Shown: positions 1 through 39,507 of the stretch, one piece after another
How positions within the stretch are numbered: the stretch's first letter is position 1
Layout: every line of letters begins with the position of its first letter
From: Bacilli bacterium
GTDB lineage: Bacteria; Bacillota_I; Bacilli_A; RF39; UBA660
Length of the DNA: 39,507 bases
Assembly (NCBI GenBank): GCA_036658935.1
Contig: JAVXDN010000002.1
Coordinates: 1-39,507, forward strand
Reading direction: 5' to 3'
Translations under genes and position numbers: made by a program
Notes under the pieces: model-generated
The model's input: the letters and a program-made list of their open reading frames with translations, nothing else
The model's database searches: none
Told to the model about the DNA's origin: nothing

Positions 1-3
1 AGC

Positions 4-35
4 AAGAAGGAAAAAATAGACTTTTTCCTTCTTTT
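4..35 (+). terminator. Rho-independent terminator of an upstream (off-window) + strand gene
   Basis: Inverted repeat aagaaggaaaaa (4-15) / tttttccttctt (22-33) with a 6-nt loop, followed by a T-rich tail. Confidence 0.55.
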
Positions 36-36
36 G

Positions 37-45
37 TGTTATAAT
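37..45 (+). promoter_or_regulatory. Extended -10 promoter (TGtTATAAT) for ORF 72-599
   Basis: TGTTATAAT at 37-45, then RBS gaggggg at 57-64 and ATG at 72. Confidence 0.5.
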
Positions 46-71
46 ATGTATCAATTAGAGGGGGTCTAATT

Positions 72-599
72 ATGAATATCAATAAAAAAATCTTAAATTA
101 TTGTTTAAATATTTCTATACTTATAGTTATAATGGTTGGAACACTTCCACTTATGAACAATAAAACAATAGAAAACAATGCACAAATAGCATCGAGTTAT
201 TCTAAATTAAACACAGATAATTTAGATATTAAAATAGTGTCATCTCGTCCTGAAGCATTAAGTTATCCAGTATCAAATATTGAAGGATTAAGTAAACCTA
301 CAACATCATTAGATATATTAAACTTAAATAATGAAGATAAAACATATAATTTGTATTTAACAGTAGATTCATCTTCAACACTTGATATAAAATATATTAA
401 TATTAAAGCCACTGATTATATATCAAAACTAACTGATTTAAAACAAATAAAAAAGAACAATAAGACTTATTATTTAATAGATAGTTATAAAATAAAAGGA
501 AATTCAACATTAAATTATAATATATATATGTGGTTAGATAGTACATGTGGAAACTCAGAACAAAACAAAACACTAGAGTTTAATTATGAAATAGATTAA
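72..599 (+). CDS. N-terminally anchored/secreted protein of unknown function; its C-terminal region is related to the next ORF
   Basis: Good RBS and a hydrophobic N-terminus (ISILIVIMVGTLPL). The C-terminal motif YNIYMWLDSTCGNSEQNK aligns with YKVYIWEKSDALNTSQGK of ORF 692-1354. Confidence 0.6.
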   Translation: MNINKKILNYCLNISILIVIMVGTLPLMNNKTIENNAQIASSYSKLNTDNLDIKIVSSRPEALSYPVSNIEGLSKPTTSLDILNLNNEDKTYNLYLTVDSSSTLDIKYINIKATDYISKLTDLKQIKKNNKTYYLIDSYKIKGNSTLNYNIYMWLDSTCGNSEQNKTLEFNYEID

Positions 600-600
600 A

Positions 601-638
601 ATAAGACTTTATCATTTTACTAATGATAAAGTCTTATT
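601..638 (+). terminator. Strong hairpin terminator after ORF 72-599
   Basis: Perfect 16-bp inverted repeat ataagactttatcatt (601-616) / aatgataaagtcttat (622-637) with a 5-nt loop. The U-tract is weak. Confidence 0.6.
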
Positions 639-691
639 GCATTTAGTTGTATTTTATTATAAAATAAGTATAGAAAAATAGGTGGATTAAT

Positions 692-1354
692 ATGAATTTA
701 GAAAAACTATTAAAAAGAGAAATATTAATAACTGTAGTAACAGTAAGTATTATAGCACTAGGGTTCTTTGCATTTTCTTATGCATACTTTAAACAAACAG
801 ATACAGGAAAAACAAATGCAATAACATTTGGAGATATTAAATTAACATTTTGTAATGATACTTCATGTGAAACAACAGTACAAAATCTTGGAAGAACAAT
901 TGGAGTAACAACATCTGGAGGAGTAACAACACCAAATACAATATTACCATTAACCGATGCTGAAGGTTTAGCTACTGCACCATATATATTTAAAGTAACT
1001 AATACAGGTAATTTAAAATTAACCGCAAAAGTTATATTAGAACCGGACCTAACATTTGTAACAGGAATAGCAGGAAATGACCCGTTTGGAGTACCATATA
1101 GTAGTTATACAAGAGTAGCTGATGATCAAATGAAAATAGCAATAGTAGAAAACTCAGTAGCACCAACACCTGCAGATTCAATATTATATTCAACACTTAC
1201 AAATCGTGAAATTAAATCAGGAATTGTACTAAATCCAGGAGATATAAAAATATATAAAGTATATATTTGGGAAAAATCAGATGCCCTTAATACCTCACAA
1301 GGTAAATACTTTGTAACTAACATAAAAGTAGCTGGAGATTATATTCCAGAATAA
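692..1354 (+). CDS. TasA/camelysin-like secreted protein with a SipW-type signal peptide
   Basis: The N-terminus ...IIALGFFAFSYAYFKQTDTGKTNAITFGDIKLTF parallels the TasA-type signal/cleavage region (hydrophobic core, A-x-F, polar run, then T-F-x-x-G-x-L-x-L). The C-terminus has an N-x-S-Q-G-K motif as in camelysin-family proteins. Confidence 0.6.
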   Translation: MNLEKLLKREILITVVTVSIIALGFFAFSYAYFKQTDTGKTNAITFGDIKLTFCNDTSCETTVQNLGRTIGVTTSGGVTTPNTILPLTDAEGLATAPYIFKVTNTGNLKLTAKVILEPDLTFVTGIAGNDPFGVPYSSYTRVADDQMKIAIVENSVAPTPADSILYSTLTNREIKSGIVLNPGDIKIYKVYIWEKSDALNTSQGKYFVTNIKVAGDYIPE

Positions 1355-1387
1355 AAAAACATTTGGATTACTTATCTAAATGTTTTT
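1355..1387. terminator. Bidirectional terminator between convergent genes
   Basis: aaaaacattt(gga) / (tct)aaatgttttt: 10 perfect bp plus 3 further pairs, with an A-run on one side and a T-run on the other. It overlaps the 3' end of the minus-strand permease gene. Confidence 0.55.
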
Positions 1388-2156
1388 CTAATAATGAAAT
1401 AACTTTATACATAAATATAGATAAGAATAGTAGTAAAATAATTCCACTCATAACTAAATCTAAATTAAAAACTTGAGTACCATAAAGAATTAAATATCCA
1501 ATCCCTGCCTTTGAAGTTAAAAACTCTCCCATAATAACTCCTATCAAACACATAGATATATTTATTTTAAAAGAATTAATAATAACTTTTTTATTTTCAG
1601 GTATTATTGCATTTAATAATATTTGAAATTTACTAGCTTTAAAAGTTTTCAATAATTTAATCTTTAATTGACTAGTATTTTTAAATCCTATAAATATAGT
1701 TTGAATACTTACTATAATAGAAATTAAAACTGCCATTGTAACTATGCTTTTAGTATTCGCACCTATCCATATAATTATTATAGGACCTAAAGCAACTTTT
1801 GGTAAAGAATTAAACATAGTAAGATATGGATCAACTACTCTTGATAAAAATTCACTTTCATACAATAATATGGATATGAAAAATGATAATATACTAGTAA
1901 TACAAAAAGCTATAATAGTTTCATAAGAAGTAACCCAAATATGATGAAAAATGTTATTGTTTTTAAATAAATCAATTATGGTATATACAATTTTAGAAGG
2001 ACTACTACTAATAAAAGAATTAATTATTTCCTCTCTAGCTAAAAATTCCCAAGATATAATGAAAACTACACTAATCATAATTTGAAACATAAATATAATA
2101 AATTTTTTAAATTTAACATTATTTATGTATTTTTTTTGTTCATTACTCATCATCAT
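1368..2156 (-). CDS. ABC transporter permease (NitT/TauT, nitrate/sulfonate/HMP-type)
   Basis: Polytopic membrane protein with a BPD-transporter-like loop (LPKVALGPIIIIWIG). It is last in the SBP-ATPase-permease operon. The start is ambiguous: ATG triplet at 2150-2156, or 2180 in the ORF track. It overlaps the ATPase stop. Confidence 0.8.
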   Translation of the reverse strand: MMMSNEQKKYINNVKFKKFIIFMFQIMISVVFIISWEFLAREEIINSFISSSPSKIVYTIIDLFKNNNIFHHIWVTSYETIIAFCITSILSFFISILLYESEFLSRVVDPYLTMFNSLPKVALGPIIIIWIGANTKSIVTMAVLISIIVSIQTIFIGFKNTSQLKIKLLKTFKASKFQILLNAIIPENKKVIINSFKINISMCLIGVIMGEFLTSKAGIGYLILYGTQVFNLDLVMSGIILLLFLSIFMYKVISLLEKHLDK

Positions 2157-2901
2157 CAATATCCTTCCATAAAATATCATAATAACTAGCGAATTCCGGA
2201 GCTTTTCTATTATGGATAGGATTCTTTTTATCAGTTAATTTAATTTCATAAATATTTTTTATTTTAGAAGGTCTTTTTGATAAAACTATAATTCTCTTTG
2301 AAATACTAATCGCTTCTGAAATATCATGAGTAACAATAATAGTAGTCTTCTTTTCTTCTTTTATAATATTATACACGTCATCAGTTACCTTTAACCTAGA
2401 AACATAATCCAACTTAGAGAAAGCCTCATCAAGTAGTAATAAATCCGGTTTAGTTGCAAGAGTTCTAATAAGTGAAACTCTCTGTCTCATACCACCAGAT
2501 AAACTAGTTGGCTTTTTATACATAAAATCTTTTAAACCATATTTAATTAATAAAGACTTAACATAATTTATACTTTCTATTGTAACCTCATGTTTAATTT
2601 TTAAACCTATTAAAGCATTATCAAGAACATTTAAAAAATCAAATAAAGCATCTTCTTGCAACATATATCCAACTTTAATATTATCTTTAAAATCAACTGT
2701 ACCATTGTAATCATTATCAAGACCAGCTAAAATATTTAAAATAGTGCTTTTTCCACACCCACTAGTCCCTATAATAGATATAAATTCTCCCTCTTTAACA
2801 CTTAAATTAAAATTCTCAATAGCATTAACCTCACCAGATAAACTATGATATACTTTAGATAAATTCTTAACTTCAAGAATATTATTTTTCATTAAACTCA
2901 T
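2143..2901 (-). CDS. ABC transporter ATP-binding protein
   Basis: Walker A GTSGCGKST, ABC signature LSGGMRQR, Walker B LLLLDEAFSKLD, H-loop VTHD. Confidence 0.92.
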   Translation of the reverse strand: MSLMKNNILEVKNLSKVYHSLSGEVNAIENFNLSVKEGEFISIIGTSGCGKSTILNILAGLDNDYNGTVDFKDNIKVGYMLQEDALFDFLNVLDNALIGLKIKHEVTIESINYVKSLLIKYGLKDFMYKKPTSLSGGMRQRVSLIRTLATKPDLLLLDEAFSKLDYVSRLKVTDDVYNIIKEEKKTTIIVTHDISEAISISKRIIVLSKRPSKIKNIYEIKLTDKKNPIHNRKAPEFASYYDILWKDIDDDE

Positions 2902-3880
2902 TAGTTACAAGCTTATCAAAACTAACATCCTTATCTAAAGCATTATTGTATTTCATAATTTCTTTTAAAGTATTAAAAGCATCCTCTTCAACATAAGTAT
3001 TATCCCACCAAGAGTCATTATCCTTATATCTTTTTACTATTAAAGTTAAATCTTCTTTACTAATAGAAGGAAACTCAGCCTTAATAACTTCGCTGATTTT
3101 TTGTGCACTATTATTTTTAACAAAAGCTAACCCTCTATTTATAGCTTTAACAAATTTTCTTAAAACATCTTTATTATCATTAATATAACTTTTTCTTGAA
3201 AAGAAAGTAGTATAAGGAACCTCTCCAGACATTCTACCAATACTAGATAATACACATCCATACTTTTCTTTTTCTAAAGTTAGAGCAGTAGGTTCAAATA
3301 AATTAACATATTCTCCTTCTCCTGAAATAAACGCTCCACTTAGAGAAGCAAAATCCACACTAGAATTAATATTTACATCTTTTGGATTAATACCATTTTT
3401 ATATAAACCATAAGTAAAAACCATTAAAGGCATACCACCAACTCTACCAGCTAAAACATTCTTAGAAATTAAATTTTTCACATCAAAATTATCTTTCTCA
3501 TTACAACTTCCAACTAAGAATTGTCCATCTCTTTTTGTAAGAGAAGCAAAAGTTTTAACATAATCTTTTTCACCATTATTATAAACATAGAAACTAGCCT
3601 CAGCTCCAGCTAAACCAATATCAACATCTTTACTTAACACAGCAGCAGTAGTCTTATCCGCTCCAGAAGTTAAAATAATTTCAATATCAATACCCTCATC
3701 TAAAAAATATCCATTTTCTTTCGCAACATACCAAGGACTATAAAAAACAGAATGAGTTACTTCAGCAACACTAATTTTAATATTATTACTTTTATTATTT
3801 TCCCTAACTTTAATAATACCAATAATCAATAATGAAAATATAATAATACTAAATAAAAACACAATAATTTTATTCTTCAT
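2882..3880 (-). CDS. ABC transporter substrate-binding protein (NMT1/THI5-like, NitT/TauT family)
   Basis: N-terminal membrane anchor, then a periplasmic-binding fold typical of NMT1/ThiY-like SBPs (SPWYVAKENGYF, GADKTTAAVLSKDVDIGLAG). It is first in the operon and overlaps the ATPase start. Confidence 0.75.
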   Translation of the reverse strand: MKNKIIVFLFSIIIFSLLIIGIIKVRENNKSNNIKISVAEVTHSVFYSPWYVAKENGYFLDEGIDIEIILTSGADKTTAAVLSKDVDIGLAGAEASFYVYNNGEKDYVKTFASLTKRDGQFLVGSCNEKDNFDVKNLISKNVLAGRVGGMPLMVFTYGLYKNGINPKDVNINSSVDFASLSGAFISGEGEYVNLFEPTALTLEKEKYGCVLSSIGRMSGEVPYTTFFSRKSYINDNKDVLRKFVKAINRGLAFVKNNSAQKISEVIKAEFPSISKEDLTLIVKRYKDNDSWWDNTYVEEDAFNTLKEIMKYNNALDKDVSFDKLVTNEFNEK

Positions 3881-4007
3881 ACTTCCTCACTTTCTATATC
3901 TAGTATATTCTATTAGAAACTATAAGTGAAACTAACAACATAGATAAAAAAAATAAAATTTTATAATCAGCCTTAAAACTATTGACGTGTACATTACACT
4001 CTATTTT

Positions 4008-4016
4008 TGGTATAAT
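4008..4016 (+). promoter_or_regulatory. Extended -10 promoter (TGgTATAAT)
   Basis: TGGTATAAT at 4008-4016, followed by RBS gaggtgaag and ATG at 4038. It lies inside the ORF-track extension that starts at 3987, which argues for the downstream start. Confidence 0.55.
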
Positions 4017-4037
4017 TTAAACTATGAGGTGAAGTTA

Positions 4038-5039
4038 ATGAAAAAATTTTTTAAATCATTTGGAATATTTTTATCAGTAATATTAAGTATGATACTTGTA
4101 TGCTTGATAATAAGTTTTGTAATTTTAATAAATACTAATAAATTTTTAACTCCTGAGTTTATTACTTCTTCAGTCAATAATATAGATATAAAAGAAATAG
4201 TAAAAACAAATAATGAATTAAAATTTGTTTATGATGAAGCATTAAAATATGAAATTAAACCAGAAGTAGTAGATGAAGTATTATCATCTTCTAAATTAAA
4301 AGAAAATATAGCAAAAAGATTGTATTCAAAAATAGATAATATTAATATAGAGAACACTTCAAATCAAATAAAAAAAGAAGACTTACTAAAACTAACTGAT
4401 GAAGTAATAAATGATATAAATAAAAATGAAATTAAAGTATCAGTTTATGAAAGAAGTCAAATAACAAACTTGATAAATGATAACAGTGATACAATAATTA
4501 AATATATAGATAAAACAGATAAAAGTAGTATTTCATTAGAACCTTCAACACTTCAAAAATTATATAAATTATTTGGAAGTAATATACAAATAATACTTAT
4601 CCTTATAGTACTCGCTGTCATTCTACTAATAGCATTATTTACCTTATCTATATATAAATGGATGTATTATGTAGGTGTAGCTTCTATATCTTCAGGAACT
4701 ATATTAACTATATTTGGGATATCTTCTTCATCAATAGTAAATTTATTTGATAAAGAACTATCCACTAGCTGGCTTAGTGCAATAGACAGCTTTATGCATC
4801 CTTTAGGCGAACATTTTATAATACTAGGATTAATTCTATTAGGAATAGGTTTTGCTTTGATGCTAGGCGCTATTATAATAGATCACATAATAAGTAAAAA
4901 TGAAAAAGCATATATAAATAAAGACTTTTTAGAAACTCCAACACATAAAAAAAACGAACTAACATTTGAAAAAGATATTGCTCTTGAACAAAAGATAGAA
5001 CAAATACAAAAGAAAAAGAAAACAAGAAAAAGTAAATAA
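4038..5039 (+). CDS. Membrane protein of unknown function (N-terminal TM, coiled/charged ectodomain, C-terminal TM cluster, Lys-rich tail)
   Basis: Start trimmed to the ATG at 4038 (MKKFFKSF...), which has an RBS. Several hydrophobic segments. Confidence 0.65.
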   Translation: MKKFFKSFGIFLSVILSMILVCLIISFVILINTNKFLTPEFITSSVNNIDIKEIVKTNNELKFVYDEALKYEIKPEVVDEVLSSSKLKENIAKRLYSKIDNINIENTSNQIKKEDLLKLTDEVINDINKNEIKVSVYERSQITNLINDNSDTIIKYIDKTDKSSISLEPSTLQKLYKLFGSNIQIILILIVLAVILLIALFTLSIYKWMYYVGVASISSGTILTIFGISSSSIVNLFDKELSTSWLSAIDSFMHPLGEHFIILGLILLGIGFALMLGAIIIDHIISKNEKAYINKDFLETPTHKKNELTFEKDIALEQKIEQIQKKKKTRKSK

Positions 5040-5051
5040 AAGGAGGAACTT

Positions 5052-5525
5052 ATGAACATAATTTATTTAGGAGAAGAATTAACTAATTTTAATAATTCAA
5101 TTATGCTCTTAGGCCCTTCACCAAGAATAGATTTAACTCACTCCTGGAGAGAAAATGCATTATCAATACTAGAAAAACTAAACTTTAAAGGAACTGTAAT
5201 TATTCCTGAATTTAGAAATAAAGAATCTTACATAGGAAAATTATTAGATTGGAATATATTATGTGCAACTTCATGTACATTAAAAGTATTCTGGGTACCT
5301 AGAAGCTTACCTAATTATCCAGGATATTCAACCAATGTAGAGTTTGGATATTTTATAGATAAAGGTCCTATACTTTATGGAAGACCAGATAATTCACTTG
5401 AAACTTCATATTTAGATTTTATGTATAAAAGTGTCTTGAATAAAAAACCTATAAACAATTTAGAGGAATTATTAAGTACAGCAAAGAATTTAATAGAGGA
5501 GAAAACAAATGATAAAATTAAATGA
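5052..5525 (+). CDS. Nucleoside 2-deoxyribosyltransferase-like protein (Nuc_deoxyri_tr2-type)
   Basis: Motifs SIMLLGPSPR, SWRENALSIL, GTVIIPEF, VFWVPRSLPNYPGYSTNVEFGYF match what I recall of this family. RBS aaggagg. The 3' end overlaps pcrA by 17 nt. Confidence 0.6.
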   Translation: MNIIYLGEELTNFNNSIMLLGPSPRIDLTHSWRENALSILEKLNFKGTVIIPEFRNKESYIGKLLDWNILCATSCTLKVFWVPRSLPNYPGYSTNVEFGYFIDKGPILYGRPDNSLETSYLDFMYKSVLNKKPINNLEELLSTAKNLIEEKTNDKIK

Positions 5526-7593
5526 TAAACAGACATTAGCAGTAAACCATACAGAAGGACCTTGCTTAGTCTTAGCAGGCGCTGGATCTGGTAAAACAAA
5601 AGTACTAACAGAACGTATAGTTAAATTAATAAACGATGGAATAAATCCAAATAACATTTTAGCTATTACATTTACTAATAAAGCAGCTAAAGAAATGAAG
5701 AAAAGAATAACTTTAAGAATAGGAGATATTTCTTCATCAATATATATAGGAACATTTCATTCATTTGGATTAAAAGTATTAAGAGAAAATTATGCTTCTA
5801 TTGGATATAAAAAGAATATGACAATACTAGATAGAGATGACACAAGTAGTATAATAAAAAGAATAGTAAAAGAATTAAATCTAGATAAAGATGAATATAC
5901 ACCAGGATATATTTTAAATAAAATATCATTTGCAAAAAACGAAGGATTAACTCCTGAAGAATATGCTCCTTATATGAAAAATAAAATAGATGATAATGTA
6001 GTTAAAATATATGAAAATTATGATAGAATGCTAAAAGAAAATAACTCTCTTGATTTTGATGACTTACTAACTTTACCTGTAACTTTATTTAAAAAAGATA
6101 AAGAAGCATTAGAAAAATATCAAGAACATTATAAATATATATTAGTAGATGAATATCAAGATACTAACCAAGTACAATATGAACTATGCAAACTTCTAGC
6201 ACACAAATATAAAAATATATTTGTAGTAGGTGATGTAGATCAAAGTATATATGCATGGCGTTATGCTAACTATGAAAACATATTAAACTTTGAAAAAGAT
6301 TACAAAACAACAGAAGTTATTATTTTAGAACAAAACTATAGAAGCACTAAAAGTATATTAGATGCTGCAAACTCAGTTATAAAAAACAATACAAAAAGAA
6401 AAGAAAAAAGTTTATGGAGTGAACTCGGTGATGGAGAAAAAATAGAATATATAATAACTGATAATGAAAAAGAAGAAGCAAAATATATATCTAGAGAAAC
6501 AAAGAACTTAATGGATAAAGGATATGAACTAGATAATATTGGAGTACTTTATAGAACAAATGCTCAAAGTAGAGTAATAGAAGAAGAATTCTTAAAAGAA
6601 AATATACCATTTAAAATAGTAGGAAGTTATTACTTCTATAATAGAAAAGAAATAAAAGATTTAATTTCATACTTAAATCTAATATATAATACAAGTGATA
6701 CAGTAAGCTTAGAAAGAGTAATCAACGTACCTAAAAGAGGTATAGGAACTAAAACAATAGAAAACCTAAGAAATAAATCAAATGAATTAAACTTATCAAT
6801 GTTTGAATCAATTGAAGGTGGAAAAGAAGAAGACTTTAAAAAAATAGTATTAGAACTAATAGAAGATTCTAAATCATTAAGCTTAACTCAAATAGTAGAT
6901 GATGTATTATCTAAAACAGGAATGAAAAAAGAATTGGAAATCGCTGCAGACCTAGAAAGCGAAATAAGATTAGAAAACCTAGAAGAATTTAAAAGTATAA
7001 CCGCTTCTTTTGAAGAAAGAGGAATATATACATTAGAAGAATTTTTAGAAAATATAGCATTAGTAAGTGATATGAGAGAATATAGAGAAAATGAAAATGG
7101 AGTTCAATTAATGACCCTTCATTCAGCTAAAGGACTAGAATTTGACGCAGTGTTTTTAGTAGGAATGGAAGAAGGAATATTCCCACATTATAGATCACAA
7201 GAAAGTGAAGATGAACTAGAAGAAGAAAGAAGACTATGTTACGTAGGAATGACAAGAGCTAAAAAAGCATTATACTTACTAAATGCAAAGAAAAGAATGC
7301 TATTTGGAAAAACCACTTGTAACATGCCAAGTAGATTCATTTCAGAAATAGATAAAAACTTATTACATACAACAAGTGCAATAAATAAAACAATATCATC
7401 TAAAACATTTGTACCTAACATGTATGAAGAAGATAGAAATGATACTTTACGCACTGGAGATAAAGTAACACATGCATTATTCGGAGAAGGAATAGTTGTA
7501 GGTATAAATGGAAGCATAGCATCTATTGCATTTGAACATAATGTAGGAATAAAACAAATAGCAAAAGATCATAAAAGCTTAAATAAAAAGTAA
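5509..7593 (+). CDS. pcrA: ATP-dependent DNA helicase PcrA (UvrD/Rep superfamily 1)
   Basis: Helicase motifs AGAGSGKT (I), DEYQDTN (II), GDVDQSIYAWRYA (III), TLHSAKGLEF (V), CYVGMTRAK (VI). Located immediately upstream of ligA, as in Bacilli. Confidence 0.93.
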   Translation: MIKLNDKQTLAVNHTEGPCLVLAGAGSGKTKVLTERIVKLINDGINPNNILAITFTNKAAKEMKKRITLRIGDISSSIYIGTFHSFGLKVLRENYASIGYKKNMTILDRDDTSSIIKRIVKELNLDKDEYTPGYILNKISFAKNEGLTPEEYAPYMKNKIDDNVVKIYENYDRMLKENNSLDFDDLLTLPVTLFKKDKEALEKYQEHYKYILVDEYQDTNQVQYELCKLLAHKYKNIFVVGDVDQSIYAWRYANYENILNFEKDYKTTEVIILEQNYRSTKSILDAANSVIKNNTKRKEKSLWSELGDGEKIEYIITDNEKEEAKYISRETKNLMDKGYELDNIGVLYRTNAQSRVIEEEFLKENIPFKIVGSYYFYNRKEIKDLISYLNLIYNTSDTVSLERVINVPKRGIGTKTIENLRNKSNELNLSMFESIEGGKEEDFKKIVLELIEDSKSLSLTQIVDDVLSKTGMKKELEIAADLESEIRLENLEEFKSITASFEERGIYTLEEFLENIALVSDMREYRENENGVQLMTLHSAKGLEFDAVFLVGMEEGIFPHYRSQESEDELEEERRLCYVGMTRAKKALYLLNAKKRMLFGKTTCNMPSRFISEIDKNLLHTTSAINKTISSKTFVPNMYEEDRNDTLRTGDKVTHALFGEGIVVGINGSIASIAFEHNVGIKQIAKDHKSLNKK

Positions 7594-7682
7594 TCAATAA
7601 AATGATTATTTTTTATTAAAAAAATAAGATATATCTTTATAAAACATCTTATATTTTGTATAATATTAATAGGAGAAAATAA

Positions 7683-9647
<1,965 letters not shown>

Positions 9648-9648
9648 T

Positions 9649-9684
9649 ATACAAGAAATAAGTAAAGTGTTTCTTGTATTTTTA
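9649..9684 (+). terminator. Rho-independent terminator after ligA
   Basis: Perfect 10-bp stem atacaagaaa (9649-9658) / tttcttgtat (9670-9679), then TTTT. Confidence 0.7.
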
Positions 9685-9751
9685 TATATTAATTGTAAAG
9701 TAGAAAATATGAATATAATATAGTATAATATATAATATTGAGGTGAAAGAA

Positions 9752-10222
9752 ATGAAAAAATTATTTAAAGAAAACAAAATATTATTTATTTTAGGAGCTG
9801 TTATATTTATAAGTATTATAGTGATTATAGTATGTATGTTTATATATTTCTTTGGAAAAGATGCTAATAAATATGGAAATAGATTAAATGGAATAGAAAG
9901 TGTTGAAATATCAAAAGATAATGAAACTAAATTAAATAATTTATATAAAGATAATAAATCTGTAAATAAAGTAAACTATAACTTAAAAGGTAAAATTATA
10001 TATATAACTATTGAATTAAAAGAAGTACTAAAGTTAGAAGATGCTAAAAGTTTAGCTGTTAAATCTTTAGAAGTATTTAGTGATGAAGTTAAAGCTTATT
10101 ATGATATTTCATATACTATAAATGTACTAGATAATAAGGATAATAAATTATATCCAACACAAGGATATAAAAATAATTCATCCGCTCAAATAGTTTGGGT
10201 AAAACCAAATACGCAAGAATAA
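9752..10222 (+). CDS. Small N-terminally anchored protein, unknown function
   Basis: The ATG at 9752 follows RBS gaggtga. The ORF-track GTG start at 9743 lies inside that RBS. One TM segment. Confidence 0.6.
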   Translation: MKKLFKENKILFILGAVIFISIIVIIVCMFIYFFGKDANKYGNRLNGIESVEISKDNETKLNNLYKDNKSVNKVNYNLKGKIIYITIELKEVLKLEDAKSLAVKSLEVFSDEVKAYYDISYTINVLDNKDNKLYPTQGYKNNSSAQIVWVKPNTQE

Positions 10223-10239
10223 AGAAAAGAGTGAAATAA

Positions 10240-12270
10240 ATGAGAAATAAAAAAGATGTAAAATTATATCTAATTATCGGAATAATTGCATTATCAGTTA
10301 TAGGATTAATTATAGGAATAATTATATATTTTAATAGTTCTAAAAAGTCTTATACATTTATAGAGAAAAAATGGATTAATGATAATATTAATAATGTTAT
10401 AGATATAAGTGTACCTGCTAACCTACCAGTATTCGCATCATCTGGTACAGGAGTTTTCTATGACTTTTTAAAAGACTTCTCAAAAGACACTAATCTTACA
10501 TTCAATAAAGTAAGTAATAAAGAAACATCATATTCATTTAATGTAAAAAAAGATCCAAACAAAAAAGATGTTGTTTTATATAAAGATCATTATGTAGTAG
10601 TAAGTAAAACTAATATTAAAGTATCATCATTAAATGACTTACAAAATCATAAAATAGCAGTCTTAGAAAATGATCTTACAAGTATTTCAGAGTACTTAAA
10701 TACAACAAATGGAATATCTATAACATCATATAGAACATTAACAGAAATCAAAGAACAACTAGAAGATTCTGCCTCATTTGCAATTATTCCACTTAACTCA
10801 TCACTACAAGAAATAGTAGAACAAAATTACAACATAGTTTATCATTTAGATGGATTGAATGTTTATTATACTTTAAGTACTCCTGGAACTAATGATAAAT
10901 TTAATAGTATATTAAATAAATTTTATACAAAATGGAAAGACAAAGAAGAAAAATTAAGAAATAAATACATATTAGATATTTATTACAAATCCAAAGGATT
11001 AACAGAACTAAAAAAAGAAGAAATAATGAAAGATGATTATATTGTAGGATATATTAAGAGTCTACCTTACGAAGGAAACGTTCATAATAAATTTAGTGGA
11101 ATAACTGCTGGATACTTAGAAGGCTTTTCCGAGTTTTCAGGTTCAACTTATAAATATAAAGAATATAAAAGTGTTGAAAAACTAGCTTCTTCATTAAACT
11201 CTAAGAAAATAGATATAAATCTTAATTATTATGGTTTATCATCTTCATCATATGATGTCTCTCCAACACTAGGATCTATTGATTATTATGTTTTATTAAA
11301 TAATAAAAATAACCTAATAATAGATAGTCTTTCATCATTAAAAAATGAAAAAGTATTAATGCTATCAAATACAATATTAACTAGAGAATTAAATAACACA
11401 GGACTTCTTAATATAAAAGAAAGTGGTTTCTCTAAACAACTATTAAAATCATTAAATAATAGCTCAATATTAATAGTAGATAAAGAATTTTATGATTTAT
11501 ATAAGACAACAGAACTAAAAGAATTTAAAATTGGATATAAAGGAAATGTAGATGCATATAATGAATTTCTACTTAATAATTCAAACACTGAATTCAATAA
11601 ATTATTTAATTTTTACTTAAGTATAACAAGTCCTAACATGATAAAAGCAACAGCTGTATATAACACTGCATCTAACTTAAACTCTAATTTATTTACACGC
11701 TTTATTATAAAAAATATTTCATATATAGTTATATGTGTCTTAGCATTAGCATTCTTCTTCTATAAATTTAATCAAAAAATACAAATATCAAAGAAAATTA
11801 AAAAAGAAGATAAATTATTATATCTTGATGTAATGACTAACTTAAAGAATAGAAATTATTTAAATGAAAATATAGAATATTGGGAAGAAAATAAAGTATA
11901 CCCACAAGCTATAATAACAGTAGACTTAAATAACATAAAATCTTTAAATGATCTTCATGGTCATGAAGAAGGAGATAAACAAATAAAAGCAGCATCTAAC
12001 ATATTAATTAAAACTCAAAGAGAAAACTCTGAGATAGTTAGAACTGATGGAAATGAATTTCTAATATACATAATTGGTTATAATGAAAATATGGTAACTA
12101 CTTATATACATAAATTAACAAAAGAATTTAGATCCCTTCCATATAGTAATGGAGCATCTATTGGATACTCTATGATAGAAGATGAAATAAAAACAATAGA
12201 TGACGCTATAAACGAATCATTAATAATGATGAGAAAAAACAAAGAGGTACAAAGTGAGAACAAGGCTTAA
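10240..12270 (+). CDS. Membrane sensor with extracytoplasmic solute-binding-like domains and a C-terminal GGDEF domain carrying a degenerate active site (DGNEF)
   Basis: N-terminal TM, a ~460-aa ectodomain (KIAVLENDLTSISEYL is SBP-like) and a second TM. The GGDEF fold follows: DVMTNLKNRNYL, VDLNNIKSLNDLHGHEEGD, RTDGNEFLIY. The signature reads D-G-N-E-F where GG[DE]EF is expected (12046-12060). Confidence 0.8.
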   Translation: MRNKKDVKLYLIIGIIALSVIGLIIGIIIYFNSSKKSYTFIEKKWINDNINNVIDISVPANLPVFASSGTGVFYDFLKDFSKDTNLTFNKVSNKETSYSFNVKKDPNKKDVVLYKDHYVVVSKTNIKVSSLNDLQNHKIAVLENDLTSISEYLNTTNGISITSYRTLTEIKEQLEDSASFAIIPLNSSLQEIVEQNYNIVYHLDGLNVYYTLSTPGTNDKFNSILNKFYTKWKDKEEKLRNKYILDIYYKSKGLTELKKEEIMKDDYIVGYIKSLPYEGNVHNKFSGITAGYLEGFSEFSGSTYKYKEYKSVEKLASSLNSKKIDINLNYYGLSSSSYDVSPTLGSIDYYVLLNNKNNLIIDSLSSLKNEKVLMLSNTILTRELNNTGLLNIKESGFSKQLLKSLNNSSILIVDKEFYDLYKTTELKEFKIGYKGNVDAYNEFLLNNSNTEFNKLFNFYLSITSPNMIKATAVYNTASNLNSNLFTRFIIKNISYIVICVLALAFFFYKFNQKIQISKKIKKEDKLLYLDVMTNLKNRNYLNENIEYWEENKVYPQAIITVDLNNIKSLNDLHGHEEGDKQIKAASNILIKTQRENSEIVRTDGNEFLIYIIGYNENMVTTYIHKLTKEFRSLPYSNGASIGYSMIEDEIKTIDDAINESLIMMRKNKEVQSENKA

Positions 12271-13192
12271 AAAATACTTTAATGAATTTTTTAATATTTT
12301 AGCGAGGAAAGAGATGCTCATATTACCAGGGCATCTTGCATATTTCTTCGTTCTTTCTATAGTTCCAATAATAACAATAATATTTTTTATAGCAACATCA
12401 TTCCATTTACCACTAGATACAATATTAAACTTTATAAAAGATAACTTTTCAACTGATATACTAAAATTATTAACACCAATTATAACTGAAAGTTCACTTA
12501 GTATAGAATTTGTTATATTTTTGTGTGTAACTATATTTATCGCTTCAAATGGTGCTAACTCAATAATAATCGCATCTAATGAAGTATATAATATACCAGA
12601 TTCAAATTGGTTTAAAAGAAGAATAAAATCTATTGTAATAATATTTCTAATAATAATATTATTTACATTTATTTTAGTTGTACCATTATTTGGAGAATCC
12701 ATTTTAAAAGGACTAAGTTCTCTAGGAATAAATAATAACTTAATAACAGGATTTAGAACTATTTATCCAATACTAAATCTTCCTTTATCATTATTAGTAA
12801 TATTCTTCTTTATAAAACTAGTATTTACTATCGCACCTGATGAAAATATACCTAGTAGATATGTTAACAAAGGAGCATTATTTACTACTGTTTCATGGGT
12901 ATTAATCACTGCATGTTATTCATTTTATATAAATAACTTTACTTCCTTTTCTAAATTCTACGCAGGGCTTTCAACAGTAGTTATAATAATGCTATACTTT
13001 TATATAATGAGTGTTGTATTAGTTATTGGACTAGTTTTAAACCATAGAAACATGGAAATACAAATAGAAAAGACTAATGCATTAAAACTAGATGAATTAA
13101 GTAAGAAAGTACATGAAAATACATTAAAACAAACAAGTGAAATAAACTTAAATGAATTAAGAGAAATAATTGAAGAAAAGCCTAATATTTGA
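12254..13192 (+). CDS. YihY/BrkB-family inner membrane protein
   Basis: GTG start after RBS agagg. Signature N-terminus LPGHLAYFFVLSIVPI and six or more TM segments. Overlaps the previous stop. Confidence 0.75.
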   Translation: MRTRLKKYFNEFFNILARKEMLILPGHLAYFFVLSIVPIITIIFFIATSFHLPLDTILNFIKDNFSTDILKLLTPIITESSLSIEFVIFLCVTIFIASNGANSIIIASNEVYNIPDSNWFKRRIKSIVIIFLIIILFTFILVVPLFGESILKGLSSLGINNNLITGFRTIYPILNLPLSLLVIFFFIKLVFTIAPDENIPSRYVNKGALFTTVSWVLITACYSFYINNFTSFSKFYAGLSTVVIIMLYFYIMSVVLVIGLVLNHRNMEIQIEKTNALKLDELSKKVHENTLKQTSEINLNELREIIEEKPNI

Positions 13193-13222
13193 TATACTTA
13201 TAACAGTGAAAAGGGAAAATAA

Positions 13223-15244
13223 ATGAAAATAAGAATAAAAAAATTAACTAATAAAATTTTTAATAGCATAAAAAAATATTTTACTACAAATGTATTATTT
13301 ATAACATTTGTGATTTTTACGTTGCTTATAGATATAATATTAAGATTTACTACTGTAGGATTAGTAGTATCTATTAGACCTATTATTTCAGATATGGCAT
13401 TCGCTCTATTTATAGGAAGTATAGGATATTTAATAAAACCAAAAAATCAAATTAAATATTATTTTATATTAACACTATTATTTAGCTTTCTAGCTATAGT
13501 GAACTCAATTTATTATAGTTTCTTTATGTCATATATTTCAGTGAACTTATTATCTACTCTATCAATGGTAGGAGAAGTAACTGGAGCAGTGTCTAGTAAA
13601 CTGAATTTAAAACATTTTATATACATTATATTCCCAGTAATGTTACTTTTAATACACTATGCACTTAAGAAAAGAAAATATTATAAAGAGATAACTGCTT
13701 TAGTAAATGGAAAAATAATGATAAAAAAGACATTATTATCAGCATTATTATTAACTTGTGTTCTAGCTATTACATTAAGAGGAAACGACATATCAGCATT
13801 TCAAAAACAATGGAATAGAGAATATGTGGTACAACAATTCGGAATATATGTATACACAATAGATGACTTAGTACAAAGCTTAGAACCTAAATTTACTTCA
13901 TTATTTGGTTATGATGAAGCAGCTCGTGAATTTAGAGAATTTTATTCAAAAAGAGAATATTATAAAGAAAAAAATAAATTCACAAATGAATTTAAAGGAA
14001 AAAATATAATATTTGTCCACATGGAAAGTATACAAAGTTTCTTAGTAGATTTAAAAGTAAATGATATTGAAATAACACCAAATATAAATAGACTAACTAA
14101 AGAAGGAATATATTTCTCTTCGTTTTATCCACAAATTAGTGTAGGAACATCTGCAGATACAGAATTTACGTTAAATACTGGAATAATGCCTTCTTCTAGT
14201 GGAACAGTATTTGTTAACTTTTATGATAGAGAATATGAATCACTTGAAAAGAAATTCAAAGAAATGGGATATTATACTTTCTCAATGCATGCTAATAACG
14301 GAGACTATTGGAATAGAAACTTAATGCATAAATCACTTGGATATGATAAGTTTTATTCAAAAGATTCATTTAATGTAACTAAAGATAATAAAATAGGACT
14401 TGGATTAAGTGATAAAGAATTCTTTAATCAAGGAATACCAATAATTAAAAAAATATCACAAGATAATAAGAACTTCTTTGGAACAGTAATTACATTAACT
14501 AATCATTCACCATTTAGTGATCCAAAAGCATTTGGAGATTTAAATTGGAGTAAAACAGTTGATGTAGTAGATAATGGAGTAACTACACAAAAAGTAGTAC
14601 CATACTTAGAAGGAACAGAGATGGGAAACTACCTTAAAAGTGCACACTACGCTGATGAAGCATTAGGACAACTAATTAATCAACTTAGAAGTGAAGGAAT
14701 ACTAGATAACACTGTAATCGCTTTATATGGAGATCATGAAGCTAGAATGAATAAAAAACAATTTGATTATCTATATAACTATGACCTTCTAACTGAAAAT
14801 ATAAAAGATAAAGAAGATCCAACATATATAAGTTTTGATAATTATAAATCAGAACTAATGAAGAATACACCATTTATAATATATAATGGAACAAAGAATT
14901 ATAACTTAGAAGTAAAAAACGTAATGGGAATGTATGATGTTATGCCTACAATCGCTAATATGTTTGGATTTGATTTCAAATATGCTCTTGGAAATGATAT
15001 ATTTTCTAAATCAGAAAAAATAGTTATATTTCCTAATGGAAACTTTCTAACAAATAAAGTATATTATAATAGTTTAAGAGATGAATATATTTTATTAACT
15101 AACGAACCTATAGAAAGTGATTATATAGAACGACTTAAAAAATATACAGTAGAAAGACTAGATATATCAAAAGGGATAGTAGAACATAACTTAATAAAGA
15201 ATGAAAAAGAAAAATTGGAGGTCAGTATACATGAAACTAAATAA
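13223..15244 (+). CDS. ltaS: LTA synthase (LtaS) family sulfatase-domain protein
   Basis: Five N-terminal TM helices plus an extracellular sulfatase/alkaline-phosphatase fold: FVHMESIQSF, GTSADTEFTLNTG (Thr nucleophile region), TLTNHSPF, LYGDHE. Confidence 0.85.
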   Translation: MKIRIKKLTNKIFNSIKKYFTTNVLFITFVIFTLLIDIILRFTTVGLVVSIRPIISDMAFALFIGSIGYLIKPKNQIKYYFILTLLFSFLAIVNSIYYSFFMSYISVNLLSTLSMVGEVTGAVSSKLNLKHFIYIIFPVMLLLIHYALKKRKYYKEITALVNGKIMIKKTLLSALLLTCVLAITLRGNDISAFQKQWNREYVVQQFGIYVYTIDDLVQSLEPKFTSLFGYDEAAREFREFYSKREYYKEKNKFTNEFKGKNIIFVHMESIQSFLVDLKVNDIEITPNINRLTKEGIYFSSFYPQISVGTSADTEFTLNTGIMPSSSGTVFVNFYDREYESLEKKFKEMGYYTFSMHANNGDYWNRNLMHKSLGYDKFYSKDSFNVTKDNKIGLGLSDKEFFNQGIPIIKKISQDNKNFFGTVITLTNHSPFSDPKAFGDLNWSKTVDVVDNGVTTQKVVPYLEGTEMGNYLKSAHYADEALGQLINQLRSEGILDNTVIALYGDHEARMNKKQFDYLYNYDLLTENIKDKEDPTYISFDNYKSELMKNTPFIIYNGTKNYNLEVKNVMGMYDVMPTIANMFGFDFKYALGNDIFSKSEKIVIFPNGNFLTNKVYYNSLRDEYILLTNEPIESDYIERLKKYTVERLDISKGIVEHNLIKNEKEKLEVSIHETK

Positions 15245-15854
15245 AAAAAAGATATTAATAGTATCATTAATAGTTTTAGAAATAGGACTATTAAGTGTAC
15301 TTGGATTTAAAATATATCAAGATTTATTTAAAAAAGATAAAGAACAAGTTAAAAAAGAAAATCTAGATACTTTAAAATTATATGGATACACTTTAGATGA
15401 TAAAGATACTGATACATATAAAAAATACTTTAAAGAATTAAAAATCATATTGTCACGTGAAGAACAAAAAGAAGAAGAATATGCTAAAGTATTAACACAA
15501 TTATTTGTAACTGACTTCTTTACATTATCTAATAAACTAGCTTCTACAGACATAGGATCGTTAGAATTTATACATCCAAGTATAGTTGATAACTTTAAAT
15601 TAAATGCAGGAGATACAATCTATCACAGTGTTAAGAGTAATCTTTATGATGATAGAATACAAGAATTACCAACTGTAAAAAATGTATTAATTACTGACTT
15701 AAAAAAAGGTAAATATGAATATAATAAAAAGACATATGATTCATATATAATTACTTCTTCTTGGGAATATGATAAAGATCTAGGATATCAAACATCTGGA
15801 ACATTCACATTAATTAAAGATAATAATAAATTGAATATAGTAGAATTTAAGTAA
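15231..15854 (+). CDS. N-terminally anchored protein, unknown function, translationally coupled to ltaS
   Basis: ATG at 15231 after RBS ggagg (15216-15220). Overlaps the ltaS stop. One TM. Confidence 0.6.
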   Translation: MKLNKKKILIVSLIVLEIGLLSVLGFKIYQDLFKKDKEQVKKENLDTLKLYGYTLDDKDTDTYKKYFKELKIILSREEQKEEEYAKVLTQLFVTDFFTLSNKLASTDIGSLEFIHPSIVDNFKLNAGDTIYHSVKSNLYDDRIQELPTVKNVLITDLKKGKYEYNKKTYDSYIITSSWEYDKDLGYQTSGTFTLIKDNNKLNIVEFK

Positions 15855-15867
15855 CAGATATAAAATA

Positions 15868-15898
15868 AAAAGAATAAAGTTTTAAACTTTATTCTTTT
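15868..15898. terminator. Bidirectional terminator between convergent genes
   Basis: 14-bp inverted repeat aaaagaataaagtt / aactttattctttt flanked by A- and T-runs. Overlaps the 3' end of the LCP gene. Confidence 0.6.
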
Positions 15899-17832
15899 GG
15901 TTTATTAGGATCTTTTCCATTTCCAGGCTTAAGTGTATCATCTGGTTTAGTTATCTCTCCAGGAACTACTGGATCAGTCGGTACTATAGGATCAGGCTTA
16001 ATAGATGCCTTAGTTTTAACTACAACTAAATTAATAGATGAAGATATAGATGGAACAAAAGTTAATGAATGAATACTTTGAGATATAACTTGACCATCTT
16101 TCATAGACTTATTATATCTTGGATCAGTTTGATCAATATATTCTATTTTTAAACTAAGACCATTATTAGAACACCATGACTTAGCATATGCCTCAGTATT
16201 ACTAGTAAACTCTGGTAACAATTGTCTTCTTGGTTCATTAAATTGCTTATCACCAGCTATTTTTCTCTCATAAAGTTCATTAGCTGAAAAACTAAAAGTT
16301 TTAATAACTGGAGCTTCTAAAAGACCTAAATTAATTTTCATCATCTTAACTATTTCATCTAAACTTCCTTTAAAATTTTGAAAAGTATAAGTAGTATTAT
16401 CCATACTTGCTATATAAGGACTTAAACTATAACCCCTTAAAAAAGACTTTTCGATATTAACTAAATTATTGTCATTACTAAACATCATCTTTTTAGCAAC
16501 ACTATATAAAGATAAAATATCATCGGAACTCATATTAGTTTCCATATTTTTACTAATAGTATCAAGTATAGAATAAAACTTTTTAACACTAGTTACAGTT
16601 TTTGCTTTCTTAGCAATACCTTCAACTACTAACTGTTGATTTTGACCTCTTGTAAAATCTCCTAAAGAGAAAGTATGTCTATGCCTAGCTAAAGCTAAAG
16701 CTTGTTCTCCATTAATAGTTTGTGGTCCTGGTTCAATACAAATAAGACCTTTTCCATAATCCCTATTACTATCTTGTTCACAAATCTTATCAGCTAAATC
16801 AGGCTTAGGAACATCAACATATATACCACCCAAAGAATCAACTAACTCAACTACACCTTTAAAATTAATCTTAACATGATAATCAATTTTTAATCCAGTG
16901 AAGTTTTCAATAGTTCTAATCATACAACTAGTTCCACCCCAAGCAGCTGCATTTATCTTATTATATCCTCCACCACAACCCATTTTAACATAAGTATCTC
17001 TAGGAATACTAAACATTGTAGCATTCATAGTCTTAGGATTAAAAGTAATTAACATAATGGTATCTCCATTAAAAGATGCATTAGCAGCCAAACCTTCTTT
17101 TTCTGAATCAACACCAAGAATTAGTACAGTAAAAGGTTCAGTTAATTTCTTTGCACTTGTATTAGTATCTTCATTAGTAGGAACTTTCTCTATTATTTTA
17201 TTATAATTAAACACAACATGAACTTTCTTATCTATATCCTTATATTCCTCAATTGTACTAAACATATCTTTATAATTAGAACTTATAAATGCACTATCAA
17301 TCTTTTTATCATACAAAGCTTTAATTAAAGACAATGAATCTCCAAATGTAATAATTTCATTATCTTTTTCTAACTTATTTTTCTCTATTACTTCCTTAGG
17401 AAGAATATAATTTTCTATATCATTTTGATCATCAATAATACCTATCTTTACTTTCTTAATACTATTAATATCTTTATACTTAGAATCAATCGCTATTAAA
17501 GAAGTAGAATACTCATTAGGAGAAGTTGAAATATTATCTATTTTTCCATAAAGATTTAATATAATAACACTTAAAACTATAAATATAATACTAAGTATAA
17601 TTGAAACAACACCAGACACTACAAATCTTTTATACTTAACAAATCTAATAGAATCAATAAGAGTAATTATTAAAAATACAACAACCGGTAACAATATTAA
17701 CAAAACTAAAGTTCTATAAACCGTCTCTACTCCTGTAAGTAAATATATTGAATAAGTAAGTGATAAATAACTTATAACTAAACAAGCTATTAAAATCACA
17801 TTAAAACCCATATATAATTTAATTTTTTTCAT
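15889..17832 (-). CDS. LytR-CpsA-Psr (LCP) family cell-wall glycopolymer transferase with extra N-terminal TM and accessory domains and a Pro-rich tail
   Basis: LCP core FTVLILGVDS...GDTIMLITFNPKTMNATMFSIPRDTYV...INAAAWGG...DYHVKINFKGVVELVDSLGG. Confidence 0.88.
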   Translation of the reverse strand: MKKIKLYMGFNVILIACLVISYLSLTYSIYLLTGVETVYRTLVLLILLPVVVFLIITLIDSIRFVKYKRFVVSGVVSIILSIIFIVLSVIILNLYGKIDNISTSPNEYSTSLIAIDSKYKDINSIKKVKIGIIDDQNDIENYILPKEVIEKNKLEKDNEIITFGDSLSLIKALYDKKIDSAFISSNYKDMFSTIEEYKDIDKKVHVVFNYNKIIEKVPTNEDTNTSAKKLTEPFTVLILGVDSEKEGLAANASFNGDTIMLITFNPKTMNATMFSIPRDTYVKMGCGGGYNKINAAAWGGTSCMIRTIENFTGLKIDYHVKINFKGVVELVDSLGGIYVDVPKPDLADKICEQDSNRDYGKGLICIEPGPQTINGEQALALARHRHTFSLGDFTRGQNQQLVVEGIAKKAKTVTSVKKFYSILDTISKNMETNMSSDDILSLYSVAKKMMFSNDNNLVNIEKSFLRGYSLSPYIASMDNTTYTFQNFKGSLDEIVKMMKINLGLLEAPVIKTFSFSANELYERKIAGDKQFNEPRRQLLPEFTSNTEAYAKSWCSNNGLSLKIEYIDQTDPRYNKSMKDGQVISQSIHSLTFVPSISSSINLVVVKTKASIKPDPIVPTDPVVPGEITKPDDTLKPGNGKDPNKPKE

Positions 17833-17914
17833 TCTTTTTTCCTCCGTTACTTATTATTTAATTATACAATAATATAATTATTTTGTATATTTAAAACTAT
17901 CATATTTACATAGA

Positions 17915-17942
17915 AAAAGTGGGTAATACTACTCACTTTTAT
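17915..17942 (-). terminator. Terminator of the cohesin-protein gene (minus strand)
   Basis: Minus-strand reading: gtgagta-gtat-tacccac stem (one mismatch), followed by TTTTTC. Confidence 0.5.
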
Positions 17943-19306
17943 AACTCATTAAGTTTATCCTTTGTACTTTTTTTCTTATCCTTAGTATTTCCATCATTTA
18001 TCTTTTCTATTCTTACTTTCTTACTTTTATCTTTCTTACTTTTCTTAGTTATTAATATAATTAAAATTAATACAAGTAATAAAGATTCACCTAAAAGTAC
18101 ATAAATAATAAATAAATAATTTTCATTTTTCTTATTAATATCCTTAATATCTTCTATGTTATATCTAGAAATAGTATTCTCTTCTTCATCAAATTGATAT
18201 AACATTTCTTTTCCTGACTCAATATTAATAGCATAAAACAAACTAAACTTATCACTTTTATTCTTCTTATAAACATCAACAAATTCTTCATTTATTTTAA
18301 TATTATATTTAGTATAATTCTTTAAATTAATACTCTTATCTTGAGGAAATACCACTAAACTATTAAACTTAACTTCTTTATAACCCTTATATGAATTATC
18401 TTTTTCATTATATACATATAACTTAATAACACCATCCTCATCTTTTAATCCTACTAAAGTAATATTAAGAATCTTAGAAGTAAAAGCCGGAACTTCAGTT
18501 CCATCAATTGTAACTTTAGTTAATTCAAAAGTATCAGGTTTAGTTAAACTACTTTCTCTTTTAACAACAGTTAAATTTTTATTATTGATTTTTATATTTA
18601 TTGGCTTATCATCAACCACATTTGCGTTGATAATATAAGTTTTAACGTTTCCATTTTGTGCGGTAACTTTAATCTCAAATTTATTATTACCCTCATTTAC
18701 ATCTTTTTCTCCAAGACCATCTATTCTTGCTGTAGAATCTTCTACACTGCCAGATATATTAATCTTTGTTTGATTACTTGGAAGACTTACATTATATTCT
18801 AGAGTATCTTTATTAAAAACAGGGTTAATTAAATAATTTTCTACAACTAAAGTACTTAAATTATTATTTTTTGAATATGAGGCTTCTATTTCTTGTTGTG
18901 TTGAAGCTTTAATAGAAGCTGGAGACACATTAATTCCCATATGAGCTTCAGTTGAATAATCAAGAACATCACTTGCACTTACATTAACACTACTAGTTCC
19001 AGAAGCAAGTACTTTAAAAGTAAATGATTTTACTGAAGAATAAGTACTTGAATTAGAAGGATACCAAACATTATATTCAGAACCACTAGTAAGCTTTAAT
19101 TTATTATTATCGTAACTTAATTTATATTCATAAGTTCCAAGAGCGGAAGATGAAGACACCTTAACACTAACAGTAATAGAATTACCCACAACTGGTCTAT
19201 AATTTGTAGAACTAATATTAATACTTGCAGAAGAAGCTTTTAAATTACTAATTCCTCCAAACATAATTAATATTCCTAAAACAATAAAACTACATATCTT
19301 TTTCAT
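17939..19306 (-). CDS. Membrane-anchored cohesin-like plus cadherin-like beta-sandwich protein
   Basis: Signal peptide. Cohesin-like module (VVGNSITVSVKVSSSSALGTYEYKLSYDNNKLKL). Cadherin-like module (NNLSTLVVENYLINPVFNKDTLEYNVSL...KFEIKVTAQNGNVKTYIINANV). C-terminal TM and Lys-rich tail. Confidence 0.65.
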   Translation of the reverse strand: MKKICSFIVLGILIMFGGISNLKASSASINISSTNYRPVVGNSITVSVKVSSSSALGTYEYKLSYDNNKLKLTSGSEYNVWYPSNSSTYSSVKSFTFKVLASGTSSVNVSASDVLDYSTEAHMGINVSPASIKASTQQEIEASYSKNNNLSTLVVENYLINPVFNKDTLEYNVSLPSNQTKINISGSVEDSTARIDGLGEKDVNEGNNKFEIKVTAQNGNVKTYIINANVVDDKPINIKINNKNLTVVKRESSLTKPDTFELTKVTIDGTEVPAFTSKILNITLVGLKDEDGVIKLYVYNEKDNSYKGYKEVKFNSLVVFPQDKSINLKNYTKYNIKINEEFVDVYKKNKSDKFSLFYAINIESGKEMLYQFDEEENTISRYNIEDIKDINKKNENYLFIIYVLLGESLLLVLILIILITKKSKKDKSKKVRIEKINDGNTKDKKKSTKDKLNEL

Positions 19307-19326
19307 ACTTTTAATTCACTCCTTTT

Positions 19327-21522
19327 TTATAATTTTAAATCACCTAAAATATGTTTTTGTATTCTAAGTAAATCTAATATAGTTACACTATTATCATAAT
19401 TTGTATCAGCTGCTTCAAGATATTCCTGTGTTAATATAGTAGACTTTATAATATGCTTTTGTATCTTAAGTAAATCTAAAATTGTTATTTTTCCATCTCC
19501 ACTGATATCTCCGTTCACTACAATTTTATAACTTCTGCTTTCATTGAGTGCACTAGTAATAGTAATACTCATTCCAGTATATAAATCAACTTGATTATTT
19601 ATAACATTATTATTTTGATCTTTAAATATCACATTAGCACTTGGACTAATCTTTTTAATAGAATTAATTAGTGAAGTAGATAACATACCAATATGTATAT
19701 CTTTCATAAAACCATTATTAGTTTTAACATTCATACCTGCAATAATTTCATCAATAGAAGTTTTTTCATTAACTTTAACTATAGTAACATTATATGTCTT
19801 AGTTTCTCCATTTTGTGCTTTAACTATTAAAGAAACAATAGTTTCTGGCTTTTCAAGTTTTATAACCCCTTCACCGAGTACACTAGCTTCTCCGCTAGAC
19901 CTATCAGCATAAACTGAAACTTCGTTTAATGTAGAACTAGTATAAACAGTATATGATGTAATATCAGGATCAAATCCTTGTATATATGAATTATTCACTT
20001 TAATACCACTTAAATTATTATTCTTGTCTCCAAATGAAGGAAGAGATACATATTTAGGCATATCATCATACACAGGAATGGAGAACTTATATGCTTCATT
20101 AATTAAACCATTATTAACATAAGACTCCATTGATGAATAAGCCTCACTTGAAGTAGCTTGAATATTAGTCATATATTGATTAGTAAACTTATATTGAGAC
20201 TTTGGCGAAGTGTTTAACCCTTGAAAATATAAAGTATCTTGTCCTACTTTGATATAATCATCCGCTATATATTGAGCTCCACCAATAATTGCTTTCTCAC
20301 GAGTATTCCATGGTCTTCCATAACTTCCCCCAGCACCACATGCATCTCCACATGCATACCATAAACCTTTTGCAACTGGATTATCTCCATTAGCTGAAAT
20401 ATTATAAAAATTATAAAATCCTTTTAAAGAATATCCCATATATTTGCTATTAGAATTACCAGAAACTGAACCATAATTAGGATTAGTTCCACCTTCTTGT
20501 TTAGTTCTACTCGCTAAATGAGCAGGACTAACGCCATTTAACCTTCCAGCTTCTACATAAGTATTAACATAATTATCACTAGCTAAATATGTACCATTAA
20601 AAATTGACTTAACTATATTTGCATTAGGATATTTACTATCAAAACTAAGTTCTTCAAATATAAACATATAATTTTCTGTTAAAAAGTTTCTAGGATCTAA
20701 GAAATATGCAATAGTTTTTGAATTAGCAGCATACCATCCACCAGTCTCCATTTCTATATTATTAATTCTATAAATATCATTAGTTGTTTGAATATATTTT
20801 TTAGCAGTTTCTTGTTCTACTGCATAACCAAATTTCAATCCTGTATTTAAAGGTTGAAACACCCAATTAGGATGATTTTTATGCAGCTTAGATAAATAAG
20901 GAATATAAGAATCAGGAAAACCTAAAGTACGTAAATAAGCAGCATATTCTTTATCTTCTAAAATTAAATTACTTTTAATATCAATATATGAAGAACAAAC
21001 AAAAGCTTCCCTAGAATTATAATATGATACTTTATTCCATCCTTCACTACATCCATACCCTGATATTTTATTTCCTATAATAGTTAAATTAGTACCTTGT
21101 ATTAATACATCTTGAACACTAGAATCTGAATTTGGGCTAGTCCTTGCATTAAGAAAAGTCGAATTAACCCTCGCAATATAATCACTTTCATTATATAAAT
21201 CATTTGAATTTCCACTAGTAGAAGAAATAGTAAAATATGTACTGCAACTAAATCTTTCAACTCCGTTAACTATTATTTTATACCATCCTTCTGGACACCC
21301 ACCACCAATATCTTTAACTTTTTCATCACTTACCATATTATATAAATTTCCCTTAACTAAGAAACCTATTAATTTGTTACTAGTACTAGGTCCATCTCTA
21401 TAAGTTGTTTCAGTAAAAGAAGTATAACCTGTAAGAGATGCCGCATTTATTTTATCAATAAATAATAATGAAAAAAAGATACATACTAAAAATAACAACG
21501 TAGTATTAATAATATTTTTCAT
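19327..21522 (-). CDS. Secreted peptidoglycan hydrolase: SH3b-like repeats, glucosaminidase-like domain, cadherin-like module, C-terminal type-I dockerin
   Basis: Signal peptide. Two SH3-like repeats (GWYKIIVNG, GWNKVSYYN). Glucosaminidase-like core (YFLDPRNFL, GVSPAHLASRTKQEGG). Cadherin-like module (LSGIKVNNSYIQGFDPDITSYTV...VKAQNGETKTYNVTIVKV). Dockerin duplicated Ca-loop/helix segments GDISGDGKITILDLLKIQKHII and ADTNYDNSVTILDLLRIQKHIL. Confidence 0.8.
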   Translation of the reverse strand: MKNIINTTLLFLVCIFFSLLFIDKINAASLTGYTSFTETTYRDGPSTSNKLIGFLVKGNLYNMVSDEKVKDIGGGCPEGWYKIIVNGVERFSCSTYFTISSTSGNSNDLYNESDYIARVNSTFLNARTSPNSDSSVQDVLIQGTNLTIIGNKISGYGCSEGWNKVSYYNSREAFVCSSYIDIKSNLILEDKEYAAYLRTLGFPDSYIPYLSKLHKNHPNWVFQPLNTGLKFGYAVEQETAKKYIQTTNDIYRINNIEMETGGWYAANSKTIAYFLDPRNFLTENYMFIFEELSFDSKYPNANIVKSIFNGTYLASDNYVNTYVEAGRLNGVSPAHLASRTKQEGGTNPNYGSVSGNSNSKYMGYSLKGFYNFYNISANGDNPVAKGLWYACGDACGAGGSYGRPWNTREKAIIGGAQYIADDYIKVGQDTLYFQGLNTSPKSQYKFTNQYMTNIQATSSEAYSSMESYVNNGLINEAYKFSIPVYDDMPKYVSLPSFGDKNNNLSGIKVNNSYIQGFDPDITSYTVYTSSTLNEVSVYADRSSGEASVLGEGVIKLEKPETIVSLIVKAQNGETKTYNVTIVKVNEKTSIDEIIAGMNVKTNNGFMKDIHIGMLSTSLINSIKKISPSANVIFKDQNNNVINNQVDLYTGMSITITSALNESRSYKIVVNGDISGDGKITILDLLKIQKHIIKSTILTQEYLEAADTNYDNSVTILDLLRIQKHILGDLKL

Positions 21523-21664
21523 TTCATCACCTCATCTTATATATTCTTATAAAGATAATTATATCAAATAAAATAGCAATAAAACAACAAAATACGACAT
21601 AGTTTACATAATAATATAGATAAAAAAGAACTAATGATATATAATAACATTAAGGAGAACGACT

Positions 21665-22738
21665 ATGAATTTAACAGTATTTGGTCATAATATATTTTTA
21701 GTAATAATAACTTGTTTTGCTGCTTCAATTGCTTTTGTCCTTTTAAGTATAAAAATATCAGTATATATAGGTGCACTAGATGTACCCGATGAAAGAAAAA
21801 TACATAAAACACCAATACCTACTCTTGGAGGGATTGGAATATTCTTAAGCTTTTTACTTGGATTTATGTTATTTTGCCCAAGGAATGATCTAATGTTTTC
21901 TATACTTATAGCATCTTTTCTAGTATTACTTTTAGGAATAATAGATGATATTCATCCAGTGCCAGCTAAAATAAAATTTTTAATTCATATATTAATATCT
22001 GGCATAGTAGTGTTTTATGGAGGACTAGAACTTGATTATATAACAATATTTGGAATGTATATAAACTTTGGCTTCTTCGCTCCTTTTATATCAATGTTAA
22101 TAATAGTATCAATTATAAATGCAATGAACTTAATAGATGGCTTAGATGGCTTATGTGCGGGAATATCTTCAATATACTTTTTTACAATCGCAGTTATTGC
22201 AATAGTATTAAACCGTTTAGGAGGCTTAGATATAATATTATCTTTAATTATGTTAGGCTCAACATGGGGATTTTTAATGTATAACTTCCCACCAGCTAAA
22301 GTATTTATGGGTGATACAGGATCTACATTCTTAGGACTAATGATAAGTGTAATAACATTATTAGGATTTAAAACAGTAACATTAACTTCTCTTGTAATAC
22401 CACTTTTAGTTCTAGCTATTCCAATATTAGATACATTATTTGCGATAATTAGAAGAAAATTAAAAGGAGAAAGTATAGGTAAACCAGATAAAGAACATAT
22501 ACATCATCAAATACTAAAAAAGACTTCATCTAAAAGAAAAACATTATTAATAATATATGCTGTAGATATAATATTTTCAATAACCTCGATATTTTATGCT
22601 TTAGGACACACAAAAGAAATGATTGTATGTTATGTATTACTTCTATTTGTCTTAATATTCTTAATATTAAAAACAGATATAATATTCGATAACAGTGGAA
22701 AAAGAAAAAGAAAAGAAGAGAAAAAGGTAAATAAATAA
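21665..22738 (+). CDS. tagO: Undecaprenyl-phosphate GlcNAc-1-phosphate transferase (MraY/WecA/TagO family)
   Basis: Polytopic GT4-family protein with motifs DVPDERKIHK, IIDDIHP, NAMNLIDGLDGL, FMGDTGS. Its size matches TagO. Confidence 0.8.
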   Translation: MNLTVFGHNIFLVIITCFAASIAFVLLSIKISVYIGALDVPDERKIHKTPIPTLGGIGIFLSFLLGFMLFCPRNDLMFSILIASFLVLLLGIIDDIHPVPAKIKFLIHILISGIVVFYGGLELDYITIFGMYINFGFFAPFISMLIIVSIINAMNLIDGLDGLCAGISSIYFFTIAVIAIVLNRLGGLDIILSLIMLGSTWGFLMYNFPPAKVFMGDTGSTFLGLMISVITLLGFKTVTLTSLVIPLLVLAIPILDTLFAIIRRKLKGESIGKPDKEHIHHQILKKTSSKRKTLLIIYAVDIIFSITSIFYALGHTKEMIVCYVLLLFVLIFLILKTDIIFDNSGKRKRKEEKKVNK

Positions 22739-23316
22739 TGAATGTATATGACTTTGATAATACAATTTATAATGGAGATTCAGGTGTAGATTTAATAAAA
22801 TACACTTTTTCGCTTCATCCTTTTTTAATATTAAAACACATCTTTAAATCTATTCCTTATTTAATAAAATATTTATTAAATAAGATAGAAGTAGAAGAAT
22901 TTAAAGAAAATTTATTTTCTTTTTTAAAATATATTGAAAACATTGATATATTTATAGAAGAATTTGTAAATAAAAATATTAATAAAATAAAACCATGGTA
23001 CAAAAGACAACAACAACCATCTGATTTAGTAGCCTCAGCTTCTTATGACTTATGGATAAATATATTTTGTGAAAAATTAGGAATTAAAAATATAATAAGT
23101 ACTAATATTGATAAATCAACTTATAAATTAATCTCTAAAAATTGTTCTAAAGAAGAGAAACTAAGAAGAATAAAAGAACAATATCCTAATATTAAAATAA
23201 AAACAACATATTCAGATTCAAAAAACGACATACCTTTATTAAAAAGTGGAGAACGTGGAGTTATGGTTAAAGGTAATGAAATGTACGAATATTATAGAAA
23301 AAAGGATGAATATTAA
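22738..23316 (+). CDS. HAD-superfamily hydrolase (subfamily IB-like)
   Basis: N-terminal DxD motif VYDFDNTIY, a later SAS motif and a C-terminal YSDSKNDIPLL. The ATG overlaps the tagO stop (TAATG). Confidence 0.65.
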   Translation: MNVYDFDNTIYNGDSGVDLIKYTFSLHPFLILKHIFKSIPYLIKYLLNKIEVEEFKENLFSFLKYIENIDIFIEEFVNKNINKIKPWYKRQQQPSDLVASASYDLWINIFCEKLGIKNIISTNIDKSTYKLISKNCSKEEKLRRIKEQYPNIKIKTTYSDSKNDIPLLKSGERGVMVKGNEMYEYYRKKDEY

Positions 23317-23335
23317 TATTTATTCTTTTCTTTTG

Positions 23336-23419
23336 CACAAATCATTAAAGTAAAACATCACAAATCATTAAAGCCAAACTTCACAAATCATTAAAGTGAT
23401 ATTGCACAAATCATTAAAG
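23336..23419 (+). repeat. Four direct repeats of CACAAATCATTAAAG at an exact 23-bp period, abutting a TATAAT box
   Basis: Copies at 23336-23350, 23359-23373, 23382-23396 and 23405-23419. TATAAT at 23425-23430, RBS agaggtg, ATG at 23449. Confidence 0.9.
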
Positions 23420-23448
23420 TGTTGTATAATATGTATTAGAGGTGCACT

Positions 23449-24726
23449 ATGGAATATATTAAAAGAATAACGGATGATTTAATAGAAAAGATGTTACGTA
23501 TTACTGGAGGAGTAGTTATAAAAGGCCCTAAATGGTGTGGAAAAACAACTAGTGCTAAACAATTTTCTAGTAGTGTTTTAGATCTTCAAAGCAGTAAAAC
23601 TAAAATATCTAATCAACAAATAGCTGAAAATGATATATCTTTATTATTAGAAGGTGACAGTCCAAGATTAATAGATGAATGGCAGGTTATTCCAGAAATA
23701 TGGAATGCCGTCAGAACTGACATTGACGAGAAAAACAAAACTGGATTATACATATTAACTGGATCAACTACTCCTGTAGATGATAAATCTCTACATACTG
23801 GAATTGGCAGACTATCATTTGTAGAAATGAAACCAATGACATTATATGAATCAGGCGATTCAAACGGAAGTATTTCACTAAAAGATATCTTAGATAATAA
23901 AGTGGAAATAAGAGGTCAAAAGTCCAATATAGATTATCAAAGACTAGCATATTTAACTTGTAGAGGAGGATGGCCTAGTTCAATTGGAATGGATGAAACA
24001 GATGCACTTGAAATTGCTAAAGAATATGTTAAAGCATTAACAGAATCTGATATATCTGCTATAGATGGACAAAACAGAAATCCTGAATTAGCAAGATATA
24101 TTTTAAGAGCTTACGCTAGACATATTTCTACAATTGATGCTAATACTACTCTTTTAGAAGATATAAAATATAACTATGGTGATGTATCGTCTACAACACT
24201 TCAAAATTATTTAAATGTTTTAAAAAGATTATATGTAATTGATGAAGTGAATTCTTGGAATCCGAATTTACGATCAAAAACAGGAGTTAGAACCTCCCCT
24301 AAAAAAGGTTTTGTAGATCCTTCAATTGGAATCGCTGCACTAGAAACTTCTCCAAAAGAATTGGCACTTGACCCAGAAACATTCGGTCTGTTTTTTGAAA
24401 ATCTTGTTAATAGGGATTTAAGTGTGTATTCAGCAAAAATAGGTGGATTTGTTAGACATTATAGAGATAGATATGGTCTTGAGTGTGATCATGTAATTCA
24501 TTTTAATAATGGAAAATATGGTTTAATTCAGACAAAACTTGGGTCCAGTGGAATAAATCAAGGTATAGAAAAATTAAGAAAAATAAGAGATTTGATTAAG
24601 AAAAAAAATAAAGAAAAGAAAATAATGAAAGAACCTGATTTTTTAATGGTAATTACAGGTGGAGAAACCGCATTAACTACAACTGATGGAATTTTAGTAG
24701 TACCAATCGGATGTTTAAAAGACTAA
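23449..24726 (+). CDS. AAA-family ATPase (AAA_14 plus DUF4143-type, COG1373-like)
   Basis: Walker A GPKWCGKTT, Walker B-like RLIDEWQ, and the length and C-terminal region typical of DUF4143 proteins. Confidence 0.75.
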   Translation: MEYIKRITDDLIEKMLRITGGVVIKGPKWCGKTTSAKQFSSSVLDLQSSKTKISNQQIAENDISLLLEGDSPRLIDEWQVIPEIWNAVRTDIDEKNKTGLYILTGSTTPVDDKSLHTGIGRLSFVEMKPMTLYESGDSNGSISLKDILDNKVEIRGQKSNIDYQRLAYLTCRGGWPSSIGMDETDALEIAKEYVKALTESDISAIDGQNRNPELARYILRAYARHISTIDANTTLLEDIKYNYGDVSSTTLQNYLNVLKRLYVIDEVNSWNPNLRSKTGVRTSPKKGFVDPSIGIAALETSPKELALDPETFGLFFENLVNRDLSVYSAKIGGFVRHYRDRYGLECDHVIHFNNGKYGLIQTKLGSSGINQGIEKLRKIRDLIKKKNKEKKIMKEPDFLMVITGGETALTTTDGILVVPIGCLKD

Positions 24727-24810
24727 AGTAAACACAAAAAAAGTGTCTACTTTTTTGTTTGTTCTTTATAAAAAAACATATTAATAGTATAATTAAGAAT
24801 AGGTGAAAAT

Positions 24811-27800
24811 ATGAAAAATTATAAAGTAATGGATGGAAATGAAGCTTGTGCAAGAGGTGCATATTTATTTAGTGAGATATGTGGTATATACCCTATAACA
24901 CCTGCATCTCCAATGGCAACTTTATGTGATAAATGGTCTAATCAAGATAAAAGAAATATATTTAATTCAAGAGTTAATGTAGTAGAAATGCAAAGTGAAG
25001 CTGGAGCTTCTGCTCTTATACATGGAGCATTACAATCAGGTAGTCTTTCAACAACATTTACATCTTCTCAAGGACTTCTCCTTATGATACCCTCAATGTA
25101 TAAAATGGCTGGAGAACTTCTTCCTGCAGTTATACATGTCGCAGCTAGATCATTATCTACACATGCTCTTTCTATATTTGGAGATCATCAAGATGTTTAT
25201 GCTACACGTTCTACAGGATTCGCTATCCTCTCATCTTCAAATGTACAAGACGCATATAACTTAGGAATAGTTTCTCATTTATCCGCTATAAGTGGACAAG
25301 TTCCTTTTCTTCACTTTTTTGATGGATTTAGAACATCACATGAAATAAATAAAATTAATATATTAGATGATAAAATAGTTTCTTCATTACTTGATATTCC
25401 ATCATTAAATAAATTTAAAAACAGAGCTATTAACATAGGAAATAATGTTACAAGAGGAATGTCACAAACAGAAGATATATATTTTCAAAATACAGAAAGT
25501 AGAAATAAATATTATAATGATCTTCCTAATATTGTAGAATCTTATATGAATAAAATAAATGTACTATCAGGTTCTAATTACAAACCATTTGTTTATTATG
25601 GAGCTTTATCTCCAACTAAAATAATAATCGCTATGGGTAGTGTAACAGATACTATTGCTTCAGTAGTAGATGAATTAAATAAAAATAAAGAAGAAGTTGG
25701 ATTAATAATAGTATATCTTTATAGACCATTTAGTGTAGAGCACCTATTAAAAGTATTACCTAATTCAGTTGAGTCAATCGCAGTACTAGATAGAACTAAA
25801 GAAGCTGGAAGTAATGGAGAACCTTTATATTTAGATATAGTAGAAGCTCTAAATAATAAAAATATAAAAGTATACGGTGGAAGATATGGATTATCTAGTA
25901 AAAATGTAACCCCTTCTTCAATAAAATCAGTATTTGATAATTTGTCATTACCTGAGCCATTAAATCACTTTACTATAGGAATAAATGATGATGTAACTCA
26001 TCTTTCTCTTGAAACATCACTTATAAAAATAAATCATGATTATAAAGAACTTAAAATCTATGGGTTTGGGTCAGATGGAATGGTAGGAGCATCAAAAAAC
26101 ATATTAAAACTTATTGGTTCAAAAGAAGAAACATTTATACAAGGATATTTTGAATATGATTCAAAGAAAAGTAGTGGAATAACAGTATCTCATTTAAGAA
26201 TTGGTCCAACTCCAATAAATGCACCATATTATTGTGAAGACTTATCATTAATAGTAATATCAAAAGATTTATACTTACAAAGATATAACTGTCTTGAAGG
26301 AATTAAAGAAAACGCAATATTATTGATTAATTCTAATAAAACTGATATAGAATTAAATGATTTAATGAATGATGAAACAAAAAAAACTATCAAACAAAAA
26401 CATATACAAGTATTTATAACCTCATCTCAGTCTTTAGCTGATAAATATCACTTAAATGGTAAAATAAATAATATAATGTCTTCATATATTTTAAAATTCT
26501 TAGGTAGTAAAAAAGAAGACTTAATATCTTTTGAAAATATGATAAAAGAAACATATATAAAAAAAGGTGAAGAGATAGTTAATAATAATATAAATGCATT
26601 TAAAGAAGCTGATGAATACTTAAGAGAACTTGATACATCTATATTAGATTTTGAAGAAATAGATACTATAGAAGATAATGATGTAATGTCACGTATGATG
26701 AAAAGAACTAGTTCATCTCTCCCTGTAAGTGCGTTCTTACCTCATACAGATGGTACATTTAAAGGAGGAAGCTCTGCCTTAGAAAAAAGAAAAACAAGTG
26801 ATCATACACCTCATTGGATAAAAGAAAATTGTATTGAATGTAATCAATGTTCATTTGTATGTCCTCACGGAGTAATAAGACCATTCTCTTTAGATGAAAA
26901 AGAATTACTTGATTCAGGATTAACAAAAAACGATACAATAGATTCACTAGGAGAAAAAAACAAACAATTTTATTTATCAGTATCATCATCAAATTGTACA
27001 GGATGTGGCTTATGTGTTGATACATGTATAGGAAAAAATAATAAAAAAGCATTATCATTAGAAAAATATAATGAAAAAGATGATATACTTTGTGATAAAT
27101 TATCTCTGATAGGAACTAATAACACTATATTTAATAAATTCACTGTAAAAGGCTTAGGCTTTGAAAAACCAAAATTTGAGTTTCCTGGAGCATGCGCGGG
27201 ATGTGGAGAAACTCCATATTTAAAAGCATTAACATCACTTTATGGAGAGAATATAGTAATCGCTAACGCTACAGGATGCTCTTCTATTTATTCCTCATCT
27301 CTTCCAAGTACGCCTTATAGTATCCCTTGGATTAGCTCTTTATTTGAAGATAATGCTGAATTTGGTTTAGGAATATTAACATCATATGAAACAACTCGTA
27401 GAAGAATAGAAGAAATTATATATGATACAAAAGATAATGTAACACCAGAAATAAAATCTCTATATAAAGAATGGTTAGATAATAAAGAAGACTATAAAAT
27501 AACTTCAAAAGTAAAAGAAGAATTATTAAAATTAGATATCCCTAATCCTTTAAAAGAATTAAGTGAATATATAGTTTCACGTAATGTATGGACTATAGGT
27601 GGAGACGGTTGGGCTTATGATATAGGATATGGTGGACTTGACCATGTACTTAGAAGTAACAAAAATGTAAAAATATTAGTACTTGATACTGAAGTTTATT
27701 CAAATACAGGAGGACAAACATCAAAAGCCACTAGAACAAGTGCAATCGCTGAGTTTTCAAGTAATGGTAAATTAAATCCTAAAAAAGATTTATTTAGAAG

Positions 27801-28230
27801 TGCAATGTCTATACCAAATGTATATGTTGCATCAATTTGTGAAGGTGCATCAATGCAACAGACTATAACTGCATTTAAAGAAGCAACTGAACATATTGGA
27901 CCTTCTATAATAATTGCATACTCTCCTTGTATAGCACATGGAATAAAAGGTGGATTAGTAAATACATTAAAAGAAGAGAAACTATTAGTATCTTCAGGAT
28001 ATAATATACTAATGCGTTATAATCCAGAAAATGATAAACTAACAATAGATAGTAAAGAACCTGACTTTTCATTATATGAAGAAGTATTTAATAAAGAATT
28101 AAGATATAAAAACTTATCTATAATAAATGAAAATAATTATAAAGAATTATATAATCAAAACTTAGATCAAGCTAAGAAAAGATATTCATTTTATAAAGAT
28201 TATTCATTAAAAACCGAAGGTGAAATATGA
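24811..28230 (+). CDS. nifJ: Pyruvate:ferredoxin (flavodoxin) oxidoreductase, single-polypeptide form
   Basis: N-terminus MDGNEACARGAYLFSEICGIYPITPASPMA, two 4Fe-4S motifs (CIECNQCSFVCPHG, CTGCGLCVDTCIG), TPP-binding GGDGWAYDIGYGGLDHV...LDTEVYSNTGGQ. Confidence 0.95.
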   Translation: MKNYKVMDGNEACARGAYLFSEICGIYPITPASPMATLCDKWSNQDKRNIFNSRVNVVEMQSEAGASALIHGALQSGSLSTTFTSSQGLLLMIPSMYKMAGELLPAVIHVAARSLSTHALSIFGDHQDVYATRSTGFAILSSSNVQDAYNLGIVSHLSAISGQVPFLHFFDGFRTSHEINKINILDDKIVSSLLDIPSLNKFKNRAINIGNNVTRGMSQTEDIYFQNTESRNKYYNDLPNIVESYMNKINVLSGSNYKPFVYYGALSPTKIIIAMGSVTDTIASVVDELNKNKEEVGLIIVYLYRPFSVEHLLKVLPNSVESIAVLDRTKEAGSNGEPLYLDIVEALNNKNIKVYGGRYGLSSKNVTPSSIKSVFDNLSLPEPLNHFTIGINDDVTHLSLETSLIKINHDYKELKIYGFGSDGMVGASKNILKLIGSKEETFIQGYFEYDSKKSSGITVSHLRIGPTPINAPYYCEDLSLIVISKDLYLQRYNCLEGIKENAILLINSNKTDIELNDLMNDETKKTIKQKHIQVFITSSQSLADKYHLNGKINNIMSSYILKFLGSKKEDLISFENMIKETYIKKGEEIVNNNINAFKEADEYLRELDTSILDFEEIDTIEDNDVMSRMMKRTSSSLPVSAFLPHTDGTFKGGSSALEKRKTSDHTPHWIKENCIECNQCSFVCPHGVIRPFSLDEKELLDSGLTKNDTIDSLGEKNKQFYLSVSSSNCTGCGLCVDTCIGKNNKKALSLEKYNEKDDILCDKLSLIGTNNTIFNKFTVKGLGFEKPKFEFPGACAGCGETPYLKALTSLYGENIVIANATGCSSIYSSSLPSTPYSIPWISSLFEDNAEFGLGILTSYETTRRRIEEIIYDTKDNVTPEIKSLYKEWLDNKEDYKITSKVKEELLKLDIPNPLKELSEYIVSRNVWTIGGDGWAYDIGYGGLDHVLRSNKNVKILVLDTEVYSNTGGQTSKATRTSAIAEFSSNGKLNPKKDLFRSAMSIPNVYVASICEGASMQQTITAFKEATEHIGPSIIIAYSPCIAHGIKGGLVNTLKEEKLLVSSGYNILMRYNPENDKLTIDSKEPDFSLYEEVFNKELRYKNLSIINENNYKELYNQNLDQAKKRYSFYKDYSLKTEGEI

Positions 28231-28628
28231 AATATAATATAAGTAAAATAATAATATTACTAATACTAATATTTTCTATCTTTTCATTATTAAAATATGT
28301 TGAAGATTTTAAAATAAATAAATATATTTCAGATGATCAATCATATTTAGTATTAAAAAGTGATAAAACTTTCAAATATCATATAAACGTCTGTGAAGGA
28401 TATTTAACCCTTAAAGGGAAATACCAAGATAAAGATAACTTAATTACTTTAACTAATTTTAATACTAAAAAACATGAAGGATATTCTATAAATAAAGCAT
28501 CAAATATATATTTTACAAAAAAGGATAATAAAACTCTTGAATTTACTGGATATGATAGTATCTATGCATCATCATGTGTTAATGAAAATAAATTATTTAT
28601 ACTAGAAACAACAAAAAACATCGACTAA
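28227..28628 (+). CDS. Small N-terminally anchored protein, unknown function, coupled to PFOR (ATGA overlap)
   Basis: The ATG overlaps the PFOR stop. One N-terminal TM. Confidence 0.55.
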   Translation: MKYNISKIIILLILIFSIFSLLKYVEDFKINKYISDDQSYLVLKSDKTFKYHINVCEGYLTLKGKYQDKDNLITLTNFNTKKHEGYSINKASNIYFTKKDNKTLEFTGYDSIYASSCVNENKLFILETTKNID

Positions 28629-28648
28629 AATATAGCACGATGTTTTTT
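28613..28648 (+). terminator. Terminator closing the PFOR operon
   Basis: Perfect 11-bp stem aaaaaacatcg (28613-28623) / cgatgtttttt (28638-28648). The T-run is part of the descending arm. Confidence 0.6.
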
Positions 28649-28663
28649 GTAATATTCCATATT

Positions 28664-28757
28664 GGGAAGTACTTATTTCTAAGTACTCCCGGAAAAAAGA
28701 ATAAAAAGGGGTTGGCTAGTGTGATACTAGCACCAATTCGCCTAAATGTGAATTGGT
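28664..28757 (+). other. Structured intergenic segment with three stem-loops; class not recognised
   Basis: Hairpin 1, 28664-28690: 11 bp with one bulge and a tttc loop. Hairpin 2, 28715-28731: 6 bp. Hairpin 3, 28732-28757: 8 bp, accaattc/gaattggt. The segment looks more GC-rich than its flanks. Confidence 0.4.
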
Positions 28758-28843
28758 AAGTCTATATACTAAAGGGTAAATGACTTTTTGTCAATAGTAT
28801 TTTATACTTTTTTTATTTTAGATATTTTTTGTATTAAAAAGTA

Positions 28844-28852
28844 TGGTATAAT
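28844..28852 (+). promoter_or_regulatory. Extended -10 promoter (TGgTATAAT) for the first gene of the pilus-associated locus
   Basis: TGGTATAAT at 28844-28852, RBS gggag, ATG at 28875. Confidence 0.55.
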
Positions 28853-28874
28853 TCTTATACTAGGGAGTGATAAA

Positions 28875-29525
28875 ATGAAAAAAATTATATTTATATTATT
28901 ATTATCTTTTTTTCCCTTACTTTTACATGCAAAATGTGGATATGAAGAACAAAATAAATTAAATACTTTAGCGTCCTATGTAGAATATGACTACATACAA
29001 AACAAAGATAATACTTTTAATATAACACTTACTAATATAGTACCATTCCTAGAAGTAGAATATAATAATAACATAATCTCTTCAACAAATAATCAAGTTG
29101 TAATACATAACTTAAAAGAAGGTCAAAACTTGAATTTTAAAATCTTATCTTCATCATCCTCTCCATGTCTAAATTCATTCTTAAGGTCAATTAACATAAC
29201 ACTACCATATATTAACGATTACTATAACACAGAATTATGTTTAGGTTATGAGAAACTACAAGTATGTTCCTCAGCTCTTCTAAATTACAAAGTAACATAT
29301 GATATATTTGTCTCAGCTAAAGAAAAATATGATGAACAAAATAAAGAAGAAGAGGAAATAATTACTAAACCAACTGAAACAAAAAAACAAAAAGAAAATA
29401 TATTTTCTCCAATTATTAAATTTATAAAAATGAACTATATAAAAATAATATTAGTAGCAATTACATCTATAATTTCTTATTCTATATTTAATAGAATATA
29501 TTCAAAAAAAAGATATGGTATATAG
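28875..29525 (+). CDS. Type-I membrane protein (signal peptide, Cys-containing ectodomain, C-terminal TM anchor); paralog A
   Basis: Start trimmed to the ATG at 28875, because the promoter lies inside the ORF-track extension. Signal peptide MKKIIFILLLSFFPLLLHA|KC, C-terminal TM IILVAITSIISYSIF and basic tail. Shares the motif C-x4-LR[ST]I-x15-C-x8-C with ORF 29574-30215. Confidence 0.65.
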   Translation: MKKIIFILLLSFFPLLLHAKCGYEEQNKLNTLASYVEYDYIQNKDNTFNITLTNIVPFLEVEYNNNIISSTNNQVVIHNLKEGQNLNFKILSSSSSPCLNSFLRSINITLPYINDYYNTELCLGYEKLQVCSSALLNYKVTYDIFVSAKEKYDEQNKEEEEIITKPTETKKQKENIFSPIIKFIKMNYIKIILVAITSIISYSIFNRIYSKKRYGI

Positions 29526-29539
29526 AAAACCATAAATTA

Positions 29540-29548
29540 TGCTATAAT
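29540..29548 (+). promoter_or_regulatory. Extended -10 promoter (TGcTATAAT)
   Basis: TGCTATAAT at 29540-29548, RBS agaggtgg, ATG at 29574. Confidence 0.45.
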
Positions 29549-29573
29549 GTATATACAATAAAGAGGTGGAAAA

Positions 29574-30215
29574 ATGAAGAAAACATTAATATTAATAATT
29601 TCTATATTGCTTGTATTCCCTACATTAATAAATGCAGAATGTAGTAATGAAACATTAATTGAATATTCTAAAAGTATACAAACAACAATCATTAATACAT
29701 CATATCCAAATACAATAGAATTACATATCAGTGGAATAAATGATTATATATATATAAAAGTAAAAAATAATTTAGAAACAGAAGAAAAAATATATACATC
29801 AAAAGATAAAAATGAATATGGATTTATTGTCTTGTCATCTCCTAATATAAATAAACAACTCATTTACGAAGTCTTAATATACAGTAAAGACACAGGATGT
29901 GGAGAAAAACCACTAAGAACTATAAAGACTAAAACAGAAAAATATAATAAATACTCTTCATACGCAGTATGCAAAGAAGCTAAAGATTTTAAATATTGCC
30001 TAGAATATTATGATACAGATAATTTAAGTGAGAATGAATTTTTAATAGAAGTAAATAAATATATAGAATCATCAAATAAAACTATGTTTGATAAAGTTTT
30101 AGAAGTTATATTAAAATATGGAATCTATGTATTAGTTCCTATTATAGTAGTTGGAGGGTTTTTTATAATTAAAACAATTATATATAAAAAGAAGGTGAAG
30201 CATGAAACAAAATAA
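29574..30215 (+). CDS. Type-I membrane protein; paralog B of ORF 28875-29525
   Basis: Signal peptide ...FPTLINA|EC, C-terminal TM VLVPIIVVGGFFII and basic tail, with the same four-Cys spacing as paralog A. Confidence 0.65.
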   Translation: MKKTLILIISILLVFPTLINAECSNETLIEYSKSIQTTIINTSYPNTIELHISGINDYIYIKVKNNLETEEKIYTSKDKNEYGFIVLSSPNINKQLIYEVLIYSKDTGCGEKPLRTIKTKTEKYNKYSSYAVCKEAKDFKYCLEYYDTDNLSENEFLIEVNKYIESSNKTMFDKVLEVILKYGIYVLVPIIVVGGFFIIKTIIYKKKVKHETK

Positions 30216-33200
30216 TAAAAATAATAAAGTATTAATAATAGTAACATTATTATGTTTATTTATCCCATTCTCTAAGTTAAATGCATCCCCTGAACATATA
30301 ACATTAGTTTTTAGAAATGGGCCAGCTTCTTCTAGCTCATTTAGATACTTACATAGTAACGTTAATATTGGTGGAAAAAGTGAAATAAAGGAAGTTGAAA
30401 GTGTTAAAGCTTGTAAAGATAAAAGAGGTATAGTAGAAACTTTTAATTATGAAGTAGGTTATGCTACTTGTGCACCAGATGAAAAAAAGACAGTAGGCTA
30501 TACATGTGGTTCTCCTATTGGGGTTTATTATCGTTTAGATGCAGCCCCATGTAAAAATGCACAAATGACTTGTAATAAAAATAATATACAAACTAATTTT
30601 AAAGCAGATAAAGTAATATCAAAAACAACTATCAAGACAAAAACGCCTACAGAAAATCCTCCATCAGTAAATCATACTTTAAAAAGTGTGAATTGTTCTA
30701 TTACATCATCCGGAAGAATAGAAACAAGAGAAATAACTGGATATATGTATAAAGTAAAAGGTACAAGCGATGAAACATACTGTATAGATCCAGGCTTAGA
30801 TTTCGAAGCTAATAGTAACTATACAATAGATAATACTTTTCATCTACCAAACTCTACTAATAAAGAAAAACAATTTTATAATGGATTAGTAACTATAATT
30901 CAAGCAGGAAAAGAAAGGGGGTACTCTCCAGATGCAATAGAAACAGCATTAAGACTTTGGACAGGCGCTATGTCTATTGAAGGCGGAGCAGATGGATACT
31001 GGAATGCAGAAGATCAATGGAGTACATCAACATCAGTATTTTCTGTAACCTCTTCACTTATTGTAAAAGACTTATATACTGAATATGTATCTAATATTAA
31101 AACAAATAAAGACTTCGCTCCTGGAGTAATGTTTTCATTAAATGATACCAATGATGCATGGGGAAAAGCAGTATGGCTTTTTTATGATGTATATAAAGGA
31201 AGAATAAAACAATGGAGTCCAAGTATTAAAACAAAATCTTCAACTTACAGAATATCAGATAATCATAAAACTACTATCACAATAGAAACAAACCTTAACA
31301 ATGAAACTACAATAGACGGAATAACATCATCTGATACGAGATTTTCTCCTGAAATAGTAAAAAAATATCAATGTGGGAATAAATATTGTTATGATGTATT
31401 GGTAAGTTCTACAAATATTAATTTAAAGGAAACATCATCTTATCCAGTGTCTTTTGAATTTTCCTATACAGACACAAGAAATCCTGAAAATAGAATAAAT
31501 ATGTATAATCCTGATAAAGGTAAAAAGTATCAGAAAATGATGCTATATGAGAGTGTTCCATCTAAATCAAAAATATCCCTTTCAGTAGTATTCACTACAC
31601 AAGAAATAACAAATCCTATATGTGAAGGTGAAATAAAATCTGATATAAGTACCAGTTGTAATGATAAAACTACTTCAAGTATTATAGACCCATCAATGGA
31701 CAACATTATTGACCCAAATTGCCAAAGAAACAATTATGTATTTAAGAGTAAAACATCTGGATATTTTAAAGTATATTGTAGAGAAGAATCATATTTTAAT
31801 TTTCTTGATAAAGTTGATGTCAACTCAGGAAAATATTTCAAATATAATACCAAAACTTTCTTAGATAAAAAAAATAACATAAATACCACATCATCAATTA
31901 AACAAGTAAGAGAATGTAGCGTAAAAATTGATTATAACGGTTGGAAAAATGAATATGATAGTATAAATAAAAAAGTACTAGATGATTATAATGAATATCA
32001 AAAATATTTATCATTACAAAATGCTAATTACACAACTTCTATAGGACATGATTCAGATTCATCTAGAGGATGTGCTAATTGTTGTAATTGCCACGAATGT
32101 GGGACTAAAGAAAAACCAAAAACATGCTGTTCATCTGGAAAAGGAGGAAAAGCAAGTACTTCATGGACAAGCTATAAATGGAATTCAACATATACATATA
32201 CTAATCCAAATGGAAGCACAGTAACTAAAACCGCAGAATTAAGTTCTCCTGGAAGTGGTAGTGTAACATGTGATCCATGTAGTGGATGTAGGGTAAGTTC
32301 TTATAATGGAAACCCTAATAAAAATGCAAATATAAGTGTGCCATATTATAATACATATAAAGAATCAGTTAATAAAAGAGATAAACTTTTAGAAGATATG
32401 GAATATTATTCAATGTATGATAAAAACATTGTTTCATCTCCTAGCACATCTATTACATTAAATAAAGCTACTAGTTTATATAAATATCTACTAGATCCTT
32501 CTACATACACAGATCCTACATTAACTCTTGAGTATAAAGATACTGAATATCGTCACCCTGAAATTGCAAGTAAAAAAGAATACTCAGAACCTAAAACATC
32601 GTATTGTGTAGGGTGTAGTAGTACTAAATCATTAAATCCAACTATAGGTACAAATAATATTAACTATTATAATTGTAGTAATAACTCTTGCAGTAAAACA
32701 ACTGCAGAAGTACCAAATAGTACATTAAATAACATAAATATAACAAGAGAAGTACAATTTTATAATAACGATGAATATTACACTAATATATTAACTGGAG
32801 GATATACTACAACTCCAGGAGAAAATAAATTAAGACTTGAAAATTATGCATATCCTGTACATCTTAATACTAAAAGTGGTGAGTATGAAGTTTCATTAAC
32901 ATATAAAAACTTAAATAACACAAAGAAATTTATTGAAAGAAAAAAGGATATACTATTTGATAATATTACTTCAAAATTTGATAATACATATTATTGTACA
33001 TATAATGCTACAAATAAAATACCTTTTTGGAGTGAAAAAGAAGTATATGGAATAGTCTTTAGACCGGTTGATCTTACAAACTTATTCCCAGGTGGAAGAG
33101 AAATTGGAGAAAACTGGGCAAAAGAATTAGATATAATTAAATATATACAAAAATTAGGAAATAACATATGGACTAATTCAAAATCAACTCCACAATACAC

Positions 33201-33405
33201 AGTTATACTAACACCAAAAGAAATACAAAATATCAAGTGGTATAATCAAAATAAAAATTATTTATCTTCTGAAACTCTTAAATGTGATGGAGCAACTTGT
33301 ATAAGCACCATGCTTAAAAATCATGATTACGTATTTAATTACAATAAATTAAATGTTTCAACTGATCCATATGGAAATAGTTACAGATTTAAGGGAGGTA
33401 ATTAA
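30202..33405 (+). CDS. Large (1067 aa) secreted Cys-rich protein of unknown family; candidate pilus-associated adhesin or tip factor
   Basis: Signal peptide (VLIIVTLLCLFIPFSKLNA|S). No C-terminal TM or LPXTG motif seen. Dense Cys clusters GCANCCNCHECG...TCC (32071-32130) and TCDPCSGC (32269-32289). Overlaps the upstream gene by 14 nt and ends 3 nt before the next gene. Confidence 0.6.
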   Translation: MKQNNKNNKVLIIVTLLCLFIPFSKLNASPEHITLVFRNGPASSSSFRYLHSNVNIGGKSEIKEVESVKACKDKRGIVETFNYEVGYATCAPDEKKTVGYTCGSPIGVYYRLDAAPCKNAQMTCNKNNIQTNFKADKVISKTTIKTKTPTENPPSVNHTLKSVNCSITSSGRIETREITGYMYKVKGTSDETYCIDPGLDFEANSNYTIDNTFHLPNSTNKEKQFYNGLVTIIQAGKERGYSPDAIETALRLWTGAMSIEGGADGYWNAEDQWSTSTSVFSVTSSLIVKDLYTEYVSNIKTNKDFAPGVMFSLNDTNDAWGKAVWLFYDVYKGRIKQWSPSIKTKSSTYRISDNHKTTITIETNLNNETTIDGITSSDTRFSPEIVKKYQCGNKYCYDVLVSSTNINLKETSSYPVSFEFSYTDTRNPENRINMYNPDKGKKYQKMMLYESVPSKSKISLSVVFTTQEITNPICEGEIKSDISTSCNDKTTSSIIDPSMDNIIDPNCQRNNYVFKSKTSGYFKVYCREESYFNFLDKVDVNSGKYFKYNTKTFLDKKNNINTTSSIKQVRECSVKIDYNGWKNEYDSINKKVLDDYNEYQKYLSLQNANYTTSIGHDSDSSRGCANCCNCHECGTKEKPKTCCSSGKGGKASTSWTSYKWNSTYTYTNPNGSTVTKTAELSSPGSGSVTCDPCSGCRVSSYNGNPNKNANISVPYYNTYKESVNKRDKLLEDMEYYSMYDKNIVSSPSTSITLNKATSLYKYLLDPSTYTDPTLTLEYKDTEYRHPEIASKKEYSEPKTSYCVGCSSTKSLNPTIGTNNINYYNCSNNSCSKTTAEVPNSTLNNINITREVQFYNNDEYYTNILTGGYTTTPGENKLRLENYAYPVHLNTKSGEYEVSLTYKNLNNTKKFIERKKDILFDNITSKFDNTYYCTYNATNKIPFWSEKEVYGIVFRPVDLTNLFPGGREIGENWAKELDIIKYIQKLGNNIWTNSKSTPQYTVILTPKEIQNIKWYNQNKNYLSSETLKCDGATCISTMLKNHDYVFNYNKLNVSTDPYGNSYRFKGGN

Positions 33406-33408
33406 CAT

Positions 33409-33822
33409 ATGAAAGAAAGCTTATGGGGATATTTAGTTTTAATACTTGGAATTATGATATTAGTAGTTATGATATTAGTAAGAGATATAACTTCTACTAC
33501 AGAAAATGATTATTATTTAACAAAAGAAGCTATGAATGCCGCAATGGTAGATTCTCTAGATTATGGAACATACATGCAAAGTGGGGAAATAAGAATAATA
33601 TCAGATAAATTTGTAGAAAACTTCACTAGACGTTTCGCTCAAAGTGTTTCTTCTTCAAAAACATATAAAATAGAATTCTATGAAATATATGAAACACCAC
33701 CTAAAGCAACTATAAGAATAACTACATCTACAAAGAAATACACAGTAACAACAAATGATAATGAAGGTGTAGGATTTGATATAGTTACTCTTCTAAGTGG
33801 AGTACTAGAAACTAAATATTAA
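33409..33822 (+). CDS. Small N-terminally anchored protein; candidate minor pilin (TadE/TadG-like)
   Basis: N-terminus MKESLWG-YLVLILGIMILVVMILV: a short polar leader ending in Gly, then a hydrophobic helix. It parallels ORF 37945-38436 (MKESIGG-TWLLGLVVLFIVLF). Confidence 0.45.
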   Translation: MKESLWGYLVLILGIMILVVMILVRDITSTTENDYYLTKEAMNAAMVDSLDYGTYMQSGEIRIISDKFVENFTRRFAQSVSSSKTYKIEFYEIYETPPKATIRITTSTKKYTVTTNDNEGVGFDIVTLLSGVLETKY

Positions 33823-33824
33823 AC

Positions 33825-33877
33825 ACAAAAGACTTCCTATTATCTTTATTGATTTTAGGAGCTTTTTGTTTTATAAT
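33825..33877 (+). promoter_or_regulatory. Imperfect hairpin with T-tract, then TATAAT; possible partial terminator plus internal promoter ahead of the cpaB-like gene
   Basis: acaaaagacttcct (33825-33838) pairs imperfectly with aggagctttttgt (33857-33869). TATAAT at 33872-33877. RBS agggag before the ATG at 33910. Confidence 0.3.
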
Positions 33878-33909
33878 TAATACATAATAAAAAGGGAGAA
33901 ATTAAAAAT

Positions 33910-34719
33910 ATGAAAAATTTAAAAGCAACATTAAAAAGATTCTTTACAAATAAAAATACAGTAACTATTCTTTGTGTAATAGGAGCAGTATTAGTACTAT
34001 TTTTTGGATATAATTGGAGAATTAAACAAGTAACTACACCAGTAAGAGTTCCTTATGCATTAAAAAACATTCAACCTAGAACTGTAATAACAGAAGATAT
34101 GATAGGTTATGTAGAAATACCACAAAGCATGTTAACACCAAATACTGCTAGAACAGTTTCAGAAGTGTTAAATAAATATGCTAGTTTTAATACTGTAATA
34201 CCTAAAGGAAGTTTATTTTATAAAAGTGCAATAATGACTTGGGAACAAATGCCAGATTCAGCTTGGGCAGATATACCTGATGGATACACAGTTGTATCTC
34301 TTCCAGTAACAACAGAAACAACTTATGGAAATTCAATATTTCCAGGAAACTATATAGACCTTTATTTTCAATCATACGATGAAACAGGAAAACTTATATT
34401 CGGAAAATTCATAGAAAGTATTGATGTATTAGCAGTTAAAGATAGTAGTGGAAAACATGTATTTGAAAATAGTGATACATTAGGTACTCCCTCATCATTA
34501 ATATTTGCAGTTCCTGAATCTCTTCATTTATTATTAAGAAAAGCATCTTATATGTCTGGAGAGATAATACCAGTACCTAGAAATGCAAGCTATTCACAAA
34601 ATCCATCCGCTACTATTGTAAGTAGTGAATACTTAAAGAACTTTATATTATCACAAACAGTAGTAATACCCGATGAAAAATTACCTTCACTTGATGAAAA
34701 CATTAAACCAAAAGAATAA
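33910..34719 (+). CDS. cpaB: Flp/Tad pilus assembly protein CpaB/RcpC-like (SAF plus RcpC domains)
   Basis: N-terminal TM. SAF-like PVRVPYALKNIQPRTVITEDMIGYVEIPQSML...VIPKGSLF. RcpC-like IPDGYTVVSLPVTTETTYGNSIFPGNYIDLYF. Confidence 0.75.
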   Translation: MKNLKATLKRFFTNKNTVTILCVIGAVLVLFFGYNWRIKQVTTPVRVPYALKNIQPRTVITEDMIGYVEIPQSMLTPNTARTVSEVLNKYASFNTVIPKGSLFYKSAIMTWEQMPDSAWADIPDGYTVVSLPVTTETTYGNSIFPGNYIDLYFQSYDETGKLIFGKFIESIDVLAVKDSSGKHVFENSDTLGTPSSLIFAVPESLHLLLRKASYMSGEIIPVPRNASYSQNPSATIVSSEYLKNFILSQTVVIPDEKLPSLDENIKPKE

Positions 34720-34741
34720 AATATAAAAAGGAGATAAAATT

Positions 34742-35863
34742 ATGAATGATACAATATTTGAACAAATAGATTTTGGACCTTTAATCCCTTTGTTACAAGA
34801 AGATGATTATACAGATATCTCCTATTCAAATGGTGGAGGATTATTTGTAAAAAGTCTTACAAAAGGTGTGTTTAAAATAGAAAATAATCCATTAATAAAT
34901 AATGCATTAATGGAGAAAATAGCATTTCAATGTTCAAACGTAATGGGTAAAACATTTAACATGGCTCATCCTTTCCTTGATGCAGAAAATGCAGAACTTC
35001 GTTTAAACTTTGTACATGAATCAATCGCTACAAATGGTATAGCGGTATTAATTCGTAAAACTCCAGCTAAGATAAGATTGAATAAAGATAAATTATTAAA
35101 AGAAAACTATGTATCTCTACAACTTCATGATTTTTTATTTAAATGCATAGAAGGACACTGTAATGTAATAGTAAGTGGAGAAACTGGTAGTGGAAAAACA
35201 GAACTAGTTAAATATCTAGCTGCACATACTGGAGAAAATGAAAAATTAATTACAATAGAAGATACTCTAGAACTACACTTAGATAAGATATTTCCAAATA
35301 GAGATATAGTCGCAATGAAAACAAATAATATAGCATCTTATACTGAAATATTAGTAACTTGTATGAGACAAAACCCTAAATGGATATTACTTTCTGAAGT
35401 ACGTTCAGCTGAAGCAGTAACTGCAGTTAGAAACTCTATATCTTCAGGACACAATATAATTTCAACTATCCACTCAGATAAAGCTTCCTCAATCCCAATG
35501 CGTATGTATTCACTTCTAGAAACAAACCTAGATGCTGAACAATTCTTAAAGAGTATTCACAGATATATACACTTAGGAGTTCATGTAAAAGGATATATGT
35601 CAAAAAAATACAATCGTTTTCAAAGAGAAATAGTAGAAGTATGTGAATTCTATGTTGATGAAAATAACGAAGCTAAAACTAATACATTATACAGTAAAAC
35701 AATGGATGGTAAAGAAATATATCATAATCCAACTAAATACTTACTTGATTATTTATCAGCTGGAGGAATAGACATTCCAAAAGAAACATTTGTAAATGAT
35801 GAAGGAATATTAAAAACATCAAATGAAGAAACAAAACAAGAAGAAATAATAGAAATACTTTAA
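34742..35863 (+). CDS. tadA: Tad/type IV filament secretion ATPase (CpaF/TadA, T2SSE/VirB11 superfamily)
   Basis: Walker A GETGSGKTE (35177-35200), Asp box ITIEDTLEL, Walker B ILLSEVRSAEA, His box GHNIISTIHS. N-terminal YTDISYSNGGGLFV. At 373 aa it is short for CpaF. Confidence 0.88.
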   Translation: MNDTIFEQIDFGPLIPLLQEDDYTDISYSNGGGLFVKSLTKGVFKIENNPLINNALMEKIAFQCSNVMGKTFNMAHPFLDAENAELRLNFVHESIATNGIAVLIRKTPAKIRLNKDKLLKENYVSLQLHDFLFKCIEGHCNVIVSGETGSGKTELVKYLAAHTGENEKLITIEDTLELHLDKIFPNRDIVAMKTNNIASYTEILVTCMRQNPKWILLSEVRSAEAVTAVRNSISSGHNIISTIHSDKASSIPMRMYSLLETNLDAEQFLKSIHRYIHLGVHVKGYMSKKYNRFQREIVEVCEFYVDENNEAKTNTLYSKTMDGKEIYHNPTKYLLDYLSAGGIDIPKETFVNDEGILKTSNEETKQEEIIEIL

Positions 35864-35888
35864 AAAAATATGATAGGAGGTGCTAATT

Positions 35889-36791
35889 ATGTATATACTA
35901 GAAATACTTATAATATCATTTCTAATTCTTTTTATGATTTTATATCGTAAAAATGATGGAGAAAAGTTTTATAAATTCTTTTCAAATACAATAATGAACA
36001 CCTATAATAAATATGCTCCATATTCATATAAAGAAGTAAAAGAAAAAGTAAAACAATTAGGTGGAAACTTTACATTAAAACAATATATAATTCAAATAAT
36101 AGTATTAGGAGGCTTCTTTGGAGTAGTTGGATACTTATACTTTTATAGTTTAATATATGCTCTTATCTATGCAGGATTAGCTATTGCATTTATTCCATAT
36201 CTTGCTTACTTAAGAAGCTATAAAATATATAGTGAATACGTATTTGAACAAATACAAGTATATACTACTAACGTAATAATGGAATTCAATACTACTCAAA
36301 GCTTTGTAAAAGCTTTAGAAGGAGTAGCAGAGAGTGGAGTACTAGAAGACCCTGTATTATCTGATGTAAAAGAAATGATAAGACTTTCATATAACAATGG
36401 AAATATAGAAGATCCAATAAACTATATGAACTCAAAATATGACTACTACATAGTTAAAAATATGCATCAATTATTCCTTCAAATAACACAAGAAGGTGCA
36501 AAAGACGCAGGAGAATCTCTTGAGAATATGTTACAAGATATAGATATGTTAGTAGAAGGAGTATATAGAGATAGAATGGATAGAGATGGATTTCATAAGA
36601 AATTCATTACATTTGGTTTTGCTCTTTTTGCCCTTATAATATTAATACAATATTTACTAGGAAGAGCTTCATATATGGAACTTGTACAATTATGGTATGT
36701 CCAAATAATACTTCATGGAGTAATACTAATAAATACTGGATTCTTACTAAGTGGAGAAAAATATTATAATCAAGAAGTAGGTGCTGAATAA
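35889..36791 (+). CDS. tadB: TadB-like platform protein (T2SSF domain)
   Basis: Start set at the ATG at 35889, 8 nt after AGGAGG; the ORF-track GTG at 35880 abuts the RBS. Has an N-terminal TM, a TM pair, a soluble helical T2SSF-like domain and C-terminal TMs. Sits directly downstream of tadA. Confidence 0.7.
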   Translation: MYILEILIISFLILFMILYRKNDGEKFYKFFSNTIMNTYNKYAPYSYKEVKEKVKQLGGNFTLKQYIIQIIVLGGFFGVVGYLYFYSLIYALIYAGLAIAFIPYLAYLRSYKIYSEYVFEQIQVYTTNVIMEFNTTQSFVKALEGVAESGVLEDPVLSDVKEMIRLSYNNGNIEDPINYMNSKYDYYIVKNMHQLFLQITQEGAKDAGESLENMLQDIDMLVEGVYRDRMDRDGFHKKFITFGFALFALIILIQYLLGRASYMELVQLWYVQIILHGVILINTGFLLSGEKYYNQEVGAE

Positions 36792-37573
36792 TGGAAATAC
36801 TAATAGTAGGAATATTAATAATTATAGCACTCATAGTAAATGGAAGAATAGATACAAAAAAGTTTATAAAAGATAATGAATTAGCGGTTAATATATTAAA
36901 AGAATCTGATTATGACTTTTTAGTAAGAGCAAAATATGGAGATAAAGTAACTCCAGAAGAAATGTTTAGAAAAAGAGTAAAAAACTCCCTTTTAATATTT
37001 ATAATAATGTTATTTATTTTAATCGCACAAATAAACTTCTTAAATATAGTTCTTTGTGTAATAGTAACAGTAGTAATGTTCAAATCATATTATTTAACAC
37101 TTAAATCATATTATAAAAAACATCTTCATGAGATAGATCTCTTACTTCCTTATTACTTAAAATCTTTAGAAATATTAATGCAACATTATACAGTACCAGT
37201 AGCATTAGGAAAATCTATAAAAGATGCTCCCGCTATATTTAAAGATGGATTAGATATATTAATAAGTAAAATAAATGCAGGAGATGGTTCAATAGATCCA
37301 TATATGGAATTCGCTATTTCTTATCCAGTAAGAGATTCAATGAGAATGATGAGATTACTTTATAGATTAGGTATGGGAAATCAAGAAAGAAAAGATGAAC
37401 AATTAATGACTTTCTCTAGAACTATTTCATCTCTACAAAATAAAAGTAGAGAAACTAAATATAAAGAAAGATTAAATAAAATGGAAAGTAAAACAATGTT
37501 AATGCTATCAGTAACTGGTATTGGAGTATTATTACTTCTTATGTTGACAATAATAAGAATGTTTAATGTATAA
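36791..37573 (+). CDS. tadC: TadC-like platform protein (T2SSF domain)
   Basis: TAATG overlap with tadB and the same topology class as tadB. T2SSF-like soluble region LLPYYLKSLEILMQHYTVPVALGKSI. Confidence 0.7.
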   Translation: MEILIVGILIIIALIVNGRIDTKKFIKDNELAVNILKESDYDFLVRAKYGDKVTPEEMFRKRVKNSLLIFIIMLFILIAQINFLNIVLCVIVTVVMFKSYYLTLKSYYKKHLHEIDLLLPYYLKSLEILMQHYTVPVALGKSIKDAPAIFKDGLDILISKINAGDGSIDPYMEFAISYPVRDSMRMMRLLYRLGMGNQERKDEQLMTFSRTISSLQNKSRETKYKERLNKMESKTMLMLSVTGIGVLLLLMLTIIRMFNV

Positions 37574-37586
37574 CTTAAACACATTA

Positions 37587-37615
37587 TTGATTAATATGAA
37601 AAAATTAAGTATAAT
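37587..37615 (+). promoter_or_regulatory. Near-consensus sigma-A promoter dedicated to the pilin gene
   Basis: TTGATT (37587-37592), 17-bp spacer, TATAAT (37610-37615). Strong RBS aggaggg, ATG at 37648. Confidence 0.65.
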
Positions 37616-37647
37616 GAAATATATAAAGTAGAGGAGGGTGATAATAA

Positions 37648-37923
37648 ATGAAAGGTGCAACAGAGGAACTAAATATGACAGTAATTGCAGTAGTTGCAGT
37701 CGCTGCAGTCGCAGCGTTATTCTATGCATTCGTATGGCCAATGATTCAAAGAAGTATAGCAGATAATACATGTCAAACTTACGGAGAAGGATTCCATGCA
37801 GTAAAGAACACTGCAACTGGTGGTGGAGATGCAGGAACAGGAGCAAGCAAAACAAGCAAATGGGTATGTTGTCCAAAAGGAGTAACATCTGCCTCAGATT
37901 CATCTTGTGTAGCCGCTGACTAA
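37648..37923 (+). CDS. Candidate major pilin (Flp/type IV-like, atypically long and Cys-containing)
   Basis: MKG|ATEELNMTVIAVVAVAAVAALFYAFVWPMI: a short basic leader ending in Gly, acidic residues just after it, then a ~22-residue hydrophobic helix. The C-terminal part is Gly/Ser/Thr-rich with 4 Cys (C42, C74, C75, C87). Its position after tadC is as in Tad loci. Confidence 0.6.
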   Translation: MKGATEELNMTVIAVVAVAAVAALFYAFVWPMIQRSIADNTCQTYGEGFHAVKNTATGGGDAGTGASKTSKWVCCPKGVTSASDSSCVAAD

Positions 37924-37944
37924 AGAAAAAGGAAGTATTATAAA

Positions 37945-38436
37945 TTGAAAGAATCAATAGGTGGAACTTGGTTATTAGGCTTAGTGGTACTATTTATAGT
38001 ACTTTTTTCTGCTTTCTTAGCAATCTCAATAAATTATACAAAAGCATTTAAAGTAAAAAATCAAATAATAAATATAATAGAACAAAATGAAGGATACTCT
38101 AATAGTAGTAAAAGAAACTTATCAAGTGTAAGTGATTCAGAACTTAGAAGTAGTAAAAATACAGAAGATAAAGTATATTTATATATAAGAAGTATAGGTT
38201 ATGCATCTGAAAGTATAAGTCAAAATAAATGTAATGGTATTGGAGATAAAGAAGAAGGTGGATACTGTATACAAAGAATATGTACAGAGAATGGTAGTTA
38301 CTATAAAGTAACATCATTTGTTAAAATAGAACTTCCACTTATGTGGCAATCATTCACTGTACCTATAAGTGGAGAAACAAAAGCTATATACAAAGATAAT
38401 AGTAATTTATCAGGTCCATCTCATAGAGGATGTTAA
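37945..38436 (+). CDS. Small N-terminally anchored protein; candidate minor pilin (TadE-like)
   Basis: TTG start. The encoded MKESIGG leader matches MKESLWG of ORF 33409-33822. Hydrophobic helix, then a soluble domain with 4 Cys. Confidence 0.45.
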   Translation: MKESIGGTWLLGLVVLFIVLFSAFLAISINYTKAFKVKNQIINIIEQNEGYSNSSKRNLSSVSDSELRSSKNTEDKVYLYIRSIGYASESISQNKCNGIGDKEEGGYCIQRICTENGSYYKVTSFVKIELPLMWQSFTVPISGETKAIYKDNSNLSGPSHRGC

Positions 38437-38446
38437 GGAGTAAAAT

Positions 38447-39469
38447 ATGAATGTAATAATTGCAAATAAATATAAAGAAATGTTAATGACTCTAGATATT
38501 GAAGTAATGAAATCAATGGAAGGAGTATTTGACTCAAACTTAATAGTAGAAACATTTAAAAACTTTTATTATGAAAGAATGATACTCGATATTACCGCTA
38601 TTAAAGATTATAAAAATATAAGTACATTACAAAACTTATCTATAAACTTAGATGCTTCTAAGATTATATTAGTATTGGATGATTCTCCTGAAAGTGAATC
38701 TTCTATATATTTATCATCATTAATATCTATGGGATTTTATAACTTTACTAGAAATATAGAAGGAATAAAATATTTGATTGAACATCCAAACTCATACAGA
38801 GATGTCGCTCATATACATAAACTTGGATTAGAAGAACAAACATCTCTTCCAAACAACCTTAATAATAATATAGAAGATTCTATTAGTTCAAGAGTACGAA
38901 TAATAGGAATAAAAGACTTAACAGAACATTCAGGATCTACAACACTATCATATTTACTAAATAAACACTTAATGAAAAAATATACTTCATGTGCTGTAGA
39001 AGTCAATAAAGAAGACTTTGTATACTTTGAAGATAAAAGCTTAATAAGTACAACATCTAATGATCTAGCTGCCTGCTTAATGAAAAACAATACATTAGAT
39101 GCAATCATTATAGACTTAAATGATTATAAAGATGAATCTATTTGTAATGAAATTATATATTTAATTGAACCATCAATATTAAAATTAAATAAATTAGTAA
39201 AAAGAAATAGAAGAGTATTTGAAAATATAGAAAACAGACGCTTAGTATTAAATATGTCTTTACTTAATGATACAGACATAAAAGAATTTGAAAAAGAAAT
39301 AAACAACGAATTATACTTTGTCTTACCACCATTAAATGATAGAGATGAAGATAATATTGATATAGATAATTTATTAGTTAAATTAGGTTTTATTAAATTA
39401 GGAACTAATATTACTACAGATAAAAAAGAAAATACAAAAAATAAATTATTTGGATTATTTAAATTCTAA
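38447..39469 (+). CDS. TadZ/CpaE-like protein: receiver-like N-domain plus MinD/ParA-like domain with a degenerate P-loop
   Basis: N-terminal alternating beta/alpha pattern (NVIIAN, MILDIT, KIILVLDD). The second domain has RIIGIKDLTEHSGSTTLSYLL where MinD/CpaE proteins have KGGxGK[ST]T, and DAIIIDLN as a Walker-B-like strand. Confidence 0.5.
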   Translation: MNVIIANKYKEMLMTLDIEVMKSMEGVFDSNLIVETFKNFYYERMILDITAIKDYKNISTLQNLSINLDASKIILVLDDSPESESSIYLSSLISMGFYNFTRNIEGIKYLIEHPNSYRDVAHIHKLGLEEQTSLPNNLNNNIEDSISSRVRIIGIKDLTEHSGSTTLSYLLNKHLMKKYTSCAVEVNKEDFVYFEDKSLISTTSNDLAACLMKNNTLDAIIIDLNDYKDESICNEIIYLIEPSILKLNKLVKRNRRVFENIENRRLVLNMSLLNDTDIKEFEKEINNELYFVLPPLNDRDEDNIDIDNLLVKLGFIKLGTNITTDKKENTKNKLFGLFKF

Positions 39470-39477
39470 AAAACTGG

Positions 39478-39507
39478 TTGACTTACCCTTATTATAAATT
39501 ATATAAT
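39478..39507 (+). promoter_or_regulatory. Sigma-A-like promoter for a gene beyond the window
   Basis: TTGACT (39478-39483), 18-bp spacer, TATAAT (39502-39507, at the window edge). Confidence 0.4.

Follow-up and report, generated by a model that had tools for sequence, protein, structure and literature searches.

The front of a chromosomal gene cluster in an uncultured gut Bacilli lineage probably joins a divergent Tad-like pilus module to a monoderm type IV secretion system

The window analyzed in this study, the whole 39,507-nucleotide stretch of DNA from a Bacilli bacterium, carried eleven forward-strand open reading frames (g01 to g11) between positions 28875 and 39469, spaced -14 to +87 nt apart and each preceded by a GGAG/AGGAG-type ribosome-binding site (Table 1). 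The earlier note had described eleven co-directional genes with short gaps or overlaps, and the open reading frames, their coordinates and their spacing were all confirmed. A candidate extended -10 element lay 22 nt upstream of g01; it was a weak pattern match in a genome of 25% GC, and in a promoter consensus scan promoter-like sites were no commoner than in shuffled sequence. No terminator-like site was found in the 38-nt tail 3' of g11. Because the contig stopped 38 nt past g11, the locus was truncated, and the eleven genes are not the complete set. The order g01/g02-g03-g04-g05-g06-g07-g08-g09-g10-g11 was seen again in dozens of related genomes (loci L006-L085), with g11 invariably 3' of g10, a conservation of gene order far beyond chance. 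An LtaS-type sulfatase, an LCP protein and a GT4/TagO-like transferase were encoded in the same window, and no secretin gene was found within it; as proposed before, the gene content supported a wall-bearing monoderm host, a very AT-rich gut bacterium.

Table 1. Features of the locus and of its surroundings in the window.
Feature	Position	Strand	Description
Candidate extended -10 element	28844..28852	+	TGGTATAAT; weak pattern match
g01	28875..29525	+	216 aa; N-terminus resembling a signal peptide, 4-Cys extracytoplasmic domain, membrane anchor at the C-terminus
g02	29574..30215	+	213 aa; architecture as in g01
g03	30202..33405	+	1067 aa, secreted, 32 Cys; candidate thioester-domain (TED) adhesin
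g04	33409..33822	+	137 aa, DUF5411, N-terminal transmembrane helix; candidate minor pilin/pseudopilin
g05	33910..34719	+	269 aa CpaB/RcpC-like bitopic protein; transmembrane segment 12-38, SAF domain, beta-clip domain
g06	34742..35863	+	373 aa secretion ATPase, TadA/CpaF-VirB11-FlaI group
g07	35880..36791	+	300-303 aa polytopic membrane protein; TadB-like platform subunit (weak match)
g08	36791..37573	+	260 aa polytopic membrane protein; TadC-like platform subunit (weak match)
g09	37648..37923	+	91 aa; transmembrane helix after a short N-terminus, then a small 4-Cys C-terminal domain
g10	37945..38436	+	163 aa, TTG start, N-terminal transmembrane helix, 4 Cys; candidate minor pilin
g11	38447..39469	+	340 aa, cytoplasmic; receiver-like domain and degenerate ParA/MinD-like domain
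Contig tail	39470..39507	+	38 nt between g11 and contig end
LtaS-type sulfatase	13223-15244		same window
LCP protein	15889-17832	-	same window
GT4/TagO-like transferase	21665-22738		same window

The g06 translation contained all four ATPase motifs noted earlier (GETGSGKTE, ITIEDTLEL, ILLSEVRSAEA and GHNIISTIHS) and matched Pfam T2SSE at 3e-24. Among solved structures, CpaF was its best match (74.5 bits), ahead of archaeal GspE2 (63.7), FlaI (59.4) and VirB11 (48.8), and the ATPase of the pLS20 plasmid family likewise scored 90 bits with CpaF and 65 with VirB11. The top NCBIfam model for g06 was VirB11 TIGR02788, at 102.6 bits and far under its cut-off. The nearest annotated relatives were not Tad ATPases but proteins encoded on conjugative plasmids of Gram-positive bacteria and described as 'VirB11-like' (pLS20 family, Listeria pLGUG1 and pXO2-type; 120-182 bits), while canonical CpaF scored 86-101 bits and true VirB11 74-84 bits. 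In a plasmid search, the best matches were Firmicutes 'CpaF/VirB11 family' proteins, pLS20-family gene 37 among them, and CpaF matches spanned 84-90% of g06 compared with 32-63% for VirB11 matches. The ranking of solved structures and the coverage of plasmid matches supported the assignment of g06 to the TadA/CpaF type, in which capacity it would be the motor of the module.

The two membrane proteins encoded downstream of the ATPase gene, g07 and g08, were joined by the TAATG overlap reported previously, which is real and 1 nt long (GAATAATGGAA); the start of g07 is more likely the ATG at 35889, giving 300 aa (cf. database entry P0121). Their description as T2SSF-like platform proteins was supported by remote evidence. 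Pfam, NCBIfam and PDB returned no match for g07, Pfam and PDB returned none for g08, no T2SSF domain was seen in either, Pfam T2SSF missed 36 of 36 g07 homologues, Foldseek yielded nothing for an AF2 model of g07, and the two proteins had no detectable similarity to one another. Targeted profiles, however, matched canonical TadB and TadC, each at its own position. With the g07 family HMM, canonical TadB of Alkaliphilus scored 1.5e-5, the product of pLS20-family gene 38 scored 4e-6, and a Priestia protein annotated 'T2SS F family' scored 3e-14. With the g08 family HMM, the corresponding values were 8.9e-5 for canonical TadC of Alkaliphilus, 1e-5 for pLS20-family gene 39 and 1.6e-17 for the second membrane protein from Priestia. 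Matches to the intermediate Priestia plasmid system, whose first membrane protein is annotated as T2SS F and matches Pfam T2SSF at 3.4e-5, were much stronger. Weak as they were and obtained by targeted profile searches only, these matches supported a TadB/TadC-like pair.

The g05 product matched RcpC (9e-6), SAF (9e-4) and TIGR03177 CpaB (2.3e-7), all three under curated cut-offs, and its family profile recovered a Priestia SAF protein (2e-42), a CpaB-like protein of an Alkaliphilus Tad locus (1.7e-8) and Microvirga CpaB (7e-5), in agreement with the CpaB-like SAF/RcpC protein claimed at the outset. The gene previously called TadZ-like and last in the locus, g11, had no sequence-level family in Pfam, NCBIfam, PDB or targeted profiles and resembled TadZ by predicted fold only. 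Its AF2 model (pLDDT 82.9) matched ATPase-type HypB, ParA (3ea0, 3cwq) and FlhG in Foldseek, and the Eubacterium rectale TadZ-type structure 3fkq across both domains (E 1e-3, probability 0.96); the Walker-A position lacked Lys (G-[SA]-T-T). Its place after g10 was constant, but in relatives it was followed by a further gene, g12.

The candidate filament subunits g04, g09 and g10 had a common M-K/R-E start. In g04 the start MKES... was conserved; in g09 the N-terminus M-K-E-A-T-G-E-L-N-M-T-V was nearly invariant and began at residue 1 every time, with a hydrophobic segment at residues 6-34; and in g10 the conserved form was M-[RK]-E-[SA]-I-G-G. The g04 product matched Pfam DUF5411 at 4.3e-51 and the pLS20-family gene 36 product by hhalign (82% probability, E 1e-5), and the latter itself matched DUF5411 at 6.3e-5. 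The g10 profile matched DUF4320-type proteins of Bacillus plasmids weakly (1.3e-3 and 6e-3; hhalign 38%), and g10 was duplicated in many relatives. Only 165 clusters among 1.84 billion proteins made up the g09 family, and g09 is a candidate for the major filament subunit. No Flp or TadE similarity was detectable in any of the three, and none had an Flp/TadE motif, so the earlier picture of a Cys-bearing, non-canonical pilin candidate accompanied by candidate minor pilins without a TadE-type N-terminus was upheld. Pilin-family homology, a G/XXXXE[YF] site and an A24 prepilin peptidase were all absent from the window and, in 85 relatives, from the region up to 10 kb from the ATPase gene, and filament assembly is therefore no more than putative.

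Three 5' genes had been left without a nameable family. This still applied to g01 and g02, which had none in Pfam or NCBIfam and formed a paralogous pair (hhalign E 2e-51; hydrophobic segments of g01 at 1-23 and 183-206); genes of this type also lay 5' of g03 in relatives. The third gene, g03, could be placed. Its product had the motif TYCIDPG at about residue 193, with the counterpart VFCIDPG in pLS20-family Tie, and [YF]C[ILVM][DN]P was conserved among relatives' proteins at this position, of which 8 of 18 matched Pfam TED and 2 of 18 TED_2 (best 1.6e-5); g03 of the window itself fell below detection for both models. An annotated thioester-domain protein occupied the equivalent position in Listeria pLGUG1. 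We therefore place g03 in a TED adhesin family and regard it as a candidate adhesin.

The claim that these eleven genes form a self-contained Tad pilus locus did not survive comparison with relatives. Wherever a relative had g11, a T4SS_pilin-family gene (g12; 15 of 18 members matched Pfam T4SS_pilin) followed it directly, and one to four T4SS_pilin-like proteins per relative were encoded past g11. In the clade nearest the window (L006, L092 and L094), VirB6-, TcpE/VirB3- and VirB4-like genes followed in the same transcription unit, and wall hydrolases (SpoIID, NlpC/P60 and VanY-type) came next. The VirB6-like gene matched pLS20-family VirB6 at 2.5e-7, the TcpE-like gene scored 1.4e-4, and the VirB4-like gene matched AAA_10 at 3.5e-11 and pLS20-family VirB4 at 4.4e-37. 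Of 41 loci sequenced far enough, 33 encoded a VirD4-type coupling protein (T4SS-DNA_transf 1.7e-56) 3-8 kb downstream. Many genomes had the Tad-like module (g01-g12) at one locus and the T4SS genes at another, and therefore coupling is not obligatory at the DNA level; even there the module retained its T4SS_pilin-family gene, and the T4SS locus began with a gene for the same domain. The window stopped earlier, and g12 and the T4SS genes presumably follow in this genome as well, as they do in relatives whose ATPases are 79-83% identical.

A g06-type ATPase was present, at 69-81% identity, in more than 571 species genomes (identity across the lineage was 70-83%) of the lineage, which we take to be the uncultured gut Bacilli called RF39 in GTDB, while g11 was 37-57% identical among relatives, so that divergence differed gene by gene. 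The genes flanking the locus in the window were housekeeping genes, PFOR, LtaS/LCP and RmuC again adjoined parts of the system in distant relatives, and GC content was uniform. No integrase, relaxase, replication or partition gene was found in the window or in the Pfam-scanned flanks. By these sequence criteria, the system is chromosomal, vertically inherited and fixed across a whole group of uncultured gut bacteria.

We consider it fairly likely that the eleven genes are the front of a chromosomal hybrid operon, in which a very divergent Tad-type pilus-assembly module is combined with a Gram-positive, conjugation-type T4SS, and that the locus probably encodes an organelle for cell-to-cell contact and transfer, not a free-standing adhesion pilus. 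A hexameric TadA/CpaF-like g06 would dock onto the g07/g08 platform, positioned or scaffolded by g11 as a TadZ-like receiver and dead-ParA protein, and g05 would form a conduit across the wall zone. The motor would pull out membrane-anchored small subunits, with g09 as the major and g10 and g04 as minor components, and stack them into a short pilus or pseudopilus. Acting with this filament, g03 could lock the cell covalently to a partner surface, with g01 and g02 as anchored accessory parts. Because relatives encode T4SS genes contiguously or at a second locus, the module most likely serves a monoderm type IV secretion channel: the filament would make or stabilize cell-cell contact, and the channel would then move DNA or protein.

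A free-standing, non-canonical Tad adhesion pilus (g01-g12) for binding mucus, food particles or other cells, with only a historical link to the adjacent T4SS, is unlikely. Every part of a Tad-like core was present, an adhesin-like g03 would suit such a role, stand-alone divergent Tad-like clusters occurred in TANB77 (other uncultured gut Firmicutes), and many genomes, that of a very abundant species (L172) among them, had a module that stopped after g12 and was followed by LtaS, with the T4SS elsewhere. However, the T4SS_pilin-family gene stayed with the module even in those split genomes, both modules were contiguous in the window's own clade, and the nearest annotated homologues of the ATPase, the DUF5411 protein, the platform pair and the adhesin lay inside conjugation operons.

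In a second, quite improbable reading, no filament is made, g06 is a true VirB11-type energizer, g07, g08 and the small N-terminally anchored g04, g09 and g10 are channel subunits of a Gram-positive T4SS that span membrane and wall, and the Tad likeness reflects shared ancestry only. In the pLS20 literature, gene 37 is taken to be VirB11, and conjugative elements of Gram-positive bacteria are stated not to make pili; the NCBIfam ranking of g06 and the missing pilin motif and prepilin peptidase would fit. Against it, CpaF outscored VirB11 among solved structures for both g06 and the pLS20-family ATPase and covered more of g06 in the plasmid search, and g09 resembles a small pilin in size and layout. 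VirB11 proteins are not known to come with a TadB/TadC-like pair or a CpaB-like or TadZ-like protein, and all four were present here.

Highly improbable, too, is a competence-like pseudopilus for DNA uptake (cf. Flp pili in Micrococcus and ComB in Helicobacter) or a type II-like piston exporting the secreted, Cys-rich g01-g03 across the wall. The genomes of the lineage appear reduced, and three secreted proteins, putatively co-transcribed, are encoded upstream of the motor. Tad or Flp pili are also reported to be necessary for DNA uptake in Liberibacter and an actinobacterium. The locus, however, contained no DNA receptor or ComEC-type gene, canonical N_methyl (Com-type) pilin genes elsewhere in relatives' genomes suggested a separate competence system, and VirD4 in most relatives pointed to substrate export. 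We give almost no credence to the idea that the locus belongs to an active integrative conjugative element and reached the members of the lineage by horizontal spread: relatives hold a full mating-pair-formation set plus VirD4, and conjugative plasmids carry the closest annotated homologues, but mobility genes were lacking as described, the housekeeping flanks recurred in distant relatives, base composition was uniform, the system was present in more than 570 species genomes, and protein divergence differed from gene to gene (ATPase 69-81%, g11 37-57%).

The hybrid-operon reading has its closest parallel in known plasmids. The locus was collinear with pLS20-family genes 34-45, and the extended locus of relatives paralleled genes 34-54 of the Bacillus conjugation operon in both order and sequence. 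In pBatNRS213 (pLS20-family) and Listeria pLGUG1, the front consisted of a thioester adhesin, a DUF5411-like protein, the ATPase, two membrane proteins, and DUF4320 and small transmembrane proteins, followed by VirD4, VirB6, proteins of ~103 and ~190 aa, and VirB4. Here g03 was the counterpart of pLS20 Tie and g04 that of gene 36, the weakly DUF4320-like g10 compared with gene 40, and, among plasmid ATPase families, the one containing the pLS20-family 'VirB11' was the most similar to g06. The earlier note had named membership in a conjugative T4SS as a finding that would overturn its call, and this came true by half: the parts proved to be Tad-type, and the system to which they belong a conjugation-type operon. 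Genes 36 and 38-45 are listed as 'unknown' in the pLS20 literature; the homologous genes 34-45 of pLS20-family conjugation operons presumably have the same contact role.

The eleven co-directional genes of the pilus-like locus (g01 to g11) probably encode a Tad-like contact module belonging to a hybrid Tad-like/T4SS machine. The layout of the locus had been described accurately in the earlier note, as the open reading frames, the TAATG at the g07/g08 junction, and the ATPase motifs (all in g06) were verified. Each gene was preceded by a GGAG-type ribosome-binding site, and the intergenic gaps from g01 to g11 were 48, -14, 3, 87, 22, 16, -1, 74, 21, and 10 nt. The contig ended 38 nt past the stop codon of g11. 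A promoter and terminator scan found no terminator-like site 3' of g11 and was otherwise uninformative in the AT-rich DNA (25% GC across the whole window). The promoter-like site at the contig end could serve as an internal promoter and drive the T4SS_pilin gene found downstream in relatives; alone, such a site is not significant in DNA of this composition.

The gene order recurred across related genomes. When the eleven proteins were compared with 85 related loci by tblastn, the order was fixed as g01/g02, g03, g04, one or two g05, g06, g07, g08, one or two g09, one or two g10, and g11. The cluster is genuine and ancient in its lineage. ATPases of the g06 type were 70-83% identical in thousands of metagenomic proteins, and a scan of one genome per species found at least 571 loci carrying the system. 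Carriers were labeled as uncultured Bacilli, "Tenericutes", "Mollicutes", Clostridium sp. CAG:628 and CAG:609, Firmicutes CAG:582, and Candidatus Onthocola; NCBI placed them only as Bacilli incertae sedis, and we take them to be the GTDB order RF39. Some relatives carried local variations of the cluster. The six tandem paralogues of the variant locus in L004 and L005 matched no Pfam family and had no BLAST similarity to g09-g11. The DUF87 ATPase gene that lies beside g01 in several close relatives was absent from the window, where a 133 aa open reading frame and the pyruvate:ferredoxin oxidoreductase (PFOR) gene occupied its place; the 133 aa frame had no homologue among the 85 related loci.

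The remainder of the window was ordinary chromosome, encoding an ABC transporter, PcrA/UvrD, LigA, a GGDEF protein, an LtaS-type sulfatase, an LCP protein, a GT4 (TagO-like) transferase, and PFOR. The LtaS-type, LCP, and TagO-like genes bore out the proposal of a wall-bearing monoderm host, in which the absence of a secretin is expected. Pfam and NCBIfam scans found no phage or defense genes in the locus, the only phage-family matches being at chance level. The GGDEF domain implies c-di-GMP signaling in the host; c-di-GMP is a regulator of pili and adhesion in many bacteria. The type I dockerin of a surface protein encoded on the minus strand hints at cohesin-dockerin surface assemblies in the lineage.

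Positions of features in the window and in related loci, with the genes that follow g12 in the relatives closest to the window
Feature	Locus	Positions	Strand	Description
Pilus-like locus, g01 to g11	Window	28875-39469	+	Eleven open reading frames
Start of g09	Window	37648-37690	+	MKGATEELNMTV; rare variant without G6, Gly and Glu at positions 3 and 6 swapped relative to MKEATGELNMTV
Promoter-like site	Window	39478-39507		TTGACT, 18 nt spacer, TATAAT; 11/12 matches; contig end, after g11
GGDEF protein	Window	10240-12270		676 aa, C-terminal GGDEF domain
Surface-protein pair	Window	17939-21522	-	Two neighboring genes; cadherin-like domain / SH3_3 and type I dockerin
133 aa open reading frame	Window	28227-28628		N-terminal hydrophobic segment; overlaps the PFOR stop codon, just 5' of the locus
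HerA/FtsK-like P-loop ATPase (DUF87)	L001-L003, L007, L009, L011, L015	678-2432 (L001)	- (L001)	584 aa; divergent, just 5' of g01
Large sortase	L001; L172	1-458; 1-178		509-547 aa; just upstream of the locus in several relatives; in L172 co-directional and directly adjoining g01
Variant locus	L004; L005	13259-19335; 6076-12152		475 aa ATPase, two g05-like genes, then six tandem paralogues of ~340 aa
Na+/Ca2+ exchanger	L094	2540-3493		Between g08 and g09; operon otherwise conserved
Small A24-like protein	L087 (Priestia plasmid)	1461-1979		172 aa, polytopic, upstream; …ITDVKELK…, …SPGDTKMF…; resembles a small A24-type prepilin peptidase
N_methyl (type IV pilin) protein	L094	16628-18130		Canonical; 500 aa, just downstream of the T4SS genes
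N_methyl (type IV pilin) protein	L004	6147-6557		Canonical
Signal-peptide protein	L006, L092, L094		same as locus	First after g12; ends in a T4SS_pilin domain
VirB6-like	L006, L092, L094		same as locus	650-674 aa, polytopic; 2.5e-7 against pLS20-family VirB6
TcpE-like (VirB3/TcpE)	L006, L092, L094		same as locus	~103 aa; TcpE 1.4e-4, below threshold
~185 aa protein	L006, L092, L094		same as locus	Between the TcpE-like and VirB4-like genes
VirB4-like ATPase	L006, L092, L094		same as locus	4.4e-37 against pLS20-family VirB4
Large wall hydrolases	L006, L092, L094		same as locus	SpoIID 7e-11, NlpC/P60 2.6e-20, VanY 1.4e-10
~250 aa protein	L006, L092, L094		same as locus	After the wall hydrolases

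The locus had been read as a self-contained Tad locus, and this did not hold. In every relative with g11, a further gene (g12) lay directly 3' of it in one to four copies, encoding a protein of ~120 aa with two transmembrane helices, and 15 of 18 g12 members matched Pfam T4SS_pilin. The g12 family supplied the weak top matches of our search for A24 peptidases, which led to the discovery of the T4SS genes. In the clade nearest the window (L006, L092, and L094), the same strand continued past g12 into T4SS genes, several of them similar to those of the pLS20 family of Bacillus conjugative plasmids. A VirB4-like gene lay 5-6 kb downstream of g11 in these three loci and in L139 and L162 (AAA_10 3.5e-11, P-loop_TraG 7e-13), beyond the point at which the window contig stops. 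A VirD4-type coupling protein followed VirB4 in 33 of the 41 loci whose sequence extended for 7 kb or more (T4SS-DNA_transf 1.7e-56 in L139), and was absent within 10 kb in eight, including L093-L096. The VirD4 of the relatives was 28% identical to that of the pLS20 family; two conserved proteins without a family name near VirD4 had no PDB match. In other genomes, the g01-g12 module and the T4SS genes stood at two separate loci.

The surface proteins encoded at the 5' end of the locus had been described as three genes without a nameable family. This was correct for g01 and g02, paralogues with a signal peptide, four cysteines, and a C-terminal anchor that match no family, whereas g03 could be placed by its TED motif and by the Pfam matches of its relatives. 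The motif TYCIDPG occurred in g03, and proteins at the same position in relatives conserved [YF]C[ILVM][DN]P, with Pfam TED matched by 8 and TED_2 by 2 of 18. The position is held by the adhesin Tie (VFCIDPG) in pLS20 and by a "thioester domain-containing protein" in Listeria. Tie has a class II thioester domain and is needed for efficient mating, especially in liquid. No LPXTG-type signal was evident in g01-g03 of the window; sortase genes lay just upstream of the locus in several relatives. A stand-alone adhesion pilus would be consistent with a thioester-type protein in the locus and with the separate module of some genomes; the physical continuity with T4SS genes in the nearest clade points the other way, and we consider this explanation unlikely.

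When all eleven proteins were scanned with Pfam and NCBIfam, families were assigned to g04, g05 (sub-threshold), and g06 only, with nothing for g01, g02, g03, g07, g08, g09, g10, or g11. The claim that g06 is a secretion ATPase of the TadA/CpaF family was borne out, as it carries Walker A, Asp box, Walker B, and His box, matches Pfam T2SSE (3e-24), and has CpaF as its nearest solved structure (74.5 bits), followed by archaeal GspE2 and FlaI and then by VirB11 (48.8). NCBIfam matches to VirB11, "TadA family conjugal transfer-associated", TrbB, and FlaI were all far below cut-off, and no curated equivalog threshold was reached. The best annotated matches were "CpaF/VirB11 family" proteins of Firmicutes plasmids (120-182 bits). 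Among matches to g06 on plasmids, canonical CpaF reached 86-101 bits and covered 84-90%, compared with 74-84 bits and a coverage of 32-63% for true VirB11. The pLS20-family ATPase (gene 37) itself matched CpaF better than VirB11. A filament-less set of VirB11-type proteins energizing the T4SS would agree with the label of the plasmid homologues, and is improbable given the CpaF preference of the ATPases and the platform candidates encoded directly after g06.

For the remaining parts of the module, family HMMs were run against 51 reference proteins from a Priestia locus, two Bacillus plasmids, and two canonical Tad loci. The g05 profile matched the Priestia SAF protein (2e-42) and CpaB of the two canonical Tad loci (1.7e-8 and 7e-5), which, with sub-threshold matches of g05 to RcpC (9e-6), SAF (9e-4), and TIGR03177 (2.3e-7), all below curated cut-offs, upheld its reading as CpaB-like. 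The g07 profile matched the Priestia T2SSF protein (3e-14), pLS20-family gene 38 (4e-6), and canonical TadB (1.5e-5); the g08 profile matched the second Priestia membrane protein (1.6e-17), pLS20-family gene 39 (1e-5), and canonical TadC (8.9e-5). The position of g07 and g08, their size, and their topology also fit TadB and TadC. The two had been called T2SSF-like platform proteins, a reading favored by the targeted HMM matches and not by general searches: none of 36 g07 homologues scanned one by one matched Pfam T2SSF, profile searches of PDB sequences with the g07, g08, and g11 families were empty, and Foldseek returned no meaningful match for the AF2 model of g07 (pLDDT 72). The platform call thus rests on the targeted HMM searches. 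As these matches were position-specific, we accept g07 and g08 as a probable TadB/TadC-like platform; hhalign detected no paralogy between them.

The AF2 model of g11 (pLDDT 82.9) combined a receiver-like domain with a ParA/MinD-like domain, and Foldseek matched it to ParA, MinD, and HypB-ATPase folds and, across both domains, to 3fkq, a two-domain Eubacterium rectale protein that we take to be a TadZ structure. The Walker A of g11 lacks the lysine. No family match was found for g11 at the sequence level, and its HMM matched no ParA-like protein from the Priestia or Alkaliphilus locus. The modeled fold therefore supports the earlier call of a TadZ-like gene, and its position, last in the locus instead of before the ATPase gene, was verified.

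The candidate filament subunits depart from described pilins. The proteins g09, g10, and g04 all start with M-K/R-E-[A/S] followed by a transmembrane helix. An exhaustive search gathered 165 clusters of the g09 family, nearly all aligning from residue 1, with a nearly invariant N-terminus (MKEATGELNMTV) in which G6 was present in 137 and E7 in 140 of 145 clusters. The window copy belongs to the ca. 5% of clusters without G6. This N-terminus has no E[YF] and hence no Flp G/XXXXE[YF] processing motif, and hhalign against Flp was negative. Against TadE, the g04, g09, and g10 families reached probabilities below 1%, so that no TadE/TadF-type pseudopilin was found, and alignment with Flp, TadE, and the small pLS20 proteins revealed no pilin homology beyond that of g04, a DUF5411 protein (Pfam 4e-51), with pLS20 gene 36. 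The description of these candidates as non-canonical was thus apt, for g09 with its four cysteines and no Flp motif and for g04 and g10 without similarity to TadE.

A phmmer search for A24 prepilin peptidases gave nothing significant among the window's open reading frames or in the 85 related loci, covering ~10 kb on each side of the ATPase gene; its seeds were two small polytopic proteins, an annotated A24 peptidase and a Priestia protein taken as A24-like. The small polytopic protein of the Priestia plasmid may, from a reading of its sequence, be an A24-type peptidase. Relatives encoded canonical N_methyl proteins, so a prepilin peptidase may exist outside the searched loci, and a conventional prepilin peptidase with a Com-type system is probably also present in the lineage. 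An uptake or secretion pseudopilus is a quite improbable explanation, as the N_methyl genes suggest a separate competence system and the VirD4 of most relatives points to substrate export.

Searches for mobility functions were negative. No tblastn match to pLS20-family Rel, Aux1, or Aux2 was found, and Pfam-scanned flanks contained no relaxase or integrase domain, a scan of limited sensitivity as it used no MOBscan-type profiles. The flanks were housekeeping genes, and past VirD4 the relatives carried RmuC or SpoVS and UvrA. PFOR, LtaS/LCP, and RmuC recurred beside parts of the system in relatives, which speaks for vertical chromosomal inheritance and against a mobile element. An active ICE would account for the conjugation-type T4SS genes, and is very improbable given the recurring housekeeping flanks and the absence of a relaxase or integrase in these limited tests.

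In the hybrid Tad-like/T4SS machine that we favor, the ATPase and platform would assemble g09-type subunits through a CpaB-like conduit, the thioester adhesin would fix the partner cell, and the T4SS would afterwards transfer DNA or protein. A periplasmic conduit of this kind has been reported for RcpC. Hundreds of species in an uncultured gut lineage of humans and animals keep the module in their chromosomes, with ATPases of very high identity. It is joined to a T4SS, for which Patescibacteria offer a parallel, and is therefore a concrete candidate for the means by which these bacteria make contact with other cells. If the putative subunits, which begin with 12 nearly unchanging residues, carry no canonical cleavage motif, and have no peptidase encoded nearby, do polymerize, the definition of type IV filament subunits widens. 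Filaments and adhesins on the surface of abundant gut commensals also matter immunologically, for which the TANB77 pilin-like protein is a precedent. A broader proposal, tentative and open to considerable doubt, is that the T4SSs of this family, on gut-lineage chromosomes and on pLS20, pXO2-type, and Listeria pLM80-type plasmids, have a pilus of their own. It would use a Tad-type motor and platform and "leaderless" subunits whose directly encoded M-K-E... N-terminus needs no prepilin peptidase, with a covalent thioester adhesin alongside, perhaps at the tip; the gut-lineage hybrid would have been domesticated as an order-wide organelle for contact and transfer, on which a bacterium with a reduced genome may rely.

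Compared with Tad/Flp (type IVc) systems, such as Aggregatibacter tad, Caulobacter cpa, Bifidobacterium tad, and the Alkaliphilus plasmid locus L089, the locus shares, in this order, a CpaB-like protein, a TadA/CpaF-type ATPase, two polytopic probable platform proteins, a small pilin-sized protein, and larger N-terminally anchored proteins; it also shares a TadZ-like fold, with no secretin in the locus. However, it lacks the Flp motif, TadE/TadF homology, and A24 peptidase, all three of which are present in Alkaliphilus, and adds the DUF5411 protein, the TED-family adhesin, the g01/g02 pair, and the T4SS_pilin gene, with the TadZ-like gene last. The module is physically linked to a T4SS, and all Tad-family scores were below curated thresholds. 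By its pilin, peptidase, and pseudopilin characters, the locus fails as a canonical Tad locus.

A DUF5411, CpaF, and PilC/GspF "secretion-related operon" was predicted computationally in the gut Clostridia Roseburia, Ruminococcus, and Eubacterium (Miller et al. 2022, PMC9523054). A Priestia koreensis plasmid locus (L087) encodes, in order, an Ig-like surface protein, DUF5411, SAF/CpaB-like, ParA-like, ATPase, "T2SS F family", membrane, and DUF4320 proteins, and supplied the strongest matches from outside the lineage for g05, g06, g07, and g08. Both resemble the locus in that a single operon joins DUF5411 and a CpaF-type ATPase to a T2SSF-like membrane protein and to a surface protein of large size. 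They differ in a ParA-like gene before the ATPase gene, in surface proteins that are internalin-like or annotated as Ig-like and SLH, not thioester-type, and in having no reported T4SS link. The TANB77 cluster (PMC11680825) is likewise a divergent Tad-like cluster conserved in an uncultured, reduced-genome gut Firmicutes lineage, with CpaB, TadZ/CpaE, TadA, and TadB/C seen mainly by structure and then several unannotatable pilin-like proteins. Unlike the window, it belongs to Clostridia, places TadZ ahead of TadA, fuses TadB and TadC into one protein, and has seven pilin-like genes; it contains no DUF5411 protein, and no T4SS has been reported for it.

The functional logic proposed here has a parallel in the IncI1 R64 thin pilus and PAPI-1 (reviewed in PMC12857230), where type IV filaments encoded with a T4SS promote donor-recipient contact, chiefly important in liquid; those are type IVb pili of diderms with canonical prepilins and a prepilin peptidase, and their gene order is not homologous. 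The MPF_FATA-related T4SS of Patescibacteria (PMC12102498) is similar in being monoderm-type, chromosomally fixed in a reduced-genome lineage, provided with tandem T4SS_pilin/VirB2-like arrays, and usually without relaxase, with a proposed role in cell-cell interaction instead of conjugation. It belongs to another phylum, and the available text mentions no Tad-like ATPase/platform module; the T4SS of the RF39 lineage usually keeps VirD4. Epibiotic growth in Patescibacteria reportedly requires a chromosomal T4SS.

The gene order is collinear with genes 34-45 in the conjugation operon of the pLS20 family (genes 34-54), where g03 corresponds to Tie (shared Cys motif), g04 to gene 36 (DUF5411), g06 to gene 37 (31-33% identical, termed "VirB11-like"), g07 to gene 38, g08 to gene 39, and g10, weakly, to gene 40 (DUF4320). 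After gene 40 come small transmembrane proteins, VirD4, VirB6, proteins of ~103 and ~190 aa, VirB4, and a hydrolase, with gut-lineage counterparts in which VirD4 stands at the end and not before VirB6. The whole arrangement is also collinear with Listeria pLGUG1, and the same module occurs on pLGUG1/pLM80-type Listeria plasmids and on Bacillus cereus-group plasmids (pXO2-sized and pXO1-sized in B. anthracis). "CpaF/VirB11 family" ATPases were found on B. anthracis plasmids of ~95 kb (pXO2-sized) and ~182 kb (pXO1-sized) and on an Enterococcus faecalis plasmid (plasmid hits H33, H34, H46, H49, and H28); from such sequences, the Tad-like module may be widespread on medically relevant Gram-positive plasmids. 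In contrast to the pLS20 family, the gut-lineage system is chromosomal and vertically inherited, adds g05, g11, and g01/g02, has a longer g09 with cysteines and g12 in arrays, and showed no relaxase, Aux proteins, or Rap/Phr/Rco control genes in its loci; by relaxase and mobility it fails as a bona fide conjugative element. The pLS20 literature names gene 37 as VirB11, leaves genes 36 and 38-45 as "unknown", and states that Gram-positive conjugative elements form no pili; we found no paper that describes a T4SS or pilus for RF39 or that ties pLS20 to Tad/CpaF-type machinery. Our analysis says that pLS20 genes 36 and 38-45, with their plasmid-borne relatives in Bacillus anthracis, Listeria, Enterococcus, and Lactococcus, would form a Tad-like assembly module. 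This reading of a well-known Gram-positive plasmid module runs counter to the statement on pili, and is testable in the tractable Bacillus subtilis. We classify the system as a variant built from two known kinds, a Tad-like module and a monoderm T4SS.

Follow-up and report, generated by a model that had tools for sequence, protein, structure and literature searches.

BIG, a 1,067-residue secreted cysteine-rich protein encoded on the forward strand at positions 30202 to 33405 of the 39,507-nt stretch of DNA analyzed here (the window), is on sequence evidence most likely a distant relative of the mating adhesin of plasmid pLS20 and is probably a thioester adhesin displayed by a Tad-like apparatus. 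With somewhat better than even confidence, we read it as a Sec-exported thioester surface adhesin that would dock to the apparatus encoded downstream and serve attachment in a type IV secretion system (T4SS) of the conjugation type.

The gene and its family

The gene starts with an ATG in the ORF list, overlaps the upstream ORF, which ends at 30215, by 14 nt, and is followed after a 3-nt gap by the next ORF at 33409. The initial annotation had pointed out both spacings, and they match the ORF coordinates. All features given below lie on the same strand. The N terminus, MKQNNKNNKVLIIVTLLCLFIPFSKLNA followed by SPEH, is a typical Sec signal (residues 1 to 28, positions 30202 to 30285, read from the sequence), with cleavage predicted after LNA, and Ala28 is invariant in family alignment A1. 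No LPXTG motif, C-terminal transmembrane (TM) segment, or lipobox was seen in the translation, in agreement with the earlier description of a signal peptide without C-terminal anchor or sorting motif. The signal peptide is followed by a variable cysteine-containing region (residues 29 to 170, positions 30286 to 30711), modeled with a pLDDT below 50 over residues 53 to 170; it is absent or unalignable in many relatives, and C90, C117, and C124 are conserved where it is present. The pyruvate:ferredoxin oxidoreductase (PFOR) gene that had been reported nearby lies at 24811 to 28230 (Pfam POR_N, E = 8e-70) and marks an anaerobe.

BIG had been assigned to no recognizable family, and comparison with Pfam, NCBIfam, PHROGs, and PDB sequences gave no match. 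A deeper, exhaustive HMMER search nevertheless recovered 85 representative relatives, 22 of them at E < 1e-30, and residues 171 to 468 show thioester-domain signatures, which overturns that assignment. The relatives that were looked up had no functional name, and two fragments are annotated as "hypothetical protein" in Bacilli MAGs. BIG is a previously unannotated, fast-diverging family of uncultured low-GC gut Bacilli; the hosts of the family loci are gut and rumen bacteria. Median identity to the window protein is 25% for BIG versus 72% for the ATPase encoded downstream, and such fast divergence is what an exposed specificity determinant predicts. Rapid divergence would also suit a released substrate (effector, toxin, or bacteriocin-like) of a Tad-like or type II secretion system (T2SS)-like machine, as would the lack of a known anchor type and the adjoining secretion-type ATPase gene. 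However, BIG carries its own Sec signal peptide, contains no enzymatic or toxin domain in any library searched, and showed no recognizable immunity-like pairing, while the thioester-domain and C-terminal similarities described below indicate adhesins. We therefore regard a released substrate as very improbable.

A thioester-like domain

Residues 171 to 468 (positions 30712 to 31605) resemble a thioester domain (TED) of class II. Short strands carrying Cys194 (codon 30781 to 30783) come first, then a helical bundle that contains TALRLW, then a beta-sandwich insert of seven strands, and last a hairpin carrying Gln444 (codon 31531 to 31533). The AlphaFold model of the region (pLDDT 89.4) has the class-II element order. 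TEDs are defined by the motifs [YFL]C-hydrophobic-hydrophilic, TQxx-hydrophobic-W, and hydrophobic-Q-hydrophilic-hydrophobic-hydrophobic (PMC6194298). The first is satisfied in BIG by YCID, the identical tetrapeptide in TIEpLS20 (PMC8092201), and the third by YQKMM, while the second is only partly satisfied, TALRLW having Ala in place of Gln.

The sensitive profile and structure searches proposed in the initial annotation gave a divided answer. When 29 N-domains were compared with seven plasmid TEDs, hhalign returned a score of 38.9 (P = 7.6e-5, 215 columns, a moderate probability of 62%), as opposed to 11.1 for the reversed alignment and 9.0 to 17.7 for 30 shuffles, and paired C194 and Q444 with Cys68 and Gln256 of TIEpLS20, respectively. 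Foldseek against the PDB, run with the full-length and the high-confidence domain model, returned no TED structure among the 50 matches listed, which were generic Ig-like sandwiches (best E = 6e-3). The only recurrent weak Pfam match was TED_2 or TED, found in 6 of 29 members (best E = 1.2e-3) and in every case below the gathering threshold; TIEpLS20 itself scores only 28.8 bits, for a cut-off of 27.

The two putative thioester residues covary. In about 52 reliably aligned domain rows, as we read them from the 66-sequence table, both Cys and Gln were present in 43, neither in 5, Cys only in 4, and Gln only in none (Fisher P = 5e-5). Six relatives (P0014, P0020, P0024, P0025, P0044, and P0066) have no Cys/Gln pair and keep the rest of the protein, indicating that the remainder has a function of its own. 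Together with the subthreshold Pfam matches and the Foldseek result, these relatives speak for a cysteine-rich protein that forms no thioester and has a structural or surface role, as a scaffold of the secretion apparatus or a part of it that spans the wall; the Cys/Gln likeness would then be a relic or a coincidence and Cys194 a free or metal-bound thiol. We hold this to be unlikely, since Cys and Gln disappear together, cysteine parity leaves a single Cys without a partner in just those members that have the pair (see below), the profile alignment matches Cys194 and Gln444 to the functional residues of TIEpLS20 with a score clearly above that of shuffles, and the operon position is that of a proven TED adhesin. 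If BIG is a thioester adhesin, an internal thioester would form between Cys194 and Gln444 after export, and a nucleophile on the target surface would attack it, leaving the adhesin covalently fixed to its target. Covalent attachment of this kind has been demonstrated for SfbI and suggested for TIEpLS20.

Cysteines and the stalk

BIG contains 32 cysteines (3.0%, versus 1.04% over the 33 ORFs of the window), a richness typical of the family, which averages 3.9% (66 relatives) and conserves most of the query cysteines. The initial annotation had drawn attention to two motifs, both of which are present, with quoted coordinates that mark the outermost cysteines of each and not the whole printed peptide. 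The first is a dense cluster of seven cysteines between C624 and C643 (positions 32071 to 32130), lying in a loop (residues 619 to 650, positions 32056 to 32151) modeled with a pLDDT below 50. In the family alignment this cluster is hypervariable in length and cysteine number (5 to 22 Cys), and C627, C633, and C643 are kept wherever its columns align. The second is a CxxCxxC motif (C690, C693, and C696; positions 32269 to 32289), in which C696 is a Cys in 49/49 relatives and C690 in 34/48.

Further conserved cysteines lie on either side. A beta-rich domain with a long helix (residues 474 to 617, positions 31621 to 32052) has near-invariant C474, C486, C526, and C572 and the motif YCRE..F.F(M/L)DK; the window protein has no C522, which is otherwise near-invariant, and carries instead a rare C507 found in 2 of 64 relatives. 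A near-invariant CxxC (802/805) and CxxxxC (825/830) set (positions 32605 to 32691) is conserved in 62/64, 62/62, 58/60, and 58/61 relatives for Cys 802, 805, 825, and 830, respectively, and the model places it in a hairpin and at the ends of strands; it could form either a pair of local disulfides or a Zn(Cys)4 knuckle pair. CxxxxC also occurs at 391/396 and 1028/1033.

Of 59 relatives, 42 have an odd number of cysteines in the mature protein; when the TED Cys is left out of the count, 46 of the 59 have an even number (P = 2e-5), and members without the Cys/Gln pair mostly have an even count as they stand. The other cysteines of BIG thus appear, by their parity, to be paired, as disulfides or even-numbered metal sites, and the remaining ~600 residues would form a stalk of Cys-stabilized domains with about 30 paired cysteines. 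No CnaB/isopeptide stalk domain was found in BIG, which is thus not a classical TIE protein.

As for the earlier suggestion of a metal-binding or knotted module, cysteine parity speaks for pairing. Binding of Zn or another metal by stalk cysteines (C624 to C643, C690 to C696, and/or 802 to 830) in place of disulfides, which would concern the stalk only and be compatible with an adhesin, would suit an exported protein of an anaerobe, as marked by PFOR, without an obvious Dsb system: no disulfide-making oxidoreductase was identified in the locus. The dense cluster includes His residues (CNCHEC), and the nearly invariant 802 to 830 set has zinc-knuckle spacing at turns of the model, making it the likeliest place for a metal. 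The dense cluster, however, is variable and not confidently modeled, whereas a defined metal site would be conserved, and pairs fit the family-wide even parity, the exchange of C522 for C507 in the window member, and the presence of exactly 4 Cys in each of the other four exported operon proteins (wA245, wB213, the pilin-like protein, and the MKES protein). On balance we doubt that metal replaces disulfides here.

The operon, anchoring, and proposed role

Two small exported proteins, each with a signal peptide, 4 Cys (in the mature protein of wA245), and a C-terminal TM anchor, are encoded upstream of BIG. For wA245 (28875 to 29525), the listed start is a TTG at 28788, and the ATG at 28875 is probably the real one, homologues beginning at MKK; in related loci these occupy the same position (27 to 41% identity). 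wB213 (29574 to 30215) is a distant paralogue of wA245, the two cross-matching in loci L006 and L009, and lies directly upstream of BIG in related loci (22 to 36% identity).

Downstream, the gene at 33409 to 33822 encodes a 137-residue protein with an N-terminal TM helix and no Cys. It had been put forward as a candidate minor pilin; it does start with MKES and is tightly coupled to BIG, but over its full length it is a DUF5411 protein (PF17424, E = 4e-51), no library calls it a pilin, and a pilin role is only a candidate one. It directly follows 49 of 63 BIG-family ORFs (median gap, 10 nt), and the BIG and DUF5411 genes together form a tandem duplication in L041 and L045. We propose that it links the adhesin, as an adaptor, to the Tad-like apparatus. 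It is followed by a CpaB/RcpC-like protein (33910 to 34719; RcpC 9e-6, SAF 9e-4, TIGR03177 2.3e-7, all under curated cut-offs) and by a TadA/CpaF/VirB11-type secretion ATPase (34742 to 35863; Pfam T2SSE 3e-24; NCBIfam VirB11 2e-29 and TadA family conjugal transfer-associated ATPase 1e-25) that is 32% identical to the "putative VirB11" of pLS20. Two polytopic membrane proteins of 303 and 260 residues (35880 to 37573), conserved at 53 to 68% identity, have the position and topology of TadB/TadC, with no significant T2SSF match and faint ones in relatives (0.066 and 0.19). Conserved downstream of these is a 91-residue pilin-like protein (37648 to 37923) with a short charged N terminus, one hydrophobic helix, 4 Cys, and no family match in Pfam or NCBIfam. 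Next come a conserved 163-residue MKES protein with 4 Cys (37945 to 38436), a candidate minor pilin of which residues 1 to 25 are the only part shared with DUF5411 by hhalign, and a 340-residue cytoplasmic protein, w340 (38447 to 39469), conserved in synteny and without a Pfam match; that it is TadZ-like is only a guess. The DUF5411, CpaB-like, ATPase, TadB/C-like, and small pilin-like proteins would make up a Tad-like type IV filament machine, but with no significant T2SSF match, no sign of a prepilin peptidase, and no conserved G/xxxxE cleavage motif at the pilin-like N termini, the filament itself is putative.

The order wA-wB-BIG-DUF5411-CpaB-ATPase-TM-TM-pilin-MKES-w340 is kept in 9/9 genome loci, as far as the contigs reach, and a BIG-family member lies upstream of the ATPase in 55 of 63 testable genome and metagenome loci, bearing out the suspected co-occurrence with a Tad-type locus; four further testable loci have another large secreted protein in its slot. 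In relatives with longer contigs, the operon continues after w340 into VirB6-like (matching the pLS20_p028, Mbov_0396, and MMCAP2_0566 families), VirB3-like, and VirB4-like genes, and VirD4-like genes also lie downstream. Continuation into VirB6/VirB3/VirB4-like or VirD4-like genes was found in L001, L004, L009, L013 to L018, L023, L048, L061, and L084. In relatives the module heads a Gram-positive conjugation-like type IV secretion operon laid out as in pLS20 and Listeria pLIS40, where TIE, p36 (DUF5411-like), the ATPase, and two membrane proteins precede the T4SS core; p36 of pLS20 is distantly related to DUF5411 (phmmer 1.4e-6; Pfam 1.4e-5). The window ends 38 nt past the w340 gene, ahead of any T4SS core gene, so that the conjugation context of its copy is extrapolated from relatives.

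An adhesin at the tip of a pilus, as first suggested, therefore agrees with our reading as to the adhesin but not as to a stand-alone pilus. A stand-alone Tad (Flp-type) pilus for host colonization, in which DUF5411 as a minor pilin would bring BIG to the tip of a filament that binds mucus or epithelium and has no part in DNA transfer, would account for the Tad-like genes, the tight coupling of BIG to DUF5411, and the gut and rumen hosts. It also has precedents in streptococcal thioester adhesins, which bind host proteins (PMC4450167), and in a Clostridia operon of CpaF, PilC, DUF5411, and adhesin-like genes regarded as a putative secretion/pilus system (PMC9523054), and in L007 no T4SS-like genes directly follow the module in the examined sequence. 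Yet on contigs that are long enough the module usually runs into T4SS-like genes, the nearest characterized parallel is the pLS20 conjugation operon with its TED adhesin acting in mating, and neither a prepilin peptidase nor an Flp-type G/xxxxEY motif was found. We judge such a pilus rather improbable, and binding of BIG to host surfaces as such possible. Given an operon arranged as in pLS20, the thioester adhesin would most likely serve a conjugation-type T4SS by attaching cells to each other, in mating-pair formation or aggregation.

How BIG is held on the cell may be indicated by a conserved C-terminal module (residues 880 to 974, positions 32839 to 33123) that ends in FRPVDLTNLFPGGREIGENW and in which P885, G893, Y895, R954, F962, P963, and W972 are invariant or nearly so. 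By hhalign it is similar to the final 87 residues of adhesins of the TIEpLS20 type, which do not depend on sortase (score 28.0, P = 7.3e-4, probability 26%; 40 shuffles, at most 17.4; reversed alignment, 16.2), whereas the LPXTG-bearing TIE adhesins pj1-0208 and pLIS4 do not have it. Like BIG, TIEpLS20 has no known anchor, and deletion of the host sortase genes left conjugation unaffected (PMC8092201). By docking to the apparatus whose genes lie just downstream, the module would keep BIG at the cell surface, and it may explain how such adhesins are retained by the cell without a cell-wall anchor.

A cysteine-rich family of secreted proteins

The gene of the 1067-aa secreted protein, here called BIG, runs on the forward strand from position 30202 to 33405 and comprises 1,067 codons beginning with ATG. 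ORF coordinates reproduced the tight packing described in the initial annotation: the upstream ORF (29574 to 30215) shares 14 nt with BIG, and the next ORF (33409 to 33822), encoding a DUF5411 protein, begins 3 nt past its stop codon. The N terminus (MKQNNKNNKVLIIVTLLCLFIPFSKLNA followed by SPEH) forms a standard Sec signal whose Ala28 does not vary between relatives. The translation contains neither an LPXTG motif nor a lipobox and does not end, at ...DPYGNSYRFKGGN, in a hydrophobic tail, in agreement with the earlier reading of a signal peptide without an anchor. A lipoprotein was rejected, since Cys18 is part of the signal peptide, stands in no lipobox, and is kept in only 7 of 61 relatives.

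The 32 cysteines of BIG make up 3.0% of its residues, compared to a mean of 1.04% for the 33 ORFs of the window, the G+C content of which is 22 to 29%. Seven of them fall within the 20 residues from C624 to C643 (nt 32071 to 32130), and a CxxCxxC motif spans C690 to C696 (nt 32269 to 32289), both where they had first been noticed. Further motifs are a CxxC at 802/805 and CxxxxC at 391/396, 825/830, and 1028/1033. The PFOR gene that had been described as nearby was confirmed at 24811 to 28230.

Searches of Pfam, NCBIfam, PHROGs, and PDB sequences with BIG gave no match, and neither did tblastn against plasmid and phage collections. A word-index search of 5.8 billion proteins, queried with BIG alone or with a 22-sequence profile, returned the query alone, and it returned nothing for the thioester domain (TED) of TIEpLS20, the p34 class II TED adhesin of the Bacillus subtilis plasmid pLS20; the index seems blind to such low-complexity proteins of AT-rich genomes, and it may systematically miss proteins of very AT-rich genomes. 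Sequence searches of PDB chains with BIG, a full-length profile, or an N-domain profile gave no usable match, and since phmmer finds no PDB chain for the TIEpLS20 TED itself, this kind of search is powerless for TEDs. Exhaustive HMMER over 1.84 billion cluster representatives, on the other hand, recovered 85 relatives (51 at E<1e-10 and 22 at E<1e-30), mostly of 800 to 1400 aa and with 25 to 35% identity. Those looked up came from metagenomes and "Bacilli bacterium" MAGs and carried no functional name, two fragments being labelled only "hypothetical protein." Cysteine averages 3.9% across the family, and most of the cysteine positions of the query are conserved. As these relatives are cysteine rich as a whole, BIG represents an unannotated family rather than an orphan; the initial description of a protein of no recognizable family holds for the libraries but not for the deeper search.

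Thioester motifs in the N-terminal domain

Published TEDs share the motifs [YFL]CΦζ, TQxxΦW, and ΦQζΦΦ (PMC6194298). The first of these, in which Cys is followed by a hydrophobic and a hydrophilic residue, is present in BIG as T-Y-C-I-D around Cys194; the family consensus is AYC[ILV]xPG, and the Cys is kept in 56 of 61 relatives. The YCID tetrapeptide is also found in TIEpLS20, an experimentally supported conjugation adhesin (PMC8092201). C-terminal to the Cys, the Gln motif (hydrophobic-Q-hydrophilic-hydrophobic-hydrophobic) appears as Y-Q-K-M-M, in which Gln444 is near-invariant (family consensus YQx[FM][IVM]). At residues 248 to 253, within a helix predicted at 243 to 257, T-A-L-R-L-W keeps the Thr, the hydrophobic residue, and the Trp of TQxxΦW and replaces the Gln with Ala; the Gln and Trp of this motif are dispensable for bond formation (PMC6194298). 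BIG thus shares the Cys and Gln motifs, and in part the second-helix Trp motif, with the TIE proteins SfbI, Cpa, BaTIE, SaTIE, and EfmTIE86 (PMC4450167, PMC6194298).

Cys194 and Gln444 co-vary within the family: by our own reading of about 52 of 66 table rows with a reliably aligned domain, 43 had both residues, 5 had neither, 4 had only the Cys, and 0 had only the Gln (Fisher p 5e-5). The mature protein has an odd number of cysteines in 42 of 59 full-length relatives. When the TED Cys of pair-bearing members is subtracted, the count becomes even in 46 of the 59 (binomial p 2e-5), and members lacking the pair are mostly even, which fits a single Cys without a Cys partner, all others being paired.

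Searching 29 N-domains of the family with Pfam matched TED_2 in five and TED in one, with a best E of 1.2e-3, and other families once each. None of the 29 reached the gathering threshold (PF08341 or PF20610), and the window protein had no TED match; as a benchmark, TIEpLS20 itself scores 28.8 bits against a cut-off of 27, less than 2 bits above it. Aligning the profile of the 29 N-domains to that of seven plasmid TEDs from PLSDB (hhalign) gave a score of 38.9 (P 7.6e-5, probability 62%) over 215 columns, placing Cys194 on Cys68 and Gln444 on Gln256 of TIEpLS20, compared to 11.1 for the reversed alignment and 9.0 to 17.7 for 30 column shuffles. This points to homology with accepted TEDs, with the catalytic residues in register, at a strength that is moderate and not decisive.

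The AlphaFold model of residues 168 to 468 (pLDDT 89.4, pTM 0.86) begins with short strands that lead up to the Cys, continues with a helical bundle whose second helix carries the Trp motif and then a seven-strand sandwich, and closes with the Gln hairpin. TEDs combine a beta-barrel with a three-helix bundle, and the predicted order fits those of class II, in which a beta-sandwich is likewise inserted before the Gln hairpin. Foldseek searches of the PDB with the domain and full-length models returned generic Ig-like sandwiches only, with no TED among the 50 matches listed, and a search of BFVD with the full model gave only Ig-like or insignificant matches; we therefore make no claim of fold-level proof. 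In contrast to the TIE proteins, BIG lacks both a sortase signal and the isopeptide or ester (Cna-type) domains, its family's Pfam TED matches are below threshold, and TIE structures are not recovered by Foldseek. Taken together, residues 171 to 468 are a probable, not a proven, thioester domain, in which we infer a Cys194-Gln444 thioester bond, indirectly supported by the Cys parity.

The BIG operon and its probable conjugation-type context

Scanning genomes yielded nine loci, which belong to MAGs of uncultured Bacilli or Bacillota. As far as the contigs reach, their gene order is wA245 and wB213 (two small exported proteins), BIG, DUF5411, a CpaB-like protein, a TadA/VirB11-type ATPase, the membrane proteins TM303 and TM260, a pilin-like protein, MKES163, and w340, a 340-aa protein encoded at 38447 to 39469 of the window. 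The mechanical ORF of wA245 (28788 to 29525) starts with TTG 28788; its homologues begin at the MKK... signal peptide, and ATG 28875 is probably the start actually used. Scanning metagenomes with the ATPase as anchor gave at least 394 places, 80 of which were kept. Among the 63 testable loci (metagenome plus the nine genome loci), 55 carried a BIG-family gene in the slot, these being counts of loci and not of independent events, since metagenome loci may over-represent a few lineages. The co-occurrence with Tad-like genes that the initial annotation had anticipated is therefore clear. The other eight loci had more than 3.5 kb of upstream DNA without a detectable family member, four of them with another large secreted protein and four without. 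Of 63 BIG-family ORFs, 49 had DUF5411 as the immediate next gene, at a median distance of 10 nt.

Median identity to the window protein was 72% for the ATPase, 62% for TM303, 57% for TM260, 55% for the pilin-like protein, and 47% for DUF5411, compared to 33% for wA245, 28% for wB213, and 25% for BIG. Judged by these identities, the sequences of BIG, wA245, and wB213 turn over, by divergence or exchange, much faster than those of the machinery, and fast divergence of BIG is expected of an exposed specificity determinant. Two loci (L041, 3 to 8286, and L045, 2 to 8286) carry the BIG-DUF5411 cassette twice in tandem, in the order BIG-DUF5411-wB213-BIG-DUF5411, upstream of a single machinery set; this would fit exchange or duplication of the adhesin together with its DUF5411 partner.

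The loci also vary in other ways. DUF5411, usually of about 140 aa, has a long C-terminal extension and reaches 568 aa in L007 (12965 to 14671), L009 (12977 to 14683), L023 (7381 to 9087), and L053 (4627 to 6333), and it has 292 aa in L006 (4926 to 5804). In L064, L071, and L073 to L078 (e.g., L064, 3142 to 4404), a short BIG-family protein of about 420 aa is present with no DUF5411 before the CpaB-like gene, and in L068 (139 to 7515) the adhesin slot before DUF5411 holds a 2458-aa secreted protein with Peptidase_M23 that does not belong to the BIG family. Upstream of the cassette, many relatives have genes absent from the window, namely, those for a small DUF6568 membrane protein, a 520- to 530-aa class B sortase-domain protein, a HerA/FtsK-like ATPase (about 590 to 680 aa), and a secreted protein of about 400 aa without a family (L003, 3196 to 8399; L004, 687 to 7253; L005, 1721 to 6893; L014, 571 to 3894; L016, 4957 to 8377; L061, 2619 to 3149); L004 additionally encodes a transglutaminase-like protein. 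Elsewhere in the window, on the reverse strand at 17939 to 21522, a 455-aa protein that is anchored in the membrane and has cohesin and cadherin-like domains adjoins a 731-aa secreted protein with SH3_3 and type I dockerin domains, and the two may form a cohesin-dockerin pair for surface display that is not part of a cellulosome. At the start of the contig, two proteins of 175 and 220 aa, encoded at 72 to 599 and 692 to 1354, have a hydrophobic segment near the N terminus and match no family significantly.

The block downstream of DUF5411 (33910 to 39469) resembles the genes for Tad/Flp (type IVc) pili, the minor pilins of which are TadE and TadF: its CpaB/RcpC-like protein and TadA/CpaF-type ATPase are followed by two membrane proteins, placed where TadB and TadC would be, and by small pilin-like proteins. 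To our knowledge, no large tip adhesin is known for Tad pili. The ATPase of the window is of the T2SSE type (E 3e-24) and scores best with the VirB11 and conjugal TadA families, below every equivalog cut-off, and the CpaB matches are also below cut-off. Unlike in Tad/Flp pili, no Flp or TadE match was significant, no prepilin peptidase was found in the window, and the N terminus of the pilin-like protein (MKGATEELNM or MKEATGELNM) lacks a conserved Gly for the G/xxxxEY site of Flp pilins. A TadB/TadC identity of TM303 and TM260 is not demonstrable, as their T2SSF matches are insignificant, and DUF5411 was rejected as a paralogue of the MKES protein, since the alignment is limited to the first 25 residues.

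A further difference from Tad/Flp pili is that, in relatives, the module is fused to a type IV secretion system (T4SS)-like operon. The window contig stops 38 nt past w340, so that these genes are visible only in relatives, where longer contigs continue after w340 with a membrane protein of about 125 aa, a secreted protein of about 270 to 390 aa, and a membrane protein of about 650 aa. The latter matches the MMCAP2_0566, Mbov_0396, and pLS20_p028 conjugation families (E 2e-9 to 2e-6, below cut-offs) and is followed by a protein of about 105 aa and a VirB4-like ATPase in L014 and L061; L018 has a VirD4-like gene. VirB6-, VirB3-, VirB4-, or VirD4-like genes follow the block in L001, L004, L009, L013 to L018, L023, L048, L061, and L084. 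Scanning metagenomes with the L004 VirB6-like protein gave no match. Judged by these relatives, the Tad-type locus of the initial annotation is not a stand-alone pilus.

A similar arrangement exists in pLS20, where TIEpLS20 is followed by two small genes, p36, a "tadA" ATPase, two membrane proteins of about 250 aa, small single-TM proteins, VirD4, a p028-family protein, and VirB4; the Listeria plasmids pLIS40 and pLIS1 are organized in the same way. The ATPases of the window and pLS20 share 32% identity, and DUF5411 matches p36 (phmmer 1.4e-6; Pfam DUF5411 on p36, 1.4e-5). An adhesin gene followed by a p36/DUF5411-type gene and a TadA/VirB11-type ATPase module is therefore common to the window and its relatives, pLS20, pLIS40, and pLIS1. 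Downstream of both BIG and TIEpLS20 lie a small DUF5411-type TM protein, the ATPase, two membrane proteins of about 250 to 300 aa, and small single-TM proteins, but the T4SS core comes after the module in pLS20 itself and only in related loci on the BIG side. The BIG locus additionally has the CpaB-like gene, a gene for a 91-aa Cys-containing pilin-like protein, and the 340-aa protein, and the BIG family belongs to uncultured 25%-GC gut Bacilli, unlike the hosts of pLS20. In the pLS20 literature, p36 and p38 to p41 are listed as unknown, the ATPase is a "putative VirB11," and Gram-positive elements are said to form no conjugative pili (PMC8557374). According to a 2025 review, VirB11 homologues are universally absent from Gram-positive T4SSs (PMC12857230); contrary to this, VirB11/TadA-type ATPases lie inside the Gram-positive T4SS-like operons described here.

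An operon of CpaF, PilC/GspF, DUF5411, and an internalin-like protein has been predicted in Roseburia, Ruminococcus, and Eubacterium (Miller et al. 2022, PMC9523054). By its published description, to which our comparison is confined, it shares with the BIG locus the Gram-positive gut host, the CpaF-type ATPase, a membrane platform protein, DUF5411, and a large putative adhesin. It belongs to Clostridia, however, and its adhesin is internalin-B-like rather than Cys-rich or TED-like.

Proposed surface display, cysteine-braced stalk, and role of BIG

TIEpLS20 and its homologues on Bacillus and Listeria plasmids (PMC8092201, PMC8557374) resemble BIG in their signal peptide, N-terminal TED-type domain, YCID motif, and aligned Gln, although the similarity to TIEpLS20 is at the profile level only, with none by BLAST or phmmer. 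Like BIG, TIEpLS20 carries neither an LPXTG motif nor a lipobox nor any wall-binding module known to date, and its authors leave open how it is retained on the cell (PMC8092201). Seven sortase-independent TIE homologues share a conserved end, ...ILLxP[IV][NS]xD[DNE]PFPxGxPxGW..., that is absent from three LPXTG-type homologues. Aligning residues 880 to 974 of BIG to this terminal module (hhalign) gave a score of 28.0 (P 7.3e-4, probability 26%), compared to at most 17.4 for 40 shuffles and 16.2 for the reversed alignment; as for the TED, this is remote homology of moderate strength. The corresponding segment of the window protein reads ...YAYPVHLNTKSGEYEVSL...FRPVDLTNLFPGGREIGENW. BIG and TIEpLS20 may have in common a module of about 90 residues ending in P-[IV]-[DN]-x-x-[DN]-x-F-P-x-G...G..W, which is terminal in TIEpLS20 and followed by about 95 residues in BIG.

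The mode of anchoring goes along with the downstream genes. Next to the sortase-independent TIEs of pLS20, pLIS40, pLIS1, GH1-13, and U14-5, p36 comes directly after the adhesin in five of five cases; the ATPase is visible in pLS20, pLIS40, and pLIS1 (in pLIS1, the start of the gene) and p38/p39 in pLS20 and pLIS40, the GH1-13 and U14-5 stretches ending at p36. In contrast, next to the LPXTG-type TIEs of pj1-0208 and pLIS4, no homologue of the ATPase, p36, p38, or p39 was found within about 9 kb downstream of the adhesin gene. In this small plasmid sample, the distribution suggests a DUF5411/ATPase block that takes the place of sortase anchoring and serves as display device of the adhesin.

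The presumed stalks of the two proteins differ. TIEpLS20 has a single Cys and predicted CnaB-type domains, whereas BIG, with 32 Cys, has about 600 residues of Cys-stabilized domains without a Pfam match. Pfam found no Cna, SpaA, or isopeptide domain in BIG or 22 relatives, while the same test recovered SpaA in an LPXTG-type plasmid TIE (E 5e-78), and the middle domains of BIG (474 to 620 and 760 to 940) showed no similarity to TIEpLS20. In the full-length model (pLDDT 74), a poorly predicted variable N-terminal region (29 to 170, with pLDDT below 50 at 53 to 170) precedes the putative TED. C-terminal to the latter come a conserved domain with four near-invariant Cys and a long helix (474 to 617), the Cys-cluster loop (619 to 650, pLDDT below 50), beta hairpins with the CxxCxxC motif (653 to 700), a second long helix (713 to 736), beta-sandwich domains holding the near-invariant CxxC/CxxxxC set (773 to 940), and an alpha/beta domain (941 to 1040). 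The dense Cys cluster is the least conserved part of BIG, varying between relatives in length and in Cys number (5 to 22).

The near-invariant C522 is missing from the window member, which has the rare C507 instead; C507 looks like a relocated partner. This swap and the Cys parity favor pairing of the BIG cysteines, although the 802/805/825/830 set, with its zinc-knuckle spacing, could alternatively form a Zn(Cys)4 site. The mature parts of wA245 (28875 to 29525), wB213 (29574 to 30215), the pilin-like protein (37648 to 37923), and MKES163 (37945 to 38436) contain exactly four Cys each, as if everything that the apparatus exposes outside the cell depended on paired Cys in a presumed anaerobe. 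DUF5411 and the 303-aa membrane protein have no Cys, and no thiol-disulfide oxidoreductase was recognized near the locus. A heavily Cys-paired exported family is rare in an anaerobic Firmicute and raises the question of the Cys oxidant or of metallation.

In the mechanism that these features make most likely, BIG would be exported by Sec and its TED would close the Cys194-Gln444 thioester. The other 30 or so Cys, paired or metal bound, would brace a long stalk, and the C-terminal module would dock on DUF5411 and the Tad-like apparatus encoded next. The exposed thioester would then react with a nucleophile on another cell or on a host surface. Mating-pair formation or aggregation is the leading role by analogy, because T4SS genes follow in relatives and because of the pLS20 precedent, TIEpLS20 being needed for conjugation in liquid and inactive as a C68S mutant (PMC8092201). 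The other possible target, a host surface, would make BIG a host adhesin, which is the main rival to a role in mating. Cpa, a TIE protein, is carried on a sortase-built pilus, whereas BIG is encoded beside type IV-filament-like genes. In Enterococcus pCF10, the conjugation operon also encodes a large exported adhesin, PrgB, which promotes donor-recipient aggregation (PMC8092201); PrgB, however, is LPXTG anchored, has a lectin-like eDNA-binding adhesin domain and no thioester, and showed no sequence relation to BIG.

More tentatively, and with considerable doubt, we propose that Gram-positive conjugation-type systems of the pLS20 kind and their many relatives in uncultured gut Bacilli may assemble a type IV filament of the Tad-like sort, effectively a pilus or pseudopilus for conjugation, that carries a sortase-independent thioester adhesin docked via its C-terminal module and DUF5411/p36. 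The filament would comprise the TadA/VirB11-type ATPase, the two TadB/C-like membrane proteins, the CpaB-like protein, and the small pilin-like proteins. This proposal joins three separate observations, namely, the DUF5411 pilus-like operons of gut Firmicutes (PMC9523054), the "putative VirB11" block of pLS20-family plasmids (PMC8557374), and the unexplained attachment of TIEpLS20 (PMC8092201), and the idea of such a machine in Gram-positive conjugation was not found in the literature searched. If true, it would answer how TIEpLS20 stays on the cell and would contradict the statements that Gram-positive T4SSs are pilus-less and have no VirB11-type ATPases; if confirmed, Tad-like display of sortase-independent TED adhesins would be of considerable interest.

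BIG sits in a widespread, unannotated operon of gut bacteria, and its family, in an uncultured host, constitutes architecturally distinct, probable thioester adhesins, Cys-rich and without isopeptide domains or a sortase signal, rather than a categorically new kind. An unannotated family of 85 sequence clusters thereby gains a testable proposed function, covalent (thioester) adhesion. Should the filament exist, the family would be a disulfide- or metal-braced version of the adhesin made by anaerobes, and a type IV filament would take part in Gram-positive mating-pair formation, which bears on the spread of mobile elements in the gut.

Follow-up and report, generated by a model that had tools for sequence, protein, structure and literature searches.

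Type IV pilins are defined by a class III signal peptide and a lollipop shape, with a Glu5 that is frequent but not obligatory (PMC10191384). The pilins of Tad systems have no globular domain (PMC12786226). In the gut Firmicutes Roseburia, Ruminococcus and Eubacterium (Clostridia), Miller et al. (2022) predicted an operon of 8–9 genes with CpaF, PilC/GspF and DUF5411, in which no pilin was recognisable and the remaining genes had no significant resemblance to known components (PMC9523054). According to recent reviews, the conjugation systems of Gram-positive bacteria lack pili, and cooperation of type IV pili with conjugation is known from Gram-negative elements only (PMC12857230, PMC12102498).

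Here we analysed a candidate pilin gene, p91, in a stretch of 39,507 nt from a Bacilli bacterium; this whole stretch is referred to as the window. The genes and signals of the cluster around p91 are the following:

30202..33405, + strand: secreted Cys-rich protein of 1067 aa, possible adhesin
33409..33822, + strand: DUF5411 protein (PF17424, 4e-51) with the N-terminus MKESLWGY and a hydrophobic helix, third pilin-like protein
33849..33877, + strand: second conserved promoter, TTGATT-17-TATAAT, 5′ of the CpaB-like gene (scan and locus comparison)
33910..34719, + strand: CpaB/RcpC-like protein, SAF and RcpC domains both sub-threshold (PF16976 9e-6, PF08666 9e-4, TIGR03177 2.3e-7)
34742..35863, + strand: CpaF/TadA-type secretion ATPase (Pfam T2SSE, 3e-24)
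35880..36791, + strand: m303, polytopic membrane protein, presumed TadB-like, conserved partner of m260
36791..37573, + strand: m260, polytopic membrane protein
37587..37615, + strand: sigma-70-type promoter of the p91 unit, TTGATT (37587–37592), 17 nt, TATAAT (37610–37615), score 10/12
37631..37638, + strand: ribosome-binding site GAGGAGGG, with GGAGG at 37633–37637, 10 nt 5′ of the p91 ATG
37648..37923, + strand: p91, candidate major subunit, pilin-like, 91-aa ORF with the start MKGATEELNMTVIAVVAVAAVAALFYAFVWP
37945..38436, + strand: p163, second pilin-like protein (MKESIGG..., single N-terminal hydrophobic helix), candidate minor pilin
38447..39469, + strand: p340, cytoplasmic protein

Before the ATPase gene, the order in the window is two genes for signal-peptide proteins, then those for the 1067-aa protein, the DUF5411 protein and the CpaB-like protein. 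The 1067-aa protein gave no match in Pfam or NCBIfam; it is kept 5′ of DUF5411 in relatives, with 27% identity over 950 aa. The nearest solved structure to the ATPase was CpaF (8.6e-20), followed by archaeal GspE and FlaI and then by VirB11. The ATPase and the DUF5411 protein are the sole components of the system that rise above any family-profile threshold. Neither of the two polytopic membrane proteins matched Pfam T2SSF (28 members of m303 and 61 of m260 were searched), and hhalign detected no paralogy between m260 and m303 past the first helix. The top four Foldseek matches to an AlphaFold2 model of m260 (pLDDT 74.6) were cytoplasmic domains of EpsF/OutF (GspF), each of them a weak match (probability 0.72–0.77, target-normalised TM-score 0.46–0.48, E ∼1). 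The name tadC, given to m260 in an earlier note made from the letters of the window, has these structural matches in its favour but none from sequence, and we regard it as plausible but weakly supported. Downstream of p91, p163 has a conserved Cys-containing domain after its helix and is always found 3′ of p91. The p340 gene, the product of which gave no Pfam, NCBIfam or PDB sequence match, follows p163 in nearly all loci reaching that far. From a receiver-like N-terminal half and a degenerate P-loop we infer that p340 may be TadZ-like.

To compare p91 between genomes we used 88 loci, eight from an exact-protein look-up and the best 80 loci of species-representative genomes. These related loci gave 78 distinct p91 protein sequences and 77 distinct upstream regions. 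The best 80 loci belong nearly all to uncultured gut Bacilli, under the labels Bacilli, Mollicutes, Tenericutes or “Clostridium sp. CAG”. A word-indexed search returned 45 p91 clusters, an exhaustive profile search 609 clusters at 50% identity (E up to 1e-3), 132 of them with E < 1e-10, and tblastn placed p91 relatives at 484 places in GTDB species representatives. For m260 the family numbers at least 6862 clusters, and Pfam domains are absent from all of them. Judged by these two families, the pilus-like system abounds in gut metagenomes. The p91 family is without annotation, “hypothetical protein” being the sole name met, and no description of it was found in the literature. Pfam and NCBIfam searches with p91 gave no family match, and a PDB sequence search gave transmembrane matches at chance level. 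The plasmids of PLSDB held no match to p91 or m260, and Rfam gave nothing in the window or in one of the related loci (L092).

The 91-aa ORF that the earlier note had proposed as an atypical pilin gene is present as described, and so are its four cysteines, Cys42, Cys74, Cys75 and Cys87, which include a CC pair. Four parts of the gene are referred to below:

37648..37665, + strand: codons 1–6 (MKGATE), possible leader, with a Gly3/Glu6 codon swap unique to this variant
37675..37740, + strand: hydrophobic helix M10–W30 (21 residues), ending at the invariant Pro31
37687..37713, + strand: three imperfect 9-bp units encoding AVV-AVA-AVA (Tandem Repeats Finder)
37771..37920, + strand: variable Gly/Ser/Thr-rich head with Cys42/74/75/87, 24% mean pairwise identity vs 75% for residues 1–41

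After a short N-terminal tail comes the mainly hydrophobic stretch M10–W30, the length of which agrees with the 20–25 hydrophobic residues of the broad type IV pilin criterion. The tail has a net negative charge; thus, the topology of the protein draws no support from the positive-inside rule.

Conservation is distributed very unevenly along p91. Across the 78 sequences, residues 1–12 (MKEATGELNMTV) are 98% identical and residues 1–41 75%, vs 24% for the remainder, the Cys-rich tail. Codons 3–6, 9, 11 and 12 vary synonymously, which argues for selection on the protein. Distant members from other 50%-identity clusters keep the pattern MKEATGEL-x-x-TV, the hydrophobic helix and Pro31, while their Cys-rich tails are unrelated. 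Glu7, Leu8, Thr11 and Pro31 are invariant even with these distant members included. The number of cysteines is always 4 or 6, and a WxCC motif is found in 56 of the 78 members and is hence a trait of the family rather than a peculiarity of the window.

The earlier note had read the start of the protein as MKG|ATEEL, a three-residue leader followed by the mature N-terminus. When the N-termini of the homologues were aligned, 77 of the 78 read MKEATG, continuing as MKEATGEL with Glu3 and Gly6, vs MKGATEEL in the window copy. Codons 3 and 6 of the window copy (GGT, GAG) are the exact swap of those used in the family, and the MKGATE variant recurs in three further independent samples. As Gly3 is restricted to the window variant, a cleavage site after MKG is not a feature of the family, and the three-residue leader is not supported. 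Ala4 is invariant in the family; the window copy combines it with Gly3 and Glu6. The invariant Glu7 would be at position +1 after a cut behind Gly6, at +3 after a cut behind Ala4 and at +4 after a cut behind Gly3, and thus in none of these registers at +5. A leader as invariant as the helix behind it is unusual, and this counts against the pilin reading.

The structure of p91 was predicted with AlphaFold2 from a 45-sequence alignment. The model has a helix at residues 5–45 and short strands at 49–53, 72–76 and 88–89, with a mean pLDDT of 73.9 (82–91 for residues 11–50, 91 for M10–W30 and 51–77 for the head). The long helix with a small predicted sheet is in agreement with the lollipop shape of pilins, the confidence in the head being modest. 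Foldseek against the PDB gave no meaningful match to the model, and no pilin.

A conserved N-terminus followed by a hypervariable Cys-rich C-terminus is also what a leader-plus-core precursor would look like, and p91 could in principle be such a peptide precursor, or a Cys-rich protein of small size that is secreted; its N-terminus would then be a signal peptide for the Sec pathway, or a leader that guides export or modification. We consider this very improbable. The 21-residue hydrophobic stretch runs on as one predicted helix to residue 45 with no conserved AxA-type site after it, 98% conservation between clusters of less than 50% identity is not a property of signal peptides, and neither modification enzymes nor dedicated exporters are conserved nearby. 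The reading was rejected on the length of the helix and the extreme conservation of the N-terminus.

Tandem Repeats Finder confirmed the three 9-bp tandem units noted within the helix codons (∼37687–37713; period 9, 3.0–3.4 copies, 86–88% matches, low score of 40–41). The local GC spike ascribed to them is a real rise in GC, but it is not limited to the repeat, as the whole gene has 40–50% GC vs 20–30% in its flanks. In-frame slippage of the units, which the earlier note had thought possible, finds no support in the homologues: among the 78 sequences there are zero indels within residues 1–41, the copy number is constant and the length of the helix never varies. We therefore rejected a slippage tract and regard the units as a by-product of Ala/Val codons. 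A terminator-like hairpin at 37701–37716 was likewise dismissed, since it arises from the repeat within the ORF; there is 1 such site vs 1.9 expected by chance.

The promoter of p91 had been called the best in the locus. Its elements are present, but an identical copy lies at 33849–33877 and two other sites score 11/12. The strong ribosome-binding site was confirmed as GGAGG, and AGGAGG is kept in the aligned upstream regions. Promoter-like sites as such are not enriched in the 11.5-kb region, where 77 were observed vs 93 ± 12 in shuffled sequence. The p91 promoter stands above chance because it is conserved at the same position across loci, not by its frequency in the window: TTGA(T/A)(A/T)-17-TATAAT together with AGGAGG is found 27–41 nt 5′ of the p91 ATG in ∼65 of the 77 distinct related loci, often with a TG extension and with spacers that vary among loci. 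With the same scan, 38 of 55 loci had TTGAnn-17/18-TATAAT ahead of their first CpaB-like gene. As a control, the genes for the DUF5411 protein, the ATPase, m303, p163 and p340 were scanned, and the motif preceded them in 0–2 loci (2 of 58 for the ATPase gene, none for the other four). By locus comparison, p91 thus has its own conserved predicted promoter, and with two conserved promoters in the cluster, p91, p163 and p340 would form a transcription unit of their own.

The N-terminal motif of p91 recurs in two other proteins of the cluster. The p91 family starts with MKEATG, p163 with M[RK]E[AS]xGG (Gly6 in 95%) and the DUF5411 protein with MK[EH][SAT]xWGY. Among the cluster proteins, an N-terminus of the M-[KR]-E-[AS]-x-G type is restricted to these three single-helix families. 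At locus L082 the p163-type protein has the identical start MKEATG and then diverges, and in divergent loci the p91-type and the p163-type genes are each present twice, in tandem. Judged by the common motif, the possible −1 residue would be Gly6 or the tiny, invariant residue 4. Shared in this way, the signature has the look of a major and minor prepilin set that may be read by one peptidase or machine. Position 7 is always Glu or Asp in p91-type proteins, and most p163-type proteins are without either. This recalls, by analogy, the rule that major pilins retain the conserved Glu and the capping minor pilin does not (PMC10191384).

We searched the window and the 88 loci (∼1.3 Mb) for a prepilin peptidase of the A24 type (GxGDxK in a multi-spanning ORF) and found none. 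The processing and polymerisation of p91 are therefore inferred. At one locus a 756-aa protein has KG|FTLVE, a canonical prepilin end; thus, some hosts at least should have a peptidase elsewhere. The earlier note had allowed for another small gene of the Flp type as the source of the pilin, and a pattern scan of the window and the 88 loci found neither a G/XXXXEY Flp-type ORF nor any other pilin ORF from which the subunit might come instead. No pilin family model reached its threshold in the p91 family. The Flp, N-methyl and TadE profiles had no match among p91 members, and PF04964 had none at E up to 1 for p91 and none among 47 diverse members. Identity with the Flp family does not hold: PF04964 is unmatched, the G/XXXXEY motif and a TadV gene are absent and a globular head is predicted. 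The archaeal Pilin_N model PF07790 was hit below threshold in 6 of the 47 members (best E 0.0028; 12.8 bits for P0226 vs a cut-off of 25.2) and did not match p91 of the window. Repeat Pfam runs recovered one of these 6 weak members, and no cleavage register was derived.

These results can also be read in terms of a protein that does not polymerise. As a single-pass membrane protein, p91 might dock to the ATPase and platform proteins or to a conjugation machine, either as an assembly or alignment factor or as the anchor of a variable ectodomain, for instance a receptor or a determinant of exclusion. The lack of a peptidase in any locus examined speaks for such a protein, as do the invariance of all the first 12 residues, supposed leader included, the lack of Glu at +5 and of a structural match to solved pilins, and the existence of some loci that have no ATPase module within 10 kb. 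However, the strong promoter and ribosome-binding site dedicated to p91 and kept from locus to locus suggest that large amounts of the protein are required. Filament subunits classically combine an invariant helix with an exposed, hypervariable head, and the tandem paralogues and the N-terminal motif in two more single-helix proteins mimic major and minor pilin sets. We therefore think it rather unlikely that p91 is a docking protein or anchor.

The order CpaB-like, ATPase, m303, m260, p91, p163, p340 is found in ∼80% of the loci with enough upstream DNA, and m260 is the most constant neighbour of p91. Three settings were seen. In many relatives, conjugation genes of the mycoplasma-ICE type lie downstream of the cluster, namely VirB4 (NF045975, 9e-104), VirB6-like, TcpE-like and M23/lysozyme hydrolase genes, with an FtsK-like coupling protein upstream. 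In a second setting CpaB is present as two paralogues and no conjugation gene lies within 10 kb; many loci lack such genes there. In a third, comprising ∼10 loci, p91-p163-p340 with an intact promoter lies beside conjugation genes, and no ATPase, m303 or m260 gene is found within 10 kb. In nearly all relatives p340 is followed by d114, a small two-helix protein with a weak likeness to the “pilin-like conjugal transfer protein” of mycoplasma ICEs (E 0.006–0.04). PDB profile searches with m260, m303, d114, p340 and p163 found nothing. On a contig of the same organism as the window, the cluster ends 3′ of p340 at a strong terminator, which is followed by an ASCH-like gene; neither conjugation genes nor d114 were found there. 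As d114 is absent here, it cannot be the subunit of the window cluster.

The third setting, the separate promoter of the p91 unit and the likeness of d114 raise the possibility that p91, p163 and p340, joined by d114 in relatives, serve Gram-positive conjugation rather than the CpaF-type machine, e.g., as a mating adhesin or channel accessory; the ∼10 loci that lack the ATPase module do lie beside VirB4, VirB6-like and TcpE-like genes. Yet in this organism the cluster stops after p340 at a terminator with neither conjugation genes nor d114, many loci combine the CpaF-type module with the p91 unit and have no conjugation genes within 10 kb, and it is m260 that accompanies p91 most constantly. 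An accessory of conjugation is on these grounds quite improbable.

Taken together, we conclude that p91 is probably the major subunit of an uncharacterised type-IV-filament-like pilus of uncultured gut Bacilli, with a CpaF-type ATPase and with DUF5411 as its marker. The pilin call of the earlier note is carried by the short tail, the 21-residue helix, the variable Cys-containing head and the position after the membrane genes of an ATPase cluster, but its leader and the link to Flp pilins are not supported. A wider claim would be that the p91 family supplies the major pilin to a distinct clade of type IV filaments, as yet without a name, in gut Bacillota with a single membrane. The markers of the clade would be a DUF5411 protein, a CpaF-type ATPase and platform proteins missed by present profiles. 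Its signal would be a non-canonical, near-invariant MKEATG of six residues, perhaps with no dedicated peptidase, and on mycoplasma-ICE-type elements it would serve as the conjugative pilus that is said to be missing from Gram-positive type IV secretion systems. In this full form we hold the claim to be unlikely.

If p91 is a pilus subunit, its path could be as follows. The gene would be transcribed from its own promoter, the conservation of which was seen by locus comparison, and translated from the strong ribosome-binding site. The product would insert into the membrane by its 21-residue helix, with a disulfide-bonded head outside. A prepilin peptidase encoded elsewhere may then remove the short leader, cutting the MKEATG of the family after Gly6 or Ala4; in the window copy the cut may fall after Gly3 or Ala4, or be absent. 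The CpaF-like ATPase together with m303 and m260 would extract the subunits and stack them via their invariant N-terminal helices, so that the hypervariable heads are exposed. The p163 and DUF5411 proteins would be minor pilins, and the 1067-aa Cys-rich protein perhaps an adhesin. In relatives where the cluster lies beside conjugation genes of the mycoplasma-ICE type, the filament might help mating contact. As there are no conjugation genes 3′ of the cluster in this organism, general adhesion is the more likely role here.

As the likely subunit, p91 offers concrete targets for experiments, together with its promoter and the shared N-terminal signature. Its hypervariable head hints at selective pressure from hosts, phages or mating partners. 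Should the filament prove real, the statement that Gram-positive conjugation operates without pili would need revision.

Compared with the Flp/Fap pilins of Tad systems (type IVc; Flp1 of Aggregatibacter, PilA of Caulobacter), p91 is alike in having its gene beside a CpaF/TadA-type ATPase gene, two putative platform genes and a CpaB/RcpC-like gene, in its N-terminal hydrophobic helix and in the pilin-like genes downstream. It differs in the predicted disulfide-containing head and in platform proteins that lack the T2SSF signature. The leaders of Flp pilins are also longer than the 3–6 aa of the possible leader of p91. With archaeal type IV pilins (PF07790) p91 shares a short putative leader, an ATPase from the group of CpaF, archaeal GspE and FlaI, and the lack of a strict Glu5, but its host is bacterial, the family has Thr rather than Lys/Arg at −2 of Gly6, and no archaeal-type peptidase was found in the loci. 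The type IVa and ComGC competence pilins resemble p91 in a six-residue leader ending in Gly (the possible one of the p91 consensus), a hydrophobic alpha-1 helix with a conserved Pro and, as predicted for p91, a small head that has a beta-sheet and Cys pairs. In p91, however, the acidic residue would be at +1 and not at +5, there is neither an F/M-T-L-I-E motif nor a PF07963 match, and the neighbouring assembly genes belong to the Tad/archaeal type rather than to PilB/PilC.

A further parallel is offered by the type IV pili of conjugative elements (the PilS-PilV thin pilus of R64/TP114, and PAPI-1), since in many relatives the pilus cluster and a conjugative type IV secretion system are direct neighbours on one element. 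By this analogy, the neighbourhood suggests a role in mating contact. The pili of R64/TP114 and PAPI-1 are type IVb pili of Gram-negative bacteria, whereas the host here is of the Gram-positive type, the conjugation system is of the mycoplasma-ICE type and the window copy is without conjugation genes. In the work of Miller et al. (PMC9523054), neither the p91 family nor its promoter is described, and the N-terminal motif shared by the three pilin-like proteins is not described either. Their operon has the same markers as the cluster in the window, i.e., a CpaF-like ATPase, a platform, DUF5411 and a large surface protein, and the two probably belong to the same system family.

The unit of p91 (the 91-aa candidate major pilin), p163 (a second pilin-like protein) and p340 (a cytoplasmic protein) was found, together with its own promoter, directly adjoining mycoplasma-ICE-type conjugation genes in the related locus L005 (10001-20273). 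The same arrangement is seen in L006-L008, L047, L054, L056, L058, L064 and L075. In loci of this type no gene for the CpaB-like protein, the ATPase or the polytopic membrane proteins m303 and m260 was detected within 10 kb. The unit is directly preceded by chromosomal genes (a Mur ligase). In the loci free of conjugation genes, the cluster carries two CpaB-like paralogues and is located directly upstream of a gene pair encoding a 689-aa polytopic membrane protein, which from our reading of the sequence we take to be LtaS-like, and a 204-aa protein (L009:12412-15079). The window has this pair as well (13223-15854), though there it is separated from the cluster by 13 kb.

Divergent clusters contain tandem p91-type and p163-type genes, two of each type (L076, L080, L082 and L085, at about 10000-11800, and L089). 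One of the p163-type proteins of L082 opens with MKEATG, identical to the p91 start. In the window copy of p91, codons 3 and 6 (37654-37665) are GGT and GAG, an exact exchange relative to the GA[AG] and GG[TA] seen in 77 of 78 relatives, so that the N-terminal tail has its sole Gly at position 3 instead of position 6. The GGT/GAG variant recurs in three other samples.

Three further features were noted in the window:

30202-33405: gene for a 1067-aa signal-peptide protein with an extremely Cys-dense stretch, RGCANCCNCHECGTKEKPKTCCSS
37701-37716: terminator-like hairpin within the p91 coding sequence, built by the Ala/Val codon repeat
39478-39507: near-consensus promoter, TTGACT-18-TATAAT (11/12), at the extreme end of the window

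No family match was found for the 1067-aa protein, whose relatives (970-1260 aa) occupy the same place upstream of the DUF5411 gene. The hairpin is the only terminator-like one in the 11.5-kb region scanned, where 1.9 were expected by chance. On a contig of the same organism (L092:2130-2330), the TTGACT-18-TATAAT promoter is followed after ~100 nt by a strong terminator (GGGAGC-aaaa-GCTCCC and a T run), with an ASCH-like gene downstream. The stretch may encode a small RNA or act as a regulatory leader; Rfam gave no match.

In nearly all relatives p340 is followed by the gene for d114, a small protein absent from the window's organism:

L001:11840-12184 and L005:11784-13859: d114, two helices and a Cys-rich tail; four tandem paralogues in L005
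L057:12475-14745: encoded directly after d114, a protein of 756 aa whose N-terminus, MKNKKG|FTLVELLAVIAIL, is that of a canonical type IV prepilin

Such an N-terminus was seen in this one case among 88 loci. d114 itself is weakly similar to the "Mbov_0395 pilin-like conjugal transfer protein".
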